Shown: positions 1 through 64,000 of the stretch, one piece after another
How positions within the stretch are numbered: position 1 is the stretch's first letter
How the letters are laid out: the number at the start of each line of letters is the position of its first letter
Assembly: GCA_964560525.1 (NCBI GenBank)
Contig: CAZLLO010000003.1
Span: forward strand, 9,585-73,584
DNA length: 64,000 bases
Direction of reading: 5' to 3'
Origin: an uncultured Candidatus Saccharibacteria bacterium
GTDB taxonomy: Bacteria > Patescibacteriota > Dojkabacteria > SC72
Program-made: the position numbers and the translations under genes
Notes under the pieces: generated by a model
Database searches by the model: none
The model's input: only the letters and a program-made list of their open reading frames with translations
Told to the model about the DNA's origin: nothing

Positions 1-362
1 TCTACAACATGGGACAGTTTGGAGACCCTGATAAACCAAGAAGGCTTGAACAAACATATTGGCATGTTGATAATGTTAAAAAGTATATTGAAAAATATCA
101 ATTGAATCTTGGTGCTGAAGCTATTAGAGAATTCTTCTGGCATGAGTTGTGTGACAAATGGATTGAGGAGATCAAAACTGAAATCAAAGATCAACCTATT
201 GGTAGTGATTTAAGAATTGAAAAGCTTTCTGAATTGCTTTGGTTGTTAAAAGAGAATTTAAAGATTATGCATCCTTTTGTTCCTTTTGTTACTGAGGCTG
301 TATGGCAAGAATTAGTAAAATTGGGATTAGCTGAGGGTGTATTAATGGTTGAACAGATTTAA
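1..362 (+). CDS. valS: Valyl-tRNA synthetase, C-terminal fragment (gene starts upstream of the window). It ends about 20 aa after the anticodon-binding motif, so it lacks the long C-terminal coiled-coil of E. coli-type ValRS.
   Basis: Frame is open from the window edge. Motifs FFWHELCDKWIEE and MHPFVPFVTEAVWQ match the class I ValRS anticodon-binding region (EFCDWYLE / HPFxPFITEExWQ). Confidence 0.6.
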   Translation, partial: YNMGQFGDPDKPRRLEQTYWHVDNVKKYIEKYQLNLGAEAIREFFWHELCDKWIEEIKTEIKDQPIGSDLRIEKLSELLWLLKENLKIMHPFVPFVTEAVWQELVKLGLAEGVLMVEQI

Positions 363-369
363 CCAAGAG

Positions 370-410
370 AAAACCCTGCGCGCAACATAGTGCATAATGC
401 ACAGGGTTTT
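370..410. terminator. Bidirectional rho-independent terminator between convergent valS and the 431-757 gene
   Basis: AAAACCCTG...CAGGGTTTT inverted repeat with the nested palindromes TGCGCGCA and TGCATAATGCA. Followed by TTTTCT on the + strand and TTTTCTC on the - strand. Confidence 0.6.
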
Positions 411-430
411 CTAATGGAGTGAAAATGAGT

Positions 431-757
431 TCAATCAGTACACAAACTTTTCACAAAGTCGAGGGCCATCTCCTTGACATTGACAATCAATAGATGTCCT
501 TGCGCTTTGCTTCCATCAGCCGAGAGAATATCTGCACCCCCCATCGTTTCCGACAGGTTTACGGCTTTGCAGATGCGACTCTTTGTATCGGAAAGAACGA
601 TTGTAACTTTCCTTGATACTATTTCTTTCCCAACCAGTTCTGCATTTGTATTATGCATAAAGCCAGATAGAAAATTCACGCGGGCTCTGTCTACTTCTAG
701 ATCTCCATTGAATTCTCTACCATCTAGCAATACAGTGTATCGCAATACTGTTCTCAT
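431..757 (-). CDS. Hypothetical 108-aa protein of unknown family
   Basis: ATG preceded by a perfect GGAGG Shine-Dalgarno (reverse complement of 758-770, GAATGGAGGAATATG). Convergent with valS and shares its terminator. I recognise no family. Confidence 0.55.
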   Translation of the reverse strand: MRTVLRYTVLLDGREFNGDLEVDRARVNFLSGFMHNTNAELVGKEIVSRKVTIVLSDTKSRICKAVNLSETMGGADILSADGSKAQGHLLIVNVKEMALDFVKSLCTD

Positions 758-875
758 ATTCCTCCATTCAGTTTTTTATGAACATCAAATTATACTACAG
801 GTACCATCTCCCCACAATTCCCTAATCTATCAATATTTGATATCATCTACAGTAATAATTAAAAGAGAATATATA

Positions 876-2321
876 ATGGATAAACAAAAATTCTACCTAA
901 CAACCACACTCCCCTACGTAAATGCAGAACTACATATAGGACATGCCTTAGAATTTGTACAATCAGATACAATTGTAAGATATTTTAGAAACAAATTAGG
1001 AAAGGAAAATGTATTCTTTAATGTAGGAACAGACGAACATGGACAAAAGATATACAACAAAGCACAAGAAGAAGGATTAGAATTAAAACCATTCGTAGAC
1101 AAATATGCACAAAGAGTAATGGATTTCTGCAAACTCTTTAATGTTGAATATGACAACTTCTACAGAACCTCAGATCCAAAGCACCATGAATTAGCACAAT
1201 TATTCTGGAATAAATGCAATGAGAATGGAGATATATACAAAAAACAATACTCAGGACAATACTGCGTAGGATGTGAGAGATATCTAACAGACAAAGAACT
1301 TGTAGATGGTAAATGTCCTGATCACCATACTGTACCTGAACTAAAAACAGAAGAAAATTACTTCTTTAGACTATCAAAATACAGAGAACCCCTACTCAAA
1401 TGGTTAGAGGAAGAAAAAGCATTCGTAAAACCTGCATACAAAATGGATGAACTGAAGAAATTCATATCAGAGATGGAAGATATTAGTATCTCAAGATTAA
1501 GAGAAAATCTTCCATGGGGAATTGAAGTACCTAATGATCCTACACAGATGATGTATGTATGGTTTGATGCATTAACAAACTATGCAATTGCGGTTGGGTA
1601 TGGAAGTGATGAAGAAAGATTTAAACAATGGTGGGGACCAGTACAAACATGTGGTCCAGACAATCTAAGATTCCAAGGTGCAATATGGCAAGGAATGTTA
1701 GCATCTGCAGGTTTACCACACTCTGAGAAGTTGTTAGTACATGGGATGGTACTAGGTTCTGATGGAACAAAAATGTCTAAGACAGTTGGTAATATTGTTT
1801 CGCCATTTGAACAAGAACAGAAATATGGAGCTGAAGTTGTAAGGTTCTACCTTCTTACAGGTGTTCCTACATATGACGATGCAGCATACAAGGAAGATGA
1901 TTTGGTTAATGAATATAACTCAAGATTGGCAAATAACTTTGGAAATCTTTTAAATCGTGTTATCCATTTAGCCAATACAAAAGAAGCTGAAATGAACAAT
2001 GAGGAGAAAGTCGAAAAAGAATTTAAAGAAACAGTTGATACATATGTGAAGGAGATAAATAGCTTGTATGAAGATTATGAGATATATCTAGCAGGAGAAA
2101 AAATAGATCAGTTGGCAGATTATGGAAACAAATATATAACCAAGGAGGAGCCATGGTCAAAGGAGAAGTCTGAAGCAGAAAAGATTTTAAATAATCTGAG
2201 CTATCTTTTGAAATATGTGATTGCTGGATATTTCCCTATCATTCCAATTAGTAGTGCAAAAGCAATCGAAGCTTTGGAGAAGAGGGAGAAAATCATATTG
2301 TTTCCTAAATTGGAAGAATAA
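876..2321 (+). CDS. metG: Methionyl-tRNA synthetase
   Basis: HIGH motif (PYVNAELHIGHA), GTDEHGQKI, and a KMSKS-type motif (KMSKTVGN). The true start is the ATG at 876; the ORF-track N-terminal extension from 474 is non-coding. Confidence 0.9.
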   Translation: MDKQKFYLTTTLPYVNAELHIGHALEFVQSDTIVRYFRNKLGKENVFFNVGTDEHGQKIYNKAQEEGLELKPFVDKYAQRVMDFCKLFNVEYDNFYRTSDPKHHELAQLFWNKCNENGDIYKKQYSGQYCVGCERYLTDKELVDGKCPDHHTVPELKTEENYFFRLSKYREPLLKWLEEEKAFVKPAYKMDELKKFISEMEDISISRLRENLPWGIEVPNDPTQMMYVWFDALTNYAIAVGYGSDEERFKQWWGPVQTCGPDNLRFQGAIWQGMLASAGLPHSEKLLVHGMVLGSDGTKMSKTVGNIVSPFEQEQKYGAEVVRFYLLTGVPTYDDAAYKEDDLVNEYNSRLANNFGNLLNRVIHLANTKEAEMNNEEKVEKEFKETVDTYVKEINSLYEDYEIYLAGEKIDQLADYGNKYITKEEPWSKEKSEAEKILNNLSYLLKYVIAGYFPIIPISSAKAIEALEKREKIILFPKLEE

Positions 2322-2360
2322 TATGATATACTAAAAATATAAAAGTTAAGAAACTGCCTA

Positions 2361-2918
2361 ATGTTTGGATCTGATAAACAACCAAAATCTATTGATTTTC
2401 TGCAACCAGTATATTCGCCTATGGATATATGGTCTACGGCGTATATTTGGCTGACCTCCGTTGGAAAATACCTCTTAATTGCAGTAGAAATAATTGTCTT
2501 AGCTGTATTCTTTTCAAGATTTATCTATGACAGAAAGAATAATGATTTAAAAGAGGATTTGAATGCGAAAGTTACTCTCTTAAGCAATGATACTTGGCAA
2601 AAAAATGCTGCACTTTATGAGAATTATCAATTTGTTCTAAGTGATATCGAAAAGATAAGGAAAGGGCAACAAATAAATTCTGCAGAGATTAGTGAATTGA
2701 TGAGTGGTATCCCCTCCTCTATCCAGTTATTAAGCTTCTCGTATACTGCGAAGAGAGTCTCCCTTCGTTTAACGTCAAATAGCTTAGAGGCGGTCAAAAA
2801 TTATGAATCTGCGCTTAAAAACAACCCTAATTATTATGAGGTAACATTCTCAATCACAAAAGAAGTTAATGAGATTAATGTTAGTGTATCATTCTATTTG
2901 TCACCACAGGAAGAATAA
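2361..2918 (+). CDS. PilN-like type IV pilus assembly membrane protein
   Basis: Short cytoplasmic N-terminus, a single TM (LLIAVEIIVLAVFF), a coiled-coil, then a C-terminal alpha/beta domain. Sits immediately upstream of a PilO-like gene. Confidence 0.5.
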   Translation: MFGSDKQPKSIDFLQPVYSPMDIWSTAYIWLTSVGKYLLIAVEIIVLAVFFSRFIYDRKNNDLKEDLNAKVTLLSNDTWQKNAALYENYQFVLSDIEKIRKGQQINSAEISELMSGIPSSIQLLSFSYTAKRVSLRLTSNSLEAVKNYESALKNNPNYYEVTFSITKEVNEINVSVSFYLSPQEE

Positions 2919-3533
2919 ATGGACAAGAAGGCTTTAAACACAGAAGAATATGTAAAACTGGTAAAAGAATCTCCAGAGAGGAAGAAGGGATATATTTTTG
3001 CAGGAATCACTTTGGCAGTATCTATCCTGCTCATCGTTTTCGCTGTTAGGCCAACGCTTTTGACTATCTCAAATATAAATGCGGAAATAAAGGAGGAAAC
3101 AAGGTTAGATACTCTGCTAGATGCAAAGATAGAGACATTAAGCAAACTGGATAAACAATATACAGAGATGGAAGCGAATTTGAGCCATCTCAGACTAATC
3201 TATCCAGATAACAAGGATTTTAGTCTCTTTATGGCGAATTCAACAGGAATGTTGTCCAAGAATGGTTTTACATTAACAGGTATTAGCTTTGATAACTATG
3301 GTGAGGATAATTTCGATCTGGTTACAAAGGTTTTAGTTCCATGGTCTGTGAGGTTAAATGTAAAAGGTAAGCCATCTAATTTGGTTAACCTTTTGAAAGA
3401 TCTTGAAGCATTGCCTATGTATCCAGTTATTGAGTCACTTTCCTATTCTAGTCAGAAGGATGAAAATGGTTTGACTAGTTACAGTATAAACTTGAGGATA
3501 TATGAAATAGAGAATAATAATTTTTATGATTAA
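2919..3533 (+). CDS. PilO-like type IV pilus assembly membrane protein
   Basis: N-terminal TM (YIFAGITLAVSILLIVFAV), a coiled-coil, and a C-terminal domain. Its start follows directly on the PilN-like stop. Confidence 0.5.
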   Translation: MDKKALNTEEYVKLVKESPERKKGYIFAGITLAVSILLIVFAVRPTLLTISNINAEIKEETRLDTLLDAKIETLSKLDKQYTEMEANLSHLRLIYPDNKDFSLFMANSTGMLSKNGFTLTGISFDNYGEDNFDLVTKVLVPWSVRLNVKGKPSNLVNLLKDLEALPMYPVIESLSYSSQKDENGLTSYSINLRIYEIENNNFYD

Positions 3534-3538
3534 ATAAT

Positions 3539-3784
3539 ATGGATTTACTCAAAAAATCTTTTCTAGCACTTATCCTCTTCTTGGTTGTAATACTGGCTTG
3601 GGTTGGAACGTCTATATATTTCCAAAATATGCAGGTCGAGGTGAATCCCAATGCTAGTTCATACACTAAGTCCATAAAAAATAGCTTCGACTCTGATGAA
3701 TTAGAAAAAGTTTCAGATAGAACAAATGCGAGTTTTTCAATCTCCCCTTCAGAGTTTATTAACCTTTCAGAAGGAAGTAACTAG
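3539..3784 (+). CDS. Small membrane-anchored protein (81 aa), possibly a third component of the pilN/pilO operon
   Basis: N-terminal TM ([21 protein letters not shown]). Lies 5 bp after the PilO-like stop. Confidence 0.4.
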
Positions 3785-4860
3785 TCAATGTAGTCATCTA
3801 GTTTCTGTTGAGAAGATTTCTCCTTTAGTTTCTTTAGAGCTTTTGCCTCTATTTGTCTAATTCTTTCTCTTGTTACTCCAAATTCTTTACCAACTTCTTC
3901 TAAAGTTCTTGAAACTCCATCATCAAGGCCAAACCTCAATGACAAAACTCTTCTCTCTCTGTCTTGAAGTGTATCAAGAATATCCTTTAATTGATTCTTG
4001 AGGTATTCTGCAGTTGCATATTCCTCTGGTGATTGTGACCAATCATCTGCAATTACATCTTGTAGTTTACTATCTTTCTCCTCACCTATTGGTGTTGCAA
4101 GGGATGTAGGATTCTGTTTTATCTTCCTAATTTCTGCAACTTTCTCCAATTCAATATCCATCTCTTTTGCAATTTCCTCATCCTTTGGTGGTCTGCCTAA
4201 TCTTGTTGTTAAGGTATTATTTACCTTATTGAATTTGTTAATTGTTTCTATCATATGTACAGGAACACGAATTGTTCTTGCTTGGTCAGCAATAGCTCTA
4301 GTAATTGCCTGTCTAATCCACCAGGTTGCATAGGTAGAGAATTTGAAACCCTTGGTATAGTCAAATTTCTCGACAGCTCTCATTAATCCAATATTGCCCT
4401 CCTGTATTAAATCCAAAAGTTCTAAACCACTCTTACTATATTTCTTCGCAATACTGACAACCAATCTTAAGTTTGCAGTTATTAATAATTGCCCTGCTTC
4501 TTCATCGCCTTTCTCAATTCTTTTAGCAAGAATCTTCTCTTCCTCTCCCGTTAGTAGAGGGATACGTCCTATTTCATATAGATATGAACGAATAGCATCT
4601 GTAGAAAGACTTGATTGGATAGTTTTGAGAATTCTAATTTTCTTTTCTAGTGTTAGTTCCTCTTTTTCTTGAACTTCAATATTCTCTTCTGGCTCTAATA
4701 CTTCAATATCGTTTTCCTGTAATGATACAAAGATATCATCCAGTAGTTCAACATCCTCTTCTACAGTAGGAAATATATCCAACAAATCTTCCTGTGTTAA
4801 GAAACCTTGCTCTTTTCCTTTATTAATTAAAGACGCTATGGCCTTTTCTTTGTCTGACAT
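3781..4860 (-). CDS. rpoD: RNA polymerase primary sigma factor (sigma-70)
   Basis: Regions 1.2 to 4 are recognisable: [27 protein letters not shown], the [18 protein letters not shown] region 2 and the [20 protein letters not shown] region 4. Confidence 0.95.
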
Positions 4861-4887
4861 AGAGATTTTTATGATATAATTTTAGAT

Positions 4888-5226
4888 ATGAACACCAAAA
4901 AAGACATTTTATTCGAAAAGAAACAATTTTTTATAGATACAATTGCTAAATTTTGTGATAAATGTGGTACTCAATATGCACTTGAAGATGTTAATATAAT
5001 CCAGAATACTGGAATATCAAGCATTATACACTTTTCGTGTCATAATTGTAAATCCAAGCATATCGCAACATTTGTTGCACCACTTGGTATTAGTAATCGA
5101 GTATCTGTGAATACAGACTTAGGAGTAAAGGAAATTAAAAAGTTCTCTTTTGAAAAAGAGGTTTCTACACAAGACATTCTTGAGATTTATACGTGCTTAA
5201 AAAACAATCCAAAGGTTGTTCTTTAG
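4888..5226 (+). CDS. Hypothetical zinc-ribbon protein (112 aa)
   Basis: CDKC...CHNC pattern, i.e. two CxxC pairs. Divergent from rpoD, with a tataat-like box just upstream. Confidence 0.45.
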   Translation: MNTKKDILFEKKQFFIDTIAKFCDKCGTQYALEDVNIIQNTGISSIIHFSCHNCKSKHIATFVAPLGISNRVSVNTDLGVKEIKKFSFEKEVSTQDILEIYTCLKNNPKVVL

Positions 5227-8219
5227 TTTTTTACATTCCAAACTATTTGATATTCCTGGTCTTTACTCAATTCAAATCTACTTGAGAGTTGGTTAGAAAT
5301 ACTGTTTAAGTTCCCAGCAGAATCTACTGTCCAAGTAGATGGGTATGATATATCTAGTTTGTATGAGTGTGAGGTTTCTCCTGCTTGTTTGAATATATTT
5401 AGATTCAGGAATGCATTATTTTCACCTATTTCTATTGGATATGTAGAGTTATTAATATCTCTAGAGATGCGATAGGAAATTTCTAATGTCCTTGTTTTTT
5501 GTATAGGGGTATTGAACCAGCCTCCGATTACTTTAAAGCCACTTTCTTTAAAGGTGTCAAACTTGTTGTCTTCCATTCCTTTTACGGACAGGATTGTTGC
5601 ATTGGAAGGTATGTATATTCTTTGGTAGTTGATATAGTCTCCTTCAGGGTATGTTGTTGACTTAGAGGTATTCTCTACTGAAATCGTATATGTAAAATCC
5701 ATTGTATTTACATCTTTTACATTAACGGCAAGATTGTAGTTTTTGCTTAAGTAGAGATTTGCTTTGTTTCCTCCCCAGTTCCAATCTATGGCAATAGGTG
5801 CTTCGTTATATCTGGAATCTAGCGATCCTGCCCACGATCTTTCATTGAAGAAATTATACGCACTTGAACTCTTGAATGTTGCTTGGAGATGTTTCTCATC
5901 TAATGCATCCCCAAATACACTACTCAAAGAAATTAAATCTTGTATGTTCATAGAAAGTAACTTGGTAATTATCTTGTTGGCCAAATCAGCTAAGAATGTA
6001 GTCTTTTGTGTAGAGCCAGGAGTAAAACTCTCATGCATTTGGAAAATCTTAGAATACAGATTGCTACTAGTTATGATTTCACTCTCTCCTGGTACTTCAA
6101 TGCCTCCCCATTTATCAAGAAGTTTTTGTATTAATGCAATATCAATAGTTATTACTCCATCTAGGTCATCTCCTTTACCTAAATCTTTTACAAATGGCTC
6201 TGCTGCTAGTTCTGTTTCTGCTAGATCAGGATACCAGTTAATAATCGAAAAGGTTTGGTTAGAGAGTCCTAGCGCTGTTTGCATAGACTTTGGTGCCGAA
6301 TATTTTCTTCCTTGTACCTTAAGGGTGCCATCTGCATTATATATATCGTCTACGAATAGCTCTCTTATTTGTCCCCCCTCTATTCCTACAATTCCATAAC
6401 TTGTTAACCACCCTCCAGTGCTTCGAAGCTCAGATTCGTTTTGCAAAAGTATTAGGTAACGTTGCCTCTCTTTATCGCCCAGAAGTTGAGGTAAGAATGT
6501 TACAACATCTTTAAATACATCTGTTCCTGTATTTAGTTGAGAAACCATATCTCGTAAGTCAGAAATTTTATTTCTAGTAAAGGAAGGGAATTCATTCAAA
6601 TCAATTTCATTCATTATTTCGCTTCCCAAAGATATCTTGTATGCTGCTTCTGTGACCTTGTACCCATTTGCACTTATCTCTTCCAGGTATTGGGTATATT
6701 CTCTTGTAGTTTTTGGTGTTGATGTTCCAAAGTCCACTGCAGGTTGGAATTCTTGGATATATTCTGATAGCGGTGTTGCGGCATCGAGCATGTATGAGGT
6801 TCCATCTGCGACATAGTTAGCACTTAAGAGAAGTTGAGAGATATCATTGTAAAGATCCTGTTTTCCAGTTAATTTGAATGCCCATTGGAGATTAGAAATA
6901 CTGGCAGTTACCCTTTGTACATTATCTTCAAGTTGTTGTATCTTTACTTTCGCATCATCTTGGTTTAACTCCAGGACAGAGTCTCTTAGATTCGAAGAAG
7001 ATCTACTAATGAGTATGAGTCCAAGTGTAGTTCCTATGAGGGGATATATGAGAAAATATGTAACAACTGCAATTAGCGCAACGTAGAGAGAAACTTTCCC
7101 AAAATGCTTCCAATCAAAGGCTTTTGTTTCTTTCTCTGGTTGGGCTAATCTTTTTATTGGTGCAAAAAGTTTATCAAAGAAAGAACCTAGTTTGGTTTTT
7201 GATGTTTTCACTGTTTCACTTATGGACTTAGGTGCCTTTTCTGCGAAATTCCATTCTTTATCTATATCATCATAATACGTTTGGATCTGGTCGATAAGGG
7301 TTTCCTCTAATGTTACTTGTTGTGCCCATCCATATTTAGAAGCGTGAGGTGCAGGTACATACAGATCCTGAATAACGAACTCTCTTTCTGGATTTTCTAC
7401 GAATTTGATCGATTGAGCCTCGGTATTTAACTCTAGAAGCTTATATGCGATAGAGAGTGTGGTGTAATTGTTTTTGTTTGCTAGGGTAATAACCTCGCCC
7501 TTTGTCTTTTCAGAGAAGGTTAATTTGAGAATTCCGTATACAGAATCTCTTTCATCGATTATGTTATGTATATCAAGCCCCTCGCCTTTTATGATGATTT
7601 GTGGTTTTTGTGTGGCATCTTTTACTAGGCTATGTATTATTTCACTATCTATTTTTAATACTCCTTTTCCTGTCAATGTTCCTAATCTTAAGATTCTGAT
7701 ATTTAAATTTGTCTTGTCTCTAAACTCTGCAGCTATTGTTTCGCAGTATTTCTGCAATTCTATGTCAGAATATGGAGAAGGAGATGCCAGTTTATTATTA
7801 TTTACTCGATTGGCTAGTTCTCTGTTTAACGCTAGTGATGTTATCAATGCAAATTTAGCGTTGTATTTCTTCGCATTTTTCAAAGATTCTTCTAAATATC
7901 CAGCTTCTCTAATGAATGATTTACTATCATATTCTTTTTGTGCCAAAGCCTGGTTGAGGAAATAGAATATATAGTCAAACCTTTTGATATTTTTAAATAT
8001 TCCATCTAAGCCTTTAAATTCAAAGAAGTCTACAAGGGGAGAATTTTTAAGCTCTGAAATATATTTGTTAGTTTGCGAATTGTAATTATCAACAATAATG
8101 ACGTGAGAACCTTGCTCTATAAGTGTCTTTGCAATTAGATATCCACTTCGATTTCCACCATGTATTAAAATGGAGATAGGTGTTTGTGGTTTAATTTTGT
8201 CTAGCTTTGAGTTACTCAT
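5223..8219 (-). CDS. Large envelope protein: N-terminal NAD-dependent epimerase/dehydratase-like Rossmann domain, a TM segment, then a DUF4012-like extracytoplasmic domain
   Basis: IHGGNRSGYLIAKTL glycine-rich loop; TM SLYVALIAVVTYFLIYPLIGTTLGLILI; RYLILLQNESELRSTGGWLTSYG resembles the DUF4012 signature. Confidence 0.7.
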   Translation of the reverse strand: MSNSKLDKIKPQTPISILIHGGNRSGYLIAKTLIEQGSHVIIVDNYNSQTNKYISELKNSPLVDFFEFKGLDGIFKNIKRFDYIFYFLNQALAQKEYDSKSFIREAGYLEESLKNAKKYNAKFALITSLALNRELANRVNNNKLASPSPYSDIELQKYCETIAAEFRDKTNLNIRILRLGTLTGKGVLKIDSEIIHSLVKDATQKPQIIIKGEGLDIHNIIDERDSVYGILKLTFSEKTKGEVITLANKNNYTTLSIAYKLLELNTEAQSIKFVENPEREFVIQDLYVPAPHASKYGWAQQVTLEETLIDQIQTYYDDIDKEWNFAEKAPKSISETVKTSKTKLGSFFDKLFAPIKRLAQPEKETKAFDWKHFGKVSLYVALIAVVTYFLIYPLIGTTLGLILISRSSSNLRDSVLELNQDDAKVKIQQLEDNVQRVTASISNLQWAFKLTGKQDLYNDISQLLLSANYVADGTSYMLDAATPLSEYIQEFQPAVDFGTSTPKTTREYTQYLEEISANGYKVTEAAYKISLGSEIMNEIDLNEFPSFTRNKISDLRDMVSQLNTGTDVFKDVVTFLPQLLGDKERQRYLILLQNESELRSTGGWLTSYGIVGIEGGQIRELFVDDIYNADGTLKVQGRKYSAPKSMQTALGLSNQTFSIINWYPDLAETELAAEPFVKDLGKGDDLDGVITIDIALIQKLLDKWGGIEVPGESEIITSSNLYSKIFQMHESFTPGSTQKTTFLADLANKIITKLLSMNIQDLISLSSVFGDALDEKHLQATFKSSSAYNFFNERSWAGSLDSRYNEAPIAIDWNWGGNKANLYLSKNYNLAVNVKDVNTMDFTYTISVENTSKSTTYPEGDYINYQRIYIPSNATILSVKGMEDNKFDTFKESGFKVIGGWFNTPIQKTRTLEISYRISRDINNSTYPIEIGENNAFLNLNIFKQAGETSHSYKLDISYPSTWTVDSAGNLNSISNQLSSRFELSKDQEYQIVWNVKN

Positions 8220-8220
8220 A

Positions 8221-8865
8221 CTAATTATCTACACTATCAAAATTAACGGGTATTGGGAAATGGTAAGTTTTGAGATTTAATTGGTATCCTGCCCTAACAA
8301 ATACTGGAATTTCGATATCTTCATAGCCTTGTGCTGTTACTTTAACTTGGTATTGATTATCTTTCAATGAGAGATTACTTACTGGTGTAGTATTAATATA
8401 TTCTTTATCAACATAAACTTTTGCATTCATTGCAGAGCTAGTTACCGCAAGAAGTCCTGTTTTAGAAGTAGTTTTAGGAATCGCTGTATAGTACAGGATT
8501 GTGCCATTTAGGACACTATCTGGTCCGATTTCCAAATCCATACGTGCAGAGGTGTTTTTGGCAATTTCTACCTCAAATGTTTGTTTGGTATAGAAAGTGT
8601 TATCTTCTGCTATCTTTTGAAGCTCTACAGTATATTTTCCCTCTGGGAGATCTTCAACAGTTACTGGTGTTTGACCATAGTCTTTGCCATTTATCCAAAC
8701 TTGAGACTTTCCCCTTTCAGTAATCACCTCTAAAGTGGTGTTGTTATAGAATTTATTTATTAAGGGCAAATTTGCAAGGAGTTTTCCAAGTGGCAAGAAG
8801 TATAGGATTATGGACAAAACAATAACAGCAATTGCTATTATTAGGACAGTTTTTCTATTTTTCAT
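8221..8865 (-). CDS. PEGA domain membrane protein
   Basis: N-terminal TM followed by a literal PEGKYTVEL PEGA motif. Confidence 0.7.
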   Translation of the reverse strand: MKNRKTVLIIAIAVIVLSIILYFLPLGKLLANLPLINKFYNNTTLEVITERGKSQVWINGKDYGQTPVTVEDLPEGKYTVELQKIAEDNTFYTKQTFEVEIAKNTSARMDLEIGPDSVLNGTILYYTAIPKTTSKTGLLAVTSSAMNAKVYVDKEYINTTPVSNLSLKDNQYQVKVTAQGYEDIEIPVFVRAGYQLNLKTYHFPIPVNFDSVDN

Positions 8866-8905
8866 TAGCTAAATTATATTCGTAGTGACAATATTTGTCT
8901 AGGAA

Positions 8906-10117
8906 TTAGTATCTATATTTGGACTCTGGAGATTCTTCTTTTTGAGGAAATTCTTTTTTACGAGAAGCACGAATATTTATGAGTACTACAAAGGCTATTC
9001 CTAAGGCACTACCCAAGATTAATGCAAAGTAACGGATAGCTCCAGTGGTTAGGATTGCAAATGACCCAATAAGTAGTGTTACGGACATTTCTAATAGAAC
9101 GACCTGTGTACGTGTTAGATTAAGTTTCAGTAGCTGATGATGTAAGTGATTTGCATCATTAATCTTTAAAAGCTCAAGGAGATTCTTTGGTTTGTATACA
9201 ACTAATCTTTTTATTATCACATAAGCGAAATCAATCAAGGGGACTAACAAAAGCATGATTGTTGTAGAGATTTTTGCATCTGCCAGTAAAGCGAATATAC
9301 AGATTAGGAAGCCATAGAGGGATTTTCCTGCAGAACCAGACATTATTTTTTGTGGAGGAAGCGCAAAAATCAAAAACATGAACAATGCCCCAGCAGCAAC
9401 AATACTTAATGTAGATGAAAAGATGGACTCAAATCTTATGGCTATTACAAATATTAAGGAGAATATTACAAAAGAATTGGCTTCTACAATACCTGGAGAA
9501 CCTGCTGTCCATTTCACAGCATTGATACATACGAGGATCCAGAAGAGGAGTATTAAGTCGCCAGGAAGAGCTAAGGATTGTTGTATTCCTAGTAATGAGA
9601 AATTCCAAACATATGCACTTAGATTAATGTTTAAAAATGATAGACTTCCGAGATTAATGATTGAGAATACAATGACTAAAGCTGCAAGAAACTGGTATAG
9701 GAATTGGATTTTTGCAGGAAGATTGAAAACATCATCCAATACAGAACCAACTATTAAAATTGCCATTGCTACAACAATTGGAATTGTAAAACTATCAAGT
9801 TTAAAGAAAAAGAGTAGTGCTACTAATACGGGAAGTGTGATTGCAAGCCCACCTAACGCAGGTGTTATACCCTCATGTAGTGCTTTTTGTGGATTATCAA
9901 AATCTTTGTCAGCTCTTTTTACCCCAGGTTTGTATGTAATATCGTGCTTAATTGCCCAATGCCCAACTATGGGTGCAATTACAAAAGAAGCAACAACTCC
10001 TATTAGGAAAAGAGGAAGATATTGTAAATATTTTATATATTCGGTATTGCCTAGCCAAGAGAAATTAAAGATTTTTAAAAAGGTACTTAAAATTTCGTTT
10101 GGAATGGAAAAGTCCAT
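8906..10117 (-). CDS. Polytopic membrane glycosyl-phosphate transferase of the MraY/WecA family (GT4)
   Basis: About 10 TM segments, a VLDDVFNL Asp-rich motif and a C-terminal HHQLL motif. Confidence 0.6.
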   Translation of the reverse strand: MDFSIPNEILSTFLKIFNFSWLGNTEYIKYLQYLPLFLIGVVASFVIAPIVGHWAIKHDITYKPGVKRADKDFDNPQKALHEGITPALGGLAITLPVLVALLFFFKLDSFTIPIVVAMAILIVGSVLDDVFNLPAKIQFLYQFLAALVIVFSIINLGSLSFLNINLSAYVWNFSLLGIQQSLALPGDLILLFWILVCINAVKWTAGSPGIVEANSFVIFSLIFVIAIRFESIFSSTLSIVAAGALFMFLIFALPPQKIMSGSAGKSLYGFLICIFALLADAKISTTIMLLLVPLIDFAYVIIKRLVVYKPKNLLELLKINDANHLHHQLLKLNLTRTQVVLLEMSVTLLIGSFAILTTGAIRYFALILGSALGIAFVVLINIRASRKKEFPQKEESPESKYRY

Positions 10118-10118
10118 A

Positions 10119-10589
10119 TTAATATCCCCAAGTTAAATGAATTATAATAATCGATTGTGCAATACTTGTTAAAAGTGTGCAAAGCAATACAAACTTAGTA
10201 AGTATCTTCTCTCGATTGTAATATTTTGCTGTAACAAAGAGGCCAACCAATATGTTAAATATGGTAATAGCGGGGAAGATAAAGAGAAGCCTCTTGTCTG
10301 CAAGACTATTGAGAGTGACAATGTAGTAATTTAGTACTGGTATGAGAGATGGAAGCTTTTCGTATGTTTGGTATATGATTAACCCTTGTTGCAAAGCCAT
10401 TACTATGTTAAAGACTAGTACAAACCAAAAGAAAGCATCTTTTAGAAATTTCTTAACTTCTAATTGTAAAAGGAGTCCATCCGTTTTTCCCTTTATCTTT
10501 AGGACTTTATTTTTGAATGGTTCTTTTATGCCTAGATCTAATTGTTTTACTTTTTCTTCCTTTACTTTAGGTTTAGGAGTACGTTTCAT
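10119..10589 (-). CDS. Hypothetical small membrane protein with a lysine-rich N-terminus
   Basis: ORF with 3 predicted TM segments; adjacent to the GT4 gene. Confidence 0.45.
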   Translation of the reverse strand: MKRTPKPKVKEEKVKQLDLGIKEPFKNKVLKIKGKTDGLLLQLEVKKFLKDAFFWFVLVFNIVMALQQGLIIYQTYEKLPSLIPVLNYYIVTLNSLADKRLLFIFPAITIFNILVGLFVTAKYYNREKILTKFVLLCTLLTSIAQSIIIIHLTWGY

Positions 10590-10608
10590 TTTCCAATTAT
10601 ATCAAACT

Positions 10609-11349
10609 CTAGGATAGGTTGGTAAAAATATCTATGTACTGCTCTAATGTAAGCTCAGAGGGGCGTTTCGTGAGTAAGGCGAGATATTTTTCATCAATAT
10701 CTCTTCCCTTGAGGTTGTTTCTTAAAGTTTTTCTTGGAGATTTGAAGCTTTGTTCTACAAAAGAAAGAAATTTTTGGATATCAAAAGCATATACACTATT
10801 TAATGGTGAGAATGTAACATAGCTACTAGTTACTTTTGGGCTTGGCATGAAAGAACCAGGACTAATATCTAATATTTTCTTCACATTTGCATACAGCTGT
10901 GTACGTAATGATAATATATTGTTGTCTGGTGCCTTTGCAGTATATTTCTCGGCTACTTCTTTTTGGATTATGAAATATGCGGAACTATTGAAAAAGAGAG
11001 AAGCTATTATCTTTTGTATAATTGGCTTACTGACGTTGTATGGAAGGGAACCAAAGAATGTTATTTTTTTATTCTTAAACTGTTCTAACTCTGTCATATC
11101 CCAATCAAGAAAGTCTTGATTAAGTATGATTGTTGCTGGATATTCTTCCTGTAGACTTCTTGCTAACTCATCATCCTTTTCAATTAACAGTAGATTAGAG
11201 GATAGATTACGAAGCTTCTTGGTAAAGAAACCTCTTCCAGGGCCAACTTCTACGATAATATCGGGATTATCTTTCTCAACATATTGAATAATCTGCTTTC
11301 CAAGATTTTCATTTATGAAGAAGTTCTGCCCAAGTGATTTCTTTATCAT
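10609..11349 (-). CDS. rsmA: 16S rRNA (adenine1518/1519-N6)-dimethyltransferase
   Basis: KSLGQNFF motif and the VEVGPGRG SAM-binding motif. Confidence 0.9.
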   Translation of the reverse strand: MIKKSLGQNFFINENLGKQIIQYVEKDNPDIIVEVGPGRGFFTKKLRNLSSNLLLIEKDDELARSLQEEYPATIILNQDFLDWDMTELEQFKNKKITFFGSLPYNVSKPIIQKIIASLFFNSSAYFIIQKEVAEKYTAKAPDNNILSLRTQLYANVKKILDISPGSFMPSPKVTSSYVTFSPLNSVYAFDIQKFLSFVEQSFKSPRKTLRNNLKGRDIDEKYLALLTKRPSELTLEQYIDIFTNLS

Positions 11350-11350
11350 T

Positions 11351-12280
11351 TTAATCTATTCTAAAATCCCAAATATTTTCTTTCTTAGAGTATTCTCTCT
11401 TACATTCTTCACATACAGCTTTGTTGTTACTAAATTTCAAGGTTCCGTGGCACTGTGGGCATACTAAGATATCTTCCAACTTACCACTTTTCACTTTTGG
11501 CATAGCAGCTTTTGTAGCTATAGCTTCAAATATTACACTAGGTGGAAAATTTGTAAAGGAAAAGAGTGTTTGTAAAGCATATTCAATTCTTAAAAGAATA
11601 TTATCTCCAAGCATCTTTTTTAATTTGGGAGATCTTAAATATGAACATCCATGCTTTGATTGTATCTTGAATCCATTGTTTCTGAGGCTTTCTCTGACAT
11701 ATGCAGGATGAAAATTGACAAAGATAGTCTGTTCCCCAGTCTTTGTGCCCTCAAAATTCATTGAAGTTGGTTGTTGATATGGAGCTTTTGAAAGTAGACT
11801 TAGATTTAGGTGGAATATAGCCCTAAATACTGCTTTAACATTAACTTTGTTTGCAAATTCCTGAATATATGTTGCTTGACTTGCAAGTATTCGATTTAAT
11901 TCTTTGAAGTATGTTTGTGGTTCTAGTATGTGATGTAGGACTCTTACCATTATTGCACCATCAAAAGAACCCTGCCTGAAGGGCATGTGGTATGCGTTAG
12001 CTGCGATTAATTCAATATTTGGGTACTTCTTCTTTAGTGTGGGGTAATTGCGCTGTAGAGTCTTAAGCGAGTAATCAAGGATAACGGGGGATGAGTACTT
12101 ATCGTAGTATGTAGATGCCAATCTCCCGTAAGAACCACCTATATCTAAAAACCAATTTCCTTTCTTGTTTAAAAATAGTTTGTTAAAAATATGTCTTTCA
12201 GCTTTGTCTTCATATATACGTGCTTTCCAGTAAGAAGCATAATCATAGTCAAAAAGATCGTAATCAGATACTCTTGTCAT
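11351..12280 (-). CDS. Class I SAM-dependent methyltransferase fused to a C-terminal Trm112-like zinc ribbon
   Basis: LDIGGSYGRL motif I; C-terminal CPQCHGTLKF...CEECKREY Trm112-like CxxC...CxxC ribbon. Confidence 0.75.
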   Translation of the reverse strand: MTRVSDYDLFDYDYASYWKARIYEDKAERHIFNKLFLNKKGNWFLDIGGSYGRLASTYYDKYSSPVILDYSLKTLQRNYPTLKKKYPNIELIAANAYHMPFRQGSFDGAIMVRVLHHILEPQTYFKELNRILASQATYIQEFANKVNVKAVFRAIFHLNLSLLSKAPYQQPTSMNFEGTKTGEQTIFVNFHPAYVRESLRNNGFKIQSKHGCSYLRSPKLKKMLGDNILLRIEYALQTLFSFTNFPPSVIFEAIATKAAMPKVKSGKLEDILVCPQCHGTLKFSNNKAVCEECKREYSKKENIWDFRID

Positions 12281-13996
12281 TTAGGTAGTTTTTAACAGTT
12301 TAGTTATTTTCATCATTTGCTGCATGAGCTTTTCTGTTTTAACAGAGTCATTGCTTTCTTCGGCCATCGCTATTCTAGCACTTAATGTCTTTTGTCGTCT
12401 TGTAAGATAGTCTTTCTTTAATCTTTGCATTACAGTAGCCAATTGCTTCTCAATGTCTTCTTCTATTTCTGTAGATCTAAATATAATCTCTTCGATCAAA
12501 ATCTTCTGTGTTGAATCATTATTAAATAGCGAGACAATATCTTTAATATCTCTTTTTCCAGAGTGTTTGATCATGAGATACATTTCTCGAAGCATAGGGG
12601 ATGAAATATATCTACTTGGAATATGATATTTGCCCATATCTCCGTCTGCGTATATCAATAATTGCAGATACATTTTTTCTAACAAATCACTATTTGATTT
12701 CACGAGAAAGCCTTTAGTGTTAGTACTTGTGCTATTCTGTTTCTTGTTTACGTACTTTGGTTCGGTAATATCAAGCTTTGTGAGTAATTTTACCTTTTCA
12801 GTATAGTGTTTTAGAAGTGTAGCATTTGTAATATGACTAAACAGGTCTTTAATAAAGAGTTGCGTTTGTGTCAGGTCTTCTAGTTTATTAAGATCTTTGT
12901 CCTGTAGGTAGTTAGTTAATATGTATGAGAACGCTTCTTGCTTATTTTCAATTAGTGTTGCTAATTTCTTTTCATCTTTCTGGAGCATCTCGTCAATATC
13001 TTTGTATGGTGATGCATTGGCTGTATATGGGTAGAGATTAAGCTCGGAGGCTAGTTTAAAGGCTCTAACTATTGCTGCCTGACCAGCACTGTCGCTATTG
13101 AAAAACAGAAGAATGTTTCTACTTAAACGAGAGAGATTCTCTAATTGCTCTTTTGTTAATCCTGTCCCAAGTGGAGCGACTATGTTTCTCACTCCATATT
13201 GGTGTGCTGCTATGACTTCTGCCTGTCCCTCGCATAGTATTGCTAGGTCGTTTTTGCGAATCTCCTGACGAGATTCGTATTGCCCAAAAAGATTATCTTT
13301 CTTGTGAAATATAGGTGAGTCTGGGGAATTCATATATTTAGGGCCATAATCATTGCCAGGTAGAATTCTACCCGAAAAACCAATAACAGATCCTTTTGTA
13401 GAACGTATTGGGAACATTATTCTATCGTAGAACTTTTCCTTTAAAATGCCATTTTTATCAACAAATAGACCAGAGGTAATTAACTCTTCTTTTGTGTATT
13501 TATTTACACTCTTTTTGATATATTCCGTAAGCTTTGGATATCTTGGAGCATATCCAATGCCAAATTGTTTAATAGATTCTTCTGAAAACCCACGCCCTTT
13601 TATATACTGTGAAGCAATGGTGCTTTTTCGGAATTCATTATAGTAGTACTTCGCTGCTAAATAGTTTATATCTTCTAGTCTTGAATACTTAGGATTTTTT
13701 TGAAACTTCTTTAGTTCTACACCTGCTTGTTTGGCTAGTTTCTCAAGTGCTTCTGGGAAGTCAAGGTTTTCAATCTTTTGTACAAAGTTAAAAATATCTC
13801 CTGTCTCTCCACATCCGAAGCATTTATATCTTTGTATATCAGGGCTCACGATGAATGAGGGTGTCTTTTCATGATGGAATGGGCATAATCCAGAGAAATT
13901 TTTACCAGATTGTTTTAGATGAACATATTTCTCAACGACCTGTACAATATCAAGTCGGTTTTTTATCTCTTCTATTTGATTAGAATCATTATCCAT
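12281..13996 (-). CDS. dnaG: DNA primase
   Basis: CHC2 zinc finger (CPFHHEKTPSF...CFGCGETGD) and a TOPRIM region (LCEGQAEV). Confidence 0.9.
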   Translation of the reverse strand: MDNDSNQIEEIKNRLDIVQVVEKYVHLKQSGKNFSGLCPFHHEKTPSFIVSPDIQRYKCFGCGETGDIFNFVQKIENLDFPEALEKLAKQAGVELKKFQKNPKYSRLEDINYLAAKYYYNEFRKSTIASQYIKGRGFSEESIKQFGIGYAPRYPKLTEYIKKSVNKYTKEELITSGLFVDKNGILKEKFYDRIMFPIRSTKGSVIGFSGRILPGNDYGPKYMNSPDSPIFHKKDNLFGQYESRQEIRKNDLAILCEGQAEVIAAHQYGVRNIVAPLGTGLTKEQLENLSRLSRNILLFFNSDSAGQAAIVRAFKLASELNLYPYTANASPYKDIDEMLQKDEKKLATLIENKQEAFSYILTNYLQDKDLNKLEDLTQTQLFIKDLFSHITNATLLKHYTEKVKLLTKLDITEPKYVNKKQNSTSTNTKGFLVKSNSDLLEKMYLQLLIYADGDMGKYHIPSRYISSPMLREMYLMIKHSGKRDIKDIVSLFNNDSTQKILIEEIIFRSTEIEEDIEKQLATVMQRLKKDYLTRRQKTLSARIAMAEESNDSVKTEKLMQQMMKITKLLKTT

Positions 13997-14028
13997 ATAT
14001 TGATTATAGCATCTTACTAGGGGAAGTT

Positions 14029-14958
14029 TTATTCACACTTGAGCGTTTGCTCTTCTATGGTACATGTTATTTCTGCAACACCTGTTGTACTATTTGTTTT
14101 CCAAGTTAATGGCTCGTCATTCATATATATATTTGTGTTTTTTACCTTACCAGTAATAATGTAAAATTTCTGTTTTACATCATATGTTTGTTTAGATGGT
14201 TGTACTACCTGTGCTAGTTTGTTTTTATTATCTATATCAAGTTTTATCCAAGAAGAGGAATCTTTGACTTCAACTGTTAGGGTAAAGGTTTTCTCAACTG
14301 GTTGTGCATTTGGATCTATTTCTGGTTTTGTATATGTAATTTTTCTAATCTCTACAGTTTCCAACACGTTATTACTATTCCTTTTTGCTTTTATGGTTAT
14401 TATGTTGATTCCTTCTTTTAGTGTCATATCTTTTTGAAAGTTTCCATGATCATCTACATCTGTAGCAGAATCGTTAATTTCTATGGTGGCGTCAGTGGCT
14501 GTGGTTCCTTTTACAGTAAGTAATTCTTGGTTTGTTATGCTCTCATTTATGGGTTGCTCAATATTTAATTTGGGTGGGCTTTGAAATTTGTATATTTGAA
14601 AACCAATATATCCTAATACGGCGATCAAAAACATTACTGAAAGGATGGTTACAATGTTTTTAGGTGTTAAGAAGTTGCTTTTGAAGCTGAAAAGCTTACT
14701 CTTTTTCTCAAATTTGATCTTTCTTTGTGGTTTACTTCGCCTATATATGGCTAGTATTTTCTCTGTATCAAGGTCCAAATATTTTGAATATATTTTGATG
14801 AAGCCTGTTAGGAAAATTTCTGAATCAAATTTATCAAAATCATTAGATTCTATGTATTGTAGAAAACGTTTTTGAATTTTGGTTTCTTGAGAAGCAAGGT
14901 CTAAGCTTCTACCAAGGGTTCCTCTTTTCTCTTTTAAAACTTCACCTGCGGTTATCAT
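14029..14958 (-). CDS. RodZ-like protein (HTH_25 domain, TM segment, DUF4115-like C-terminal domain)
   Basis: N-terminal HTH (TAGEVLKEKRGTLGRSLDLASQETKIQKRFLQYIE), a single TM, and a beta-rich C-terminus. Confidence 0.6.
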   Translation of the reverse strand: MITAGEVLKEKRGTLGRSLDLASQETKIQKRFLQYIESNDFDKFDSEIFLTGFIKIYSKYLDLDTEKILAIYRRSKPQRKIKFEKKSKLFSFKSNFLTPKNIVTILSVMFLIAVLGYIGFQIYKFQSPPKLNIEQPINESITNQELLTVKGTTATDATIEINDSATDVDDHGNFQKDMTLKEGINIITIKAKRNSNNVLETVEIRKITYTKPEIDPNAQPVEKTFTLTVEVKDSSSWIKLDIDNKNKLAQVVQPSKQTYDVKQKFYIITGKVKNTNIYMNDEPLTWKTNSTTGVAEITCTIEEQTLKCE

Positions 14959-14975
14959 ATTGCCAATTCTACTAC

Positions 14976-17210
14976 TTATTCACCGAACTCGTCACTACTT
15001 GATTGGGAAGTTTTCAGAATTTGACTTGGTGATGATACTAAAACTTGTCTAGGCTTACTTCCATCTTGTGGACCGATGGCGCCTGCATCATAGAGTTCAT
15101 CTATTAACCTTGCGGCCTTGTTGTAACCTATTTTCATTTTTCTCTGCAAGAATGATGATGATGCCTTTTGATTATTAATGACAATTTCTAAGGCTACTGG
15201 GAAATCAGGATCTCTTTCAGTACTTCCATTTGCACCAGAGGTAGATGGACCTTTTTCTATTGCTTGTGCTAAATCCTCAGAATATTCTACATCCTCTTCG
15301 TTTACCTGCTCTTTTACTGCATTTATTACATTGTCACCATCTTGAGTAGATGTAAACGTACCTTGGATTCTTACTGGTTTTGGAGTTGTTTGATCCTTGA
15401 AGAGCATATCACCGTTTCCAAGTAGTGTTTCTGCACCTGTATCGTCTAGGATAACTCTTGAATCCATAGCTGTAGCTACTGCAAAGGCCATTCTTCCTGG
15501 GACATTTGCTTTGATTAGTCCAGTAATGACATTAACGGTTGGTCTTTGCGTTGCAAGTATTAGATGCACACCAACGGCTCTTCCCATTTGTGCAAGTCTT
15601 TGAATCTTTGCTTCTACATCTACACCTGAGGTAAGCATTAAGTCTGCCATTTCATCTATTACTACTATGATATATGGCATTGCAGTATATCCAAGTATTT
15701 TGTTGTATTCAGTTAATTTCTTAGCGTGTACTTGTTTTAATTGTCTGTATCTCCTCATCATTTCGTCTATTGTCCATTGTAGAGCGTTGACGACTAGCTC
15801 CATGTCTGTAATCACGGGATTGAGTAAATGAGGAATCCCATTATATGCTGCCATCTCTACACCCATCTTAGGATCAATCATGATGAACTTAACCTCGTCA
15901 GGTGTTTTAGTCATTAGAAGTCCTGTTATTAATGAGTTAATAGCTACGGATTTACCAGTACCTGTAGCTCCAGCTACTAAAAGATGTGGAATTTTACTTA
16001 GATCTCTAATTGCAGTTTTACCAGTAATGTCTTTCCCAAGTATTAATGGTAATTCATATTTTTCTGATTCCTGCCTCAGTTTCTTTATCATATCTCTTGT
16101 ATATACATAGTTTGGAGTTGGATTTGGAATTTCTACACCTACATATGAAGTACCTGGAATAGGAGCTTCCACTCTTACGGATGATGATTGAGAAGCTAAT
16201 GCTAAAGCTAGGTCGTTACTAAGATTTTTAATTCTTGAAACCTTGATACCGACGCTAATTCCTAAAGAGAACCTCAAAACTGTTGGTCCTACGGCGATTT
16301 CTACTACTTTTGCAGGAATGCCAAAGCTTTTTAATGTTTGTTCTATGACCAAAGCTTTCTTTTTGTAGAGCGTAGCATCTTGCTTTTGTACTTCTCCCTC
16401 CTGCAGTATATCTATATTTGGAAATACCCAGTTCGTAAACTTTGGTCTTGCAGGTTCTGAAAGCTCTTTAGTTGTTGTTTGAGAATCAGGGAGATCTTCT
16501 GGAAACTCATCTTGCTGTTGTGTTCTAATCTCAGGTTCTTTGTATACTTCTTCTTCCTTTCGACCATCTTGCTCGTCATACATCTTGATTTGAGGTTCTT
16601 TCTCCATATCTTCCATAGGGAGATTGATATTGGAGGGAGTATTATCATTTTCAACACTAAATCTAGAGAAAAATTCTCTAAAGCTAAATTTCCCATTTGA
16701 ATCTTTGTTCATGGGTGTTTCTACAAACTGCATAATCTGCTCTAGTGTTGTACCAGTTATTAAGGAGAAGGCAATTATTAAGAGAATTAATACTATTATT
16801 ATCTCAATCAAATTCCCAAACATCCCATTGAGAGCTAGATGGAACATTTTTCCAATCTCTCCTCCTGCTCCGCGTAGTGCTTCTTCACTATTTAGTTGGT
16901 CGGCTGTTTGCCAAAAGGATAGCAATGTACTCAAACATGCAGAGAAAAGAAGTAAACCACCAGATTGTCTTAATGATTTAAACTTCTTACTTCTTGTCAA
17001 CAAAAAGAAAGATAGATATATGAGTAATATCCCCCATGAAATGGAAGAATATCCAAGCTTAAGTGTTATACCATCAAAAAGGGGTGTTTCTTGAGGTATG
17101 AAAGAGGACAATGCAATTGTTAGGCCAAGCACAAAAAGTATTATCCCAAAGAGAATTCTTACTTCGCTACTTTGAATTGTTATTGGCTCTTTTTTCTTTT
17201 TTCTGGGCAT
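14976..17210 (-). CDS. ftsK: DNA translocase FtsK/SpoIIIE
   Basis: N-terminal TM segments; Walker A GATGTGKS; Walker B IVVIDEMADL; C-terminal gamma-like domain. The ATG at 17210 is the preferred start over the ORF-track TTG at 17216. Confidence 0.9.
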   Translation of the reverse strand: MPRKKKKEPITIQSSEVRILFGIILFVLGLTIALSSFIPQETPLFDGITLKLGYSSISWGILLIYLSFFLLTRSKKFKSLRQSGGLLLFSACLSTLLSFWQTADQLNSEEALRGAGGEIGKMFHLALNGMFGNLIEIIIVLILLIIAFSLITGTTLEQIMQFVETPMNKDSNGKFSFREFFSRFSVENDNTPSNINLPMEDMEKEPQIKMYDEQDGRKEEEVYKEPEIRTQQQDEFPEDLPDSQTTTKELSEPARPKFTNWVFPNIDILQEGEVQKQDATLYKKKALVIEQTLKSFGIPAKVVEIAVGPTVLRFSLGISVGIKVSRIKNLSNDLALALASQSSSVRVEAPIPGTSYVGVEIPNPTPNYVYTRDMIKKLRQESEKYELPLILGKDITGKTAIRDLSKIPHLLVAGATGTGKSVAINSLITGLLMTKTPDEVKFIMIDPKMGVEMAAYNGIPHLLNPVITDMELVVNALQWTIDEMMRRYRQLKQVHAKKLTEYNKILGYTAMPYIIVVIDEMADLMLTSGVDVEAKIQRLAQMGRAVGVHLILATQRPTVNVITGLIKANVPGRMAFAVATAMDSRVILDDTGAETLLGNGDMLFKDQTTPKPVRIQGTFTSTQDGDNVINAVKEQVNEEDVEYSEDLAQAIEKGPSTSGANGSTERDPDFPVALEIVINNQKASSSFLQRKMKIGYNKAARLIDELYDAGAIGPQDGSKPRQVLVSSPSQILKTSQSSSDEFGE

Positions 17211-17313
17211 TTTCAAGTATATAATAAAGTAAATTTGAGATTTTTACAAAGTACATATATACCATACAATACAGAAGGTTTTAAGGGAATAGTGAAAAGA
17301 GTGTTAAAAACCT

Positions 17314-17342
17314 TTGACTAATACATATAAATGTGTTAATAT
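17314..17342 (+). promoter_or_regulatory. Sigma-70 promoter for rpoBC, followed by a leader of about 110 nt
   Basis: TTGACT -35 box, a 17-nt spacer, then a TAATAT -10 box. Confidence 0.55.
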
Positions 17343-17458
17343 CCTTCGAGTTCCTAAGTTTTTGCGTTACAATGCGGTATATTTACTATGGTTCGCAGGA
17401 ATCATAATCCGCTTGCATGCAAGAGTAATATGTTATAACATTACTAAAATATCGTCTT

Positions 17459-20400
17459 ATGATCAAACCTCAAAGTAATAGGTCCGGTAGAATAGATTTG
17501 GGACTAGGGTACTCTTCGGGTACAGACTTCCCAAGCTTAATTGAAGCACAAAATGCTTCATTTTTAGATTTTTACAAAGTTGGATTCCAAAGGCTTTTCT
17601 CAGAGATAAATCCTGTTAAGGATACTATGGAGAAGATGTGGACACTGGAGTTCAAAGATTTCCGATTTGGTAAGCCATATAGAACCATAGAAGAAGCTAT
17701 TGCTAAGGGCTTGTCATATGAGGAACCTGTATATGCAAAAGTTCAATTACTTAATAATAAGACTGGAGAAATAAAAGAGCAGGAAATTTTCATCGCTGAT
17801 TTGCCAATAATGACTGAAGATGGTGTATTTGTATTTAATGGTGTTAGAAGAGTTGTTACTCACCAGATCGTTAGAGCTGAGGGTGTTTTGTATGAGGTAG
17901 ACGAGAAATTACCAACAAGAACATTACACAAGGTTAGATTAATGCCTGGTAGAGGTCCATGGTATGAGATTGATACTAACAAGCACAATGTTATATCAAT
18001 GAGAGTGCTTCCTAAGCGACCTAAGGTTTTGATTACTGAGCTTTTGAGAATATTTGGATGGGAAACAGATGATGAAATTAGAAAATTGTTTGCAGATGTA
18101 GATACAGATGCGGAGAACAAATATATAGAGGCAACATTAGCAAGAGATTTCACAAAGAGTAAGGAAGAGGCAGTTATCAGTGTTTACAACAAATTAAGAC
18201 CAGACGAGTCTGTCACTATAGATAGTGCAGAGAAATATATTAAGAGTAACTTCTTTAATGTTAGAAAGTTTGATCTAGGTAGAATTGGTAGATACCAGTT
18301 AAACAGAAAATTAGGTACTTCATACAATATAGATAATCCTGATGAAGTAATGCTATACCCTAAGGATGTAGTTTTGATTGTTAAGAGATTAATCCAGATC
18401 AATAATGGTGTAATCCCTGCTGATGATATCGATCACCTATGTAATAGAAGAATTAGAAGTGTTGGAGAAATATTAGAGAGACAGTTAAATGCTGGAATCA
18501 GAAGACTAGAGAAAAATATTAAGGATAAAATGAGTTTGTATGGCCAAGATGCTAAGGTCACTCCTTCTATGTTAGTTGGAACTAAGCCAATCGCAGCTTC
18601 CATTCAATCATTCTTTGGAGCAAATGCATTATCAAGCTTCATGGATCAGACCAATATCCTTTCTGAATTAGAGAATAAGAGAAAAGTAACTGCAGGTGGT
18701 CCTGGTGGTATCACAAAAGAGAGAGCAACTTTCTCAATTCGTGAAGTCCACAATTCACACTACTCAAAGTTTGACCCAGTAACCAGTCCTGAAAGTGCAA
18801 ATATTGGTGTTGTTACTCAACTCGCAATGTTAGCTAGAATCAATGAATTTGGTTTCTTAGAAGCACCATATAGAAGAGTTGTTAAATGTGTAAAGAATAA
18901 TAAAGCAGTATTGGAAAATAGAATTCTTTCAGAAGCAGTTGTTTCTAACAAGAAAACAGTTGCAAAGGCAGGTACAACAATAGATAAAGCGTTAGCAGAA
19001 AAAATTGCAGCAATCAAAGATATTAAAGAAGTAAAAGTTAAACCTTTCATCTCTGATGAAGTCGTTTACTTTGATGCTATGGATGAAGAAGGCTTCTATA
19101 TCTCTTCTGCAACTGTTAAAGCAGATGAGTGTGGAAATATTACAGATAAATTAGTACCTGTAAGACACAAGGGTGACTTTGTATTGGAAGATGTAGATGC
19201 AGTTGATTTTGTTGATGTATTAGCAGGTCAGCAAGCAGGTCTTGGTATGGCATTGGTTCCATTTGTATCACACAATGACGCAATGAGAGCCTTAACTGGT
19301 GCAAACCAACAGAGACAGGCTGTTCCTTTGGTAAAACAAGAAAGTCCATTAATTGGTACTGGAATGGAAGAAACAGTTGCAAGACAATCTTCATGGGGGA
19401 TCTTTGCTGAGGATGATGGAGAGGTTTACTATGTTGATGCTAAGAAACTATCTGTTAAATACAAGAAATTAGGGTTAAAAGACTATGATTTAATCTCTTT
19501 CTACAGAAGTAATGACAATACATGCTTCACACAAAAGCCAGCTATAAATGCAGGAGATACATTTAAAAAAGGTGATGCATTGGTTGATGGTCCCACAATG
19601 GTAAATGGAGAACTCTCATTGGGCATCAACTTGAAAGCAGCATTAATGTTCTACGAAGGATATAATTATGAGGATTCAGTAATCATCTCCGAGAGAATTG
19701 TACGAGATGACCTACTAACCTCTGTTCATATTAGAGAACATACCGTTGCTGTACGTGATACAGAATTAGGTCCTGAGACAATTACTGCAGATATTCCTCA
19801 TGTAAATGACAGAATTCTACAAAAATTAGATATGCAAGGTATTGTTAGAACAGGTGTTAAAGTTAAAGCAGGTGATATTCTCGTAGGTGTAGTTGCACCA
19901 AGAGGAGAAAAAGAATTAACAGCTGAAGAGCGATTACTAAGAGCAATCTTCGGAGAATCTGCAAGTGATGTTAGAGATAACTCACTTAGAATGCCTCACG
20001 GAGAAGAAGGAATTGTTGTTAGAAGCCAGATATTGTCGGCAAGTAAGGGTGATAAATTACAGCCAGGAGTATTACACGAAGTAAAAGTCTGGGTTGCAGA
20101 TACCAAGAAAGTTGACTATGGTGACAAATTAGCAGGAAGACACGGAGACAAGAACACAATCGCAGCTATCAGACCTATTGAAGATATGCCATTTACTGAA
20201 GATGGAGAACCTGTTGATATTGTACTAACACCAACATTCTTAAAGAGAATGAACATGGGACAGGCAACAGAAGTTCACTTTGGAAGGTATGCTAAAGAGT
20301 TAAATCAGAAACTTTCGTTCCCAATCTTTGAAGGTGAAAATCTTGAATGGTTGAAGAATGAGATGGAAAAAGCGAAGTTAAATATGGATCAGAAAGTTGA

Positions 20401-20845
20401 CTTGTATGATGGAAGAACAGGAAAGAAGTTCCCAAACAAGATCACTGTTGGTATCAAATATGTATTGAAATTACATCATATCGCTGATGAAAAGGTACAT
20501 GCTAGATCAACAGGACCATACACTGCAGTTTCTCAACAGCCACTTGGTGGAAAAGCACAAATGGGTGGACAGAGATTTGGAGAAATGGAAGTCTGGGCAT
20601 TAGAAGCACACAGTGCACCTTATGCTCTACAGGAAATGCTTACAATCAAATCAGATGATATCAAGGGAAGATCTTCAGCTTACAAAGCAATTATTCATGG
20701 AGACAAGATAGAGAATGTTAATATCCCAGAATCATTTAAAGTATTAATCAAAGAAATGAATGCTCTTTGCTTAAACTTAGACTTAATTTCAATTAATAAA
20801 TCTTCGCAGGAAGTTGAGGAGGTAGAAAATGAAGAAACTAAATAA
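17459..20845 (+). CDS. rpoB: DNA-directed RNA polymerase subunit beta
   Basis: Full-length beta-subunit similarity, for example NMQRQAVP and GGQRFGEMEVWALEA. Confidence 0.97.
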   Translation: MIKPQSNRSGRIDLGLGYSSGTDFPSLIEAQNASFLDFYKVGFQRLFSEINPVKDTMEKMWTLEFKDFRFGKPYRTIEEAIAKGLSYEEPVYAKVQLLNNKTGEIKEQEIFIADLPIMTEDGVFVFNGVRRVVTHQIVRAEGVLYEVDEKLPTRTLHKVRLMPGRGPWYEIDTNKHNVISMRVLPKRPKVLITELLRIFGWETDDEIRKLFADVDTDAENKYIEATLARDFTKSKEEAVISVYNKLRPDESVTIDSAEKYIKSNFFNVRKFDLGRIGRYQLNRKLGTSYNIDNPDEVMLYPKDVVLIVKRLIQINNGVIPADDIDHLCNRRIRSVGEILERQLNAGIRRLEKNIKDKMSLYGQDAKVTPSMLVGTKPIAASIQSFFGANALSSFMDQTNILSELENKRKVTAGGPGGITKERATFSIREVHNSHYSKFDPVTSPESANIGVVTQLAMLARINEFGFLEAPYRRVVKCVKNNKAVLENRILSEAVVSNKKTVAKAGTTIDKALAEKIAAIKDIKEVKVKPFISDEVVYFDAMDEEGFYISSATVKADECGNITDKLVPVRHKGDFVLEDVDAVDFVDVLAGQQAGLGMALVPFVSHNDAMRALTGANQQRQAVPLVKQESPLIGTGMEETVARQSSWGIFAEDDGEVYYVDAKKLSVKYKKLGLKDYDLISFYRSNDNTCFTQKPAINAGDTFKKGDALVDGPTMVNGELSLGINLKAALMFYEGYNYEDSVIISERIVRDDLLTSVHIREHTVAVRDTELGPETITADIPHVNDRILQKLDMQGIVRTGVKVKAGDILVGVVAPRGEKELTAEERLLRAIFGESASDVRDNSLRMPHGEEGIVVRSQILSASKGDKLQPGVLHEVKVWVADTKKVDYGDKLAGRHGDKNTIAAIRPIEDMPFTEDGEPVDIVLTPTFLKRMNMGQATEVHFGRYAKELNQKLSFPIFEGENLEWLKNEMEKAKLNMDQKVDLYDGRTGKKFPNKITVGIKYVLKLHHIADEKVHARSTGPYTAVSQQPLGGKAQMGGQRFGEMEVWALEAHSAPYALQEMLTIKSDDIKGRSSAYKAIIHGDKIENVNIPESFKVLIKEMNALCLNLDLISINKSSQEVEEVENEETK

Positions 20846-23800
20846 TAGACAAAGTCTAAATGACTTTGATGTTCTAAAACTAACACTTGCATCTCCAGAT
20901 CAAATGTTGGATTGGTCATATGGTGAAGTTACAAAAGCAGAAACTATAAACTATAGAACATTCAGAGCAGAACCAGACGGTCTTTTCTGTGAAAAGATTT
21001 TTGGTCCTACCAAAAACTATGAATGCTATTGTGGTAAATACAAAAAGATCCGATATAAGGGTATAGTTTGTGATAAATGTGGAGTTGAAGTCACAACCTC
21101 TGATGTAAGAAGAGAGAGAATGGGACACATTGAATTGGCTGTACCTGTTGCACACGTATGGTTTGCATATGGTATTCCTAACAAGATGTCTATTGTCTTA
21201 AACATCTCACATAAGAAACTTCTCTCAGTTGTATACTACACTAGGTATATGGTTGTTGAGGTAGATAAGGATAAGAAAGCTGAGATAGTTACAAAGGCGG
21301 AAGATTTGCAGAAGCAAGAAGTTGAAGCATTGAAAGCAGAACTAGAAGCAGAGTTGAAACTCACTGATGAGATGTTCAGCAAGGATATTAAAACAACTAA
21401 GAAGGATAAGGAAAAATCTAATGAATTCAAAGCAAGTCAATTAGAGCACAAGAGAAATCAGGCTTTAGCAAAAGTAAGAAAAGAATTTGCAGAAAAAGAA
21501 GAGCAGTTAGACTCCTTCTATACTAAGATCTTCCAAACTATTGAGAAATTGAAAGTTGGAACAGTCTTGAGTGAAGATGAATATATGAGTCTTGAAGAGA
21601 GAGATTTGCTATTCTTCGAAGCATTAATGGGTGCAGAAGCAATAAAGAGACTTTTGCAAAATCTTGATTTAGATAAAGAAATCAAAAAATTAAGAAAAGC
21701 AGCAGAGAAAGAAAAAGGTGAGAAGAAGGTTGCTACAATCGTTAGAATTCAATACTTAGAAGGTTTCAAGAAGAATAATACAGATCCTAGCTGGATGATT
21801 TTGAGTACTCTTCCAGTACTTCCTCCTGAGCTAAGACCAATTATCCCTCTATCTGGTGGTAAATTTGCTACATCCGATCTAAATGATTTGTACAGAAGAA
21901 TTATCAACAGAAATAATAGATTGAGGAGATTGATAGAAATAGGTGCTCCTGATGTTATTCTCAGAAATGAGAAGAGAATGTTGCAGGAATCTGTAGACGC
22001 ATTGATTGATAACTCACATAGACCTTCAAAGGCTATGATGAACAACAAGCGATTACCATATCAGTCATTAACAGATGATCTTAGAGGTAAAAAGGGATTG
22101 TTCAGAAAGAACTTGCTTGGAAAACGTGTTGACTACTCAGGTCGTGCAGTAATTGATGGAGATCCAAGTTTGAAATTTGACCAGTGTGGATTACCAAAAT
22201 CAGTTGCATTGGAAATGTTTAAACCTTTTGTAGTTGAGAAATTGCTTAACAAGGAAATCGCTCCAAATATTAGAATTGCAAAGGAAATGATTGAAGAGCA
22301 AGAAGATATTATCTGGGACTTACTAGAAGAGGTTATCAAGAATAAACCAGTATTACTAAATCGTGCACCTACACTACACAAATATAGTGTACAAGCATTC
22401 TATCCTAAGTTGGTAGAAGGTGAAGCAATTAGAATACACCCATTGGTATGTAAAGCATTCAATGCAGACTTCGATGGTGACCAAATGGCTGTTCATATTC
22501 TTCTAACCGAAGAGGCAAGAAATGAAGCTGAAAGAGAAATGATGTCCTCAAAGAACATTATAAATATCTCCAACGGTCAGATCTTAGCAAGTCCTGCAAA
22601 GGATATGTTATTAGGTTTCTATCTAATGACAGATATCCATGAGACTGAAAACCCAAGAATATTTGCTACTGCGGACGATGCTATAAATGCTTACGAAGAG
22701 GGTTTAATCAATATTAATGAAACTATTACTGTTAGGGTAAAAGGTGAGACAATCAAAACATCTGTTGGTAGAGTTATCTTCAACAGTATTCTTCCTGAGG
22801 ACTATAAATACCTTAATGAGAGGGTAAATAACAAGACTGTTAATACCATTATCGATGATATTAAGAACTCAAGACCAATGGAAGAAGTTGTAGTATTGCT
22901 TGATAACATGAAGTTATTAGGATTTAAATATGCTACAGATTTAGGCTTCTCATTTGCTATGGAAGATTGTAATTTGGACTTTGATCTTAGAGATGCTATC
23001 AAAAAGATAGAAGACAAGGATGAGCAATTACAAGAAAACTATCTACAAGGTCTTATGACTAAGACTGAGAAGATAAATATTTCTACAAATATGTGGGATG
23101 ACTTTGCAAATGATCTAGCAGATGAAGCATGGGAAAAGTTAGACAAACACAACTCTGTATATGAAATGGTTGAGTCAGGTGCAAATGGTGGTAAGATTCA
23201 GGCAAGGCAGGTTTTAACAATCAAAGGTGTTGTTAGAGACTCTAGAGGTAACTGGGTACCAATGCCAATCAAGAGCAACTATAGAGATGGTTTAAGTGCA
23301 TTCGAGTACTTTGTAGCTGCAAATGGTGGTAGAAAAGGTATCGCAGATAGATCACTTAAGACATCATCTTCTGGTTACTTAACTAGAAAATTGGTAGAGG
23401 TTGCACATGATGTAATCGTTAGAGAGGATGATTGTGGTTATGATGGAGCAGGTTTAGCAATGAAGAGATCTGATGATAGAAGAATCTCTTACACAGATAG
23501 ATTGTTTGGAAGAACTTTGGCACAGGATGTTGAAATTGATGGAAAAGTTATTGCTAAGAAAAATGACTCCATAACTAAGGAAATTGCAAAATTAATTGAG
23601 GGATCTAAACTTGAGGAAGTATACGTTAGATCACCAATGCTTTGTAAGTCTCCACTAGGAATGTGTAAGAAGTGTTATGGCTTAAATCTTGAAAATGGTT
23701 TGGAGATAGAGATGGGTAAAGCAGTAGGTGTAATTGCGGCTCAATCAATTGGTGAACCAGGTACTCAGATGACTATGCAGACCTTCCACAAGGGTGGTGT

Positions 23801-24716
23801 TGCTAAGATCGATATCACTCAAGGTTTACCAAGAATTGAAGAGCTATTTGAAGCTAGAACTCCAAAAGCAGAAGCTGATGTTGCATCTGTCGAAGGAAAA
23901 GCTCATGTAGATATTGCTGAAGATGATTCCGCAACAATAACAATTGCTGGTGTTAAGAAATTTGTAAGGTACTATGTAGTATCTAAAGCAATGAAAGTAA
24001 TTGTTGAGAATGGTGCGGAAGTAAAGAGTGGACAGACAATGTATATAGATGCAGAGGAAGTAGAGAAACAAGCACCATTCGATGGAAAGATAACATTGGA
24101 TGCTGGAATTTTGACAATTGAGGGAGCAGTTAAGGCAGAAGAAGTAATTTCTGTATTACCTGGAGTAACTCTCTTTGTACACGATGGAGATAATGTAAAA
24201 GCAGGACAACAGTTAACTGAAGGATCTATTGATCCTAAGAAACTTGCTGATACTGCAGATATATTAACTGCACAGAAATACATCTTAGACGGAGTTCAGA
24301 AAGTATTTAATGAGCAGGGTGTTCCTATTGATGATGTTCATATCGAGATTATCCTAAGACAGATGGCAAGATTAGGAAAAGTCGTAGATTCAGGAGATTC
24401 TGACTATTTAGTTGGATCTTTGGTGAACAGATTCATGTCTGAAGTTAAGAATGAGTTGATTGCCAAAGATGGTCAAAACAAAGCACTTGTTATACCAAGA
24501 CTTTTGGGTGTCAAAACCTCATCCTTAAATACTGAAAGCTTCCTGTCAGCAGTATCATTCCAGGAGCAGGTTAGAGTGTTAACAAGTAATGCAATACTTG
24601 GTAAAACTGATTACCTAAGAGGAATGAAAGAAAATGTAATCATCGGTAGATTAATCCCTGCAGGTGAGAGCGCAGCTGTTAAAAATCATACAGATTTAGA
24701 AGAGCTTAAATTTTAG
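20829..24716 (+). CDS. rpoC: DNA-directed RNA polymerase subunit beta'
   Basis: Zinc-binding CYCGKYKKIRYKGIVCDKCG and the NADFDGDQMAVH catalytic loop. Overlaps the end of rpoB by 17 bp. Confidence 0.97.
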   Translation: MKKLNNRQSLNDFDVLKLTLASPDQMLDWSYGEVTKAETINYRTFRAEPDGLFCEKIFGPTKNYECYCGKYKKIRYKGIVCDKCGVEVTTSDVRRERMGHIELAVPVAHVWFAYGIPNKMSIVLNISHKKLLSVVYYTRYMVVEVDKDKKAEIVTKAEDLQKQEVEALKAELEAELKLTDEMFSKDIKTTKKDKEKSNEFKASQLEHKRNQALAKVRKEFAEKEEQLDSFYTKIFQTIEKLKVGTVLSEDEYMSLEERDLLFFEALMGAEAIKRLLQNLDLDKEIKKLRKAAEKEKGEKKVATIVRIQYLEGFKKNNTDPSWMILSTLPVLPPELRPIIPLSGGKFATSDLNDLYRRIINRNNRLRRLIEIGAPDVILRNEKRMLQESVDALIDNSHRPSKAMMNNKRLPYQSLTDDLRGKKGLFRKNLLGKRVDYSGRAVIDGDPSLKFDQCGLPKSVALEMFKPFVVEKLLNKEIAPNIRIAKEMIEEQEDIIWDLLEEVIKNKPVLLNRAPTLHKYSVQAFYPKLVEGEAIRIHPLVCKAFNADFDGDQMAVHILLTEEARNEAEREMMSSKNIINISNGQILASPAKDMLLGFYLMTDIHETENPRIFATADDAINAYEEGLININETITVRVKGETIKTSVGRVIFNSILPEDYKYLNERVNNKTVNTIIDDIKNSRPMEEVVVLLDNMKLLGFKYATDLGFSFAMEDCNLDFDLRDAIKKIEDKDEQLQENYLQGLMTKTEKINISTNMWDDFANDLADEAWEKLDKHNSVYEMVESGANGGKIQARQVLTIKGVVRDSRGNWVPMPIKSNYRDGLSAFEYFVAANGGRKGIADRSLKTSSSGYLTRKLVEVAHDVIVREDDCGYDGAGLAMKRSDDRRISYTDRLFGRTLAQDVEIDGKVIAKKNDSITKEIAKLIEGSKLEEVYVRSPMLCKSPLGMCKKCYGLNLENGLEIEMGKAVGVIAAQSIGEPGTQMTMQTFHKGGVAKIDITQGLPRIEELFEARTPKAEADVASVEGKAHVDIAEDDSATITIAGVKKFVRYYVVSKAMKVIVENGAEVKSGQTMYIDAEEVEKQAPFDGKITLDAGILTIEGAVKAEEVISVLPGVTLFVHDGDNVKAGQQLTEGSIDPKKLADTADILTAQKYILDGVQKVFNEQGVPIDDVHIEIILRQMARLGKVVDSGDSDYLVGSLVNRFMSEVKNELIAKDGQNKALVIPRLLGVKTSSLNTESFLSAVSFQEQVRVLTSNAILGKTDYLRGMKENVIIGRLIPAGESAAVKNHTDLEELKF

Positions 24717-24741
24717 TTGAATTTGTTATATAATACCGACC

Positions 24742-25161
24742 ATGCCAACAATAAACCAATTAATAAGAAAACCTAGGAAATCTAAAACTAAGAAGACAAG
24801 GTACATTGCATTAGCAACAAACTTTAATCCTCTTAAGAATAGATATGCAAGAGAAAAGAATCCTTTTAAACGAGGAGTCTGTTTGCAGGTTAAAACAATG
24901 ACACCTAAGAAACCTAACTCAGCATTGAGAAAAATCACTAAAGTTAGACTCTCTAATGGTATGGAAGTGTTAGCTTACATCCCAGGTGAGGGCCACAACT
25001 TACAAGAGCACTCAGTTGTTCTAGTAAAAGCAGGTAGAAAACGAGACCTCCCAGGTGTTAAATACATCGTAGTAAGAGGTAAGTATGATACCGCAGGTGT
25101 ACAAGGCAGAAAGAAAGCAAGATCTAAGTATGGTGCTAAGGGCGCCAGCGATTCTGAATAG
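24742..25161 (+). CDS. rpsL: 30S ribosomal protein S12
   Basis: KRGVC...[11 protein letters not shown]...[10 protein letters not shown]. Carries an insertion of about 12 aa between the N-terminal tail and the KRGVC motif compared with E. coli S12 as I recall it. Confidence 0.95.
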
Positions 25162-25183
25162 TTTTAATTAATAATAAGTAATT

Positions 25184-25657
25184 ATGAGTAGAGGACATAG
25201 AGCAAAAAGAAAAACACAAATTGGAGATAAGAAATACGGTAATATCGTAATCTCCAGATTAATAAACAAGGTAATGCAAGATGGTAAAAAATCTACAGCG
25301 GAGGATTTAGTGTACAGTGCTATTGAAGATGGTGCTAAGAGAGTTAAGGAAGAGGATGTAAATACATTCTTCAATAAGGCGATAGATAACATCAGACCTG
25401 CATTAGAAATCAAAGCTAGAAGAGTAGGTGGTGCTAACTATTCTGTGCCTATGCCTGTATCTCCAAGAAGACAGGAAACATTGGCAGTTAGATGGATTGT
25501 AGATAGTGCTAGAAAGAAATCTGGTAAGAATTTTGATATTATACTTATGGATGAATTAGTAGCTGCATTTGGTGGAGAAGGTGATGCTATGAAGAAGAAA
25601 GTTGATACTGAGAAGATGGCAGAAGCAAATAAAGCATTTGCACATTTCAGATGGTAG
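25184..25657 (+). CDS. rpsG: 30S ribosomal protein S7
   Basis: Typical S7 sequence (RVGGANYSVPMPVSPRRQETLAVRW). Confidence 0.95.
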   Translation: MSRGHRAKRKTQIGDKKYGNIVISRLINKVMQDGKKSTAEDLVYSAIEDGAKRVKEEDVNTFFNKAIDNIRPALEIKARRVGGANYSVPMPVSPRRQETLAVRWIVDSARKKSGKNFDIILMDELVAAFGGEGDAMKKKVDTEKMAEANKAFAHFRW

Positions 25658-25685
25658 GCTGATTCTTAATGGTTTGAAATTAAAG

Positions 25686-25707
25686 GAGGGCGAAAGCCCT
25701 CTTTTTT
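25686..25707. terminator. Rho-independent terminator after rpsG; it overlaps the stop of the convergent GT2 gene
   Basis: GAGGGC-GAAA-GCCCTC hairpin with a GNRA loop, followed by TTTTTT. Confidence 0.7.
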
Positions 25708-26647
25708 ATTTAGTACTCTCTATTCTCTCCCAACCGTTTTTTCCCATATCTTTTCTCAATATATCTCTCTCCCAAACAATCTTTATCCATGTAATTAGTC
25801 GAATAGGGAATAGGTATACTGACCACATAAACTCATTAAAAGTTTTTGCATATTTAAATACATAAAAAGCATAATGAAGTTCAATAAAGAAGCTTCTGCT
25901 TTGTTTATCTTTTTTAAATATTTGAAATTTCTCTAATTGCTTAAATCCACCCAAAGATCTAACTTTTTGTTTGAAGTAATCCCTAAGGTTTGTTGGATAC
26001 TTAACGTAGCACACTGCCTTTGGTGCATAGGCAATATCAAAATTCATGTTTCTTAATGTATATGAAATATATGCATCATCTGAGAGCACATTCTTTGGTA
26101 TATCAAATTTTAAATTACGAATAGCCATGATATATCCACTCATAGGGAAGAAAGCACTCTCACTAGTATAGTAATCCTTATTATCTACTTTTCTCATCGT
26201 GTGGCTTCGCCTGTGGTCTGCAGCATCAGATAAAAGGTGTCCCCAGTATCCAAATGCATTATCTCTATTATCTGCTGATACAGGCTTTCCGCTAATGCCT
26301 CCGATTTTTTTATCCCCAAATGGTTTTATGAGTTCTGAAACGGCATTCTTTTCAAAATATGTATCTCCATCGGTAAGTATTATTATTTCTCCCTTAGCTT
26401 TGTCCAAAGCCATTTTCAAAGCAGTAGGTTTTCCCTTGTGTGGATCAATAATATGGCGATATTCATGCTTAGAAAGTCCTAGCTTCCTAGCTTCTTTTCT
26501 TCCAGCTTTTAAAGTGAGCTCATCAGGAGAAACTTGTATGATTTCGAACGGAGTAGTAATGCCAGAATATCTTCTCTGTGCGATGCATCGGATGCATCTA
26601 CCGATAGTCTTAGGCTCTTTGAATGAAGTAATAATTACACTGATCAT
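25706..26647 (-). CDS. Family 2 glycosyltransferase
   Basis: N-terminal MISVIITSFKEP and a TDGD DxD-type motif. Confidence 0.8.
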   Translation of the reverse strand: MISVIITSFKEPKTIGRCIRCIAQRRYSGITTPFEIIQVSPDELTLKAGRKEARKLGLSKHEYRHIIDPHKGKPTALKMALDKAKGEIIILTDGDTYFEKNAVSELIKPFGDKKIGGISGKPVSADNRDNAFGYWGHLLSDAADHRRSHTMRKVDNKDYYTSESAFFPMSGYIMAIRNLKFDIPKNVLSDDAYISYTLRNMNFDIAYAPKAVCYVKYPTNLRDYFKQKVRSLGGFKQLEKFQIFKKDKQSRSFFIELHYAFYVFKYAKTFNEFMWSVYLFPIRLITWIKIVWERDILRKDMGKNGWERIESTK

Positions 26648-26683
26648 AGGTAATTATATATGTTTCTAGCGTATTGGGAAAGA

Positions 26684-27325
26684 CTATTCAGCCTTTGCTT
26701 CTTCAGTAGGGGCTACAACAGCTTCTCCTTCAACAGGAGCACCCTCAACAGGCGCTGCAACAACTTCTTCTTTCTGAAGTTCTGTAATAGTAACAATAGT
26801 AGCTTGCTCTAATTCCTTGTTTATCAACTCCATTCCTTCTGGAAGTTTGATATCATGAACACCAATTATCTGTCCTGGATGCTCTAATCCTGAGATATCA
26901 ATTACGATAGAAGGTTTTAAATCTGCTAACTTACATCTAACATCAATATCAGGTAAAACTTTAACCAAAATACCAAGATTATTCTTAACAGCAGGTGAAA
27001 TACCAACGATTTCGAAAGGAATAGAGAAGACCATTTCTTTGCTCTCATCAATTTCAAAGAAAGCAATATGTCTAATCTCTTCTGTTACAGGATTAAAATC
27101 TACTTCTTTTACTAAAACCTTGGATGTTTTGTCACCTAATTTTGCTTCAAATATAGTTGTAGAAGTTGCCATTCTTACTAATTTCTTAGCACTTGAAGAC
27201 TCTATCTGTACATTTGTAGAATCACCCTTAGCATTGTACACAACAGCTGGGATAAATCCCTGTGCTAAAAGGTTCTGACTTTTCTTACCTAAGAGTTCTC
27301 TTTTTTCTAATGTTATTGTTTCCAT
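26684..27325 (-). CDS. rplY: 50S ribosomal protein L25 (general stress protein Ctc form) with an Ala/Glu/Pro/Val-rich C-terminal tail
   Basis: Bacterial L25 fold sequence (LEKRELLGKKSQNLLAQGFIPAVVYN). The start is the ATG at 27325, giving METITLEK; the ORF-track TTG extension to 27364 is discarded. Confidence 0.8.
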   Translation of the reverse strand: METITLEKRELLGKKSQNLLAQGFIPAVVYNAKGDSTNVQIESSSAKKLVRMATSTTIFEAKLGDKTSKVLVKEVDFNPVTEEIRHIAFFEIDESKEMVFSIPFEIVGISPAVKNNLGILVKVLPDIDVRCKLADLKPSIVIDISGLEHPGQIIGVHDIKLPEGMELINKELEQATIVTITELQKEEVVAAPVEGAPVEGEAVVAPTEEAKAE

Positions 27326-27389
27326 GATGAGTAGGAGTATATCAAAGAATAGGGGTTTTGACAATAATAGAAGAGGATATTTATACCTC

Positions 27390-27418
27390 TTGACTCTCTT
27401 TATTTTCTACCATATACT
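27390..27418 (+). promoter_or_regulatory. Sigma-70 promoter of the hrcA-grpE-dnaK operon
   Basis: TTGACT, a 17-nt spacer, TATACT. Lies immediately 5' of the CIRCE-like element. Confidence 0.55.
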
Positions 27419-27445
27419 TTAGCACCTAATCTTAGTATCTGCTAA
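27419..27445 (+). promoter_or_regulatory. CIRCE-like HrcA operator (variant)
   Basis: TTAGCACCT-AATCTTAGT-ATCTGCTAA compared with the consensus TTAGCACTC-N9-GAGTGCTAA. It abuts the GTG start of hrcA. Confidence 0.6.
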
Positions 27446-27446
27446 A

Positions 27447-28172
27447 GTGGATATAACAGAAAGACAAAAAGCCATACTAATGGCAATAATTAAAGAGTTC
27501 ATGGGTGATGCTGCAGAGGTGGGATCACTTTCTTTGGTTGAAAAATATAATCTAGGTGTAAGCTCTGCAACCATTAGAAATGAAATGGTTAAATTGATGC
27601 AGCTTGGATTACTTGAACAAACTCATTCGTCCTCAGGGAGGTTGCCAACAGATCAAGCTTTGAGATTGTATGTAAGTGAAATGTTGGGAAGAAATAGTAT
27701 TAACCCAATGATGAGTATAGAGATTAGACAAGGAATATTTAGAGATAGATTCTCAAAAGATGTAGTTATTAAATCAATATTGCATATTCTTTCGAAAGCT
27801 ACTGACTCTGTTGTCTTCCTTATCCTTGGTGAGGATGTAAGGTACTATGGACTAGCTAACATTCTTTCTTTTGAAGAATTTCAAAATATTAAGAAGATAC
27901 AAAGCATTGTAAATATCTTGGAGGATGATGTCTTTTTAAGAAATATCACTGAGAAATATTCAGGTTCAGGAGTATCGCTATTAATCGGTGGAGAGTCTGG
28001 GGTTGGAACATTGGAAGATTGTGCGATGGCATTTACAAAAATACCATTTTGGAATCAAGAAACAGGATATATTGGAGTGTTAGGATCTAAGCGTATGGAC
28101 TACTCAAAAGTAATTCCAGCTTTAAGAGAAGTTAAGACCTCTTTAGAATCGTCAATGTCTGGATGGAGATAA
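27447..28172 (+). CDS. hrcA: Heat-inducible transcription repressor HrcA (short form, GTG start)
   Basis: N-terminal winged HTH (RQKAILMAIIKEF...SSATIRNEM), operon context with grpE and dnaK, and CIRCE elements at two loci. Confidence 0.8.
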   Translation: MDITERQKAILMAIIKEFMGDAAEVGSLSLVEKYNLGVSSATIRNEMVKLMQLGLLEQTHSSSGRLPTDQALRLYVSEMLGRNSINPMMSIEIRQGIFRDRFSKDVVIKSILHILSKATDSVVFLILGEDVRYYGLANILSFEEFQNIKKIQSIVNILEDDVFLRNITEKYSGSGVSLLIGGESGVGTLEDCAMAFTKIPFWNQETGYIGVLGSKRMDYSKVIPALREVKTSLESSMSGWR

Positions 28173-28176
28173 CATT

Positions 28177-28716
28177 ATGAATACAAACATGAAAAAAGAA
28201 GCAGAACAAGAGAATAAGTGTAAACAATGTGAACAGTTAAGTTCACAAGTTGAAGAGCTAACACTTGCTGTAGAGAAAATTGAATCAGAAAGGCAGATAT
28301 TGGAGAACCAGCTTAAGAAAGTTCTTGCTGACTATCACAATCTTGTTAGTAATTCCGAAAAAAGAAATGAGATAAGGTTCTTTCAAACAAGAAAACATTT
28401 AGCAGAGTCAGTAATTCCCACCTTGGATTCACTAAACTTAGCGCTTAATACAAGTAAAGATTTAAAACTGGATGAAAATGGACAAGCATGGGCAAACGGT
28501 GTTAATGCAATATTTCAATCGTTGATAAAAGCATTTGAAGAAATAGAATTAAAACAATATGTACCAAACAAAGGGGACAAATTTGATCCTAATGTACATG
28601 AAGCAGTAGCAACTCTAGAACAGGGAAATAGTGGTGAAATATATGACTTGGTATCCCCAGGTTATATATTAGACAACACTGTAATTCGACCCGCTCGAGT
28701 GGTTGTCTCAAAATAG
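28177..28716 (+). CDS. grpE: Nucleotide exchange factor GrpE
   Basis: Coiled-coil N-terminus and the C-terminal VIRPARVVV motif. Confidence 0.9.
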   Translation: MNTNMKKEAEQENKCKQCEQLSSQVEELTLAVEKIESERQILENQLKKVLADYHNLVSNSEKRNEIRFFQTRKHLAESVIPTLDSLNLALNTSKDLKLDENGQAWANGVNAIFQSLIKAFEEIELKQYVPNKGDKFDPNVHEAVATLEQGNSGEIYDLVSPGYILDNTVIRPARVVVSK

Positions 28717-28741
28717 TATTAAATTTTTATATTAAATAATT

Positions 28742-30637
28742 ATGTCAAAAATAATAGGAATAGATCTCGGAACTACAAACTCCGTAATGGCTTACATGGA
28801 GGGTGGAAAACCTAATGTTATTCCAAGCGCACAAGGTGGAAGATTAATCCCGTCTGTAGTTGCTGTGGATGATAAAGGTGAAACGCTTGTAGGTGTATTG
28901 GCTAAGAACCAAGCAGTTACCAATCCAGAGGGAACAATTTACTCTGTAAAAAGATTAATTGGTAGATCTTGGAGTGATCCCGAAGTTCAGAAAGATATTA
29001 AACTTCTACCTTTTGAGATGAGAAAGTCTTCAAATGGTGGTGTAGAAGTAAAAATGAAAGATAAATGGTACACACCTCAGGAGATATCTGCAAAGATTCT
29101 TGCAAAAATGAAGAAGGATGCGGAAGACTTCTTAGGAGAACCAGTTACGGAGGCTGTAATTACAGTTCCTGCCTATTTTGATGATTCTCAAAGGCAGGCT
29201 ACAAAAGATGCTGGCAAAATTGCAGGGTTAGATGTTAAGAGAATTGTAAATGAACCTACTGCAGCCGCACTAGCATATGGTGTAGATAACGGTAAAGATG
29301 AAAAGATTGTCGTATTTGACCTTGGTGGTGGAACATTTGATGTTTCTGTATTAGAAATTGGAGAGGGAGTATTTGAAGTACTTTCAACTAATGGTAATAC
29401 TCATCTAGGAGGTGATGACTTCGACCAGAGGGTTATAGACTATCTTGCAGATGAATTTAAGAAAAAAGAAGGAATTGATCTAAGAGAAGATCCAACAGCT
29501 TTACAAAGATTAAGAGAGTTTGCAGAGAAAGCAAAAGTAGAACTTTCAAGCTCTGAACAAACAGAAATTAATATCCCTTACATCACAGCAGGTGCAAGTG
29601 GTCCTAAACATTTGAAAGAAACCCTAACTAGATCTCAATTAGAGAAATTGGTTGCTGATTTGATCGATTCTACAGCTCAACCATGTGAGAAAGCACTAAA
29701 AGATGCGAAGCTGAAAAAAGAAGATATCAACCAGGTTCTTCTAGTTGGTGGTATGTCTAGAATGCCGGCTGTAATCAAGAAGGTTGTTGAAATCTTTGGG
29801 AAAGAGCCTAACAAGGGTGTAAACCCAGATGAGGTAGTAGGTGTAGGTGCTGCAATCCAAGGTGGAGTCTTAGGTGGTGATGTAAAAGACATTACACTTT
29901 TAGATGTAACACCATTGTCACTTGGTTTAGAAACTCTAGGTGGAGTTATGACCAAGCTAATAGAGAGAAATACAACTATTCCTGTAGAAAAGAAGCAAAT
30001 ATTCTCAACCGCAGCAGACAGTCAACCAGCTGTAGAGATCCATATTCTTCAAGGAGAAAGAGAAATGGCTGCAGATAACAAGACTTTAGGAACATTCATA
30101 CTTGATGGTATCCCAGCAGCACCAAGAGGTGTCCCTCAAATTGAGGTTTCATTCTCTATCGATGCAAATGGTATTTTGAATGTAAAAGCGGTAGATATGG
30201 CTACTAAGAAAGAACAGAAAATTACCATAACTGCGTCTACAGGGCTTAAAGATGAGGAAATCGAAAAGATGGTTGAAGAAGCAGCAAAGCATGCAAGCGA
30301 GGATAAGGAGAAAAAGGAAAGAGTTGAGAAACGAAACGAGGCAGATACACTATGCTTCAATACTGAAAAGTTAATCAAAGAGAATGGAGATAAGATTGAG
30401 GAATCAGATAAAAAGGAATTAACTGAAAAATCTGACGAACTTAAGAAGCTTATCGAAAAAGACGACTTTGATAAAGCAGATGTAGAAAAGAAAACAGAAG
30501 AGCTTATGAATAAGATGCAGGAAATAGGTAAGAAAATGTACGAAAAAGCTGCTAAAGAAGCTCCAAAAGAAGAGTCTAAGGATGAGCCTAAGAAAGATGA
30601 AGAGAAAAAAGCGGAAGAGGGAGAAGTTGTAGAATAA
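28742..30637 (+). CDS. dnaK: Chaperone DnaK (Hsp70)
   Basis: [18 protein letters not shown] and the rest of a canonical Hsp70. Confidence 0.97.
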
Positions 30638-30660
30638 AAACTTATCTCTGCTACAGTGAA

Positions 30661-30689
30661 GAGGAGACAGTTGGTCTCCTCTTTTTTTT
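30661..30689 (+). terminator. Rho-independent terminator after dnaK; no dnaJ follows
   Basis: GAGGAGAC-agttg-GTCTCCTC hairpin followed by T8. Confidence 0.7.
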
Positions 30690-30729
30690 ATGATAGGATT
30701 TATGAACTAAAATATCCAAACTGCCTGAT

Positions 30730-33027
30730 ATGTTAAGAGATGATAAAACAATAGAGAAAAGGAAATTAAATATTCCTACAATTCAAAAATATTTGTTCTT
30801 TGCGATGTTGGCGATAGTTCCATTCGCAATTATGCCTTTCCCTTGGGATTGGACTGAACGCAGTATGTCCCTTGTAATACTTTTAATAGCTACGGTAATT
30901 GTAGGCTTAGAGTTTGTGAAGCTAATATGGGAAGGCAAAGTTACATTTCTAAAGAGTACTTTAGATGGGGGTATCTTAGCTGTTCTTGTATCTTTAATAC
31001 TTTCAACTATCTTTTCAAGAGATGTTAACACAAGTTTATGGGGTGCCGATGGGAGATTAGGCTCTGGAATAATAGTATTTGTAACTATAATTCTTGTTTG
31101 TTTGTGTGCCAGAACATTTATTAAGAGTCTAAAAGAGATAAAAACAGGACTAATGATTCTTGTGATGAGTTTTACAGTTATAAATATCCTAAGCATTTTT
31201 TCATTCTTAGGGGTAAATGTATGGGGATTCTTACCAATCTACAAGAACCTATCACAGGTGGGATTACCATTATTAAGATCTTCAAAAGTACACCTTTTAA
31301 TCAACTTTATTCTCTTGATAGTAGATTGGGGCTTTATTGTAGATTACATAACTAACAAAGAAGGAAAACGTACATCATTTACATTAGCAATAATCGCAGC
31401 ATCCCTCTCTGCTGTTAATGTATGGATTTTCTCGATAAACCAAGGGATAGGTATGATTCTACTCTTTGTGCTATTAATGGCGACTTTATGGTTCTTTGGA
31501 TTAAGAAAACTTAAGGTGAGTGGTGTAATTTCTAGGGATATCGTAATAAGTATGATATCAATATTGCTCGTAGTGATAATCCCAACTGTTGTACTTTTAA
31601 TTCCTACTTTGAGAAATATTATTTTACCAAAGAGTGTCAACCTTGTTGCGCAGGTTTCCTTAGGAGCAGATGTTTCTTGGATTGTAGCTGCATCCGTCTT
31701 TGTGACATCATTTGGAAGAGGGCTACTCGGAATGGGAGTAGATACTTATGCAATGTCATACAACTTGTTAAGACCTCTTAGTACGAGTCTTTTGGAATAT
31801 AATAATGTTAATTTCTACTATGCTGGTAGTGAGGTTTTCACCAAATTTGCAAATGGTGGATTTGTATGGCTTCTTGCATGGGGTGTTTTGGGTTTTGTAA
31901 TTATCAAAACCATAGTAAAGGATATGGGGAAAGCAAAGATATACAAAGAGGATGCAGAAGGTAGTTGGTATCTATTACTGCTTGATTTTGTAATTCTTTA
32001 CATTTTCCTGTCATCGTTCTTTACAGCATTTAATGTTCTTGTTGTATTAATTCTCATACTTCTAGTTGCTTTAAGGTCTATTCTTCTTGAGAACCTAAGT
32101 AAGGGCACAGAATCAAAGTTTGTACTAAAGTTATGGACAGCAAACGTCTCTCCTGAGAGTGAGAACGGTAAAGGGACATACAATCTTAATATTGTCTTAA
32201 CAGTATTAGTTGCATGTTTAACCACAGGAGCTTTTGGTCTATGGGTTTCAAAAACTGTTTCTAGTGTCTTTATGCTTAAAGCCGAATCTTTCTATGTAGA
32301 GCAAAATGCAAAGTACAAGGATACAACACCAACATTGGAACAAAGAGAAGCTTTCGTTGCTTCCATGGCTCATTTCTATTCTCAAGCTGCGAAGTTTGAT
32401 AGTGCCGATCCATTAGTAAATAGAAAGACAGGAACTATGTATCTTGAAATGGTTGGAATAGCTGCAGAAAAGTATACAAATGGGGAAAACTCAGACACTC
32501 AGAAAGCAGATCTAATAACTAGTGTGGGTAAATGGAAGAATTATGCTTTAGACTATACTAGGAAAAGCATAGACACAGACAACGCAATGTATGTTAACTG
32601 GGAAGCTAGAGTACAGGTCTATATGGGTCTTGTAGGTATGGGTTTCAATGACTATGCTTCCGATGCTTTGTATTCATTGAATAAAGCTCTGGAACTAAAT
32701 CCATTAAACTATGAACTATACTACAGTAAAGCACAGATCTATGTGGTGAATAAGGATAATGACTCTGCACTTTCAGCATTAACTCAGGCCTTAGGAATCA
32801 ATGCAAAACATATTCCTTCTGTGCTTCTAGCTGCAGATATTAATAAACAAAAGGGAAATACTGCTGTATATGAGTCATACTTAAAAGCTGCTAAGAAAAT
32901 CTTAGAAAATAGCGGACAGACGGATACAGATGTATACAAAGAAGTTTCCAAGAAGCTTAATGAGATATCCTCAAGTACAAATCCTAGCACCAATACGCAA
33001 ACTGAGACGAAAACTAAAACTGAGTAA
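30730..33027 (+). CDS. O-antigen ligase/polymerase-like polytopic membrane protein with C-terminal TPR repeats
   Basis: At least 10 TM segments with a Wzy_C-like architecture; the C-terminal about 250 aa are TPR-like (NKALELNPLNYELYYSKAQIY...). Confidence 0.65.
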   Translation: MLRDDKTIEKRKLNIPTIQKYLFFAMLAIVPFAIMPFPWDWTERSMSLVILLIATVIVGLEFVKLIWEGKVTFLKSTLDGGILAVLVSLILSTIFSRDVNTSLWGADGRLGSGIIVFVTIILVCLCARTFIKSLKEIKTGLMILVMSFTVINILSIFSFLGVNVWGFLPIYKNLSQVGLPLLRSSKVHLLINFILLIVDWGFIVDYITNKEGKRTSFTLAIIAASLSAVNVWIFSINQGIGMILLFVLLMATLWFFGLRKLKVSGVISRDIVISMISILLVVIIPTVVLLIPTLRNIILPKSVNLVAQVSLGADVSWIVAASVFVTSFGRGLLGMGVDTYAMSYNLLRPLSTSLLEYNNVNFYYAGSEVFTKFANGGFVWLLAWGVLGFVIIKTIVKDMGKAKIYKEDAEGSWYLLLLDFVILYIFLSSFFTAFNVLVVLILILLVALRSILLENLSKGTESKFVLKLWTANVSPESENGKGTYNLNIVLTVLVACLTTGAFGLWVSKTVSSVFMLKAESFYVEQNAKYKDTTPTLEQREAFVASMAHFYSQAAKFDSADPLVNRKTGTMYLEMVGIAAEKYTNGENSDTQKADLITSVGKWKNYALDYTRKSIDTDNAMYVNWEARVQVYMGLVGMGFNDYASDALYSLNKALELNPLNYELYYSKAQIYVVNKDNDSALSALTQALGINAKHIPSVLLAADINKQKGNTAVYESYLKAAKKILENSGQTDTDVYKEVSKKLNEISSSTNPSTNTQTETKTKTE

Positions 33028-33029
33028 TA

Positions 33030-33731
33030 TTAGAAATGAGGTTTCCCTCTAAATAGGCATAGGGCATTTATGGGAGTTTCAGTACCATAGGTATCTTTTA
33101 AGACTTTTGTAATTCTTTCTAAAGTTCCTCCAGTAGTTATGACATCATCAAGGAGTGTAATGCTCTTGTATTTGGAAATATTAATTTTGCAATTTACGTA
33201 AAAATTATTAGAAGAGTTTAATCTCTCAGATTTACTTTTAGATGCCTGATGTTCCAACTTGGACTTGCAGGCTAGTAAATTAGTACTCATATCTAAATGA
33301 AAGTGGTTGCTAATTCTTCTTGATATATATACCATCTGATTGAAACCTCTTTCTGACATTCTCAAAGTAGAAATTGGAACAGGAACTAACAGTGTATTTG
33401 GTACCAATTTACAAGTACTAGATTTCAAAAAAGTATCTAAGAAGAAATCTGCGATATTTTCTCTCATATCGTATACATTTTTGTATTTATACTGTTTTAT
33501 GAATCTTGAAGACACCTTGTTATATTCCCAAGCAACATATACCCAATCAAGGGAGTATTTTTTCTTGCACTGGGGATGTGTTGTATAATTACCCGATATG
33601 CGGCGACATATATAGCATTCAGGGATATTGTATTTAAAGATCTTTCTACAATTAACACATAGATATGCTCCAGGCCTAGTACATACAATACATGATGGAG
33701 GGAATATAATGTTTAAAAAACTATTTCTCAT
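33030..33731 (-). CDS. comFC: ComF family protein (ComFC-like phosphoribosyltransferase-domain protein)
   Basis: N-terminal Cys cluster (CIVC...CVNC...CYIC) and the C-terminal PRTase motif LLDDVITTGGT. Confidence 0.75.
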   Translation of the reverse strand: MRNSFLNIIFPPSCIVCTRPGAYLCVNCRKIFKYNIPECYICRRISGNYTTHPQCKKKYSLDWVYVAWEYNKVSSRFIKQYKYKNVYDMRENIADFFLDTFLKSSTCKLVPNTLLVPVPISTLRMSERGFNQMVYISRRISNHFHLDMSTNLLACKSKLEHQASKSKSERLNSSNNFYVNCKINISKYKSITLLDDVITTGGTLERITKVLKDTYGTETPINALCLFRGKPHF

Positions 33732-33769
33732 TCAAATAGGATAGAATATATAGATTAAAATCAAATGAA

Positions 33770-33798
33770 TTGATAAAAATATCAGATTAAATTATGAT
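33770..33798 (+). promoter_or_regulatory. Sigma-70 promoter for murJ
   Basis: TTGATA, a 17-nt spacer, TATGAT. Confidence 0.5.
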
Positions 33799-33827
33799 AT
33801 TAGTCACATAATTTGCACCAGAATAGT

Positions 33828-35618
33828 ATGAAAAAGCTAGAGATTAACAAGAACGGACTCCTTTTTGTAATGAGTATCCTTTTGGTCACTAAGATTCTTG
33901 GCTTTATTAAACTAAGAACCATTGCACAGCTCTTCGGTGTTTCTCACGAGTTAGATATCTTTTGGGCAGCCTTTACGATACCAGATATGCTATTTACAAT
34001 TCTTGTAGCTGGCTCAATTAATGCTGCGATAATTCCCATATTCTCAGAGGTACTTTACAAAGATGGTAAAGACAGATTAGATAGCTTCTTCAATAAACTA
34101 AGTCTTGTACTTTCCTTTACAGTTGTTTTTGTAGCGACAATCTTTTTCATATTTACTCCTCAGATAACTAATTTCATAGTAAATTCGGATACATTACAGA
34201 AGATGTTGGACTTCTCCCAGAAGATCAGCCCTGCAGACTTCAATTTGTTTGTACAGCTTACAAGATTGATGCTACTATCCCCAATTTTATTGGCTGTAAG
34301 TAGTCTCATAACAGCATATCTACAAGTAAAGAAACAATTCTTTGTAACTTTCTTAGCGCCTCTTTTTTACAATCTAGCTTTCATAATAGGGCCAGTGATA
34401 TTTGTAGTATTTCTTAAACAGGGAGTAGAAGGAATCGCATTGTCTGCAGTATTAGGATCTCTATTACATTTGGTGATTCAAATTCCAACCTTTATCAAAC
34501 ACTACGAGGGTAGATACTCTCTGTCTTTGAAAACGCTGAAAGATGCAATTCAAGACTCAAAAGTGATGAAAGCTTTCAAGCTTGCAATCCCAAGAACCAT
34601 TGCCATCATAGGAGAGCAGATTAATAGTGTTGTAAATACATTAATAAGTTTTTCTCTTGCTGCAGGAGCATTAAGTTCATATAGATTTGCATTAAGTTTG
34701 CATCAGTTTCCAATAAATATCATAGGTAGTGCTGTTGCACAATTAGCTCTTCCAGATCTGTCACAATATAGCGATATTGAACATAGAGAGAAGTTTACTA
34801 AGATTCTTAATAAATCTGTTCAGTTTGCATTGTATTTAGTTCTTCCAATTATTGGAATATTTGTGATATTGAGACTGCCAATTGTTCGTCTTGTATATGG
34901 TTCTGGTGCTTTCGACTGGAGAGCAACTATTCTAACTGCATGGTGTTTAGTCCTACTAGTATTCTCTATCTTAGGTCAAACTGTAGCTCAGATTATACTT
35001 CGAGCTTTCTATGCTTTAAAGGAGACATGGATGCCATTGGTTGCTATTGCAATCAGTATTGTAATAAATATCATTCTCGCATATTACCTTACTAACTTTT
35101 TTAGTCATTACTATGATTGGAGGCCAATTGTACAACAGATGTTTTCCCAGATATCAAATGCTGATGGGGTGGGATTCTGGCATGTGTTTAAATCCTTCTT
35201 GCAAGATTTTGTTCGATGGTCATCTTCTAGAGGAGATTCTGATATGGCAGTAGGAGGATTATCCTTAGCATTGGGACTCTCGTATGTTGTAGAAGTGGTA
35301 ATGCTGTATATACTGCTAAATATAAAGACGAAGATTGTTACGTGGAATAATACGGTAAGGCCATTCCTTGTTAAGCTCTTAAACACAATCTTGATGATAA
35401 TTGGTATGTATTTTGTATTCAAACTCTTTGACTTCAAACTAGATACTACCCATACGGTATCAATAATCATTCTTACTGTAGTTACTTCCTTGTACGGAGT
35501 GTTTTCGTATTGGGTAGGCTCTAGAGTATTCAAAATACCAGAAGTCTATGTATTCGAAAATTGGATAAAACGAAAAATTATTAAAATATTTAAAAAGGAG
35601 AATGAAGAAATTTCTTAA
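33828..35618 (+). CDS. murJ: Lipid II flippase MurJ/MviN
   Basis: 14-TM MOP-family architecture with an N-terminus typical of MurJ (ILGFIKLRTIAQLFGVSHELDIFWAAF). The ATG at 33828 is preferred over the ORF-track TTG at 33813. Confidence 0.85.
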   Translation: MKKLEINKNGLLFVMSILLVTKILGFIKLRTIAQLFGVSHELDIFWAAFTIPDMLFTILVAGSINAAIIPIFSEVLYKDGKDRLDSFFNKLSLVLSFTVVFVATIFFIFTPQITNFIVNSDTLQKMLDFSQKISPADFNLFVQLTRLMLLSPILLAVSSLITAYLQVKKQFFVTFLAPLFYNLAFIIGPVIFVVFLKQGVEGIALSAVLGSLLHLVIQIPTFIKHYEGRYSLSLKTLKDAIQDSKVMKAFKLAIPRTIAIIGEQINSVVNTLISFSLAAGALSSYRFALSLHQFPINIIGSAVAQLALPDLSQYSDIEHREKFTKILNKSVQFALYLVLPIIGIFVILRLPIVRLVYGSGAFDWRATILTAWCLVLLVFSILGQTVAQIILRAFYALKETWMPLVAIAISIVINIILAYYLTNFFSHYYDWRPIVQQMFSQISNADGVGFWHVFKSFLQDFVRWSSSRGDSDMAVGGLSLALGLSYVVEVVMLYILLNIKTKIVTWNNTVRPFLVKLLNTILMIIGMYFVFKLFDFKLDTTHTVSIIILTVVTSLYGVFSYWVGSRVFKIPEVYVFENWIKRKIIKIFKKENEEIS

Positions 35619-36192
35619 AATCTTTTTTTTAGTATTGTTAGTCTTAATTGTTACAGCAATTGCATATCCCATTGTTTCCTACCTACTTTGGCAGAAAGGA
35701 TTTACAGCACAAATACCCCAGATGAAATGTATGAGTAACGTATCAGAGGAAATATCCCTAGATGAGAAATTTAAGAGTTTTGTACTTTCTGATGATGAAA
35801 CCACTTTCGTTGAGTTATCAGAAGACGAGGTGTTGTCTCTTTTGAAGAATACAAACATTCTTAATGGTGCAAATATTCAAAATATATGTCTAATCCCAGC
35901 AAAAGGTGTTTGGGGATTGTATGCAAAAGTTACTATTCAAGATATCAACCTCCCATGGGTTAGATTGGATGTCGCAAAGGATAATATGGAGTCAGCTCAA
36001 TTGTATGTAAGAGAAATATACATTGGAAAATTCTTGTTACCCACTAAAATTTCTGGAAATATTAAGACCCAGTTAAACAAGGGGATAAGTGATGCTTTAA
36101 CTTTGGTGAATGAAAACAACTTCATAGGCAGAAAGATCCAAAATATCGAGCTTTTAGATTCTACAATAGTAGTAAAGGGTTTTCTCGAATAA
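35602..36192 (+). CDS. Hypothetical membrane-anchored protein (196 aa)
   Basis: N-terminal TM followed by a soluble domain. Overlaps the end of murJ by 17 bp. Confidence 0.5.
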   Translation: MKKFLKIFFLVLLVLIVTAIAYPIVSYLLWQKGFTAQIPQMKCMSNVSEEISLDEKFKSFVLSDDETTFVELSEDEVLSLLKNTNILNGANIQNICLIPAKGVWGLYAKVTIQDINLPWVRLDVAKDNMESAQLYVREIYIGKFLLPTKISGNIKTQLNKGISDALTLVNENNFIGRKIQNIELLDSTIVVKGFLE

Positions 36193-36197
36193 ATATC

Positions 36198-36225
36198 TTG
36201 ACATAGTTGCAGACTGTGATAGAAT
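36198..36225 (+). promoter_or_regulatory. Sigma-70 promoter of groES-groEL
   Basis: TTGACA, a 16-nt spacer, TAGAAT. Confidence 0.55.
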
Positions 36226-36226
36226 T

Positions 36227-36253
36227 TTAGCAATCGTTAAATTTATCTGCTAA
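36227..36253 (+). promoter_or_regulatory. CIRCE-like HrcA operator (variant), the second copy in the window
   Basis: TTAGCAATC-GTTAAATTT-ATCTGCTAA. Same architecture and same right half-site as the hrcA copy. Confidence 0.6.
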
Positions 36254-36258
36254 GTATC

Positions 36259-36558
36259 ATGCCAGAAAAAACAAAAATTCAGCCACTTGGAAAACGCGTA
36301 TTAGTACAACCTGATGAAGTAGAGCAGGTTACAAAAGGTGGGTTAGTTTTACCTCCTAGCGCTGGAGATGATAAAAGACCAGCCATGGGAACAATCTTAA
36401 CTCTTGGTGTAGGTAAAAGAAAAGGTGAAGATGTTAAATTCGATGTTAAGGTTGGAGATAGAATATATTTCAAAAAATATGCACCAGAAGAGATAGAGAT
36501 GGATAACAAGAAATATCTACTCTTAGATGTAGATGATATTCTAGCAATCATAAAATAA
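36259..36558 (+). CDS. groES: Co-chaperonin GroES
   Basis: IQPLGKRVLV...GGLVLP...GDRIYFKKY. Confidence 0.95.
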   Translation: MPEKTKIQPLGKRVLVQPDEVEQVTKGGLVLPPSAGDDKRPAMGTILTLGVGKRKGEDVKFDVKVGDRIYFKKYAPEEIEMDNKKYLLLDVDDILAIIK

Positions 36559-36581
36559 CTTAAATTTAAACTCGTACTCAT

Positions 36582-38204
36582 ATGTCAAAATCAATCATAT
36601 ACAACGAAGAGGCAAGAAAAGCTCTCAAAGCAGGTGTAGATACAATCTCTAATGTTGTTAAAACAACTCTTGGTCCCAAAGGTAGAAATGTAGCTATTGC
36701 TAAAAGCTTTGGTTCTCAAATAATTACTAAGGATGGTGTAACTGTTGCAAAAGAAATTGAAGACAAGGATCCATTTAAAAATGTTGGTGTAGAGATGATA
36801 AAAGAGGCTGCAAACAAAGTAAACGATCTCGCAGGAGATGGTACAACCACAGTTGCAGTTCTTGCTCAAGCTATAGCTAATGCGGGCTTTAGAAATGTCT
36901 CTGCAGGTGCTAATCCAATTGCAATTAAAAGAGGTTTGGATAAAGGAACAGAAATGATTGTCAAAGAATTAACTAAGTCAGCAAAGAAGATTTCTAAGAA
37001 AGAAGAAATCTCTCAGGTAGCTACAATATCTACAAATAATGATAAGGAGCTAGGAGAAATGATAGGTGGTGTGTTTGAGAAAATTGGTAAAGATGGAGTT
37101 ATAACTGTTGAAGAAGCAAAAGGATTTGCAGATGAGGTTGAATATACAGAAGGTATGGAATTTGATAATGGATATGTAAGTGCATACTTTGTTACAGATA
37201 GGGAAACATTGGAAGCGAATATGGAAAATCCATATATCTTTGTTACGGACAAGAAACTTTCCAATCTTCAAGATATTCAAGCAATTGCAGAGAAAGTCTT
37301 AAGTGCAGCAGATAGACCATTGGTAATTATTGCTGATGATATTGAGAATCAGGCATTAGCAACATTGGTTGTAAATAAATTAAGAGGTACTCTTGATGTT
37401 GTAGCTGTTAAGGCTCCAGGGTTCGGTGATAGGAAGAAAGAAATGCTTAAAGATATTGCAGTGCTCACGGGTGCAAAATTTGTATCGGAAGAATTAGGCA
37501 ATACTTTAGAATCAGTTGAACTTGCAGATTTAGGTTCTGCAAAGAAAGTTTTAGTAACAAAAGAAAAGACAATCATTGTTGAAGGGAAGGGCTTAAAAGA
37601 AGAAGTTGAGGGTAGGATTAAAGAAATTAAAGCACAAATAGAGAAGACAACTTCTGATTATGATAAGGAGAAGTTACATGAAAGATTAGCTAAACTAGAT
37701 GGTGGCGTTGCAGTAATTCAAGTTGGTGCTGCTTCCGAAGTAGAAGCTAAGGAAAAGAAACAGAGAATAGAAGATGCTATAAATGCTACACGTGCAGCTA
37801 TTGAAGAGGGTGTTGTTGCTGGTGGTGGTTTGGCTTTGCATAATGCTAAATCAGTTTTAGAGGATGTAAAGCTTGATGATGTTGATGAGCAGATGGGTAT
37901 TGAAATTCTTAAATCCGTATTAAGTGAGCCTTTAAAACAGATTGCTGAAAATGCGGGAGAGGATGGTGCTGTAGTTGCAGCCAACTGTCATGATAGCATA
38001 GGGTATAATGCTAAGACAGGTGAGTATGTAGACATGATTAAATCTGGAATTATAGACCCTGTTAAGGTAACAAGATTAGCATTAGTTAATGCTGCTTCTG
38101 TTGGTACGATGTTAATAACTACAGAAGCTGTTGTAGCAGACCTACCAGAAGAAAAGGATAAGCCAACCATGTCCCCAGATATGGGAATGGGTGGGATGAT
38201 GTAA
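36582..38204 (+). CDS. groEL: Chaperonin GroEL
   Basis: [15 protein letters not shown], the C-terminal GGM tail, and the rest of a canonical Hsp60. Confidence 0.97.
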
Positions 38205-38224
38205 TCCATATTTACGTCTGATTT

Positions 38225-38256
38225 AGAGGAGGAGGTGAAAGCCTCCTCTTTCTTTC
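38225..38256 (+). terminator. Rho-independent terminator after groEL
   Basis: AGAGGAGG...CCTCCTCT hairpin followed by a T-rich tract. Confidence 0.65.
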
Positions 38257-38321
38257 TATTGCAGTATTTATAGGGTTAATATATATTTTATAGAGTGTTC
38301 TAACTTACTTGCCTGAAGAAA

Positions 38322-39332
38322 ATGCCCATTAAATATAAGGTTGCATTATTTTTAATAACTTTTCTATTTCTATTCCTTGCAAAGCCAACTTCGTCTTATG
38401 CTGATGAGTTAACACATCCTCCAGTTGTAACATCAATAACAGGTCCTACAACGGGCTATTATGGCCAAACATATGATTTTACAACAGCTGCTACAGCAGG
38501 GGATGGATACACAATCACGACTTTGTATTTGCAAGATGATGGTGATACTTTTTCTAGTAAATCTGCTGGCACTAGTGGGTGCACAGGAACAGATTGCTCA
38601 TTTACTGGAAGCTTTACTCCTCCAACCACAGGTACTTTTGTAATACATGCTGCTGCTGGATATACCAATGGGGCGAATTCTGATACATGTAACTCCTATT
38701 CTGAAGATGCCGTTATTGATTGCCAAAATTCTGGAGATGAATATATAACGTTCACAGTTTTAGCCGCCCCAACCACACCAATGGTAACATCACTTACAGG
38801 ACCGACTACAGGAGTAGTTGGAAATACATATTCATTTTCTTCTGTAATTACTTCTCTCTCAGGATTGGAAATATCATATGGTTTTATATCAGAAAATAAA
38901 AGTTTATCAGCTATGACATCTACTACTGATCTAGTAGAAGGAGAAGCTGGTGTGGACTCAGGTTGTACAGCGTATTCGTGTTCCTTGCTAGCTCATTTTA
39001 CTCCTACAACAGCAGGCACTTACTATATATATTCATCTGCTACGTACAATGGTAGTGAATGTTTTACACACCCAGCTTCAAGTGCGATGTGCTCACACTC
39101 TACAGGAAAATATATAACCTTTGTAGTGACTACAACAGGTGGTGGACAGGGTAGTGGAGATGATGAAGATTTGCCATCTACAGGAATATTCTCAAATCAA
39201 GTTAAAAATATCCTAATTGGTTTAGGATTTATATCATTAGGAATCTTAACAACCCAAACATCTAGAATAATGAATATATTGGGTTTAACAGTTGAGAAAA
39301 AGAAATCAAAATTAGAGAAAAGATTTAAGTAA
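38322..39332 (+). CDS. LPXTG-anchored surface protein with two tandem domains of about 120 aa
   Basis: Signal peptide; repeats SITGPTTGYYGQTYDF and SLTGPTTGVVGNTYSF; C-terminal LPSTG followed by a hydrophobic segment and a basic tail, i.e. a sortase sorting signal. Confidence 0.7.
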   Translation: MPIKYKVALFLITFLFLFLAKPTSSYADELTHPPVVTSITGPTTGYYGQTYDFTTAATAGDGYTITTLYLQDDGDTFSSKSAGTSGCTGTDCSFTGSFTPPTTGTFVIHAAAGYTNGANSDTCNSYSEDAVIDCQNSGDEYITFTVLAAPTTPMVTSLTGPTTGVVGNTYSFSSVITSLSGLEISYGFISENKSLSAMTSTTDLVEGEAGVDSGCTAYSCSLLAHFTPTTAGTYYIYSSATYNGSECFTHPASSAMCSHSTGKYITFVVTTTGGGQGSGDDEDLPSTGIFSNQVKNILIGLGFISLGILTTQTSRIMNILGLTVEKKKSKLEKRFK

Positions 39333-39336
39333 GGTT

Positions 39337-40026
39337 CTATATAAAGACAGATCTTGTTTGATTTACTCTTTTTATTATTCTCATAACGTTTGGCAATACA
39401 ATCTTTCCCATCTCTTTCTCTGTTATCTTACCCGATGGGTTTGGGTTATTTCCCTGTATACGTTGAAACCCCTCGTTTGTTCTATACATGATTTTTCCTT
39501 CTCTTGATTTTGCTTCTTCTCTCCAAAATAGTTCAATCTCAGTATTTGCTATCAGTTGATCTAATCCCAATTTTAAAACTTTATCTGCTTCTTTGCCGTA
39601 ACTCGAATAATAAAGAAGTGAAGGAATGAGCCTTAATACATTAAATGTTGATATTATAAAGGGTCTGCTTAGAGCGTAATTTTCCACTTTTTCAAAAGGT
39701 TCCTCGGGATACAATTCATTTATTCTATTTATCATAAATAAAACGTCTTGGTCACTGCATTCTGTTGTAGCAAAATCTTTTCTCTTTCCATTTTCATCCT
39801 TTGTTAGTATCTCCTTAAGATATTCTCCAATTCCAAAGACTTCTCTTTTTCCGTATTCATTAAAGTCATTTAGAAATCTGGTATAGTTAATCCCTTCTCC
39901 AGAAGGTGTAAGGTATGAATCATCTGGGGAAGCAATTTTCTCCCACACAGAAGGATTCCCGCTTGATTCAGAGAGATATAGATCATTCACAGTTGCTAAA
40001 GCCTTTTCGGAAAGATTTTCGGGCAT
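39337..40026 (-). CDS. Hypothetical protein (229 aa)
   Basis: ORF with an ATG start and no recognisable motifs. Lies downstream of the repressor/metallopeptidase pair. Confidence 0.5.
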   Translation of the reverse strand: MPENLSEKALATVNDLYLSESSGNPSVWEKIASPDDSYLTPSGEGINYTRFLNDFNEYGKREVFGIGEYLKEILTKDENGKRKDFATTECSDQDVLFMINRINELYPEEPFEKVENYALSRPFIISTFNVLRLIPSLLYYSSYGKEADKVLKLGLDQLIANTEIELFWREEAKSREGKIMYRTNEGFQRIQGNNPNPSGKITEKEMGKIVLPNVMRIIKRVNQTRSVFI

Positions 40027-40065
40027 AGGTTTATCACAATATTTTAGTTCTCCATTATACCATGC

Positions 40066-40590
40066 TTAATACCGAACCTCTTGTGCTAATACCTTTCCTA
40101 AGATATCAATACCCTTAAACGTTTTGATACTTTCAATCTTTAAAACATTATCCTCTTTAATCAAAACCATATCACTAAGATTAATCTCACTATTAGGAGA
40201 AACATATGCAATTCCTTTTGAATTATTAATAACTCCCATATCCAATGCAAATGCTTCAGGATCAATACTCAAAACCCAATCAGGAGCATTGTAGAATAGA
40301 TATGTATTAGATTTGTTAAACACGAAATTGCTAGGAATATCTGTGAATAGGGGTACACGACTAAAGTTCATTCTAATCTTCCCATCTGTTATATCATTTA
40401 ACAAATCGGATGGTGTAGTTTTCAAGGCTTTCGCTAAAGATTCTAACTGGTTTAATGGAGAGCTGACGCCACGTTCATATCTAGAAATCATCTCCCAAGT
40501 CTTACCAATCTTGTCAGCTAGTTGTTGCTGGGTTAGATTCTGTCTCTCACGATATATCTTAATATTCTCACCAATATAATTATTGTTCAT
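40066..40590 (-). CDS. XRE-family HTH repressor with a lambda-CI/LexA-like (S24-type) C-terminal domain that appears to lack the catalytic Ser
   Basis: HTH IKIYRERQNLTQQQLADKIGKTWEMISRYERG. C-terminal ...SDMVLIKEDNVLKIE...ILGKVLAQEV resembles the CI/LexA C-terminal fold (VGKVIASQW in lambda CI as I recall it). At the position of the GxSM Ser motif this protein has LDMGV. Confidence 0.65.
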   Translation of the reverse strand: MNNNYIGENIKIYRERQNLTQQQLADKIGKTWEMISRYERGVSSPLNQLESLAKALKTTPSDLLNDITDGKIRMNFSRVPLFTDIPSNFVFNKSNTYLFYNAPDWVLSIDPEAFALDMGVINNSKGIAYVSPNSEINLSDMVLIKEDNVLKIESIKTFKGIDILGKVLAQEVRY

Positions 40591-40786
40591 ATATATAGAA
40601 TTGTATTCACATTAAAAAGATTAAAGAATAGAAAGAGAAGTCTTTTAAAAGAACTCGTAGGTCGTATCGTAAGAAAAATGAAAGAAAAATATTTAATACT
40701 TAAGTATGCAAATGATAAAAAATCAATTTTATCTGTACAAAAAGATATTAAAGAAAGAGAAGCTTACAATTAAGGATGTTTCGGCA

Positions 40787-41260
40787 TTAAAAAAACTTGC
40801 CCAAAGGATACACAATATGTAGCCAATTATCTTTTAACCATTTATCTGCCAATTTTTGAGAATCCAGTAATCCTCTTTTGGCTAATTCCTTATTTATGAC
40901 ATTTCCTTGATGAGGCTTATCGAACTGTTTTTCTAAGGGCGAACTAAACCCATGTGCATAATGACATAGCTCATGTGCAATAGTTGCACTAACAACAAAT
41001 TCTGGAATAATTTCGTTTTGGAAATACTTTGTTATAGTAATTACTGTAATTCGTTTATCATCTTGAGCCTCATAATCATCCTGGTTCTTTCTTAACAAAC
41101 TTTTTATCTTTGTATATTCATTAGCTAGTTTAATACTACCTAATTGGCGCTTAGAGTATTTCCCGAACTTGATAAGAACAAGGTTTTTTCTTGGAATATC
41201 GGAGAAGTATTCTTCCCATAAATCATACATTAAATTTTCTAAATATTTTCTATCTCTCAT
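40787..41260 (-). CDS. DUF45/YgjP (SprT-like) HExxH zinc metallohydrolase
   Basis: KRQLGSIKLA...VVSATIAHELCHYAHGFSSP matches the YgjP pattern RWGSC..I.LN...YVVVHELAHL.H.NHS. Confidence 0.65.
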   Translation of the reverse strand: MRDRKYLENLMYDLWEEYFSDIPRKNLVLIKFGKYSKRQLGSIKLANEYTKIKSLLRKNQDDYEAQDDKRITVITITKYFQNEIIPEFVVSATIAHELCHYAHGFSSPLEKQFDKPHQGNVINKELAKRGLLDSQKLADKWLKDNWLHIVYPLGKFF

Positions 41261-41274
41261 GCTATTATATTAGG

Positions 41275-43080
41275 ATGATTTTACAGAAATACAAGAAAAA
41301 ACTCATTACTTTATGGAATGTTCTCAAGTTCATATATGGTAGGTATACTTTTACTGCTGTTACAAGAGATATACTTTTTGTTGTAGCTACAGCATCTGAA
41401 GTATACAGCATCACAATTGTTGGTAAATTCATTGATGAAGTAGCAAAGATACTTTTAGATTGGAATCAGTTTGATCTCTCACAGTTTTTTCAAACACAGG
41501 CTTTCTTACACTTGGTAACAATTTTCGTGCTTTGGTCAATTTTGCAGGCATGTAATCAAGCTAAGCAACATCTTTACACCGTAATATATGAAAAGGTTTG
41601 GGAAGATGCAAGATATATGATGATTGCAAAGGTATCAAAATCCAATCTTCAGGATGTTGAACAAGAGAAATTCCAAGATTTACTTACATATGCACCTGCG
41701 TATTCGATAGACAAAATAATACAAACATATAACAGCTTCTCTGGAATTGTTAGTAGCATTGTCCGTTTGGTAAGTGCAGCCATAATTATATTTGGAATTA
41801 TGAGTTGGTCTGTATTCTTACTCATACTCTTTGTGCTTCCAGAAATAATAATTGTACACATCAGAAGAAAGCAGATTCGTAATTACCAAGATGAGGAGGT
41901 TGGAAGACTCAAATACCTTAACTATCTAACCAATCTTACACTTACGATAGCCAATTTCCCAGAATTAAGAGTCAATGATACATATGCATATACCAAACGA
42001 AAATATGATGAACAGTATGATGAATTCTTAGAAGGATATTTAAAGAAAGATGGGGATATGTACCGAGATAGAACAGTAAGCTCAATCATAGATCAGGGGC
42101 TGAAGTTTGCATATATTGTATATGTTCTCTCCTTTTCAATTGTAAAGAAGTTAAGTTTGGGTACTTTTAAGGCTTTGTATGATTATGTGGATATGGCGTA
42201 TGGCAGTATTTACAGTGTGTTGGATTCCCTTTCATTCATATCAACCTTGCTGGGGTATGATGAAGGTTTCTTTGACCTTATGGATTTCGAAGGATATGGG
42301 GATCATATGCATGGGGAATTAAAGTTAAAGAAAGGAACCCCTATGATTGAGCTTAAAAATCTTAGCTTCTCATATCCAGATGATCCAAAGACAATGGTTT
42401 TGAAGCATGTTGATATTGAAATTAAACCTGGAGAGAAAGTTGCTTTCTTTGGAAGTGATGGCTCGGGGAAGAGTAGTATGGTCAAAATCTTAACTGGCCT
42501 GTATCAAATCCAATCAGGAGAGTATCTAGTTGATGGTTGCTCTGTAAAGGAATTAGGACGCGGAGAACTTAAGAAGAAGATAGCTGTTACTTTCCAAGAT
42601 TTCATCAATTACAACTTTAGTGTTAAGGAGAATGTTGTTATATCTGGAGAAAGGAAGAATATCGACAAGAAATTGTACAATGAGGTTTCAAAAGTAAGCT
42701 TAGTTACAGATTTTCTAAAGAAAGAGAAAATAGAGGATGAACACGTATTAGGCAAAACCTTCCCAGGTGGAAAGGATCTTTCTCCAGGATATTGGCAGAG
42801 GTTGGCAATTGCAAGAATGTTGTACAGGAATAAAAAGATATTTGTTATGGATGAATCTTTTACATTCATAGATTCAGAATCAAAAGAATCCATATTGCAT
42901 AATATTTTCAATTTCCTTGGAACAGAAAAAACATTGATATATATCACAAGAAGTGTAGAAGACTTGGATCTGTTTGATAGAATATATTTCTTTGAAAATG
43001 GTAAGGTTATTGAATCTGGAAACTTTAAGGAATTGATGAAGAAGCGAAAGAAATTCTTTAAGATTGCTAATGAAAAATAG
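41275..43080 (+). CDS. ABC exporter with fused permease and ATPase
   Basis: Six N-terminal TM segments; Walker A GSDGSGKSS; a signature-like LSPGYWQRLAIAR; Walker B IFVMDES. The start is moved to the ATG at 41275 to avoid overlapping the upstream gene. Confidence 0.85.
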   Translation: MILQKYKKKLITLWNVLKFIYGRYTFTAVTRDILFVVATASEVYSITIVGKFIDEVAKILLDWNQFDLSQFFQTQAFLHLVTIFVLWSILQACNQAKQHLYTVIYEKVWEDARYMMIAKVSKSNLQDVEQEKFQDLLTYAPAYSIDKIIQTYNSFSGIVSSIVRLVSAAIIIFGIMSWSVFLLILFVLPEIIIVHIRRKQIRNYQDEEVGRLKYLNYLTNLTLTIANFPELRVNDTYAYTKRKYDEQYDEFLEGYLKKDGDMYRDRTVSSIIDQGLKFAYIVYVLSFSIVKKLSLGTFKALYDYVDMAYGSIYSVLDSLSFISTLLGYDEGFFDLMDFEGYGDHMHGELKLKKGTPMIELKNLSFSYPDDPKTMVLKHVDIEIKPGEKVAFFGSDGSGKSSMVKILTGLYQIQSGEYLVDGCSVKELGRGELKKKIAVTFQDFINYNFSVKENVVISGERKNIDKKLYNEVSKVSLVTDFLKKEKIEDEHVLGKTFPGGKDLSPGYWQRLAIARMLYRNKKIFVMDESFTFIDSESKESILHNIFNFLGTEKTLIYITRSVEDLDLFDRIYFFENGKVIESGNFKELMKKRKKFFKIANEK

Positions 43081-43120
43081 GCATATACAGTGGATAGGTT
43101 AAAAGTGTAAAATATACTCC

Positions 43121-43987
43121 ATGGAACTGTTAGATGGAAAATTGCTTTCGCAAAAAATACTAAATGAAATTTCCCAGGATATTGAGAATATTAAACAGCA
43201 AGGAAAGAAAACTCCTCAGTTAGATATGATTCTTGTAGGGGATAATTTCGGAAGTGTTAAATATGTAGAAATGAAAGAAAAAGTAGCTAAGGAATTGGGT
43301 ATAAAGGGTGTTGTACACCATTTAGATAGTAGTGCGAATACATTAGATATAGTTAACCTCATAGATTCACTGGACAAGGATGACGAAGTAGATGGATACA
43401 TGGTACAGCTTCCTTTGCCAGATCATATAAATACAAATTTAGTACTAGATGCGATAGATCCGAGAAAGGATGTTGATGGACTCTCTCCTCTCAATCTAGG
43501 TAAACTTTTTCAAAAAGATTCTTCTGCCATAATATCTGCAACTCCATTAGGTATAATGAAACTTTTGGAAGAGTACAATATCAAGGTGTTTGGAAAACAT
43601 GTTGTAATTCTCGGAGCAAGTACCATTGTTGGTATTCCATTAGAAGCTATGTTACTTGAAAAGAATGCTACAGTCACAATCTGCAATGTTCATACAGTTG
43701 AAATAGAGGAAATTGCTAAACAGGCAGATATATTAATATCCGCAACGGGAACACCATTACTAGTTAAGAAAAATTTCTTAAAACAAGATTGTATTGTCAT
43801 AGATGTTGGCTCTAGCAAGCACCCTGAAACAGGGAAGATAGTAGGGGATGTTGATTGGGAATCTGTTAAGGGTATTCCCTCATACATAACTCCAGTACCA
43901 GGAGGTGTGGGTCCAATGACAATTGCTTCTTTAATGTTTAATTTAATGAGATGCTATCATAATGATAAAAGATCAAGAAATATATAA
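43121..43987 (+). CDS. folD: Bifunctional methylenetetrahydrofolate dehydrogenase/cyclohydrolase
   Basis: MVQLPLP...DVDGL...VVILGASTIVG motifs. Confidence 0.9.
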   Translation: MELLDGKLLSQKILNEISQDIENIKQQGKKTPQLDMILVGDNFGSVKYVEMKEKVAKELGIKGVVHHLDSSANTLDIVNLIDSLDKDDEVDGYMVQLPLPDHINTNLVLDAIDPRKDVDGLSPLNLGKLFQKDSSAIISATPLGIMKLLEEYNIKVFGKHVVILGASTIVGIPLEAMLLEKNATVTICNVHTVEIEEIAKQADILISATGTPLLVKKNFLKQDCIVIDVGSSKHPETGKIVGDVDWESVKGIPSYITPVPGGVGPMTIASLMFNLMRCYHNDKRSRNI

Positions 43988-45188
43988 CAGTATTCAATCT
44001 GAAGCCAGAAGACAAAAAGAAGGATTAGAATTAATAGCATCTGAAAACTATGTTAGTGAAGATGTGCTTGAAGCCTTAGGCTCAATATTGACTAACAAAT
44101 ATTCTGAAGGTTATCCAGATAAGCGTTACTATTGTGGAAATAAGTATATTGATGAAATTGAGAAGACAGCTATTTTAAGAGCGAAAGAGCTATTTGGTGC
44201 CGAGCATGTTAATGTCCAACCATATTCTGGATCTCCAGCTAATATGGCTGTATATTTTGCATTACTCCAACCAGGAGACAAAACAATGGGAATGTCACTT
44301 GATGCAGGTGGTCATTTAACACATGGATTTAAGGCTTCTTTTTCAGGGAAATATTTTGATTCAATAAACTATGGAGTGGATGATAATGGATATATTGACT
44401 ATGAAGAGGTTAGAAAGTTAGCTTTAGAACACAGGCCTAAACTCATATGGGCGGGATTTTCTGCATATTCTAGAATAATAGATTGGCAAAGATTTAGAGA
44501 TATCGCCGATGAAGTTGGAGCATATCTAGCTGTGGATATCTCGCATGTTGCAGGATTAGTTGTTTCTGGAATATATCCATCTCCTGTAGGTATTGCAGAT
44601 GTTGTTACAACGACAACACATAAAACACTCAGAGGGCCAAGAGGAGCCATAATTATGTGCAAAGAATCACTTGGAGAGCAGATAGACAAAACAGTGTTCC
44701 CAGGGCTTCAGGGAGGGCCACACAACCATGTAACAGCCGCTATGGCGGTTGCATTTAAAGAAGCCTCAACTCCAGAATTCAAGGAATATGCAAAACAAAT
44801 TGTAGCTAATTCAAAAGCCCTTTCAGAAGCATTAGTGAAGCTAGGATATACAATTATTTCTGGAGGAACAGATAATCATCTTTTCTTGGTAGATGTTATG
44901 AAGAGTATTAGTTTAACAGGTAATCAAGCGTCTGATATCTTAGAAAAGGCAAATATTACGGTTAATAAAAACGCAGTACCAAACGATCAAAGAAAACCAT
45001 GGGATCCATCTGGGATCAGAATTGGTACTCCAGCATTAACTACTAGAGGAATGAAGGAAGCAGATATGGAGATTGTTGCTCAATTCATAGATAAAGCATT
45101 AAGAAATCCTAGTGATGATAATTTAGAAGAAATCAAATCAGAAGTTAAAGAGTTTACCAAAGACTTTCCAATACCAGGTATAGATTAA
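43962..45188 (+). CDS. glyA: Serine hydroxymethyltransferase
   Basis: LIASENYVSEDVLEA, the THKTLRGPRG PLP-lysine region, and the rest of a canonical SHMT. Confidence 0.95.
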   Translation: MIKDQEIYNSIQSEARRQKEGLELIASENYVSEDVLEALGSILTNKYSEGYPDKRYYCGNKYIDEIEKTAILRAKELFGAEHVNVQPYSGSPANMAVYFALLQPGDKTMGMSLDAGGHLTHGFKASFSGKYFDSINYGVDDNGYIDYEEVRKLALEHRPKLIWAGFSAYSRIIDWQRFRDIADEVGAYLAVDISHVAGLVVSGIYPSPVGIADVVTTTTHKTLRGPRGAIIMCKESLGEQIDKTVFPGLQGGPHNHVTAAMAVAFKEASTPEFKEYAKQIVANSKALSEALVKLGYTIISGGTDNHLFLVDVMKSISLTGNQASDILEKANITVNKNAVPNDQRKPWDPSGIRIGTPALTTRGMKEADMEIVAQFIDKALRNPSDDNLEEIKSEVKEFTKDFPIPGID

Positions 45189-45205
45189 ATTTAAATATTC
45201 TAGAT

Positions 45206-45772
45206 ATGATACTCTCAGATAGATCAATTAGGGCGAAACTTAAAACTGGAGAGATAACCATAGAGCCATTTGATGAGAAATTTCTACAGCCAGCTTCATA
45301 TGATCTTCATTTAGATAGCCATTTCTTAATATTTAATAAAAAGAAAGATTTTGTTATTGATGTTAAAAAGCCCATTGATGACCTTATGCAAAGTATAGAA
45401 GTAGATGAAAATGATGGTTATGTGCTTCAACCAGGAGAATTTGTTTTGGCCAATGTAAAAGAGATAACTGGAGTAGATGGAAAACATATAGCAAGATTGG
45501 AGGGCAAAAGCTCATTGGGTAGATTAGGGTTAGCAATTCATGTTACTGCAGGATTTTTAGATCCTGGGAATAATTTGAGGCTTACATTACATATGATAAA
45601 CCTGTCTCCATTACCAATTAAAATATATCCAGGCATGAAGATTGCACAAATCATATTTGAACTGTTAGATCAGGAATGTGATAGAAAGTATGGTTCTGAG
45701 GGACTAGGGAATAAATATGTTGGAACAATGACTGTAAAAGGGAGTGAATACTGGAGAAATTTCGAGAAGTAA
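45206..45772 (+). CDS. dcd: dCTP deaminase
   Basis: ILSDRSI...QPASYDLHL...EGKSSLGRLGL motifs. Confidence 0.85.
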   Translation: MILSDRSIRAKLKTGEITIEPFDEKFLQPASYDLHLDSHFLIFNKKKDFVIDVKKPIDDLMQSIEVDENDGYVLQPGEFVLANVKEITGVDGKHIARLEGKSSLGRLGLAIHVTAGFLDPGNNLRLTLHMINLSPLPIKIYPGMKIAQIIFELLDQECDRKYGSEGLGNKYVGTMTVKGSEYWRNFEK

Positions 45773-45792
45773 GTTTGTAGTATAATAAGCCT

Positions 45793-47073
45793 ATGTCTAA
45801 CAACATTAGGGATCAATTCCCAATACTAAAAACTAAGATAAATGGTAATCCAATTGTATATTTGGATAATGCCGCTACTACCCAGAAACCTCAGTTTGTA
45901 TTAGATTCCATCAATGATTACTACACTAAGTATAATGCAAATATTCATAGAAGTTCTCATGTCTTAGCTAAAGAAGCTACAGAGAGATGGAAGAATGCAC
46001 ACCAAATAGTTGCAGATTTCTTGAATGCTGATAACTACAAAGAGATTGTGTTTACGAGAAATACTACTGAAGGATTGAATCTTCTAGTTAATACATATGG
46101 AAAAGCAAATCTTTCCAAAGGAGATATTGTCATAGTTTCAGAGATGGAACATCACAGTAATATTGTTCCATGGATGATTTTGCAAAAAGAGATTGGTTTT
46201 GAAATTAAATATATTCCTGTAAACGAGAATTTCGATCTAGATTTGAATTGGTTAGAAGAGGAAATTAATAGGGACGGAAATAGAATTAAGATTGTTTCTG
46301 TGGTACATATCTCAAATGTACTTGGAACATTAAATCCTGTTAAAGAAATTGCAGAATTATCTCATAGGGTAGGGGCCTTTATGATTGTTGATGCAGCTCA
46401 AAGTGTTCAGCATGTTAAGGTTGATGTTAAGGATATAGATTGTGATGCATTAGTATTTTCAAGTCATAAGATATATGGACCAACTGGTAATGGAGTTTTG
46501 TATTGTAAGGAAAATATCTTAGAGAAATTACCTCCATATATGGGTGGTGGTGAGATGATATTAAGTGTTTCTAAAGATGGTTTTGAAATGAATGATTTGC
46601 CATGGAGATTTGAGGCAGGTACGCCCGATATTGAAAGCGGGATTGTGTTCGGAGAAACTTTGAAATGGTTTACAAAGACTGTAAATGAAATGGGAGGATT
46701 TGAGAAACTTGTAGAGCATGAAAGAGGTCTAATGAGAGAACTTCTAGATTCTTTCGATGGGGTAGAGTGGTTTAAACCTTTTGGAAAGATAGACTACAAT
46801 AACCGATATGGAGTTTTAACATTTAATATAGAGGGCTTTAGTTTTAAAGGATGTAAGGAAAAACGTCAGGAAAATCAGGAGGGTGATGGTATTGTTGAAT
46901 ATATTAGTAAAAAAGGAGTATGTGTAAGAGAAGGCTTCCATTGTGCAGAACCACTTCATGACAGATTCCATATTGGTCCCACAATGAGGGTAAGTTTTGG
47001 GATATACAACAACATAGAGGATGTCAAAAAATTCTCAAACTATCTCAAAGAAGCACTTCTAAGTTCATATTAG
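45793..47073 (+). CDS. sufS: Cysteine desulfurase (class V aminotransferase, SufS/CsdA-like)
   Basis: YLDNAATTQKP, the SSHKIYGPTG PLP-lysine region, and a C-terminal conserved Cys region. Confidence 0.85.
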   Translation: MSNNIRDQFPILKTKINGNPIVYLDNAATTQKPQFVLDSINDYYTKYNANIHRSSHVLAKEATERWKNAHQIVADFLNADNYKEIVFTRNTTEGLNLLVNTYGKANLSKGDIVIVSEMEHHSNIVPWMILQKEIGFEIKYIPVNENFDLDLNWLEEEINRDGNRIKIVSVVHISNVLGTLNPVKEIAELSHRVGAFMIVDAAQSVQHVKVDVKDIDCDALVFSSHKIYGPTGNGVLYCKENILEKLPPYMGGGEMILSVSKDGFEMNDLPWRFEAGTPDIESGIVFGETLKWFTKTVNEMGGFEKLVEHERGLMRELLDSFDGVEWFKPFGKIDYNNRYGVLTFNIEGFSFKGCKEKRQENQEGDGIVEYISKKGVCVREGFHCAEPLHDRFHIGPTMRVSFGIYNNIEDVKKFSNYLKEALLSSY

Positions 47074-48278
47074 AATGCTACTGGTGGTACAGAGCTTGGA
47101 GCAGTAGGAGTAGGATTATTTTCAATTGTAGGTGCTGTTGGAGTAGTCATTACACTTGGTGCTGACTCTGGTGCCTGTGAAGCTTGTAAATTTACGAATT
47201 GTTGCAAGTCTGGGAGTGGAGTACTTGGAATCTCTTGAGCAGGTTGGCTATCAAAAGTTGTTGGTAACTCTGTAACATTAGTAGGTGCTATGAAAGATTG
47301 CTCAGGTACCTGTACTGGCGTTGGTGATTGTACTGTAGGATCTTGCTCTGTTGGCACTGTTGTAGATTCACTATGTGATTCTTGTTGCATTATTGCCTGT
47401 AGATCAGATGATTGATTTTGTTCTGGTACTTTAACTTCTGTAGGAACAAATGTTGGTTGCTCTTGCATGAAAGGTGTTTCCTCTGTTGTTGGAGCAGTAT
47501 TACCTATTACATCTTGAATAGGAGTATTTGCGGGTGCTGGAGAATAGAGATTATTAGAAAGATTCTCCATATTTACAGGAGTAGTTTGAGGTATTTCACT
47601 CTCAGGTTGCACAGGAGTTACCTCTGGTTTAACCTCAGGAATACTTTCTACAGGTGTTTCTTTATCGCTATTTTTCTTCTTACTGAGAAGAATGCCAACA
47701 ATACTGATTAATAATATAACAGCACCACCTATTAGAACGTATGGCAAGTAATCCATAATCTTGTCTTTAAATGTTTCAGTAGTAGTTGTTGTTGTAGTTT
47801 TTGTTGTGGTTGTATTCTCTGTCTTTTGTTGTGTGGCTGTAACTGTATCTGTGTTATCTACATTAGTTACTGTTCCAACGGTTAAATCTCCTAAATCCAA
47901 TGTGGAATTCTCAAGTATTGTAAATTTGTATGCAGTTCCAGTACTTGTGAATGTTATATTTGCAATATTTCCTGTTACAGCCGTAGCTGTTTCCATTGTA
48001 CAGGTAACAGTTACGACATTATTTTGATTAGTAGAAGAAAACGTCCCACAGGAAGTGGATGTTCCTTGTTCTACTTTTGTGATAGTTACATCACTTGAAG
48101 CTTGTATAGCGATAGTGAAACCAGTTAGTGTATCTGTGTTTGATTCAACACCCAAAGCTACCTGTTTAAGAGTTGTGGTAGAAGTATCCTTTACTGCAAG
48201 ATCTACAGCTGCGAATATTTTTGTTGGAAGAAGTATGAGTAAAAATACAGGTAGAACCAAAAGAAGCAGTTTTTTCAT
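47070..48278 (-). CDS. Secreted/membrane protein: signal peptide, beta-rich Thr/Val-rich domain (cohesin-like guess), poly-Thr linker, single TM, then a Pro/Thr/Gln/Glu-rich tail
   Basis: MKKLLLLVLPVFLLILLPTKIFA signal peptide; TTTTKTTTTTTTET; TM YLPYVLIGGAVILLISIVGILL followed by KKKNSDKE (positive-inside); about 200 aa of low-complexity PTQE-rich tail. Confidence 0.6.
   Translation of the reverse strand: MKKLLLLVLPVFLLILLPTKIFAAVDLAVKDTSTTTLKQVALGVESNTDTLTGFTIAIQASSDVTITKVEQGTSTSCGTFSSTNQNNVVTVTCTMETATAVTGNIANITFTSTGTAYKFTILENSTLDLGDLTVGTVTNVDNTDTVTATQQKTENTTTTKTTTTTTTETFKDKIMDYLPYVLIGGAVILLISIVGILLSKKKNSDKETPVESIPEVKPEVTPVQPESEIPQTTPVNMENLSNNLYSPAPANTPIQDVIGNTAPTTEETPFMQEQPTFVPTEVKVPEQNQSSDLQAIMQQESHSESTTVPTEQDPTVQSPTPVQVPEQSFIAPTNVTELPTTFDSQPAQEIPSTPLPDLQQFVNLQASQAPESAPSVMTTPTAPTIENNPTPTAPSSVPPVAF
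47779..47813. repeat. Imperfect trinucleotide tract (AGT/TGT/GGT on the + strand) encoding the poly-Thr linker
   Basis: The tract agtagttgttgttgtagtttttgttgtggttgt read directly in the sequence. Confidence 0.5.
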
Positions 48279-48380
48279 CAAAATGGCAGTTTAATTTTAT
48301 ACTTATTAAGGCTATCATGGCAAAAGAAGAAAGTCAAAAAGAATTATTTGACTTAATGGCTTTGTACAGATACACTTTTA

Positions 48381-49592
48381 ATGAATATATTACTGCCTAA
48401 TATGGATTACACAAATACAGGTTTACTACAAAATAATAATGGAGTAGGGGAGAATTCTCTTTCAGAGGTGATGGCTTTGAGAAACAAACTGATGGAGTCT
48501 AGGGTTCCAATTGATTTAAAAAACAGTGCTTTAAAAGGTGTAGAGAGAGTAGAGCGAGCTGCAAAAAATGGAACATATAGCTCAGAATTTGAAAATGTTA
48601 GTAAATATATCGAATGGATAACATCTATTCCGTGGGGAATAATTTCTCAAGATAATCTTGATATTAAGCATGCCAAAGAGTTAATGGATTCCACACACTA
48701 TGGTATGGATTCTATTAAAAATATGATCCTGGACTATCTAGCTTCGATGCAATTAGAGATGAGGCAGAATTTACCCACATATGGGAATATGCCTTCTCAA
48801 ATACAAGGTAATTTAGCTGAAAGAATGCCTGTGAATGCTCCTGTGGTTAAGAATGCAAGTTCGAAAGCGCCAGTATTTCTTTTTGTTGGTTTACAGGGTG
48901 TTGGAAAAACCACTATTGCTAAATCTATCGCTGACTCTATGGGTAGGAAATTCGCCAGAATTTCCTTAGGTGCAATAGGAGATGTGCGTACTTTAAGAGG
49001 TACTCCTAGGCATTCTATAGATGCTGAACCAGGTCAAGTTATCAAAGCTTTGGTTCGAGGTGGAACAATGAATCCAGTTATTCTATTAGATGAGATTGAG
49101 AAAGCCAGTGGTAATGCGGGATTATTAAATGATGTAATGGCTGCATTATTAGAGATTCTGGATCCTGAGCAAAATACAACTTTTATAGATCACTATGTGG
49201 ATTATCCTGTGGATCTATCAAAGGTTTTCTTTATATGTACTGCTAACAATTTGGGTGGTCTATCTGCTGCTTTGCTAGATCGTGTTGAGGTTATTCGTTT
49301 TACCAGTTATTCTGACGAGGAGAAGTTCGTTATAGCTAGGAAGTATATATTACCCAAGGTTCTTAAGGATTTGAATATATCTGAAGAATACATTCGCATA
49401 GATGATAGTGTATGGCCATTAATTATCCGTCCAGTAGGATTTGATGCGGGCATTAGGCAGTTAGAGAGAAATATCGCTTCCATAATTAGAACAGGTGCAC
49501 GTAAGATAGTTGAGGGGGCTCAACTTCCAATAGTGATCTCTACTGAGAATATAAACCAATATTTACCTCAGGATCAGGGACCTCTGAGTTAA
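48381..49592 (+). CDS. Stand-alone Lon-type AAA+ ATPase core, with no Lon N-terminal domain and no S16 protease domain
   Basis: Collinear with the E. coli Lon AAA+ region as I recall it: KYIEWITSIPW, HYGMDSIKNMILDYLAS, Walker A GLQGVGKTT, Walker B NPVILLDEIEKA, LEILDPEQNTTFIDHY, sensor FICTAN, LLDRVEVIRFTSYSDEEK, FDAGIRQLERNI. The ORF ends where the protease domain would begin. Confidence 0.8.
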   Translation: MNILLPNMDYTNTGLLQNNNGVGENSLSEVMALRNKLMESRVPIDLKNSALKGVERVERAAKNGTYSSEFENVSKYIEWITSIPWGIISQDNLDIKHAKELMDSTHYGMDSIKNMILDYLASMQLEMRQNLPTYGNMPSQIQGNLAERMPVNAPVVKNASSKAPVFLFVGLQGVGKTTIAKSIADSMGRKFARISLGAIGDVRTLRGTPRHSIDAEPGQVIKALVRGGTMNPVILLDEIEKASGNAGLLNDVMAALLEILDPEQNTTFIDHYVDYPVDLSKVFFICTANNLGGLSAALLDRVEVIRFTSYSDEEKFVIARKYILPKVLKDLNISEEYIRIDDSVWPLIIRPVGFDAGIRQLERNIASIIRTGARKIVEGAQLPIVISTENINQYLPQDQGPLS

Positions 49593-49855
49593 TACCCTTT
49601 AAAAGGATTTGCAAGTCGAAGTGCGGACATTGCCCTAGAGATTTGAGGATCTTTTTTCCCTTTTGATATATCTGCACGATATGAAATTTTTTTCTCTGCC
49701 TTAGTAATTTCGTCAAGGTCTGAAAGCACTTTAGTTTGCGGTATTTCGGAGGTGGTAACGGCTTGTGTTACTAGGTAGTTCTGTTCGTTAAGTAGATTTA
49801 AATTTTGTTGGTTATTGTTTTGTTCCATCATTATTAGGTATATAGCTAGGCACAT
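49589..49855 (-). CDS. Hypothetical small Gln/Asn-rich protein (about 80-88 aa), last gene of the T4SS-like operon
   Basis: ORF overlapping the 3' end of the VirB4-like gene; the start could be the ATG at 49855 or the one at 49828. No TM and no motif. Confidence 0.35.
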   Translation of the reverse strand: MCLAIYLIMMEQNNNQQNLNLLNEQNYLVTQAVTTSEIPQTKVLSDLDEITKAEKKISYRADISKGKKDPQISRAMSALRLANPFKGY

Positions 49856-52244
49856 TCCCTTGTGGAGTTGTGTGCTCTCTACCTTTTTGAATATCCTCCC
49901 TTGATTGTACCACTTGTCCTGATACAGTGTTTTGTTTTATGGTATCTAAGAAAGATTGTTGGCTTTTGAATTTGTCAGGGTTTAGTTCTAGCTCTTGTTG
50001 TCTAAGTCTTTCTTCTAATTCCTTTTGATATTGTGATCTCTCATCTTCGATAAGCTCTTGGTCGGATTTTCTTTTCTGTATTGCCTGATCTATCACATGT
50101 TGTTGTCTTTCCAAACTTTTCCCATCTCTCATAGGTTGTTGTTCTGCAGGTGGTTCATATATCTGTGCTAAATCCTCAAGTGTACGTGTATCTGTTGCTC
50201 CAGCATTTGCTCTTTGTGCTTCGAGTTCCTTTGGATCTGTGGTAATTAATTCATGTTCTGCCTGACTTGATATGATTTGGATGCCGACATGGTTAGCTCC
50301 TGCAAAGAAAAGACCTTGTCCTCGGTCACAACTTAACAAGAAATTCTTTTCTCCGTCAGATAGATTGAAAACTGTTTGGAGTTTATCTACAGAAGAGGGA
50401 CTTTGTTTCATCAATATTTGCATAGAAGAGTTAGATATGATGGCTTTTCCCATATCATTGCTTAGGAAGTCAGATACATCCTGTGTTATTGTGGAGAGGC
50501 CAAGATAGTATTTTCTTGCTCTTTTTGCAATTGAATACATGAAGTTTGCAGAATCAAGGCTTTGCATCATATACCAAGCTTCATCAACGATTAGTAATCT
50601 TCTCTTTTGATCTTTTCTAATCTTAGTCCATATGAAATCGAGCATTAGATACATTGATAGAGGCTTGAGCTCATCTTGTAAATCTCTAATACTAAATACT
50701 GTAAAAGGATTGTTAATTTCGAAATTACTTGCTTCATTGAATATACCTGCGGCACTGCCGATGATATATTTTTCCATTCTTCTTGCTAAATCATGAGCTT
50801 CATTCTCGGCCATTCCCTTTAGTACCTTATACATATCTTCAAGTAGTGGAGGCTGTTTGGTTTGAGTTGAAGGATCAAATGTAATACCTTTCTCACGATA
50901 GGTGAGTATTAATGCTTTATCCAACAGGGACTCTTCAACATTACTTAGTCCTCCGAAAAGAATTTTAAAGAAACCGTGTAGAGATAGTAATTTCATTCTC
51001 AATTCATCATCTCCTTCTTCTGTGATCCCTGATAGCTCAAATGGATTCATCTTGTTTCCTTTGTCCTGGGAGAATGAAATGTAAGAACCGTTTACTGCAT
51101 TTGAGAGGGCTTGGTATTCTTTCTCAGGGTCAATGATTATAATTTCGGTACCAAGCATCAGACTTCTAAGTACTTCTAATTTCACAAAGTAGCTTTTACC
51201 TGCACCAGCTTTTGCAAATACTACAGTATTTGCATTTTCTAATTGGAATCTATCAAAGATAACCAAGCTCTTGTTATGCATATTTATTCCGTACATGATT
51301 CCATGGTCCATTGTTAGTTCGGAAGTTACAAATGGGAATGTAGTTGCAAGAGAAGTGGTATCCATATTTCTGGTTATGAAGAGTGGATCTAGGCCAAGAG
51401 GTTGTGTACTTATAAATCCTTGTGCTTGTTGCAGTGTAGCTGGTTTGGCTACTACGCTCATTGCTGCGAGGGTAGAGGTTACATTTCTAGAATATTTTTC
51501 TAAGAGGTTTTTGTTTGGTGCATATATTGTTATATACATTCCAAAGTGAAAATATTTTTCAGATCCTTCTGCAATGGAATCTTGAAGTTGTTGTGCATCT
51601 GAAAGCGCAACCTTAAGAGTAGGGTCTACAACTTTTCTATCTTCCATTTGAGAGTAGAGAGTTGCTTCCATTTCACCAATCTTTCTCTTAAGTTTTTCCA
51701 GTATCTCCTTTGTTTCTACAGGGTAGTAAAAGGTACTAATTCTTAAAGAATGTTCAAAGTTGACGATAGGGGAAAGCCAGTTTGGGCCTACAACACGAGG
51801 ATATCCACTAATGAAGAATGTCTTAAAATAGTAGTCTCCCATTTGAAGATGATTGAAGTCTATTTCCATATCTATTGGGGCAACTATATCCTTGATAGCC
51901 ATCTTCTCGTCTATCAGGGTTAGATCCTCATCTACTTCTGATGCAGGCTTAATTTCCTCACCTCCAGCTTTCTTTTTATTTACTACAGAAGATATCTTAT
52001 CTAGTAGCTTTAATAGGGGATTCTTTGATTTAGGTTTTTTCTCTTCGGAGTTTTCTTCAACGAGAGGATCTACGACTCTATTTGCTTCTGGTCTTTCTCT
52101 GGCAGTGGAAACTTCTTTTTGTAAGTCTTGTCTAAAAGTCTGATACTTTTCTCCCGCAGTTTGGAGTTTCTCTTCCTGGCTATGTAACTGCTCCATGGTC
52201 TTGCTCTCTATTACTGGATTTTCGTTTAGATTGTTATTTTCCAT
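49812..52244 (-). CDS. VirB4/TrbE/CagE-family type IV secretion ATPase (core) with low-complexity N- and C-terminal extensions
   Basis: Walker A FAKAGAGKSYFV; diagnostic VirB4/TraC Walker B LLIVDEAWYMM followed by RKYYLGLSTITQ; N-terminal YFKTFFISGYPRVVGPNWLSP, a VirB4 family signature. Own ATG with a strong GAGGAGG Shine-Dalgarno. Confidence 0.85.
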   Translation of the reverse strand: MENNNLNENPVIESKTMEQLHSQEEKLQTAGEKYQTFRQDLQKEVSTARERPEANRVVDPLVEENSEEKKPKSKNPLLKLLDKISSVVNKKKAGGEEIKPASEVDEDLTLIDEKMAIKDIVAPIDMEIDFNHLQMGDYYFKTFFISGYPRVVGPNWLSPIVNFEHSLRISTFYYPVETKEILEKLKRKIGEMEATLYSQMEDRKVVDPTLKVALSDAQQLQDSIAEGSEKYFHFGMYITIYAPNKNLLEKYSRNVTSTLAAMSVVAKPATLQQAQGFISTQPLGLDPLFITRNMDTTSLATTFPFVTSELTMDHGIMYGINMHNKSLVIFDRFQLENANTVVFAKAGAGKSYFVKLEVLRSLMLGTEIIIIDPEKEYQALSNAVNGSYISFSQDKGNKMNPFELSGITEEGDDELRMKLLSLHGFFKILFGGLSNVEESLLDKALILTYREKGITFDPSTQTKQPPLLEDMYKVLKGMAENEAHDLARRMEKYIIGSAAGIFNEASNFEINNPFTVFSIRDLQDELKPLSMYLMLDFIWTKIRKDQKRRLLIVDEAWYMMQSLDSANFMYSIAKRARKYYLGLSTITQDVSDFLSNDMGKAIISNSSMQILMKQSPSSVDKLQTVFNLSDGEKNFLLSCDRGQGLFFAGANHVGIQIISSQAEHELITTDPKELEAQRANAGATDTRTLEDLAQIYEPPAEQQPMRDGKSLERQQHVIDQAIQKRKSDQELIEDERSQYQKELEERLRQQELELNPDKFKSQQSFLDTIKQNTVSGQVVQSREDIQKGREHTTPQGNVPSYIPNNDGTKQ

Positions 52245-52884
52245 CTTCTTCTTCCTCCTCTGGGTTATATATGGTATAGAATTCTGAAAGTAATTCAGTA
52301 TTATTTAATTGATGCCCGAACAATCCCATACGTGAGAGCTGTTTAAGAATATGATCTCTTTTGGGGTACAAGAAGATCTTTCCCTTCTCGAGTAGTTGGT
52401 CTATCTGCATTTGTTTGTATTGTTCTTCCTCTTCTTTGTTTCTTTTCGACTTAAGAATATTACCAGTTGGTATGGAAATCCCAGGACTGTATGGAACTAC
52501 TATGAAGAAATTCTTGTCTAAAACATCGTTTTGAATAATTAAATTCTGTACGAATTTGGTATATATCTCTAACTGTTTGCGTAAACCCTCTGTCATTTCT
52601 CGTTTCTTTTGAGATTCAAGATAGTCTACGTAATTCGCAATATCAATTCTCTTTGTTCTAATGAGTATTTGAATCCTGAAATTTAGTGAATTCAAAAGTC
52701 CTGCGAAAGAAAATATCTTGCTATCTTGCTCATATTCTGCGAGAAGGTCAAAGTTAATTGCGGAAGTTCGTATCACCATCGCCACACTACCGCTATTAGT
52801 GATGATTAAATCGTCTCTGATCTCTTTCAGTTGCAATTGGTCTTGTGTTGAAGCTATTGCTCTAGCTCTTGCGTTTTTGTCCAC
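52234..52884 (-). CDS. Separately encoded homolog of the VirB4 N-terminal domain (216 aa, soluble, acidic C-terminal tail)
   Basis: DDLIITNSGSVAMVIRTSAINFDLLAEYEQDSKIFSFAGLLNSLNFRIQILIRTKR aligns with the N-terminal region of A. tumefaciens VirB4 as I remember it (DHIVLLEDGSIMSIARIDGVAFELEEIEMRNARCRAFNTLLRNI...). GTG start 2 nt after the upstream stop. Overlaps the VirB4 core gene by 11 bp in a different frame. Confidence 0.55.
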   Translation of the reverse strand: MDKNARARAIASTQDQLQLKEIRDDLIITNSGSVAMVIRTSAINFDLLAEYEQDSKIFSFAGLLNSLNFRIQILIRTKRIDIANYVDYLESQKKREMTEGLRKQLEIYTKFVQNLIIQNDVLDKNFFIVVPYSPGISIPTGNILKSKRNKEEEEQYKQMQIDQLLEKGKIFLYPKRDHILKQLSRMGLFGHQLNNTELLSEFYTIYNPEEEEEDGK

Positions 52885-52886
52885 TT

Positions 52887-53687
52887 TTAAATTGTCTTAA
52901 TTTTAATAGGTAATTTATGATCTGTTTCCTGAATGATTATTTGTACTTTAGGAAATTTAAACTGTGGGTGTTGGAACTCTAGGTAATATACACCTTTCTC
53001 CCAAATCCTGTTAGTCAAGAAATATCCACTTTGGCCAGTTCTATTCGCATACAATACTTTTCCGTCTTGTCCTTTCATGTAAGTTACTACATTTGGAACA
53101 GGTTTCATATCTTGAGTGTATAGCCAGACATTAATATTTCCAGGTAATTTCTCCAAACTCTGTATGCTAAATTCATAATTAGCTCGATTCTCATCTGATA
53201 TTACTAGTGCTTGAGGGGTTGATGGTATAGTATCTGGTTTTGTAGGTACTGTTTGCTCGGGTATCACTGCTATCTTCTTTTGAATCCCGCCGCCAATAAT
53301 TGTGCTTGTATTTTCTTTGAAACTCTTCTCTACTAATTTCCCCTCTGTACTAGGTTTAACTTCTGGTTTTACTCTTTCTTCTTTCATTTGGCTATTTAGC
53401 CAAACCATTTGTGTCGGAGCACTAATCGCATTGACATAGTTCTTTATGAAGACATCAGCGTCTTGGTCATTAACTGGAACTATTCCCAGGAATATTCCTG
53501 CACCACCAGTTACTATTGCAATTGGAATTCCTACTAATGCAGGGATAGTACCTCCTACTACTAGATACACCATGATTCCAGCTAACCCAAGTCCAACCGC
53601 AAGATATGCAAATTCTTTGAGTGTGAACTTAGTAAAGAGTTTGAACTCTACGTCTAATATATTTTGTGGTATAGGGTGTTGTCTCAT
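52887..53687 (-). CDS. PrgI/VirB3-like T4SS membrane protein with an extracytoplasmic C-terminal extension of about 170 aa (PEGA/CarbopepD-reg-like beta-sandwich)
   Basis: NILDVEFKLFTKFTLKEFAYLAVG followed by two TM helices, then GIVPVNDQDADVFIKNY, matching the Tn916 Orf17/PrgI pattern. C-terminal KGVYYLEFQHPQFKF beta-rich domain. Confidence 0.6.
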   Translation of the reverse strand: MRQHPIPQNILDVEFKLFTKFTLKEFAYLAVGLGLAGIMVYLVVGGTIPALVGIPIAIVTGGAGIFLGIVPVNDQDADVFIKNYVNAISAPTQMVWLNSQMKEERVKPEVKPSTEGKLVEKSFKENTSTIIGGGIQKKIAVIPEQTVPTKPDTIPSTPQALVISDENRANYEFSIQSLEKLPGNINVWLYTQDMKPVPNVVTYMKGQDGKVLYANRTGQSGYFLTNRIWEKGVYYLEFQHPQFKFPKVQIIIQETDHKLPIKIKTI

Positions 53688-53762
53688 AAGGCAGATTTTA
53701 CTATTTTTCTTTTTAAAAGTTTACCAGAATATTAAGAAAAGTTTTAGATGGTATAATAAACG

Positions 53763-54533
53763 ATGTATACACCACTAAAAGCCTTTGAGGAATTATCAAA
53801 ATTTAGATTGTTGATGAATTGTTCTGTATCTGAGGAGAAGGCAAAGTATATCTGGGGGAAGAATTTCACAAAGAATTTAGACAAGAAGTTGGGAAATGAA
53901 AGAGTAGGGGATGTGGTTCTTTCTAAGTTAGAAATTGCAAAAAAGAATCTAAAATATCTTAAGGTTGGTAACTGGGTTAAGTTTATTGGTATTTCTGGAT
54001 CTGTAGCTGCGGGGTTTGCAAAGCAAGAAGATGATATTGATGTTTTCGTGGTTGTAGAAAATGATACTGCATGGATATATAGAGCATTGTTGATGTTTAA
54101 GAATATATTTCATAGGAAGATACGTATAAAGAGGGATGGTGAGATGGTTATGGATAAGTTATGTATTAATTTCATATGTGAGGAAAAGGGGCTTCAATTA
54201 GAGAATGATATGTTTAATTTTCATGAGCTTATGTACTTAATTCCTATTTGCAATGAGAAATATCTTAACTACATCTATTCTAAAAACGTATGGTTAAAAG
54301 AGGAGTATGGGGTTAAGAATGAATTGTTGGTTAATAGGGTGTGGGTAGAGAGAAGAAGGAATATTTTTTTAATGATTTTAAACTTTAAGGCTTTTTGCTT
54401 ACAATTAATATTCATGATTATTACTAATCATGGTCCGGAGATACCTAGATTAAAGAGTAATTTTAAAGAAGGAAGGATAGAATTCTTTCCTGTGGATTAC
54501 AAGGAGAAAAGAATAGAAAAGTATTTAAATTAA
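53763..54533 (+). CDS. Pol-beta superfamily nucleotidyltransferase (256 aa) of unknown substrate
   Basis: GISGSVAAGFAKQEDDIDVFVVV, i.e. the hG[GS]-x10-DhDh NTase motif. Comparable in size to Lnu/ANT-type antibiotic NTases and AbiEii-like toxins. Low GC and purine-rich. Confidence 0.65.
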   Translation: MYTPLKAFEELSKFRLLMNCSVSEEKAKYIWGKNFTKNLDKKLGNERVGDVVLSKLEIAKKNLKYLKVGNWVKFIGISGSVAAGFAKQEDDIDVFVVVENDTAWIYRALLMFKNIFHRKIRIKRDGEMVMDKLCINFICEEKGLQLENDMFNFHELMYLIPICNEKYLNYIYSKNVWLKEEYGVKNELLVNRVWVERRRNIFLMILNFKAFCLQLIFMIITNHGPEIPRLKSNFKEGRIEFFPVDYKEKRIEKYLN

Positions 54534-54550
54534 TTTAGTAATAAAGAACA

Positions 54551-54874
54551 ATGATCGACTATATGAATAACTATATGGAATATATAAAAACCATATTAAA
54601 GAAAGAAAATATAAATGAATCTATTAAGAAAGATTTTCTTGAACATATACAATTTATGCAACATGAAAGACTAATACATCTATTAGTTACTATGTTATTT
54701 GCATCATTATTAATGTTTGGATTTATTATTATGCTTATATATTTCTCTTGGATATTGGTAGTATTTACAGCAATAATATTTATTGTAGAAATATTCTATA
54801 TATTCCATTATTACAAACTAGAGAATGGAATACAGAGGATGTATAGGTTGTATGATGAAGTAACTAAGAAATAG
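54551..54874 (+). CDS. Small 2-TM membrane protein (107 aa), co-transcribed with the NTase
   Basis: Lies 17 bp downstream of the NTase stop. Two hydrophobic helices (LIHLLVTMLFASLLMFGFIIMLIYF and ILVVFTAIIFIVEIFYIF). GC roughly 22%. Confidence 0.45.
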   Translation: MIDYMNNYMEYIKTILKKENINESIKKDFLEHIQFMQHERLIHLLVTMLFASLLMFGFIIMLIYFSWILVVFTAIIFIVEIFYIFHYYKLENGIQRMYRLYDEVTKK

Positions 54875-55358
54875 CCTTTATTGTATACACAATTTTTTCT
54901 TTAATCTCCTCGTATGAGGAAGAATCTTTAATGTCTAGTATGACTAACTTATGATCTTTTTCATCATCATATTTATTCTTCATATCAATACAATCCTTTA
55001 ATATCTCTTTCTTTTGTTCCAGAGGATCTATTTTTGAAAAATCTCCAATAGAACCGTTTTCTTTTCTCTTTTCGTAATTCTGTTTAAGAAGAGTATCTGA
55101 AGGATTTAGTATGAATATGAGAGATTTTTTATACAAAGATTTCAAAATATACCATTTTCGATATATCCAACAATGGTCAAATATAACAGTAGGGTAATAA
55201 AACGGATTCATATGATCTAATATATTAAAATAGTTTCCCTTAGTGGTTTCATTTATAAGGGGAATGTTAAGTTCTTTTGATATTTCTTCTGCAAGTGTAC
55301 TTTTACCTGCAGTTACTGGCCCTGAAATAATAATACCGATATTTCCTATTGCTTCCAT
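54864..55358 (-). CDS. Small P-loop NTPase / nucleoside(nucleotide)-kinase-like protein (164 aa)
   Basis: Walker A IIISGPVTAGKSTLAEEI. Convergent with the NTase-2TM operon and overlaps its end by 11 bp. Confidence 0.55.
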   Translation of the reverse strand: MEAIGNIGIIISGPVTAGKSTLAEEISKELNIPLINETTKGNYFNILDHMNPFYYPTVIFDHCWIYRKWYILKSLYKKSLIFILNPSDTLLKQNYEKRKENGSIGDFSKIDPLEQKKEILKDCIDMKNKYDDEKDHKLVILDIKDSSSYEEIKEKIVYTIKAIS

Positions 55359-55558
55359 ATACTTTATTATACCAGTATTTAAAAAAAAACAATTACTGTG
55401 TCTTTCAATATCCCCATTATTTAATAATATGATATAATCATTCCCATGAATAAAGCATATAACCTAAATCAGAAGTTCTGGCGACCCTCTAACAATTAAG
55501 AGGGTGTGATGCTTTATACATATATTTCCATAAAGATTTTTGTTTAAGTATCTACCAT

Positions 55559-55635
55559 GGGTGGATAGTTTGAATTGGTTAAAACGGTAGTCTCCAAAAC
55601 TACAGTTATGGGTTCAATTCCCATTCCACCTACCA
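55559..55635 (+). tRNA. trnW: tRNA-Trp (anticodon CCA), with the 3' CCA encoded
   Basis: Manual cloverleaf: acceptor GGGTGGA/TCCACCT with a G1-U72 wobble; D-stem GTTT/AAAC; anticodon stem GTAGT/ACTAC; anticodon loop CTCCAAA; T-arm ATGGG-TTCAATT-CCCAT; discriminator A, then CCA. Confidence 0.85.
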
Positions 55636-55663
55636 TTCTAACTAATATTTACTAAATTAAATT

Positions 55664-56191
55664 ATGGAAATCGAAATAATGGAAAACAATCAAAATGAAA
55701 TATCAATACTCGAGCAGGAAATCCCTGTAGGAGGAGTTTTTAAACCCATATCCAAGGTTATTGAAGAAAGAGTAGCTCAGGAAACAGAAGAAAGATTAAA
55801 TACTGAAAAATTCAAATCAAAGTATGAAGATCCTTCATCTCAATTCGCCCAATTGCAAGTTAATAGCTATATGAAGTTGATTAGACCAAGAGGAGAAGAG
55901 GAGTTTGTAAAACTCAAAGAAGTAGTTACTGAAGATGAATTAGACGACACAAAAGTTGTAGAAAATATTGATTACCCTAACTATCAATCTCTGCAAAATG
56001 GAGTAGGTGAAATCAATATAAAAAAAGAAGATCTTTCTACCATACGAGGAATATTTGCAAAGGCAAATATAAGATTAAATCAAAAGCTAAAAGCTTCTGT
56101 AACGAGTACAGACCTATATAATATGTTGTATTCAGAGCTCTCTGAGAAGAGAATGAGTGACTATCAATACTTAGTTTGGCAACTGTCTTAG
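55664..56191 (+). CDS. Hypothetical protein (175 aa), possibly the N-terminal part of a gene disrupted by a frameshift (see findings)
   Basis: ATG start immediately after the tRNA; acidic with no TM. The downstream ORF is open in the +1 frame from 56175 and overlaps this ORF's stop. Confidence 0.4.
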   Translation: MEIEIMENNQNEISILEQEIPVGGVFKPISKVIEERVAQETEERLNTEKFKSKYEDPSSQFAQLQVNSYMKLIRPRGEEEFVKLKEVVTEDELDDTKVVENIDYPNYQSLQNGVGEINIKKEDLSTIRGIFAKANIRLNQKLKASVTSTDLYNMLYSELSEKRMSDYQYLVWQLS

Positions 56192-56249
56192 AATTGCCGA
56201 AGAAAAATCTCCAGAAAATAGCGAGCAAAGAGATTGCATAGCCAAAGCC

Positions 56250-57071
56250 TTGCTCTACTATCAATTAGAAATAGGTACCTATGGAGGAAGTGAAAAGCTA
56301 GGATTAGCATTAAACAATATCGCAAATGCAATTGCTTCAAATATTCCGCTCCTGTATTTTGTTCCAATTTGTTTGAGATACTACTATGATTTTGAAGGAG
56401 AGCAGCAAGTTCTTCCTGATATTGAAACACATAATTTAGTAAACAGCTCAGGAGAGGTAATTACAAAAGAAGGAGAAGAATTTAAACAACATATATCAGA
56501 TGGAATTGAAAAAATTTTGTTATTACAATCTCTTGGAGTTCCCATCAAGATTGTTATGCCTGTGATGGATCATGAAATACTCCGACCAGAAAGGATGCAT
56601 ACAAAAGTTAATGAGGGGAAAATACGAACATATATACAAGCGGTTAAACAATATGGGGAGAGAATAGACAAAAGTATTACAGCGAAATCTTCTTTGAAGC
56701 TTTTTGGTATTCCACAGAACCATATTGAGTTTGATGAAATTCTAACTGATGTGAGGGAATCAAACAAAAGAATGTATTGTGGTGAAAGCAAATTTAGAAT
56801 TAGTGAAAGTACTTTTGAACATGCTGTGAATGAGGATTATGAAAGAAATTCTCAAGATAAAGAAAGGAATTCATATTACAGGAGTAGAGAATTTGCCAGA
56901 TTATGTGTTCAATATGGATTTGGAGAGGATAGGGTACATGCTGTGGAAATGAGTAGGATGGCAAAGGTGAATGGATATAGCGGCTGTTTTGTTAAATTGC
57001 CATATGGGGCGGAGACGGATATGTTAATTTTTAATACGGGAAAAGATGTAGTAGTAACGTTTGGTAAGTAA
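56250..57071 (+). CDS. Hypothetical protein; the first in-frame start is a TTG with no Shine-Dalgarno and no ATG for about 100 codons, so it is probably the continuation of 55664-56191
   Basis: The reading frame is open from 56175 and overlaps the upstream ORF's stop (56189-56191). No recognisable family. Confidence 0.4.
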   Translation: MLYYQLEIGTYGGSEKLGLALNNIANAIASNIPLLYFVPICLRYYYDFEGEQQVLPDIETHNLVNSSGEVITKEGEEFKQHISDGIEKILLLQSLGVPIKIVMPVMDHEILRPERMHTKVNEGKIRTYIQAVKQYGERIDKSITAKSSLKLFGIPQNHIEFDEILTDVRESNKRMYCGESKFRISESTFEHAVNEDYERNSQDKERNSYYRSREFARLCVQYGFGEDRVHAVEMSRMAKVNGYSGCFVKLPYGAETDMLIFNTGKDVVVTFGK

Positions 57072-57074
57072 AAA

Positions 57075-58112
57075 CTAAAGAGAATTCAAATCAATCAGCT
57101 GCGCTTTTTTTAGTATTTCCTTTGGTAATTCCAAATGATTAATAATGGTTATGAATGTTTGTTGCTTCTGTATATTCTCCTCCCCAAATATCTTATGTGT
57201 ATTCTTAGGATCCAACTCCGAAGCAATATCATCTAACAAAAGAGTAGGGTAGAATCCCAATTTCTTGTTTAAAACATCCTGGACTTTAAATATCAAATTC
57301 CCAATAGCCAACCTCTTCTCACCCCTAGAACCATACTTCTTAATATTCTTCTCAACAATAATCTCCCAATCATCCCTCTGAGGACCAATATTAGAACAAC
57401 CAGTAACAATATCCCGCTTCTTTGCATCTTCAATACACTCCTCTAAATCCTTGTCATTAGATTTAATATATTCCAAAGAAAAACCATCAGAAGAAAGCTC
57501 ATCAACCAATTCTAACCTTTTAGTTTGAATAATCTTAGAAAGATTTACAAACTCATTAGTCCAGAAATTAAGTTGAGTATCATTACGGGCTATAATCCCC
57601 TGCTCGTAGAACTTCTTAGCAAGCTTTTTTAAATATGCATTCCTCTGTCTTAAAACCTTTCTAAATTGCGCCAAAGTATCATTGTACTCATAGTCAATTT
57701 GGGATATAACCTCATCAAGAAAATCCCTCCTTCGAGAAGGAGAAATCATCAAAATCTCAATCTGTTCAGGATTAAATATCGTAGACGCATTACTCTGAAA
57801 AAACTTCTTAGGAGTAGTATTCTGGTTATCTATCTTACAAACCCTTCGACTTTGATCCTTAAAGAACGCAAACAGATGTTCATCCGTAGCTATCTCAATT
57901 CTTGCAAATTTGTCTTCTTCATTTTGAGTATTGTTAACAAATTCATCAGATACTGCCCATGGAGATTTACCATTAGTAAGGAGATATATAGCTTCGAGGA
58001 TAGTACTTTTCCCTTGTGCATTATTCCCATACAACACTACAATATCCTTGTTAATATCAATTTGTACATTCTCAAATCTTCTGAAATTTGTTAACTTTAT
58101 GCTTTTAATCAT
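57075..58112 (-). CDS. recF: DNA replication and repair protein RecF
   Basis: IKSIKLTNFRRFENVQIDINKDIVVLYGNNAQGKSTILEAIYLL (Walker A) and the C-terminal LLLDDIASELD (Walker B / D-loop). Confidence 0.85.
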   Translation of the reverse strand: MIKSIKLTNFRRFENVQIDINKDIVVLYGNNAQGKSTILEAIYLLTNGKSPWAVSDEFVNNTQNEEDKFARIEIATDEHLFAFFKDQSRRVCKIDNQNTTPKKFFQSNASTIFNPEQIEILMISPSRRRDFLDEVISQIDYEYNDTLAQFRKVLRQRNAYLKKLAKKFYEQGIIARNDTQLNFWTNEFVNLSKIIQTKRLELVDELSSDGFSLEYIKSNDKDLEECIEDAKKRDIVTGCSNIGPQRDDWEIIVEKNIKKYGSRGEKRLAIGNLIFKVQDVLNKKLGFYPTLLLDDIASELDPKNTHKIFGEENIQKQQTFITIINHLELPKEILKKAQLIDLNSL

Positions 58113-59923
58113 TATGTTTTTAATATAGCTAAGAATGCTTCTTGAGGAATATTTACTTTTCCAATCATCTTCAATCTAGCTTTACCCTTTTTCTGCTTGT
58201 TGAGTAGTTTTAATTTTCTGGAATAGTCTCCACCATATAGTTTTGAGGTGACATCTTTTCTAAATGCACTAATATCTTCTCTTGCTATTACCTGTGCATT
58301 GATTGCTGCTTGTAGTGGTATTGGGAACTGTTGTCTTGGTATTACCGTTTTCATTACTTCGAGTAATTTAGCTGCTTTGGGTCTTGCATTTTCTCTTACT
58401 TCTAAGAAGCTTAGTGCTGGTATTTCTTCATATTTTACTAACACGGAGACTTTTACAATATCTGCTGGGAAGAAATCTATGAATTCGTATTCCATTGATG
58501 CATATCCACTGGATATATTTTTCATCTGGTCAAAGAAGTTTGATATGAGGGATGCAAGAGGGATGTCGTACTCTAGAATGATATATTGCTCTGCCATTTG
58601 CATATCACTTTTCCCATTATTTAGATATTTGGTATTAACATAGGAACCTCTCCTGAGTTGGCATAGCTTCATTAAATCCCCCATGTATTGAGAAGGGGTG
58701 AGGAGTTCTATTCTTACCCATGGTTCTCTAATCTCCTTTATAACTGCTGGATCTGGTAACTCTTGTGGAGTTTGTATACTCATATTTGTTCCATCTAGCT
58801 TAGTGACCTGATACTCTACAGTAGGGGCTGTAATTATGAGGTTAACGTCATACTCCCTTTCTAGTCTTTCTTGAATTATATCCATATGTAGGAGCCCTAG
58901 AAAGCCACATCTGAACCCTGAGCCAAGTAGGTTGGATCTTTGATCTGTGAATGTTAATGATGCATCATTCATTGCCAATTTATTTAGTCCTGTTCTTAGG
59001 TTCTCGTAGTCTTCAGAATCAATTGGGAAGAAAGTTGCAAAGATATTTGGCTTTGGAGGCATATATCCTGGAAGTGGTTCTGTATTCGTTTTGTCCGAGA
59101 TAGTATCTCCTACGGTAAAATAGCTAATATCCTTTAATCCAGTTGCAATATATCCAACTTCACCCGTATTCAATGCTCCTGTTTCTTCCAAATCAGGAGA
59201 GAAGACACCAATCTCAGTAGGTTTGAAACTCTCTTTCCTTTGTAAAATATTTAATGAAGATGGTTTCCCATGTGTATGCTTGATGCTTCCATCAAATATT
59301 CTTACAGCTACTACAACACCTCGATGTTCGTCATAGAAGGAGTCAAAGATTAAAGCCTTGAGAGGGTTGTTTTCTTTTCCGCTAGGGGTGGGGACTTTTT
59401 CGATGATTGCATCGAGAAGTTTGTCTACATTTTCTCCTGTCTTTCCAGATACTTTTATAATTTCATCTTTAGAAAATCCTAACAATCCTTCGATCTCTCT
59501 TTCTCGGTCTTCTAGTTTAACTCCAGGTAAATCTATCTTGTTTAATACTGGTATTAATTTAAGACCCAAATCTAAAGCTTTTCTAGTGTTTGATATTGTT
59601 TGAGCCTGTATACCTTGGCTAGCATCTATGAGTAATATTGCAGCTTCGCATGCAGCAAGAGAACGAGATACTTCGTATGAGAAATCTACATGTCCTGGTG
59701 TATCTATGAGGTTTAATTGGTATCCTTTCCACTGCATTGTACATGCTTGGAGTTTGATAGTGATTCCTTTTTCTTGTTCTAATTCCAATCGATCAAGGAT
59801 TCTTTCTTTATGCTTCTCGTGGGTAGTATCTGTATGTGTTGCTTCAAGCATCCTATCTGCGAGCGTAGACTTCCCATGGTCTATATGTGCAATTATCGAA
59901 AAGTTTCGTATTTTATCTAACAT
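58112..59923 (-). CDS. lepA: Elongation factor 4 (LepA)
   Basis: NFSIIAHIDHGKSTLADR, DTPGHVDF, NKIDLP, and the LepA-specific C-terminal domain. Confidence 0.95.
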   Translation of the reverse strand: MLDKIRNFSIIAHIDHGKSTLADRMLEATHTDTTHEKHKERILDRLELEQEKGITIKLQACTMQWKGYQLNLIDTPGHVDFSYEVSRSLAACEAAILLIDASQGIQAQTISNTRKALDLGLKLIPVLNKIDLPGVKLEDREREIEGLLGFSKDEIIKVSGKTGENVDKLLDAIIEKVPTPSGKENNPLKALIFDSFYDEHRGVVVAVRIFDGSIKHTHGKPSSLNILQRKESFKPTEIGVFSPDLEETGALNTGEVGYIATGLKDISYFTVGDTISDKTNTEPLPGYMPPKPNIFATFFPIDSEDYENLRTGLNKLAMNDASLTFTDQRSNLLGSGFRCGFLGLLHMDIIQERLEREYDVNLIITAPTVEYQVTKLDGTNMSIQTPQELPDPAVIKEIREPWVRIELLTPSQYMGDLMKLCQLRRGSYVNTKYLNNGKSDMQMAEQYIILEYDIPLASLISNFFDQMKNISSGYASMEYEFIDFFPADIVKVSVLVKYEEIPALSFLEVRENARPKAAKLLEVMKTVIPRQQFPIPLQAAINAQVIAREDISAFRKDVTSKLYGGDYSRKLKLLNKQKKGKARLKMIGKVNIPQEAFLAILKT

Positions 59924-59962
59924 ACGAGAATTATATATGATTACGTTGAAGTTTAGTAGGTA

Positions 59963-60532
59963 TTAAAGCTCTTTTTCAACCTTTACTTGCATTTCAAAGC
60001 TTTCGGAGAATTGTACTCCATTGAGATTCTCTGTGTATAGCCAGACAATTAACTTTTGTCCTGAGGCAAACTGTATTTTTTGTGTGTATGTTTGTCCTTG
60101 TGTATCCTCTATTGGATATGGTATGTCATCGATAATTATTTTGATATTACTGTTAGTAGAAACATCTGTTTGACCATAGAAAGAAAGAGTTTTAGTCTCT
60201 GACGAACTATTCACTATCTCTAAGATTGGTTTTGAGGAACTCCCTGATGTTGTTTTCGCAATGTTGGTAGAGTAGGCGTAGTGATCATCAGATATCTTTG
60301 AGAGATTTTCACTAGTAAAGACCTCGTGTTTGCCACCTACAAGGTCTACTCTAAGATCTGATTGTGTTGTTACACCTAGAACATTTAATTCTTTGAGCTT
60401 CTTAGTAATTGGTGTGAGATTTTGTACAGTGAGGGCAGGTATTATGAAAAGTAATGCCAATACCCCTAGCGCTATTGGCTCTAATATATGTCCTACAAAG
60501 TTTTTTATTTTTTCTGTATTTAACTTGGGCAT
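59963..60532 (-). CDS. Hypothetical membrane-anchored extracytoplasmic protein (189 aa)
   Basis: N-terminal TM (ILEPIALGVLALLFIIPALTV) followed by a Ser/Thr-rich soluble domain. Confidence 0.5.
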   Translation of the reverse strand: MPKLNTEKIKNFVGHILEPIALGVLALLFIIPALTVQNLTPITKKLKELNVLGVTTQSDLRVDLVGGKHEVFTSENLSKISDDHYAYSTNIAKTTSGSSSKPILEIVNSSSETKTLSFYGQTDVSTNSNIKIIIDDIPYPIEDTQGQTYTQKIQFASGQKLIVWLYTENLNGVQFSESFEMQVKVEKEL

Positions 60533-60533
60533 G

Positions 60534-61082
60534 TTAATAGTATTTATGTTCTGTTGGATATATCTTAGCAGTTTCTATTTCAAATGTCTTTATTGTGAAA
60601 AGCGATATTATCATTGCTAATGCTCCTGCTACGATTCCAACCCATGAGTAGGTATTACCTTGTAGTGTATGTGCAATGGTAACTCCTGATGCTAGCCACA
60701 TAAATGCGCACCAGATGAAAATTGTAAGAAAGGAGGTCTCTTTGCTAGTGATCCACTTTAAAATATTGAACTTTGTCATTTTAATAATTGTTCGTGGATT
60801 ACTTGCTACTGTATGGTAGAGGTAGGTTTTGAGTATAAAGGTGATCAATGGAATTGCGATTACTAAAACCATTACGAGGTTTGATATTGAGTTTACAAAA
60901 AGAGTAGTCTCTGGATTTGAATAGTATATCTGAATTGAGAAGATACCATTTAAATCGTTACTTATTTGGAAATTCAGATTGTATATTATGCTAGTACATA
61001 AAATACCTAAGAATTTACCCGCAATTATCAATATTGCAGGAACTATTGATATTTTAAGTGCTCTTTTTAGCAGCTTTGACAT
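60534..61082 (-). CDS. Hypothetical polytopic membrane protein (182 aa)
   Basis: 4 to 5 predicted TM segments. Overlaps the 3' end of rpsT by 29 bp, so the true start may be internal. Confidence 0.5.
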   Translation of the reverse strand: MSKLLKRALKISIVPAILIIAGKFLGILCTSIIYNLNFQISNDLNGIFSIQIYYSNPETTLFVNSISNLVMVLVIAIPLITFILKTYLYHTVASNPRTIIKMTKFNILKWITSKETSFLTIFIWCAFMWLASGVTIAHTLQGNTYSWVGIVAGALAMIISLFTIKTFEIETAKIYPTEHKYY

Positions 61083-61350
61083 TATTTTGGGCGAGTTTGT
61101 TTAAATTTTTTGTAAGGCGTGACTTCATTCGGTCTGCCTTCTTATCCTTTATAACATTTTTCTTAGCAGCTTTGTCGAGAACTTTAAAAACATGCTGAAG
61201 AGTTGCTTTCGCCTCGGTTTCATTATTTTCAGTGATGAGTGTTCGGAATTTTTTAATAGATTTTTTGGTTCTTACTCTTAATCTGTCGTTATTGACTTCT
61301 CGTCTCTTGTTTTGTCTTAGATCTTTGATAGATGTTTTTAGATTTGGCAT
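61054..61350 (-). CDS. rpsT: 30S ribosomal protein S20
   Basis: Basic alpha-helical protein; the opening SIKDLRQNKRREVNNDRLRVRTKKSIKKF is typical of bS20. Confidence 0.85.
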   Translation of the reverse strand: MPNLKTSIKDLRQNKRREVNNDRLRVRTKKSIKKFRTLITENNETEAKATLQHVFKVLDKAAKKNVIKDKKADRMKSRLTKNLNKLAQNNVKAAKKST

Positions 61351-61444
61351 TATGATTACTGATAATATAAACTGCTTAAAGTTACGGTATTATATATATT
61401 ATTCTGTTGTTTGTAAACATATTGTTTTGTGTTAAACTCGTACT

Positions 61445-61861
61445 ATGAGTGATAGGCGTAAGTTTGTAGGGATAACAATTTCAGCGATAGTTTTGATTGC
61501 TATTTTCGTAGGTACTTTAGTAATGTTAAATATTAGGAAAAGGAATATTGAGGCGCAATCTGTATTGGGAGAAATGGATATGTCGGTTGTTCCATATATT
61601 GTAAGCTTACCACCGCTTTCTGGTGTTGTAGGGGAAGAGTATGTTTATGATGTAAAATATTCGGATAGGGATAGCCAAAGCTCTGAGATATCAATAAAAT
61701 TAATAGATGCTCCTTCGTGGTTATCTGTTAATAGTATGACAGTATCAGGTATTCCGACTTCAGAGAATGGGGGACAAAATAAGTTTTCGGTTAGAATTTC
61801 TGATGGAAAGAATTCTTCTGTGCAGGAAAATTATATTTTAATACAAGACAATGTTGAATAA
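61445..61861 (+). CDS. Membrane-anchored protein with an Ig/cadherin-like extracytoplasmic domain
   Basis: N-terminal TM; LPPLSGVVGEEYVYDVKYSD...SVNSMTVSGIPT resembles putative Ig (dystroglycan-type cadherin-like) domains. Confidence 0.5.
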   Translation: MSDRRKFVGITISAIVLIAIFVGTLVMLNIRKRNIEAQSVLGEMDMSVVPYIVSLPPLSGVVGEEYVYDVKYSDRDSQSSEISIKLIDAPSWLSVNSMTVSGIPTSENGGQNKFSVRISDGKNSSVQENYILIQDNVE

Positions 61862-62261
61862 GAAGTATTTTATATTAACAGGTTTTATCGGGATTATTCT
61901 TGTAGGAATATCTTCAGGCTTGTTGTTTGTACGAAATACATTTGGTTCTGATATTTTTGCATCTTCAGAGAAGAATTGTATTCCATACAATGTGTTTGTT
62001 GAGAAGGGGAGTAGTGAGTATTCTGTACAGATTAGCTGGAATACAAGGAAAGAATGTTTGGGTTTTGTTCAGTATGGGAGTAATCGAGATGATTTGGATT
62101 TAGTAAGCGTGGATATGGAGAACAAAGCTAAATCTAAAGTACATACTGTTGTCATTGAAAAACTTCTTACAACACAGCGCTACTATTTTTTAATTAATTC
62201 GGAAGATAAGGCGTATGGATATAATGGATCAGCACTTGATTTCTCGCTTAAGAATCTTTAA
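61851..62261 (+). CDS. Membrane-anchored protein with a fibronectin-III-like domain
   Basis: N-terminal TM followed by a beta-rich domain (YSVQISWNTRKECLGFVQYG). Confidence 0.5.
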   Translation: MLNKKYFILTGFIGIILVGISSGLLFVRNTFGSDIFASSEKNCIPYNVFVEKGSSEYSVQISWNTRKECLGFVQYGSNRDDLDLVSVDMENKAKSKVHTVVIEKLLTTQRYYFLINSEDKAYGYNGSALDFSLKNL

Positions 62262-64000
62262 CTATTTTCGTTTTTGAGATTTTCTCACAACTACCTCTTC
62301 AAAGTATTTCTTTGGTTTGAATATTCTCCAGGTATTTAATTCTGTATCTTTGAATACCCTGGAGTTTACAAATTTCTCTGTGAGGATTTGGCCTTGTGGT
62401 CTCGCATAAAGGAACCATCCTATTGCTACAACAGAGAGGCCAACGATAACTTTGAATATTACGGAGTCAAACAGCCCTGTAGATGGAGTGTGATTATCGT
62501 CTTGGTCTACTGTTTCTCCTGGATTGCTACAATCCTGAGCTACTAGGACATTGACACTGGTTCTAAGAGTGGAAGGATCTGCTGGTATTTGTTCTGGTGT
62601 TACGACAATCTCATTTTTATTAGATCCTGTTAAGGCACTTGAACCTGCTGTAGCTTGGAGCACGATAGTTAAAGATTGATTAGAGCTTAATGTCCATCCA
62701 TTTGTTTTTGATATTGTAATTTCTTGAGTGCTTCCAACTGTTGATATTGTTATATATCCAGAATCTGCAACAGCAACACCATTGATTTTGGAAGAACCTG
62801 TTTGATATACAAATCCTAGCGGTAGCTTGTCTAGAATAGAATTTATTTTCTGAGAATTTGTACTCTTGTTTGTTATAACAATTGTTAGTTGGGCTACATT
62901 ATCTGGAGAAATTCTCTCTACACAAGTTTTGTTTGATGTGTTTGTAACTAAGAAGTTTGATTCTACATCAGTCCCTCCACTAGGATTATCACTTGGGGTA
63001 ATGAATGTTACAGTACTGGTAGTAGTCCCAATAGAGGCATTTTCTACATATACTTCAGCCTTTACTTCCAACGAGCCAGTGTAATCATTCAGTTGTGCAA
63101 AACTAATATTACTAGAGAAATTAGAAGCAGTGTAAAGGTCTTGTTCTATCATCTCAATAACGCCTGTTTCTTTATCTACTGTCATTCCTTTGGTCATTGT
63201 TAACTCTGGATATTTGTTCTCAAATGTGAATTTAATTTTTACACCAGAAGAAGAGGCGAGTTTACCGACTGATATCTTAAGATCTGAGAGCTTTGTTTTT
63301 CCACTAGCTTCTCGTGTTGTAATTTGCATACTGTTTACGCTTGATTCTCCAGATTGTTGGACTTCAATCAATCTTCTACAAATAGGGGAATTGATTTGGT
63401 CATTGGTTGAAGTTGTTGCGGTTGCAACGATATTTATAGCGGTAATACCAGAGAGTGATGTAATAGCTTTCTTTATCGTGAGCTTGTCTGGTGATATTAC
63501 ATCAGGTGCTCCAGATTCGTTATTGATGACAAATTGGTAGTTTGTATATTCTTTATCAAATACAGCTTCTATATTCAATTGATTATCTGAGCTGATTTTA
63601 CCCGTTACAACTTTTCCATCTTTGTCAGTGATAGTCATTGAGTTACATCTTGTATCTGTTATGGATTGTAATTGACATATCTGATAGAGATCTTGTTGTG
63701 TTGAGCTATTTAGTAAGTTTGTGGAAAGTTTACTAGTTGAACATGCGACTTTGCATGTCTGAGTGCTGGGTACAGTTGCTGTTTCAAATTGAAATGCTCT
63801 TCGTGGATCTCCACATTCTGAGGTTACGGTTGGATCTATATAGTAACAACCACAGGTAGTGTTTGTATTATCACCAGTATCTAAAGAAGAATCTTTTATT
63901 GTATAGAAATAGATTGCTACGGCTACAAGGGCCAAACCTAAGACTCCTGTTACAATCAAGAGTATGGTTACGACTTTCTTAGATTTTTTTTGTGTTGTAA
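62262..64000 (-). CDS. Large surface protein with DUF11-like repeats and a C-terminal TPSTG-hydrophobic-basic sorting-signal-like tail; the N-terminus lies beyond the window end
   Basis: The frame stays open upstream of the ORF-track TTG to position 64000 (KKSKKVVTIL, then a TM). DUF11-like ISPDNVAQLTIVITNKS...LPLGFVY. C-terminal DNHTPSTGLFDSVIFKVIVGLSVVAIGWFLYARPQG. Confidence 0.6.
   Translation of the reverse strand, partial: TTQKKSKKVVTILLIVTGVLGLALVAVAIYFYTIKDSSLDTGDNTNTTCGCYYIDPTVTSECGDPRRAFQFETATVPSTQTCKVACSTSKLSTNLLNSSTQQDLYQICQLQSITDTRCNSMTITDKDGKVVTGKISSDNQLNIEAVFDKEYTNYQFVINNESGAPDVISPDKLTIKKAITSLSGITAINIVATATTSTNDQINSPICRRLIEVQQSGESSVNSMQITTREASGKTKLSDLKISVGKLASSSGVKIKFTFENKYPELTMTKGMTVDKETGVIEMIEQDLYTASNFSSNISFAQLNDYTGSLEVKAEVYVENASIGTTTSTVTFITPSDNPSGGTDVESNFLVTNTSNKTCVERISPDNVAQLTIVITNKSTNSQKINSILDKLPLGFVYQTGSSKINGVAVADSGYITISTVGSTQEITISKTNGWTLSSNQSLTIVLQATAGSSALTGSNKNEIVVTPEQIPADPSTLRTSVNVLVAQDCSNPGETVDQDDNHTPSTGLFDSVIFKVIVGLSVVAIGWFLYARPQGQILTEKFVNSRVFKDTELNTWRIFKPKKYFEEVVVRKSQKRK

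Follow-up and report, generated by a model that had tools for sequence, protein, structure and literature searches.

The type IV secretion systems (T4SS) of Patescibacteria, with Dojkabacteria genomes included, were described by Quinonero-Coronel et al. 2025 (PMC12102498). In the portions of that survey drawn on here, TrsD is the most abundant VirB4-associated component, with 2,272 homologues in Patescibacteria, of which 1,664 adjoin virB4. Genes for TrsD, PrgI, and VirB4 occur widely and side by side in these bacteria, relaxases are rare, and the genome list gives VirB4 as "Yes" for Dojkabacteria. Nearly all Patescibacteria VirB4 proteins form one clade inside MPF-FATA. VirB6 and VirB2-like genes occur in many classes, and the frequent failure to detect VirB6 is put down to divergence. 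In Southlakia epibionticum ML1 (Wang et al. 2023, as cited in PMC12102498 and PMC12857230), the T4SS genes are essential by Tn-seq.

A real four-gene type IV secretion operon is present on a Candidatus Dojkabacteria chromosome, within a 64,000-nucleotide stretch of DNA that was analysed as a whole (the window; positions count from its first letter). All four of its genes run in the same direction, on the minus strand, and encode a PrgI/VirB3-like protein, a TrsD-like protein, a VirB4 core ATPase, and a small protein. A first-pass annotation, made from the bare DNA letters, had proposed these identities, and the analysis bears them out; its ORF coordinates were confirmed for all four genes. The features of the operon are as follows.

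52887..53687, minus strand: prgI/virB3-like gene, 266 aa, with PrgI domain, membrane hairpin, linker, and C-terminal beta-sandwich
53553-53615, minus strand: PrgI TM1, hydrophobic helix starting near residue 25
53478-53549, minus strand: PrgI TM2, hydrophobic helix starting near residue 47
53217-53411, minus strand: PrgI disordered linker, pLDDT below 50 in the AF2 model
52890-53210, minus strand: PrgI transthyretin-like beta-sandwich, predicted from the AF2 model and Foldseek
52234..52884, minus strand: trsD-like gene, 216 aa, the VirB4 N-terminal subdomain as a separate polypeptide
52234..52260, minus strand: trsD/virB4 junction, read directly from the sequence
49812..52244, minus strand: virB4 core ATPase gene, 810 aa, identified by NCBIfam, Pfam, and PDB matches
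51915-52244, minus strand: disordered N-terminal 110 aa of VirB4
51255-51914, minus strand: remainder of the VirB4 N-domain, carrying YPRVVGPNWL
51774-51803, minus strand: YPRVVGPNWL, residues 148-157 of the 810-aa protein
50208-51254, minus strand: VirB4 P-loop ATPase, carrying Walker A and Walker B
51192-51206, minus strand: Walker A GAGKS, residues 347-351 of the 810-aa protein
50574-50585, minus strand: Walker B DEAW, residues 554-557 of the 810-aa protein
49815-50207, minus strand: charged C-terminal tail of VirB4
49589..49831, minus strand: small conserved gene, 80 aa; the ORF reaches 49855, the conserved start is 49831

Three traits identify the 266-aa protein as PrgI/VirB3-like: (i) the Pfam domain PrgI (PF12666), which covers residues 5-87 and scores 30.7 bits against a gathering score of 27, (ii) a two-helix membrane hairpin, and (iii) a nearby virB4, two positions downstream. 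Residues 160-266 are predicted to fold as a beta-sandwich (AF2, pLDDT about 90), for which Foldseek returns the transthyretin-like domain of carboxypeptidase D, transthyretin, and CnaB (E about 1e-4); a two-TM PrgI protein with a beta-sandwich extension is what had first been read here. The protein has 386 homologues of 262-289 aa, some of which NCBI calls "PrgI family protein". An apparent extra gene between the PrgI N-terminus and TrsD in four relatives (L075, L077, L078, and L080) was rejected, the gap being a longer disordered linker in PrgI proteins of 297-455 aa whose C-terminal domain is unchanged. As PrgI has two membrane helices, its beta-sandwich should face the side where the N-terminus is, presumably the cytoplasm. 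Transthyretin-like beta-sandwich folds are usually extracellular, and a cytoplasmic placing would be odd.

The 810-aa protein has the Walker A motif, the DEAW-type Walker B motif, and the above-threshold family score of a VirB4/TraC/CagE ATPase, and the GAGKS, DEAW, and YP..GP.WL motifs noticed at first pass were all located. NCBIfam conju_CD1110 matches with 378 bits against a cut-off of 325, over model positions 181-734 of 752 only, and the best family model is of MPF-FATA type. Pfam returns P-loop_TraG (101.7 bits, 4.6e-29) as well as AAA_10 and CagE_TrbE_VirB, and PDB 4ag5, a VirB4 C-terminal domain, matches at E 1.9e-47. A complete N-terminal domain is absent from this polypeptide; mapping on P0256, an unsplit Patescibacteria VirB4, places the missing part in the upstream 216-aa gene. 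Residues 111-679 of the core are 57% identical to residues 203-772 of P0256, and the 216-aa and 810-aa proteins are collinear with it, with 3 residues separating the two matches. P0256 is itself a real gene, seen on 3 contigs as part of a PrgI-VirB4-M23 peptidase cluster. Jointly, the 216-aa and 810-aa proteins amount to one complete VirB4.

The trsD-like gene starts with GTG, 2 nt past the prgI stop, and has the position typical of the TrsD family, a VirB4 N-terminus homologue directly upstream of a shortened virB4. That its product follows the VirB4 N-terminal domain, as first proposed, is supported by the collinear mapping on P0256 and by NCBIfam models that do match, if weakly: VirB4_plasma over model positions 102-233 (E 6.6e-7, weak but specific) and TrsD/TraD (25.7 bits against a curated cut-off of 200, E 8.4e-6). 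The TrsD model is matched at E below 1e-3 by 73 of 76 family members. A database protein identical to the 216-aa protein carries a precomputed match to Pfam PF26593, "TraC-like", a family for which a literature search returned no papers. A PDB sequence search with the 216-aa protein gave nothing meaningful, and fold comparison alone succeeded. Standalone homologues of 210-219 aa number 625 among the closest relatives, and the TrsD-like domain is carried, always N-terminally, by 1,578 representatives at 50% clustering. Median identity across related loci is 71% for TrsD and 70% for VirB4, compared with 65% for the neighbouring Lon-like ATPase and 57% for SufS; since TrsD is as conserved as the ATPase, the separate N-terminal piece appears to be functionally important.

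The fourth gene, initially described as a Q/N-rich miniprotein of 88 aa, is a real conserved gene, but its product most likely has 80 aa and starts at 49831, because the gene call on the source contig is precisely this 80-aa protein (P0391) and the alignment of 50 orthologues begins at the same methionine. The gene shares 20 nt with the 3′ end of virB4 and encodes a hydrophilic protein with an N/Q-rich N-terminus and an invariant C-terminal ...AL(R/Q)L.NPF(K/R)G(Y/V). In 58 of 72 loci, virB4 is followed directly by an orthologue of the small gene. The search yielded only 26 homologues, those few with names being Dojkabacteria/WS6, and none of the 26 has a Pfam domain. The 80-aa protein and the PrgI beta-sandwich count as class-specific accessories and may act as an adaptor or a substrate.

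No T4CP, relaxase, VirB6, VirB1, or VirB2 family was matched by window ORFs of at least 90 aa, and no TrbC/VirB2, VirB6, or T4SS pilin match was found near virB4; these searches used Pfam and NCBIfam, whereas the survey in PMC12102498 used CONJScan profiles. Neither the window nor the syntenic 10-kb flanks of relatives yielded VirB6, VirB8, a VirB2-like pilin, VirB1, or T4CP, in line with the original statement that the 64 kb holds no VirD4, VirB6-like protein, VirB1-type hydrolase, or relaxase. The sole FtsK-family protein of the window (14976-17216) shows the domains of a chromosomal FtsK, namely 4TM, alpha, and gamma. Candidates for VirB6 were rejected at 8906-10117 (MraY-type GT4), 33813-35618 (MurJ), 30730-33027 (13 TM helices and TPR repeats, no T4SS match), and 60534-61082 (4 TM helices, no match), as was a gene of roughly 2 kb that L066 and L069-L073 have between the small and the Lon-like gene and that encodes an ABC exporter with permease and ATPase. 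This exporter, found in deep-branching relatives, is paralogous in type to that at 41191-43080 of the window. Further T4SS components could have escaped the HMMs through divergence or be encoded at other sites in the genome.

The operon very probably encodes an inner-membrane energising module. By analogy with described systems, this module is most likely the energising core of a non-conjugative T4SS serving an epibiotic lifestyle, a role extrapolated from a different class, Saccharimonadia. If VirB3 and the VirB4 N-domain act as they do in the diderm T4SS whose structures are solved, the ATPase would be tethered to the membrane by the PrgI/VirB3-like hairpin, the TrsD-like protein would provide the extreme N-terminal subdomain of VirB4 in trans and bridge PrgI and the VirB4 core, and the core would form a hexameric ATPase driving assembly and/or substrate passage. 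The Tn-seq results in Southlakia epibionticum suggest that such a machine would be non-conjugative and used in the host-dependent epibiotic lifestyle, possibly, for example, in assembling a pilus or channel for exchange with the host cell; its remaining parts would be encoded elsewhere or too divergent to recognise.

An unlikely alternative is that the module imports DNA or RNA, like archaeal Ced, or drives some structure outside the T4SS, for instance a type IV pilus, the T4SS channel parts having been lost. The VirB4 core does weakly resemble CedB (NCBIfam, E 1e-13), but at a score far below those of the conjugative VirB4 families. The import of nucleic acids would also suit Patescibacteria, which are unable to make nucleotides and of which one cultivated member reportedly feeds on host RNA and has tubular interface structures. 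The window offers no recognisable channel or pilin genes nearby, as this alternative would have it; however, such gaps in VirB6 detection are common and attributed to divergence in the survey, where VirB6 and VirB2-like genes occur in many classes and the nesting of nearly all Patescibacteria VirB4 in one MPF-FATA clade also speaks for a T4SS (PMC12102498). Also unlikely is that the Patescibacteria T4SS has been cut down in Dojkabacteria to a self-contained four-gene module, with no VirB6, VirB2, VirB8, or T4CP anywhere in the genome, in which the VirB4 motor would work with non-T4SS partners or in a new minimal architecture and the 80-aa NPF(K/R)G-tailed protein would be a dedicated adaptor or substrate.

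The chromosomal setting bears on whether the energising core of a non-conjugative T4SS could instead be part of a mobile element. The 80 closest loci are all from Dojkabacteria/WS6, and gene order is the same in every one of the 72 related loci with all three genes. The same neighbours recur across the class, namely a nucleotidyltransferase gene, a convergent Lon-like AAA gene (kept in 63 of the 72), and SufS. The operon is flanked by housekeeping genes, GC content is uniform around it, and only four intergenic gaps in the 64-kb window reach 120 nt. In a promoter and terminator scan, promoter-like sites were scarcer than in shuffles, and the operon strand showed no terminator. The operon has been passed down vertically at one fixed position in the chromosome. 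That it is instead a remnant or part of an ICE or plasmid, with relaxase and coupling protein outside the window, is highly improbable and is rejected on the synteny and the housekeeping flanks, even though the top-scoring family models are conjugation ATPases (the CD1110 family and the Mbov_0397 ICE family) and the nearest non-Patescibacteria relatives sit on Bacillota and Actinomycetota plasmids; no linked relaxase, T4CP, integrase/replication module, or repeats were found in the 64 kb, and of 3,035 Patescibacteria genomes only 103 carry a relaxase (PMC12102498). The earlier reading that this is no ordinary ICE stands.

At the trsD/virB4 junction, the trsD stop TAA (52234-52236) produces an 11-nt overlap with virB4 in a different frame, and the virB4 ATG (52244) is preceded by GAGGAGG at a distance of 9 nt. 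Across 77 related loci the junction spans -53 to +8 nt, and the virB4 frame relative to trsD is +1 in 41, +2 in 34, and the same in 2. That the two pieces are a single gene interrupted by a frameshift from sequencing or assembly, or a recent pseudogene, has a negligible probability and is ruled out by this geometry: although the overlap falls in an A/G-rich run, GAGGAGGAAGAAGAAGATGG, of the kind prone to indel errors, two ORFs are kept in all three relative frames at 77 independent loci, the 216-aa protein has its hundreds of standalone homologues, the core starts at an ATG of its own behind a Shine-Dalgarno motif and carries an N-terminal extension of 110 aa missing from the unsplit form, and both halves are highly conserved. 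The split is genuine, as first proposed, and it is ancient and conserved. The accompanying claim that a split VirB4 would be unusual fails, since a separate VirB4 N-terminal piece is known as the TrsD family and Bacillota plasmids split VirB4 likewise; the two-gene VirB4 is the usual, previously published arrangement in these ultrasmall bacteria and no oddity.

Among known systems, the R388 TrwM-TrwK VirB3-VirB4 complex (PDB 7o42 and related entries) is diderm, with an outer-membrane core, stalk, and arches (VirB5 to VirB10) that are neither expected nor found in the Dojkabacteria operon. TrsD-TrsE of Staphylococcus pGO1/pSK41 (TraD-TraE of pIP501; MPF-FATA subclass; NCBIfam NF041427) share with it a soluble VirB4-N-terminus homologue of roughly 200 aa encoded just upstream of a shortened VirB4, but these systems are conjugative, with relaxase, T4CP, and VirB1, VirB6, and VirB8 analogues, and the similarity of their TrsD to the 216-aa protein is remote, as its score far below the curated cut-off indicates. 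Bacillota megaplasmid clusters, such as that of Pontibacillus sp. NZ_CP062975, also encode a split VirB4 (WP_207531476 and WP_207531477), preceded by a small protein. There, a 274-aa hypothetical protein, 27% identical to the 216-aa protein over 95% of the query (E 1e-15), is encoded by a gene that overlaps that of a 621-aa CD1110-family VirB4 by 11 nt; the cluster differs in its adjacent pilin-like conjugal transfer protein, 779-aa protein, and large M23 peptidase. The unsplit P0256 (787 aa), 37% identical to the TrsD-like protein in addition to its match to the core, is likewise preceded by a PrgI protein (273 aa), but it is a single polypeptide that has neither the disordered insert of 110 aa nor the C-terminal tail of 130 aa, and it adjoins an M23 peptidase and dnaN/dnaA.

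The closest counterparts are the Patescibacteria-clade T4SS themselves (PMC12102498), in which chromosomal PrgI/VirB3-like, TrsD-like, and monoderm (MPF-FATA) type VirB4 genes are adjacent and no relaxase or T4CP is nearby; all of this holds for the Dojkabacteria operon, and the link first drawn to the non-conjugative T4SS of Saccharibacteria is supported. PrgI-adjacent TrsD and VirB4 on a chromosome without relaxase is the standard, already published Patescibacteria T4SS, and a divergent module of this type proved correctly recognisable from sequence alone. The Dojkabacteria version is unusually compact and strictly syntenic. It differs in having no VirB2-like pilin array, VirB6, or peptidase (VirB1 analogue) beside virB4, VirB6 and VirB2-like genes being frequent but not universal there in the clade, in lying away from dnaA/dnaN, and in its PrgI with a tethered transthyretin-like domain and the class-specific 80-aa gene after virB4. 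The parts of PMC12102498 consulted contain no description of these Dojkabacteria-specific details, and the PrgI-tethered beta-sandwich and the class-specific 80-aa protein may be new, if minor. Both are concrete candidates for lineage-specific accessory factors.

The operon consists of four minus-strand genes, all found where the first-pass annotation had placed them:

52887-53687, minus strand: PrgI, 266 aa, with two hydrophobic helices
52234-52884, minus strand: TrsD-like protein, N-terminal piece of VirB4, 216 aa
49812-52244, minus strand: VirB4 core ATPase, 810 aa
49589-49831, minus strand: small protein, 80 aa

The first three assignments agree with family models. PrgI is recognized by Pfam at residues 5-87 (30.7 bits vs a gathering score of 27). 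The VirB4 core exceeds the curated NCBIfam cut-off for CD1110, a family of VirB4-like ATPases in conjugal transfer (378 vs 325 bits), covering the model only at positions 181-734 of 752. Among solved structures it matches the C-terminal domain of VirB4 (4ag5, E 1.9e-47), and it carries the expected motifs GAGKS (residues 347-351), DEAW (554-557), and YPRVVGPNWL (148-157). The 216-aa protein matches the N-terminal portion of VirB4_plasma, an NCBIfam model of full-length VirB4 (positions 102-233, E 6.6e-7), and TrsD/TraD (E 8.4e-6) but nothing in the Pfam copy searched locally; the identical database entry carries the precomputed Pfam domain PF26593 ("TraC-like"). Its gene overlaps virB4 by 11 nt, and the strong Shine-Dalgarno sequence proposed for the latter, GAGGAGG, lies 9 nt 5′ of the ATG. 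The fourth gene is present, with a product of 80 aa and not 88: the annotation of the source contig contains exactly this 80-aa protein, and the alignment of 50 orthologues begins at its start methionine.

The 216-aa protein is the part of VirB4 that the core lacks. Among 1.84 billion representatives, searched exhaustively, it has 1,578 relatives, and in the best 150 the domain is N-terminal in nearly all full-length proteins (~200-790 aa). One relative, P0256 (787 aa), is an unsplit Patescibacteria VirB4 of CD1110 type, complete in one chain (model positions 3-735). Its gene is real and is carried by three contigs, within a cluster of PrgI, VirB4, and M23 peptidase genes adjoining dnaN/dnaA. 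Residues 11-207 of the TrsD-like protein align with P0256 residues 8-199 (37% identity, E 1e-42) and residues 111-679 of the core with residues 203-772 (57% identity), so that the two matches are collinear, non-overlapping, and three residues apart. In addition, 75 of 76 diverse relatives match VirB4_plasma and 73 match TrsD. On the basis of this collinearity and these family-model matches, the 216- and 810-aa proteins together constitute one VirB4.

The split is genuine, as first proposed. The closest relatives of the TrsD-like protein are standalone, nearly all of 210-219 aa (best 120 of 625 above threshold), and trsD and virB4 are separate ORFs in 77 related loci. The frame of virB4 relative to trsD is +1 in 41 of these, +2 in 34, and the same in 2, and the spacing between the two genes (trsD stop to virB4 ATG) varies from -53 to +8 nt. 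A sequencing frameshift cannot yield such a pattern and is ruled out. Two gained segments distinguish the Dojkabacteria core from the unsplit form: a disordered, charged one of ~110 aa at the N-terminus and a C-terminal tail of ~130 aa.

All 72 loci holding the three genes keep them collinear, on a single strand and in the order prgI-trsD-virB4, with the small gene directly 3′ of virB4 in 58 and a convergent Lon-like AAA+ gene in 63. Most loci also have a divergent nucleotidyltransferase gene upstream of the operon and SufS downstream of the Lon-like gene. Median amino-acid identities to the window proteins are 71% for the TrsD-like protein, 70% for VirB4, 65% for the Lon-like protein, 57% for SufS, 48% for PrgI, and 47% for the small protein. 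At the sequence level, this synteny and these identities identify the operon as a chromosomal module, vertically inherited and strongly constrained, and rule out a mobile element or its relic.

The Lon-like gene (48381-49592, plus strand) overlaps the last operon gene by 4 nt. Its 403-aa product resembles Lon in the ATPase and lid only (TIGR00763 positions 245-568 of 795) and seems to lack the protease domain. In the deep-branching Dojkabacteria loci L066 and L069-L073, an ABC exporter of ~600 aa lies between the small gene and the Lon-like gene (at about 12.6-14.5 kb; 2.3-4.1 kb in L073); window 41191-43080 encodes a protein of the same type.

All close homologues belong to the Patescibacteria/CPR class Candidatus Dojkabacteria (candidate division WS6); "Saccharibacteria" is a wrong label on some records. 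The window is gene-dense (~35% GC, only four intergenic gaps of at least 120 nt) and encodes the following housekeeping functions:

MetRS, sigma-70, DnaG, chromosomal FtsK
ribosomal protein S12
HrcA, GrpE, DnaK, GroEL
MurJ, FolD, SHMT, dCTP deaminase, SufS
RecF-like SMC-family ATPase, LepA, ribosomal protein S20

A family scan covered window ORFs of at least 90 aa other than 17459-20845 and 20829-24716, two large ORFs directly upstream of the S12 gene. It gave no match for a relaxase, VirB6, VirB1, or VirD4/TcpA coupling protein, in line with the first-pass annotation, nor for VirB8 or VirB2. The four genes form a conserved chromosomal operon that is not linked to genes for conjugation. GC content dips to 0.29 at 54001-56000, beside tRNA-Trp (55559-55635), a region that may be a small variable islet adjoining the operon. 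It includes ORFs 54551-54874 (plus) and 54864-55358 (minus), encoding a two-helix membrane protein of 107 aa, found in the closest relatives only (L001, L003, L005, L007), and a small P-loop kinase-like protein.

Two operon products carry accessory features. The PrgI model comprises a membrane hairpin, a disordered linker (residues 93-157, pLDDT <50), and a confident β-sandwich (residues 160-266, pLDDT ~90). Foldseek relates the latter to transthyretin-like, carboxypeptidase-regulatory, and CnaB-type domains (E ~1e-4), in agreement with a weak Pfam EMC7 β-sandwich match. Given two membrane helices, the modeled β-sandwich should lie on the same side of the membrane as the N-terminus. PrgI of deep-branching Dojkabacteria (297-455 aa) has the same terminal domain behind a much longer Q/P/T/S-rich linker. 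The search with the 80-aa protein yielded only 26 homologues, none with a known domain; the few with an organism name are from Dojkabacteria/WS6. Conserved motifs of the protein are (N/D)YLVT and DL..L.KAE, and its C-terminal end, AL(R/Q)L.NPF(K/R)G(Y/V), is invariant.

Other window genes encode membrane-anchored or secreted proteins. The 403-aa product of 47070-48281 (minus) has a signal peptide and a ~150-aa domain; a membrane helix lies near residue 174, and the long tail is rich in P/T/Q. Its membrane-helix region matches NCBIfam T7SS EssA very weakly (E 0.0035), and it is poorly conserved (matches over >60% of its span in 15 loci, 27-38% identity), at a constant position. Adjacent plus-strand genes at 2361-2918 and 2919-3533 encode proteins of 185 and 204 aa, each with a single membrane helix at the N-terminus, ahead of a coiled-coil and an α/β region; on visual inspection they resemble pilus assembly proteins of the PilN/PilO type, with no Pfam match at E <0.001. 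The 565-aa product of 62262-63959 (minus), a cysteine-bearing surface protein anchored in the membrane at its C-terminus, matches no family. This protein and two small secreted proteins with Ig-like or FN3-like domains (He_PIG, Pur_ac_phosph_N; 61445-61861 and 61851-62261, plus) are possibly cell-surface or adhesion proteins.

In the established T4SS architecture, VirB3 and VirB4 form an inner-membrane complex. By extension, PrgI would anchor the VirB4 ATPase to the membrane, TrsD would supply the extreme N-terminal subdomain in trans and bridge PrgI to the hexameric core, and the core would drive assembly and/or transport. By analogy only, the operon may have a role in host-dependent growth. 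It is improbable that the four genes make up the entire VirB4 module of Dojkabacteria and work in the absence of canonical channel components. The first-pass interpretation is largely right, except that the split is not novel and that "minimal" applies only to the 64-kb window and the 10-kb flanks of relatives.

The TrsD family takes its definition from staphylococcal plasmid pGO1, and the same VirB4 split occurs in Bacillota plasmids. Like the window pair, Pontibacillus NZ_CP062975 encodes a 274-aa "hypothetical protein" and a 621-aa CD1110 VirB4 with an 11-nt overlap, in a cluster that also encodes a pilin-like protein and an M23 peptidase. Very large M23 or DD-metalloendopeptidases, presumed VirB1 analogues, are encoded directly 3′ of virB4 in the unsplit-VirB4 Patescibacterium locus L081 (9846-12518, 890 aa) and the Pontibacillus plasmid locus L083 (11680-14832, ~1,050 aa), whereas no such large peptidase gene follows virB4 in Dojkabacteria. 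A survey of 3,035 Patescibacteria genomes, with Dojkabacteria among those scored VirB4-positive, places the VirB4 of Patescibacteria as a clade nested in MPF-FATA (Quinonero-Coronel et al. 2025, PMC12102498). In that survey, PrgI/VirB3 homologues adjoin virB4 in most cases, T4CP genes are seldom close to it, and relaxases occur in only 103 genomes. Epibiotic growth of Southlakia epibionticum requires TrsD, PrgI, and VirB6 homologues (as cited in PMC12102498). Because TrsD, PrgI, and VirB4 homologues are thus already surveyed in Patescibacteria and Bacillota plasmids carry the same split, the split VirB4 is neither unusual, as had been claimed, nor new, and the Dojkabacteria T4SS is a system already described in the literature.

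Follow-up and report, generated by a model that had tools for sequence, protein, structure and literature searches.

Few ATP-dependent proteases are as conserved as Lon, in which ATPase and protease nearly always form a single fused protein. In LonA, for which Meiothermus taiwanensis Lon (PDB 7FD4/7YPH), Escherichia coli Lon (6U5Z) and human LONP1 served as comparators, a LON N domain and an S16 Ser-Lys protease domain accompany a helical bundle, an AAA+ alpha/beta subdomain and a Lon-type lid. The C-terminal part of the helical N-region packs on the AAA+ ring, the assembly of which leans on the protease domain, and a protease-independent chaperone activity of Lon is also known. LonC (e.g., Meiothermus LonC) has retained only one of the two activities, the protease, while its AAA-like domain is degenerate and the enzyme is ATP-independent. 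Stand-alone ATPases devoid of a covalent peptidase are represented by ClpX and HslU, members of the AAA+ clade that also includes Lon, and by the protease-free chaperone ClpB; they serve as functional models for the protein described here.

The locus discussed below was found in a window of 64 kb, by which the whole stretch of analysed DNA is meant, and encodes a Lon-lineage protein that presents the opposite case to LonC, since the ATPase is kept and the protease is absent. A search of the literature on protease-less Lon, or on Lon in CPR, Patescibacteria, Dojkabacteria, Saccharibacteria or Microgenomates, returned nothing relevant.

Architecture of the Lon-like protein

The features of the gene and its neighbours are collected in Table 1. 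Translation probably starts at the ATG at 48402 and would yield a product of 396 aa, because the Met aligned with M8 is the start in 96% of the family homologues (n = 144); in at least 94% of the 144 family members, the alignment has gaps at the preceding ORF positions 1-7. The TAA stop occupies 49590-49592, and the 88-aa ORF on the minus strand ends in an overlapping stop codon at 49589-49591.

Table 1. Features of the Lon-like gene and its neighbours in the 64-kb window (aa numbering follows the 403-aa ORF)
Feature	Positions	Strand	Remarks
Thr/Pro-rich 403-aa envelope-type protein, upstream neighbour	47070..48281	-	divergent from the Lon-like gene
Mechanical ORF of the Lon-like gene	48381..49592	+	403 aa; ORF of the preliminary description confirmed
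Probable true CDS, protease-less Lon-like AAA+ ATPase	48402..49592	+	396 aa; start at Met8
Pre-AAA helical bundle, aa 22-129	48444..48767	+	corresponds to LonA residues ~239-339 (phmmer)
Variable low-complexity linker insertion, aa 132-160	48774..48860	+	predicted disordered; no counterpart in canonical Lon
AAA+ large (alpha/beta) subdomain, aa 161-308	48861..49304	+	Pfam AAA; Foldseek TMq 0.68-0.78
Walker A GLQGVGKT, aa 170-177	48888..48911	+	from alignment
Pore-loop 1 RGTPRHSIDAEPG	48996..49034	+	in place of RGHRRTY[IV]G[AS]MPG of Lon
Walker B VILLDE, aa 233-238 (D237, E238)	49077..49094	+	both residues 100% in family and canonical Lon
Pore-loop 2 region KASGNAGLLNDVM	49101..49139	+	two residues longer than in Lon; near-invariant G-D-P absent
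Sensor-1 TANN, aa 287-290 (N289)	49239..49250	+	N289 100% in both sets
Trans-acting arginine finger D300-R301	49278..49283	+	both residues 100% in both sets
AAA+ lid (small helical) subdomain, aa 309-395	49305..49565	+	Pfam Lon_lid; includes sensor-2
Sensor-2 GIRQLER, aa 357-363 (R359)	49449..49469	+	R359 100% in both sets
C-terminal tail PQDQGPLS and stop	49566..49592	+	protein ends where the linker of Lon to its protease domain begins
T4SS-like operon, downstream neighbour	49589..53687	-	convergent with the Lon-like gene
88-aa ORF	49589..49855	-	stop overlaps that of the Lon-like gene
VirB4-like ATPase gene	49812..52244	-	NF045971, CD1110 family, 378 bits (cut-off 325)
TraC/TrsD-like gene	52234..52884	-	part of the T4SS-like operon
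PrgI-like gene	52887..53687	-	PF12666 PrgI

The Pfam profile search that the preliminary description had proposed identified AAA (PF00004, residues 167-308, 1.1e-19) and Lon_lid (PF22667, residues 332-380, 5.7e-09) in the 403-aa protein, and neither Lon_C (PF05362) nor LON_substr_bdg (PF02190) at E values up to 1. The profile TIGR00763 'lon' (1.2e-95) is matched over positions 245-568 of 795 with 321.6 bits, which is below the family threshold of 608.05, and the match to NF008053 (229.2 bits against a cut-off of 891) stops at position 580 of 784. In phmmer searches, the top matches among solved structures were LonA proteins, and query residues 23-126 and 160-382 were paired with residues 239-339 and 345-564 of Meiothermus Lon, respectively. 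The collinearity with Lon, for which a start near residue ~300 had been given in the preliminary description, begins in these alignments at residue ~240.

The AF2 model of the protein (pLDDT 82) was superposed by Foldseek on the AAA+ modules of Lon; bundle, alpha/beta subdomain and lid are collinear with LonA across the whole folded protein, at a sequence identity of 37-41%. The pre-AAA bundle is modelled as five helices (22-39, 44-62, 69-82, 95-105 and 110-129; pLDDT 75-95); its residues P84, H106 and K113 do not vary among family members or canonical Lons, and Y76 hardly varies. The linker, with a pLDDT below 50, is inserted between the two stretches aligned by HMMER, and it is variable in length, family members having anything from 0 to over 100 aa here. 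Nearly the same boundaries were chosen for an isolated Lon AAA+ domain construct of 344 aa (6N2I; TMt 0.89 over 371 aligned columns), which was engineered from a full-length protease, whereas the present protein is natural and conserved and carries sequence signatures of its own.

The absence of the LON N domain and the S16 domain, already noticed in the preliminary description, agrees with a tblastn search of the 64-kb window in all frames, for which 16 canonical Lons supplied the N- and P-domain queries and which found nothing (best E = 0.03, inside dnaG). Minus-strand genes fill both sides of the ORF, in keeping with the earlier statement that the flanks harbour no frameshifted remnants of the missing domains. 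Moreover, the DGPSAG motif is absent from about 20 representative sequences of the family type, and GPSAG is absent from 20 truncated ORFs of the loci L011-L019 and L093-L103.

A scan for promoters and terminators around the gene gave counts that were not above those of shuffled sequences. HrcA heat-shock control of the gene found no support: the CIRCE element (TTAGCACTC-N9-GAGTGCTAA; up to three mismatches) had no match in the window, and in a search of 20 family loci (up to two mismatches per arm) one good site was detected upstream of groES in L005, together with a weak second match at position 2750 of L015, about 7 kb upstream of the Lon-like gene, neither of them being near the Lon-like gene.

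ATPase site and pore loops

Residue conservation was compared between 144 family members and 55 canonical Lons, and the key residues for ATP hydrolysis were found to be 100% conserved in both sets; in Walker A, G170, G173, G175, K176 and T177 are 100% conserved. Walker A and B, sensor-1, arginine finger, sensor-2 and the segment LLE[IV]LDPEQN are identical to those of LonA, except that the GPPG of LonA is GLQG in the family: L171 and Q172 are present in 97% and 90% of the members, where canonical Lon has P in 95% and 100%. A further family-specific switch, from YTREAGVR of Lon to VGFDAGIR, is found in the lid. Pfam, TIGR00763, structures and fully conserved residues thus agree with the preliminary description of an AAA+ core of Lon type whose ATPase motifs are intact, and its argument against a decaying pseudogene is upheld by the invariant catalytic residues. 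The conserved trans-acting arginine finger suggests active sites at subunit interfaces; the support for ATP hydrolysis and ring oligomerisation, both predicted, consists of this finger and the conserved catalytic residues.

The pore loops are of another kind. Ser212 in pore-loop 1 aligns with the translocating Tyr of Lon (Y397 in Meiothermus Lon; alignment offset +185), which is present in 100% of the 55 canonical Lons. An aromatic residue is found at the Ser212 position in six of the 144 family members and at the preceding position in 110 of them, where the window protein has His211. The HRRTY[IV]G.MPG of LonA is replaced by TPR[Y/H/Q]S.D.EPG in the family, in which D214 (93%) and E216 (97%) are family-specific and form an acidic D-x-E loop. 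In pore-loop 2, the canonical G250 (100%) is changed to N and P252 (96%) to V, and 95% of canonical Lons have no residue at positions 247-248. In these alignments the ATPase site is preserved, but neither pore loop has retained its Lon form. The departure of pore-loop 1 from Lon had not been noticed in the preliminary description.

Since the aromatic paddle is absent here (His211-Ser212) and is not conserved in the family, processive threading appears doubtful; ClpX, HslU and ClpB, by comparison, keep the aromatic pore-loop residue and possess their own N domains or docking loops. Of the earlier suggestion that the protein acts as a remodeller or unfoldase without degradation, the remodelling part is retained, whereas the unqualified 'unfoldase' is weakened by the replacement of the pore Tyr by Ser212 after His211, and may be the wrong word for this ATPase.

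A patescibacterial family and its gene neighbourhoods

The gene had been introduced as an orphan, yet the truncated architecture turned out to characterise a large family that is conserved in Dojkabacteria and Microgenomatia. It was found in more than 240 clusters of sequences, 324-477 aa long, from Candidatus Dojkabacteria, Levybacteria and Woesebacteria: more than 120 clusters named Dojkabacteria/WS6, all of 378-412 aa, share 65-84% identity with the window protein, and a second set of more than 120, with lengths of 324-477 aa, is named Levybacteria, Woesebacteria or Patescibacteria group. More distant members range from 343 to 669 aa, and in nine of these (394-669 aa) AAA and Lon_lid are likewise the sole domains. 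The family, which is defined by helical bundle, AAA and Lon_lid only, a Walker A of the form G-[LIV]-x-G, a pore loop ending in D/E-x-E-P-G and clan membership, formed one clan against 55 canonical LonA proteins in 200 of 200 NJ bootstraps, and all of the defining features are displayed by the window protein. The C-terminal ends follow the subclades: DQGPLS terminates every Dojkabacteria-type sequence inspected, G-x-[LVF]-S is found in group B, and mostly L-P-x-[YW] in the Microgenomatia-type. Between L001 and the window genome, the Lon-like protein is 68% identical, a value close to those of SHMT (72%), FolD (70%) and VirB4 (71%).

Several other affiliations were considered. Tandem-AAA Lon-like proteins topped the representative search, but their high totals are sums over modules, and kinship with one such module was rejected since single-module LonA scored higher per module (259 against at most 227 bits). 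L012 also encodes a 753-aa protein that fell into the family cluster, but this is a Clp-type ATPase and not a canonical Lon. A defence-type Lon-like protein (BrxL) was discarded as well, with no BrxL match and, as the best PADLOC hit, DolB with 44 bits over a 43-residue P-loop stretch. Profiles of ClpA, ClpB and ClpV matched weakly (at most 44 bits) through the generic AAA core.

The idea that the ORF is what remains of a full-length lon gene, or an artefact of assembly, to which the short length and the below-threshold TIGR00763 score might point, is refuted and practically out of the question: identical boundaries recur in hundreds of independent assemblies, the C-terminus and the catalytic residues are invariant, the family is monophyletic and deeply diverged, and the flanks code for other genes. 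The comparisons indicate that a large group of ultra-small bacteria normally carries the gene in this short, conserved form, and that it is not a broken gene.

The preliminary description also placed the gene divergently from the T4SS-like operon, with which it is in fact convergent, tail-to-tail and with overlapping stop codons; the gene is divergent only from the Thr/Pro-rich gene upstream. The latter, whose product had no significant Pfam match, is only 35% identical in L001 and is absent at that position in L003, L011 and L008, and it lies outside the conserved neighbourhood of the family. The operon was recognised by Pfam matches to PF12666 PrgI and PF19044 TraG P-loop. On account of this vicinity, the Lon-like ATPase had been proposed to work with the secretion apparatus, as an energiser that replaces VirB11/VirD4 or as a substrate unfoldase. 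The cluster of 88-aa ORF, VirB4, TraC-like and PrgI genes is indeed near the Lon-like gene in all five Dojkabacteria-type loci, including L008 and L011, whose upstream flank differs. However, the orientation is always convergent, and with overlapping stops the Lon-like gene and the VirB4 operon have no transcript and no promoter region in common; in L008 and L011, a gene even intervenes (for an M23 peptidase and a UDG, respectively). Among the 31 loci surveyed, moreover, the five with this cluster all belong to the Dojkabacteria subclade, and no VirB4 cluster is present in the available flanks of the other 26, so that the truncated gene is widespread in unrelated contexts and shows no general association with secretion genes. 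Neither T2SSE/VirB11 nor TraG/VirD4/TrwB families were among its 19 Pfam and 38 NCBIfam matches, which were all AAA+ or generic P-loop, and the protein has no similarity to the VirB11 or VirD4 families. The premise of a missing VirB11 also fails: the VirB4 encoded here is of the CD1110 family, and T4SSs of Gram-positive type normally do without VirB11, so that its absence calls for no stand-in. At the family level this model is largely refuted, and for the locus itself it is very improbable; no new type IV secretion component is gained from the Lon-like gene.

The other family loci have pnp/rnj/ftsK, groES-groEL, FtsA-like or miscellaneous neighbours. Blocks of the type pnp-lonAAA-(udg)-rnj-ftsK run on one strand with gaps of 1-73 bp, in which the Microgenomatia-type gene is placed between pnp and rnj on the same strand (gaps of 13-73 bp) and is followed by ftsK and a RodZ-like gene in L012, L014, L015, L092 and L094; an FtsA/PilM-like gene adjoins in the group B loci L005, L009 and L010. 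These contexts, together with the unconserved pore-loop aromatic and the known nucleic-acid binding of canonical Lon, could speak for a non-threading ATP-driven switch or assembly factor in nucleic-acid or cell-division housekeeping, in which ATP would control binding and release of partners such as the RNA-decay enzymes PNPase and RNase J or FtsK/FtsA-like division proteins. Such a role is nevertheless unlikely: the acidic pore-loop (D214, E216) is unexpected in a protein that binds nucleic acids directly, co-linearity is weak evidence in these small genomes, where long collinear blocks of housekeeping genes are common, and Dojkabacteria and groups C and F have lost this context, although the protein is still conserved there. 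For any particular client, the neighbourhood evidence is weak.

ClpX and HslU use separate peptidases, and a two-component Lon may likewise be imagined, in which the ATPase docks, perhaps by its C-terminal tail, onto a separately encoded peptidase (S16 or other) elsewhere in the genome and rebuilds an ATP-dependent protease in trans in the manner of ClpX-ClpP and HslU-HslV. The C-terminal tails, conserved within subclades, would be compatible with it, such tails being typical docking elements. Against this possibility, which seems an improbable one, no coding sequence for S16 or LON-N was detected in 322 kb around 20 family loci (within ~10 kb of the gene) or in the 64-kb window, and no peptidase recurs as a neighbour (M23 once in L008, M10 once in L173); in addition, the remodelled pore loops disfavour efficient translocation into a protease chamber.

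A proposed stand-alone Lon-derived remodeller

The preferred reading, to which we assign a probability of about one half, is that of a conserved, vertically inherited, stand-alone Lon-derived housekeeping AAA+ ATPase that remodels proteins without degrading them. The comparisons show that the LON N domain and the S16 protease domain were lost once, in an ancestor, and that the family retained the helical collar and the complete ATP-hydrolysis site including the trans-acting arginine finger. Both substrate-contacting pore loops were rebuilt, loop 1 having become acidic (D-x-E) and the Tyr of Lon having been lost or shifted by one position. According to the proposal, the protein would assemble into a Lon-like ring, although a hexamer without the protease domain is an assumption, because ring assembly of LonA leans on that domain. 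The ring would use ATP to remodel, hold or partially unfold clients, possibly as a general housekeeping chaperone or remodeller by analogy with the protease-independent chaperone activity of Lon. Candidate elements for the binding of clients or partners are the N-tail, which is variable and disordered, the inserted linker and the conserved tail at the C-terminus. As part of the same reading, the adjacency to VirB4 is taken as a gene-order feature specific to Dojkabacteria and not a functional coupling.

The dominance of housekeeping contexts among the family loci counts in favour of this reading, and the missing canonical aromatic pore paddle, which renders threading doubtful, counts against it.

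Members of the family are annotated as 'ATP-dependent Lon protease' in IMG and as 'AAA family ATPase' at NCBI, and UniRef entries for two WS6 genomes are named 'Lon protease' and 'Lon protease 2'. Because several of these names imply a protease, metabolic reconstructions may wrongly credit these bacteria with Lon proteolysis.

The ATPase half of Lon alone appears to be kept under strong purifying selection in a deeply diverged clade of ultra-small, probably symbiotic bacteria, which would offer a natural experiment on the action of a Lon ATPase without proteolysis and on ring assembly without the protease domain. We further propose, tentatively, that Dojkabacteria and Microgenomatia may be without any Lon protease and have this rebuilt protease-free ATPase, whose pore is acidic and for the most part non-aromatic, as their sole Lon-lineage protein, or that it may be the ATPase half of a novel two-component Lon. 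If the proposal were true, a whole bacterial clade would have made a purely ATP-driven remodeller out of a universal quality-control protease, with PNPase and RNase J as its operon partners in many members.

Domain Content and Predicted Structure

In the profile search for Lon_C, AAA and LON_substr_bdg proposed in the preliminary description, the Lon-like protein (403 aa) matched only AAA (residues 167-308, 1.1e-19) together with the Lon-specific lid (residues 332-380, 5.7e-09), and neither Lon_C nor LON_substr_bdg was found by Pfam. The NCBIfam model TIGR00763 (endopeptidase La) covers only profile positions 245-568 of 795 (E = 1.2e-95), with a score of 321.6 bits, far under the family cut-off of 608. 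The top matches among solved structures are LonA proteases; residues 239-339 and 345-564 of Meiothermus Lon align to query residues 23-126 and 160-382, respectively, and the query stretch of about 35 residues between both alignments is without counterpart. TIGR00763 and the structure alignment thus place the beginning of Lon collinearity near Lon residue 240, instead of residue ~300 as first described. Moreover, the Lon N and P domains were absent from all frames of the 64-kb window in tblastn with 16 canonical Lons (best E = 0.03, inside dnaG), so the claim that no frameshifted remnants are present holds. Together, the domain, structure-match and tblastn results confirm the initial observation of a Lon AAA+ core without N and protease domains, which is correct statistically beyond doubt. 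Since 96% of 144 homologues begin at a Met aligned with M8, translation probably starts at that codon, giving a protein of 396 aa.

In an AlphaFold2 model from 57 homologues (mean pLDDT 82), five helices at the N-terminus are followed by a disordered stretch (residues 132-160), the AAA+ alpha/beta subdomain and the lid. The model was superposed by Foldseek onto Lon AAA+ modules with TMq of 0.68-0.78, and TMt reached 0.89 against the engineered "Lon protease AAA+ domain" 6N2I; the Lon-like protein is the natural counterpart of this and other engineered Lon AAA+ fragments.

ATP Site, Pore Loops and Family Descent

Column statistics of 144 family sequences against 55 canonical Lon sequences revealed that G170, G173, G175, K176, T177, D237, E238, N289, D300, R301 and R359 are 100% conserved in both sets, and the ATPase motifs are therefore intact, as originally noted. 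In contrast, GPPG of the canonical Walker A is GLQG in the family, and YTREAGVR is VGFDAGIR. Pore-loop 1 reads R-G-H-R-R-T-Y-[IV]-G-x-M-P-G in canonical Lon (H 98%, T 100%, Y 100%) and R-G-T-P-R-[Y/H/Q]-S-x-D-x-E-P-G in the family, while in pore-loop 2 the G (100%) and P (96%) of Lon are gone, and the loop is two residues longer in Dojkabacteria-type sequences. In the Lon-like protein, Ser212, following His211, aligns with the translocating Tyr of Lon (Meiothermus Y397); an aromatic residue occupies this position in 6/144 family members and the preceding one in 110/144. The fuel site of this motor is therefore as constrained as that of Lon, while the surface that grips the substrate is rebuilt and acidic.

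The gene had been regarded as an orphan, a view overturned by a search of 5.8 billion proteins, in which more than 120 clusters were found; these are 65-84% identical, measure 378-412 aa throughout and carry AAA and Lon_lid only, the named ones being from Candidatus Dojkabacteria / WS6. Remoter members (40-60% identity, 343-669 aa) came from an exhaustive search of 1.84 billion cluster representatives; their extra length consists of low-complexity sequence at the N-terminus, in the linker or at the C-terminus, and nine of them again carry AAA and Lon_lid only by Pfam. A Levybacteria-seeded search yielded at least 120 further clusters (324-477 aa) named Levybacteria, Woesebacteria or Patescibacteria group. 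The Lon-like protein is strongly conserved, being 68% identical to its homologue in the related locus L001, a value similar to those of SHMT, FolD and VirB4 between these two genomes; that it is a relic or an artefact is scarcely credible.

In a tree of 332 aligned columns from 33 family members and 55 canonical LonA, the family formed a single clan apart from canonical LonA in 200/200 NJ bootstraps, with subclade support of 170/200 for the Dojkabacteria type and 199/200 for the Microgenomatia type. This single clan fits a history in which both flanking domains were lost once, long ago, and the gene was inherited vertically thereafter. The C-terminal tails differ by subclade, namely DQGPLS in Dojkabacteria, G[IVT][VFL]S in group B (L005, L009, L010) and mostly L-P-x-[YW] in the Microgenomatia type, and these conserved tails could be docking motifs.

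Full-text searches found no literature account of such a protease-less Lon family. Its members are labelled "AAA family ATPase" by NCBI, "Lon protease" and "Lon protease 2" by UniRef for two WS6 genomes and, misleadingly, "ATP-dependent Lon protease" by IMG. In addition, assemblies titled "uncultured Gammaproteobacteria" or "Pseudomonadales" (L012, L013, L014, L017, L019) carry the Patescibacteria-type truncated gene, with a Microgenomatia-like gene order (pnp, rnj, ftsK) in the first four; these titles are probably wrong taxonomic labels.

Gene Neighbourhoods

The window is ordinary chromosome, harboring metG, rpoD, dnaG, ftsK, hrcA-grpE-dnaK, murJ, folD, glyA and dcd (see table).

Features of the window and of related loci
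Locus	Feature	Coordinates (strand)
Window	998-aa protein, NAD-epimerase domain and DUF4012	5223..8219 (-)
Window	looks like rpoB, by size and position alone	17459..20845
Window	looks like rpoC, by size and position alone	20829..24716
Window	hrcA-grpE-dnaK operon	27447..30637 (+)
Window	groEL, by position and synteny with L001, L003	36582..38204
Window	glyA directly followed by dcd; thyX, located between them in related Dojkabacteria genomes (L001, L003), absent at this place	45188..45206
Window	Thr/Pro-rich protein, 403 aa	47070..48281 (-)
Window	Lon-like ORF, 403 aa	48381..49592 (+)
Window	probable ATG start of Lon-like gene	48402
Window	TAA of Lon-like gene	49590-49592 (+)
Window	stop of last operon ORF	49589-49591 (-)
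Window	88-aa ORF	49589..49855 (-)
Window	VirB4-type ATPase, seemingly split in two genes	49812..52884 (-)
Window	216-aa gene of the split VirB4	52234..52884 (-)
Window	lepA, by position and synteny with L001, L003	58112..59923
L001	ThyX (PF02511), 531 aa, between glyA and dcd	6442..8037
L003	ThyX (PF02511), 531 aa, between glyA and dcd	6495..8090
L008	T4SS_pilin (PF18895), three in tandem	20541..21524
L009	DUF4012 protein, 5 bp upstream of Lon-like gene	8133..9995
L010	T4SS_pilin (PF18895), one weak match	20473..21497

The Lon-like gene, formerly described as divergent from the T4SS-like operon, runs toward it, the two stop codons overlapping, and only the Thr-rich gene is divergent from it. 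The product of the latter has a hydrophobic segment at the N-terminus and a membrane-spanning stretch in its centre, gave nothing significant in the family search, and is poorly conserved (35% in L001; missing at the equivalent position in L003, L011 and L008).

Among 31 family loci compared, the convergent cluster of 88-aa ORF, VirB4, TraC-like and PrgI-like genes follows the Lon-like gene in members of the Dojkabacteria subclade (window, L001, L003, L008, L011), with an M23 peptidase gene (L008) or a UDG gene (L011) intervening. In Microgenomatia-type loci the usual one-strand order is rpsO-pnp-lonAAA-(udg)-rnj-ftsK-RodZ-like (L012, L014, L015, L092; in part in L093-L096, L099, L100, L102, L103, L017), and the Lon-like gene is separated from its neighbours by 1-73 bp; beside this order may be set the reading of an ATP-driven switch that does not thread substrates and is linked to RNA decay or division, which we consider improbable. 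Elsewhere the gene is divergent from groES-groEL (L016, L019), lies 4-5 kb upstream of groES-groEL with an FtsA/PilM-like gene between (L005, L010), adjoins the FtsA/PilM-like gene and ftsK (L009), lies between alaS and udg (L007), or has yet other contexts (L172, L173). Adjacency to UDG occurs in L011 and also in L007, L017, L018, L099 and L100.

A secretion-system role had been suggested from the VirB4 operon alongside. The linkage is confined to one subclade and never co-directional; it looks like a derived rearrangement, and the neighbourhood survey found the truncated gene widely in unrelated contexts, which makes such a role very unlikely. With 378 bits in a model whose cut-off is 325, the VirB4-like protein is a true VirB4 of the CD1110 family. 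T4SSs of this Gram-positive type normally do without VirB11, so the proposed stand-in for a missing VirB11 is not needed.

Within the cluster, the 216-aa gene corresponds to the N-terminal region of proteins of the VirB4/TrsD type (NF045975 positions 102-233; TrsD), and an 810-aa gene holds the remainder, alone giving the above score; the arrangement is shared with L001, L003, L008 and L011. The 88-aa ORF, without family match, shares 44 nt with the start of VirB4 and 3-4 nt with the Lon-like gene at its stop codon; it shows 52% identity in L001 and L003, and L008 has an 88-aa ORF at the equivalent place. The T4SS_pilin genes are some 9-10 kb distant from the Lon-like gene, and L010 is without the VirB4 cluster in its fetched flanks. 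A CIRCE operator, TTAGCACTC-N9-GAGTGCTAA (at most 3 mismatches), does not occur in the 64-kb window, not even ahead of dnaK or groEL; the only good CIRCE-like site among 20 related loci is upstream of groES in L005.

Possible Mode of Action and Relation to Known Systems

Judged from sequence, the Lon-like protein descends from LonA and would work like it, although four of the five defining features of LonA are lacking (the N domain, the S16 domain, a score above the family cut-off and the pore Tyr). This Lon-derived AAA+ module has kept the helical collar and all residues of the hydrolysis site, the trans-acting Arg finger among them, has lost the N and P domains, and has remodelled, acidic pore loops. 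As this finger is conserved, the active sites should lie between subunits, and the protein may thus assemble as a ring or spiral. S16 and LON-N coding sequence was absent from 322 kb around 20 family loci, and since no peptidase is attached or nearby, ATP turnover would serve to remodel, hold or release partners and not to degrade them. Candidate binding elements are the N-tail and the linker, both variable and disordered, and the conserved C-terminal tails of the subclades. A two-component Lon acting with an unlinked peptidase is rather doubtful. A housekeeping protease-free remodeller or chaperone is the reading we prefer, at a probability of about 0.5.

LonC keeps its protease and has a dead ATPase, and is the mirror image of this family, in which the ATPase is kept and the protease lost. 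Proteins of about 1000-1400 aa with two or three tandem Lon-type AAA+ modules (P0123-P0127, P0130, P0133, P0137, P0159, P0168) were also encountered, many with a C-terminal S16 domain and some modules with non-canonical pore loops, e.g., ...RPDAAPG; considered as close kin of the truncated family, they proved not especially close.

In a large Patescibacteria clade, Lon thus appears to have become an ATPase without protease domain and with a remade pore, which warrants correction of the annotation and is worth a biochemical look.
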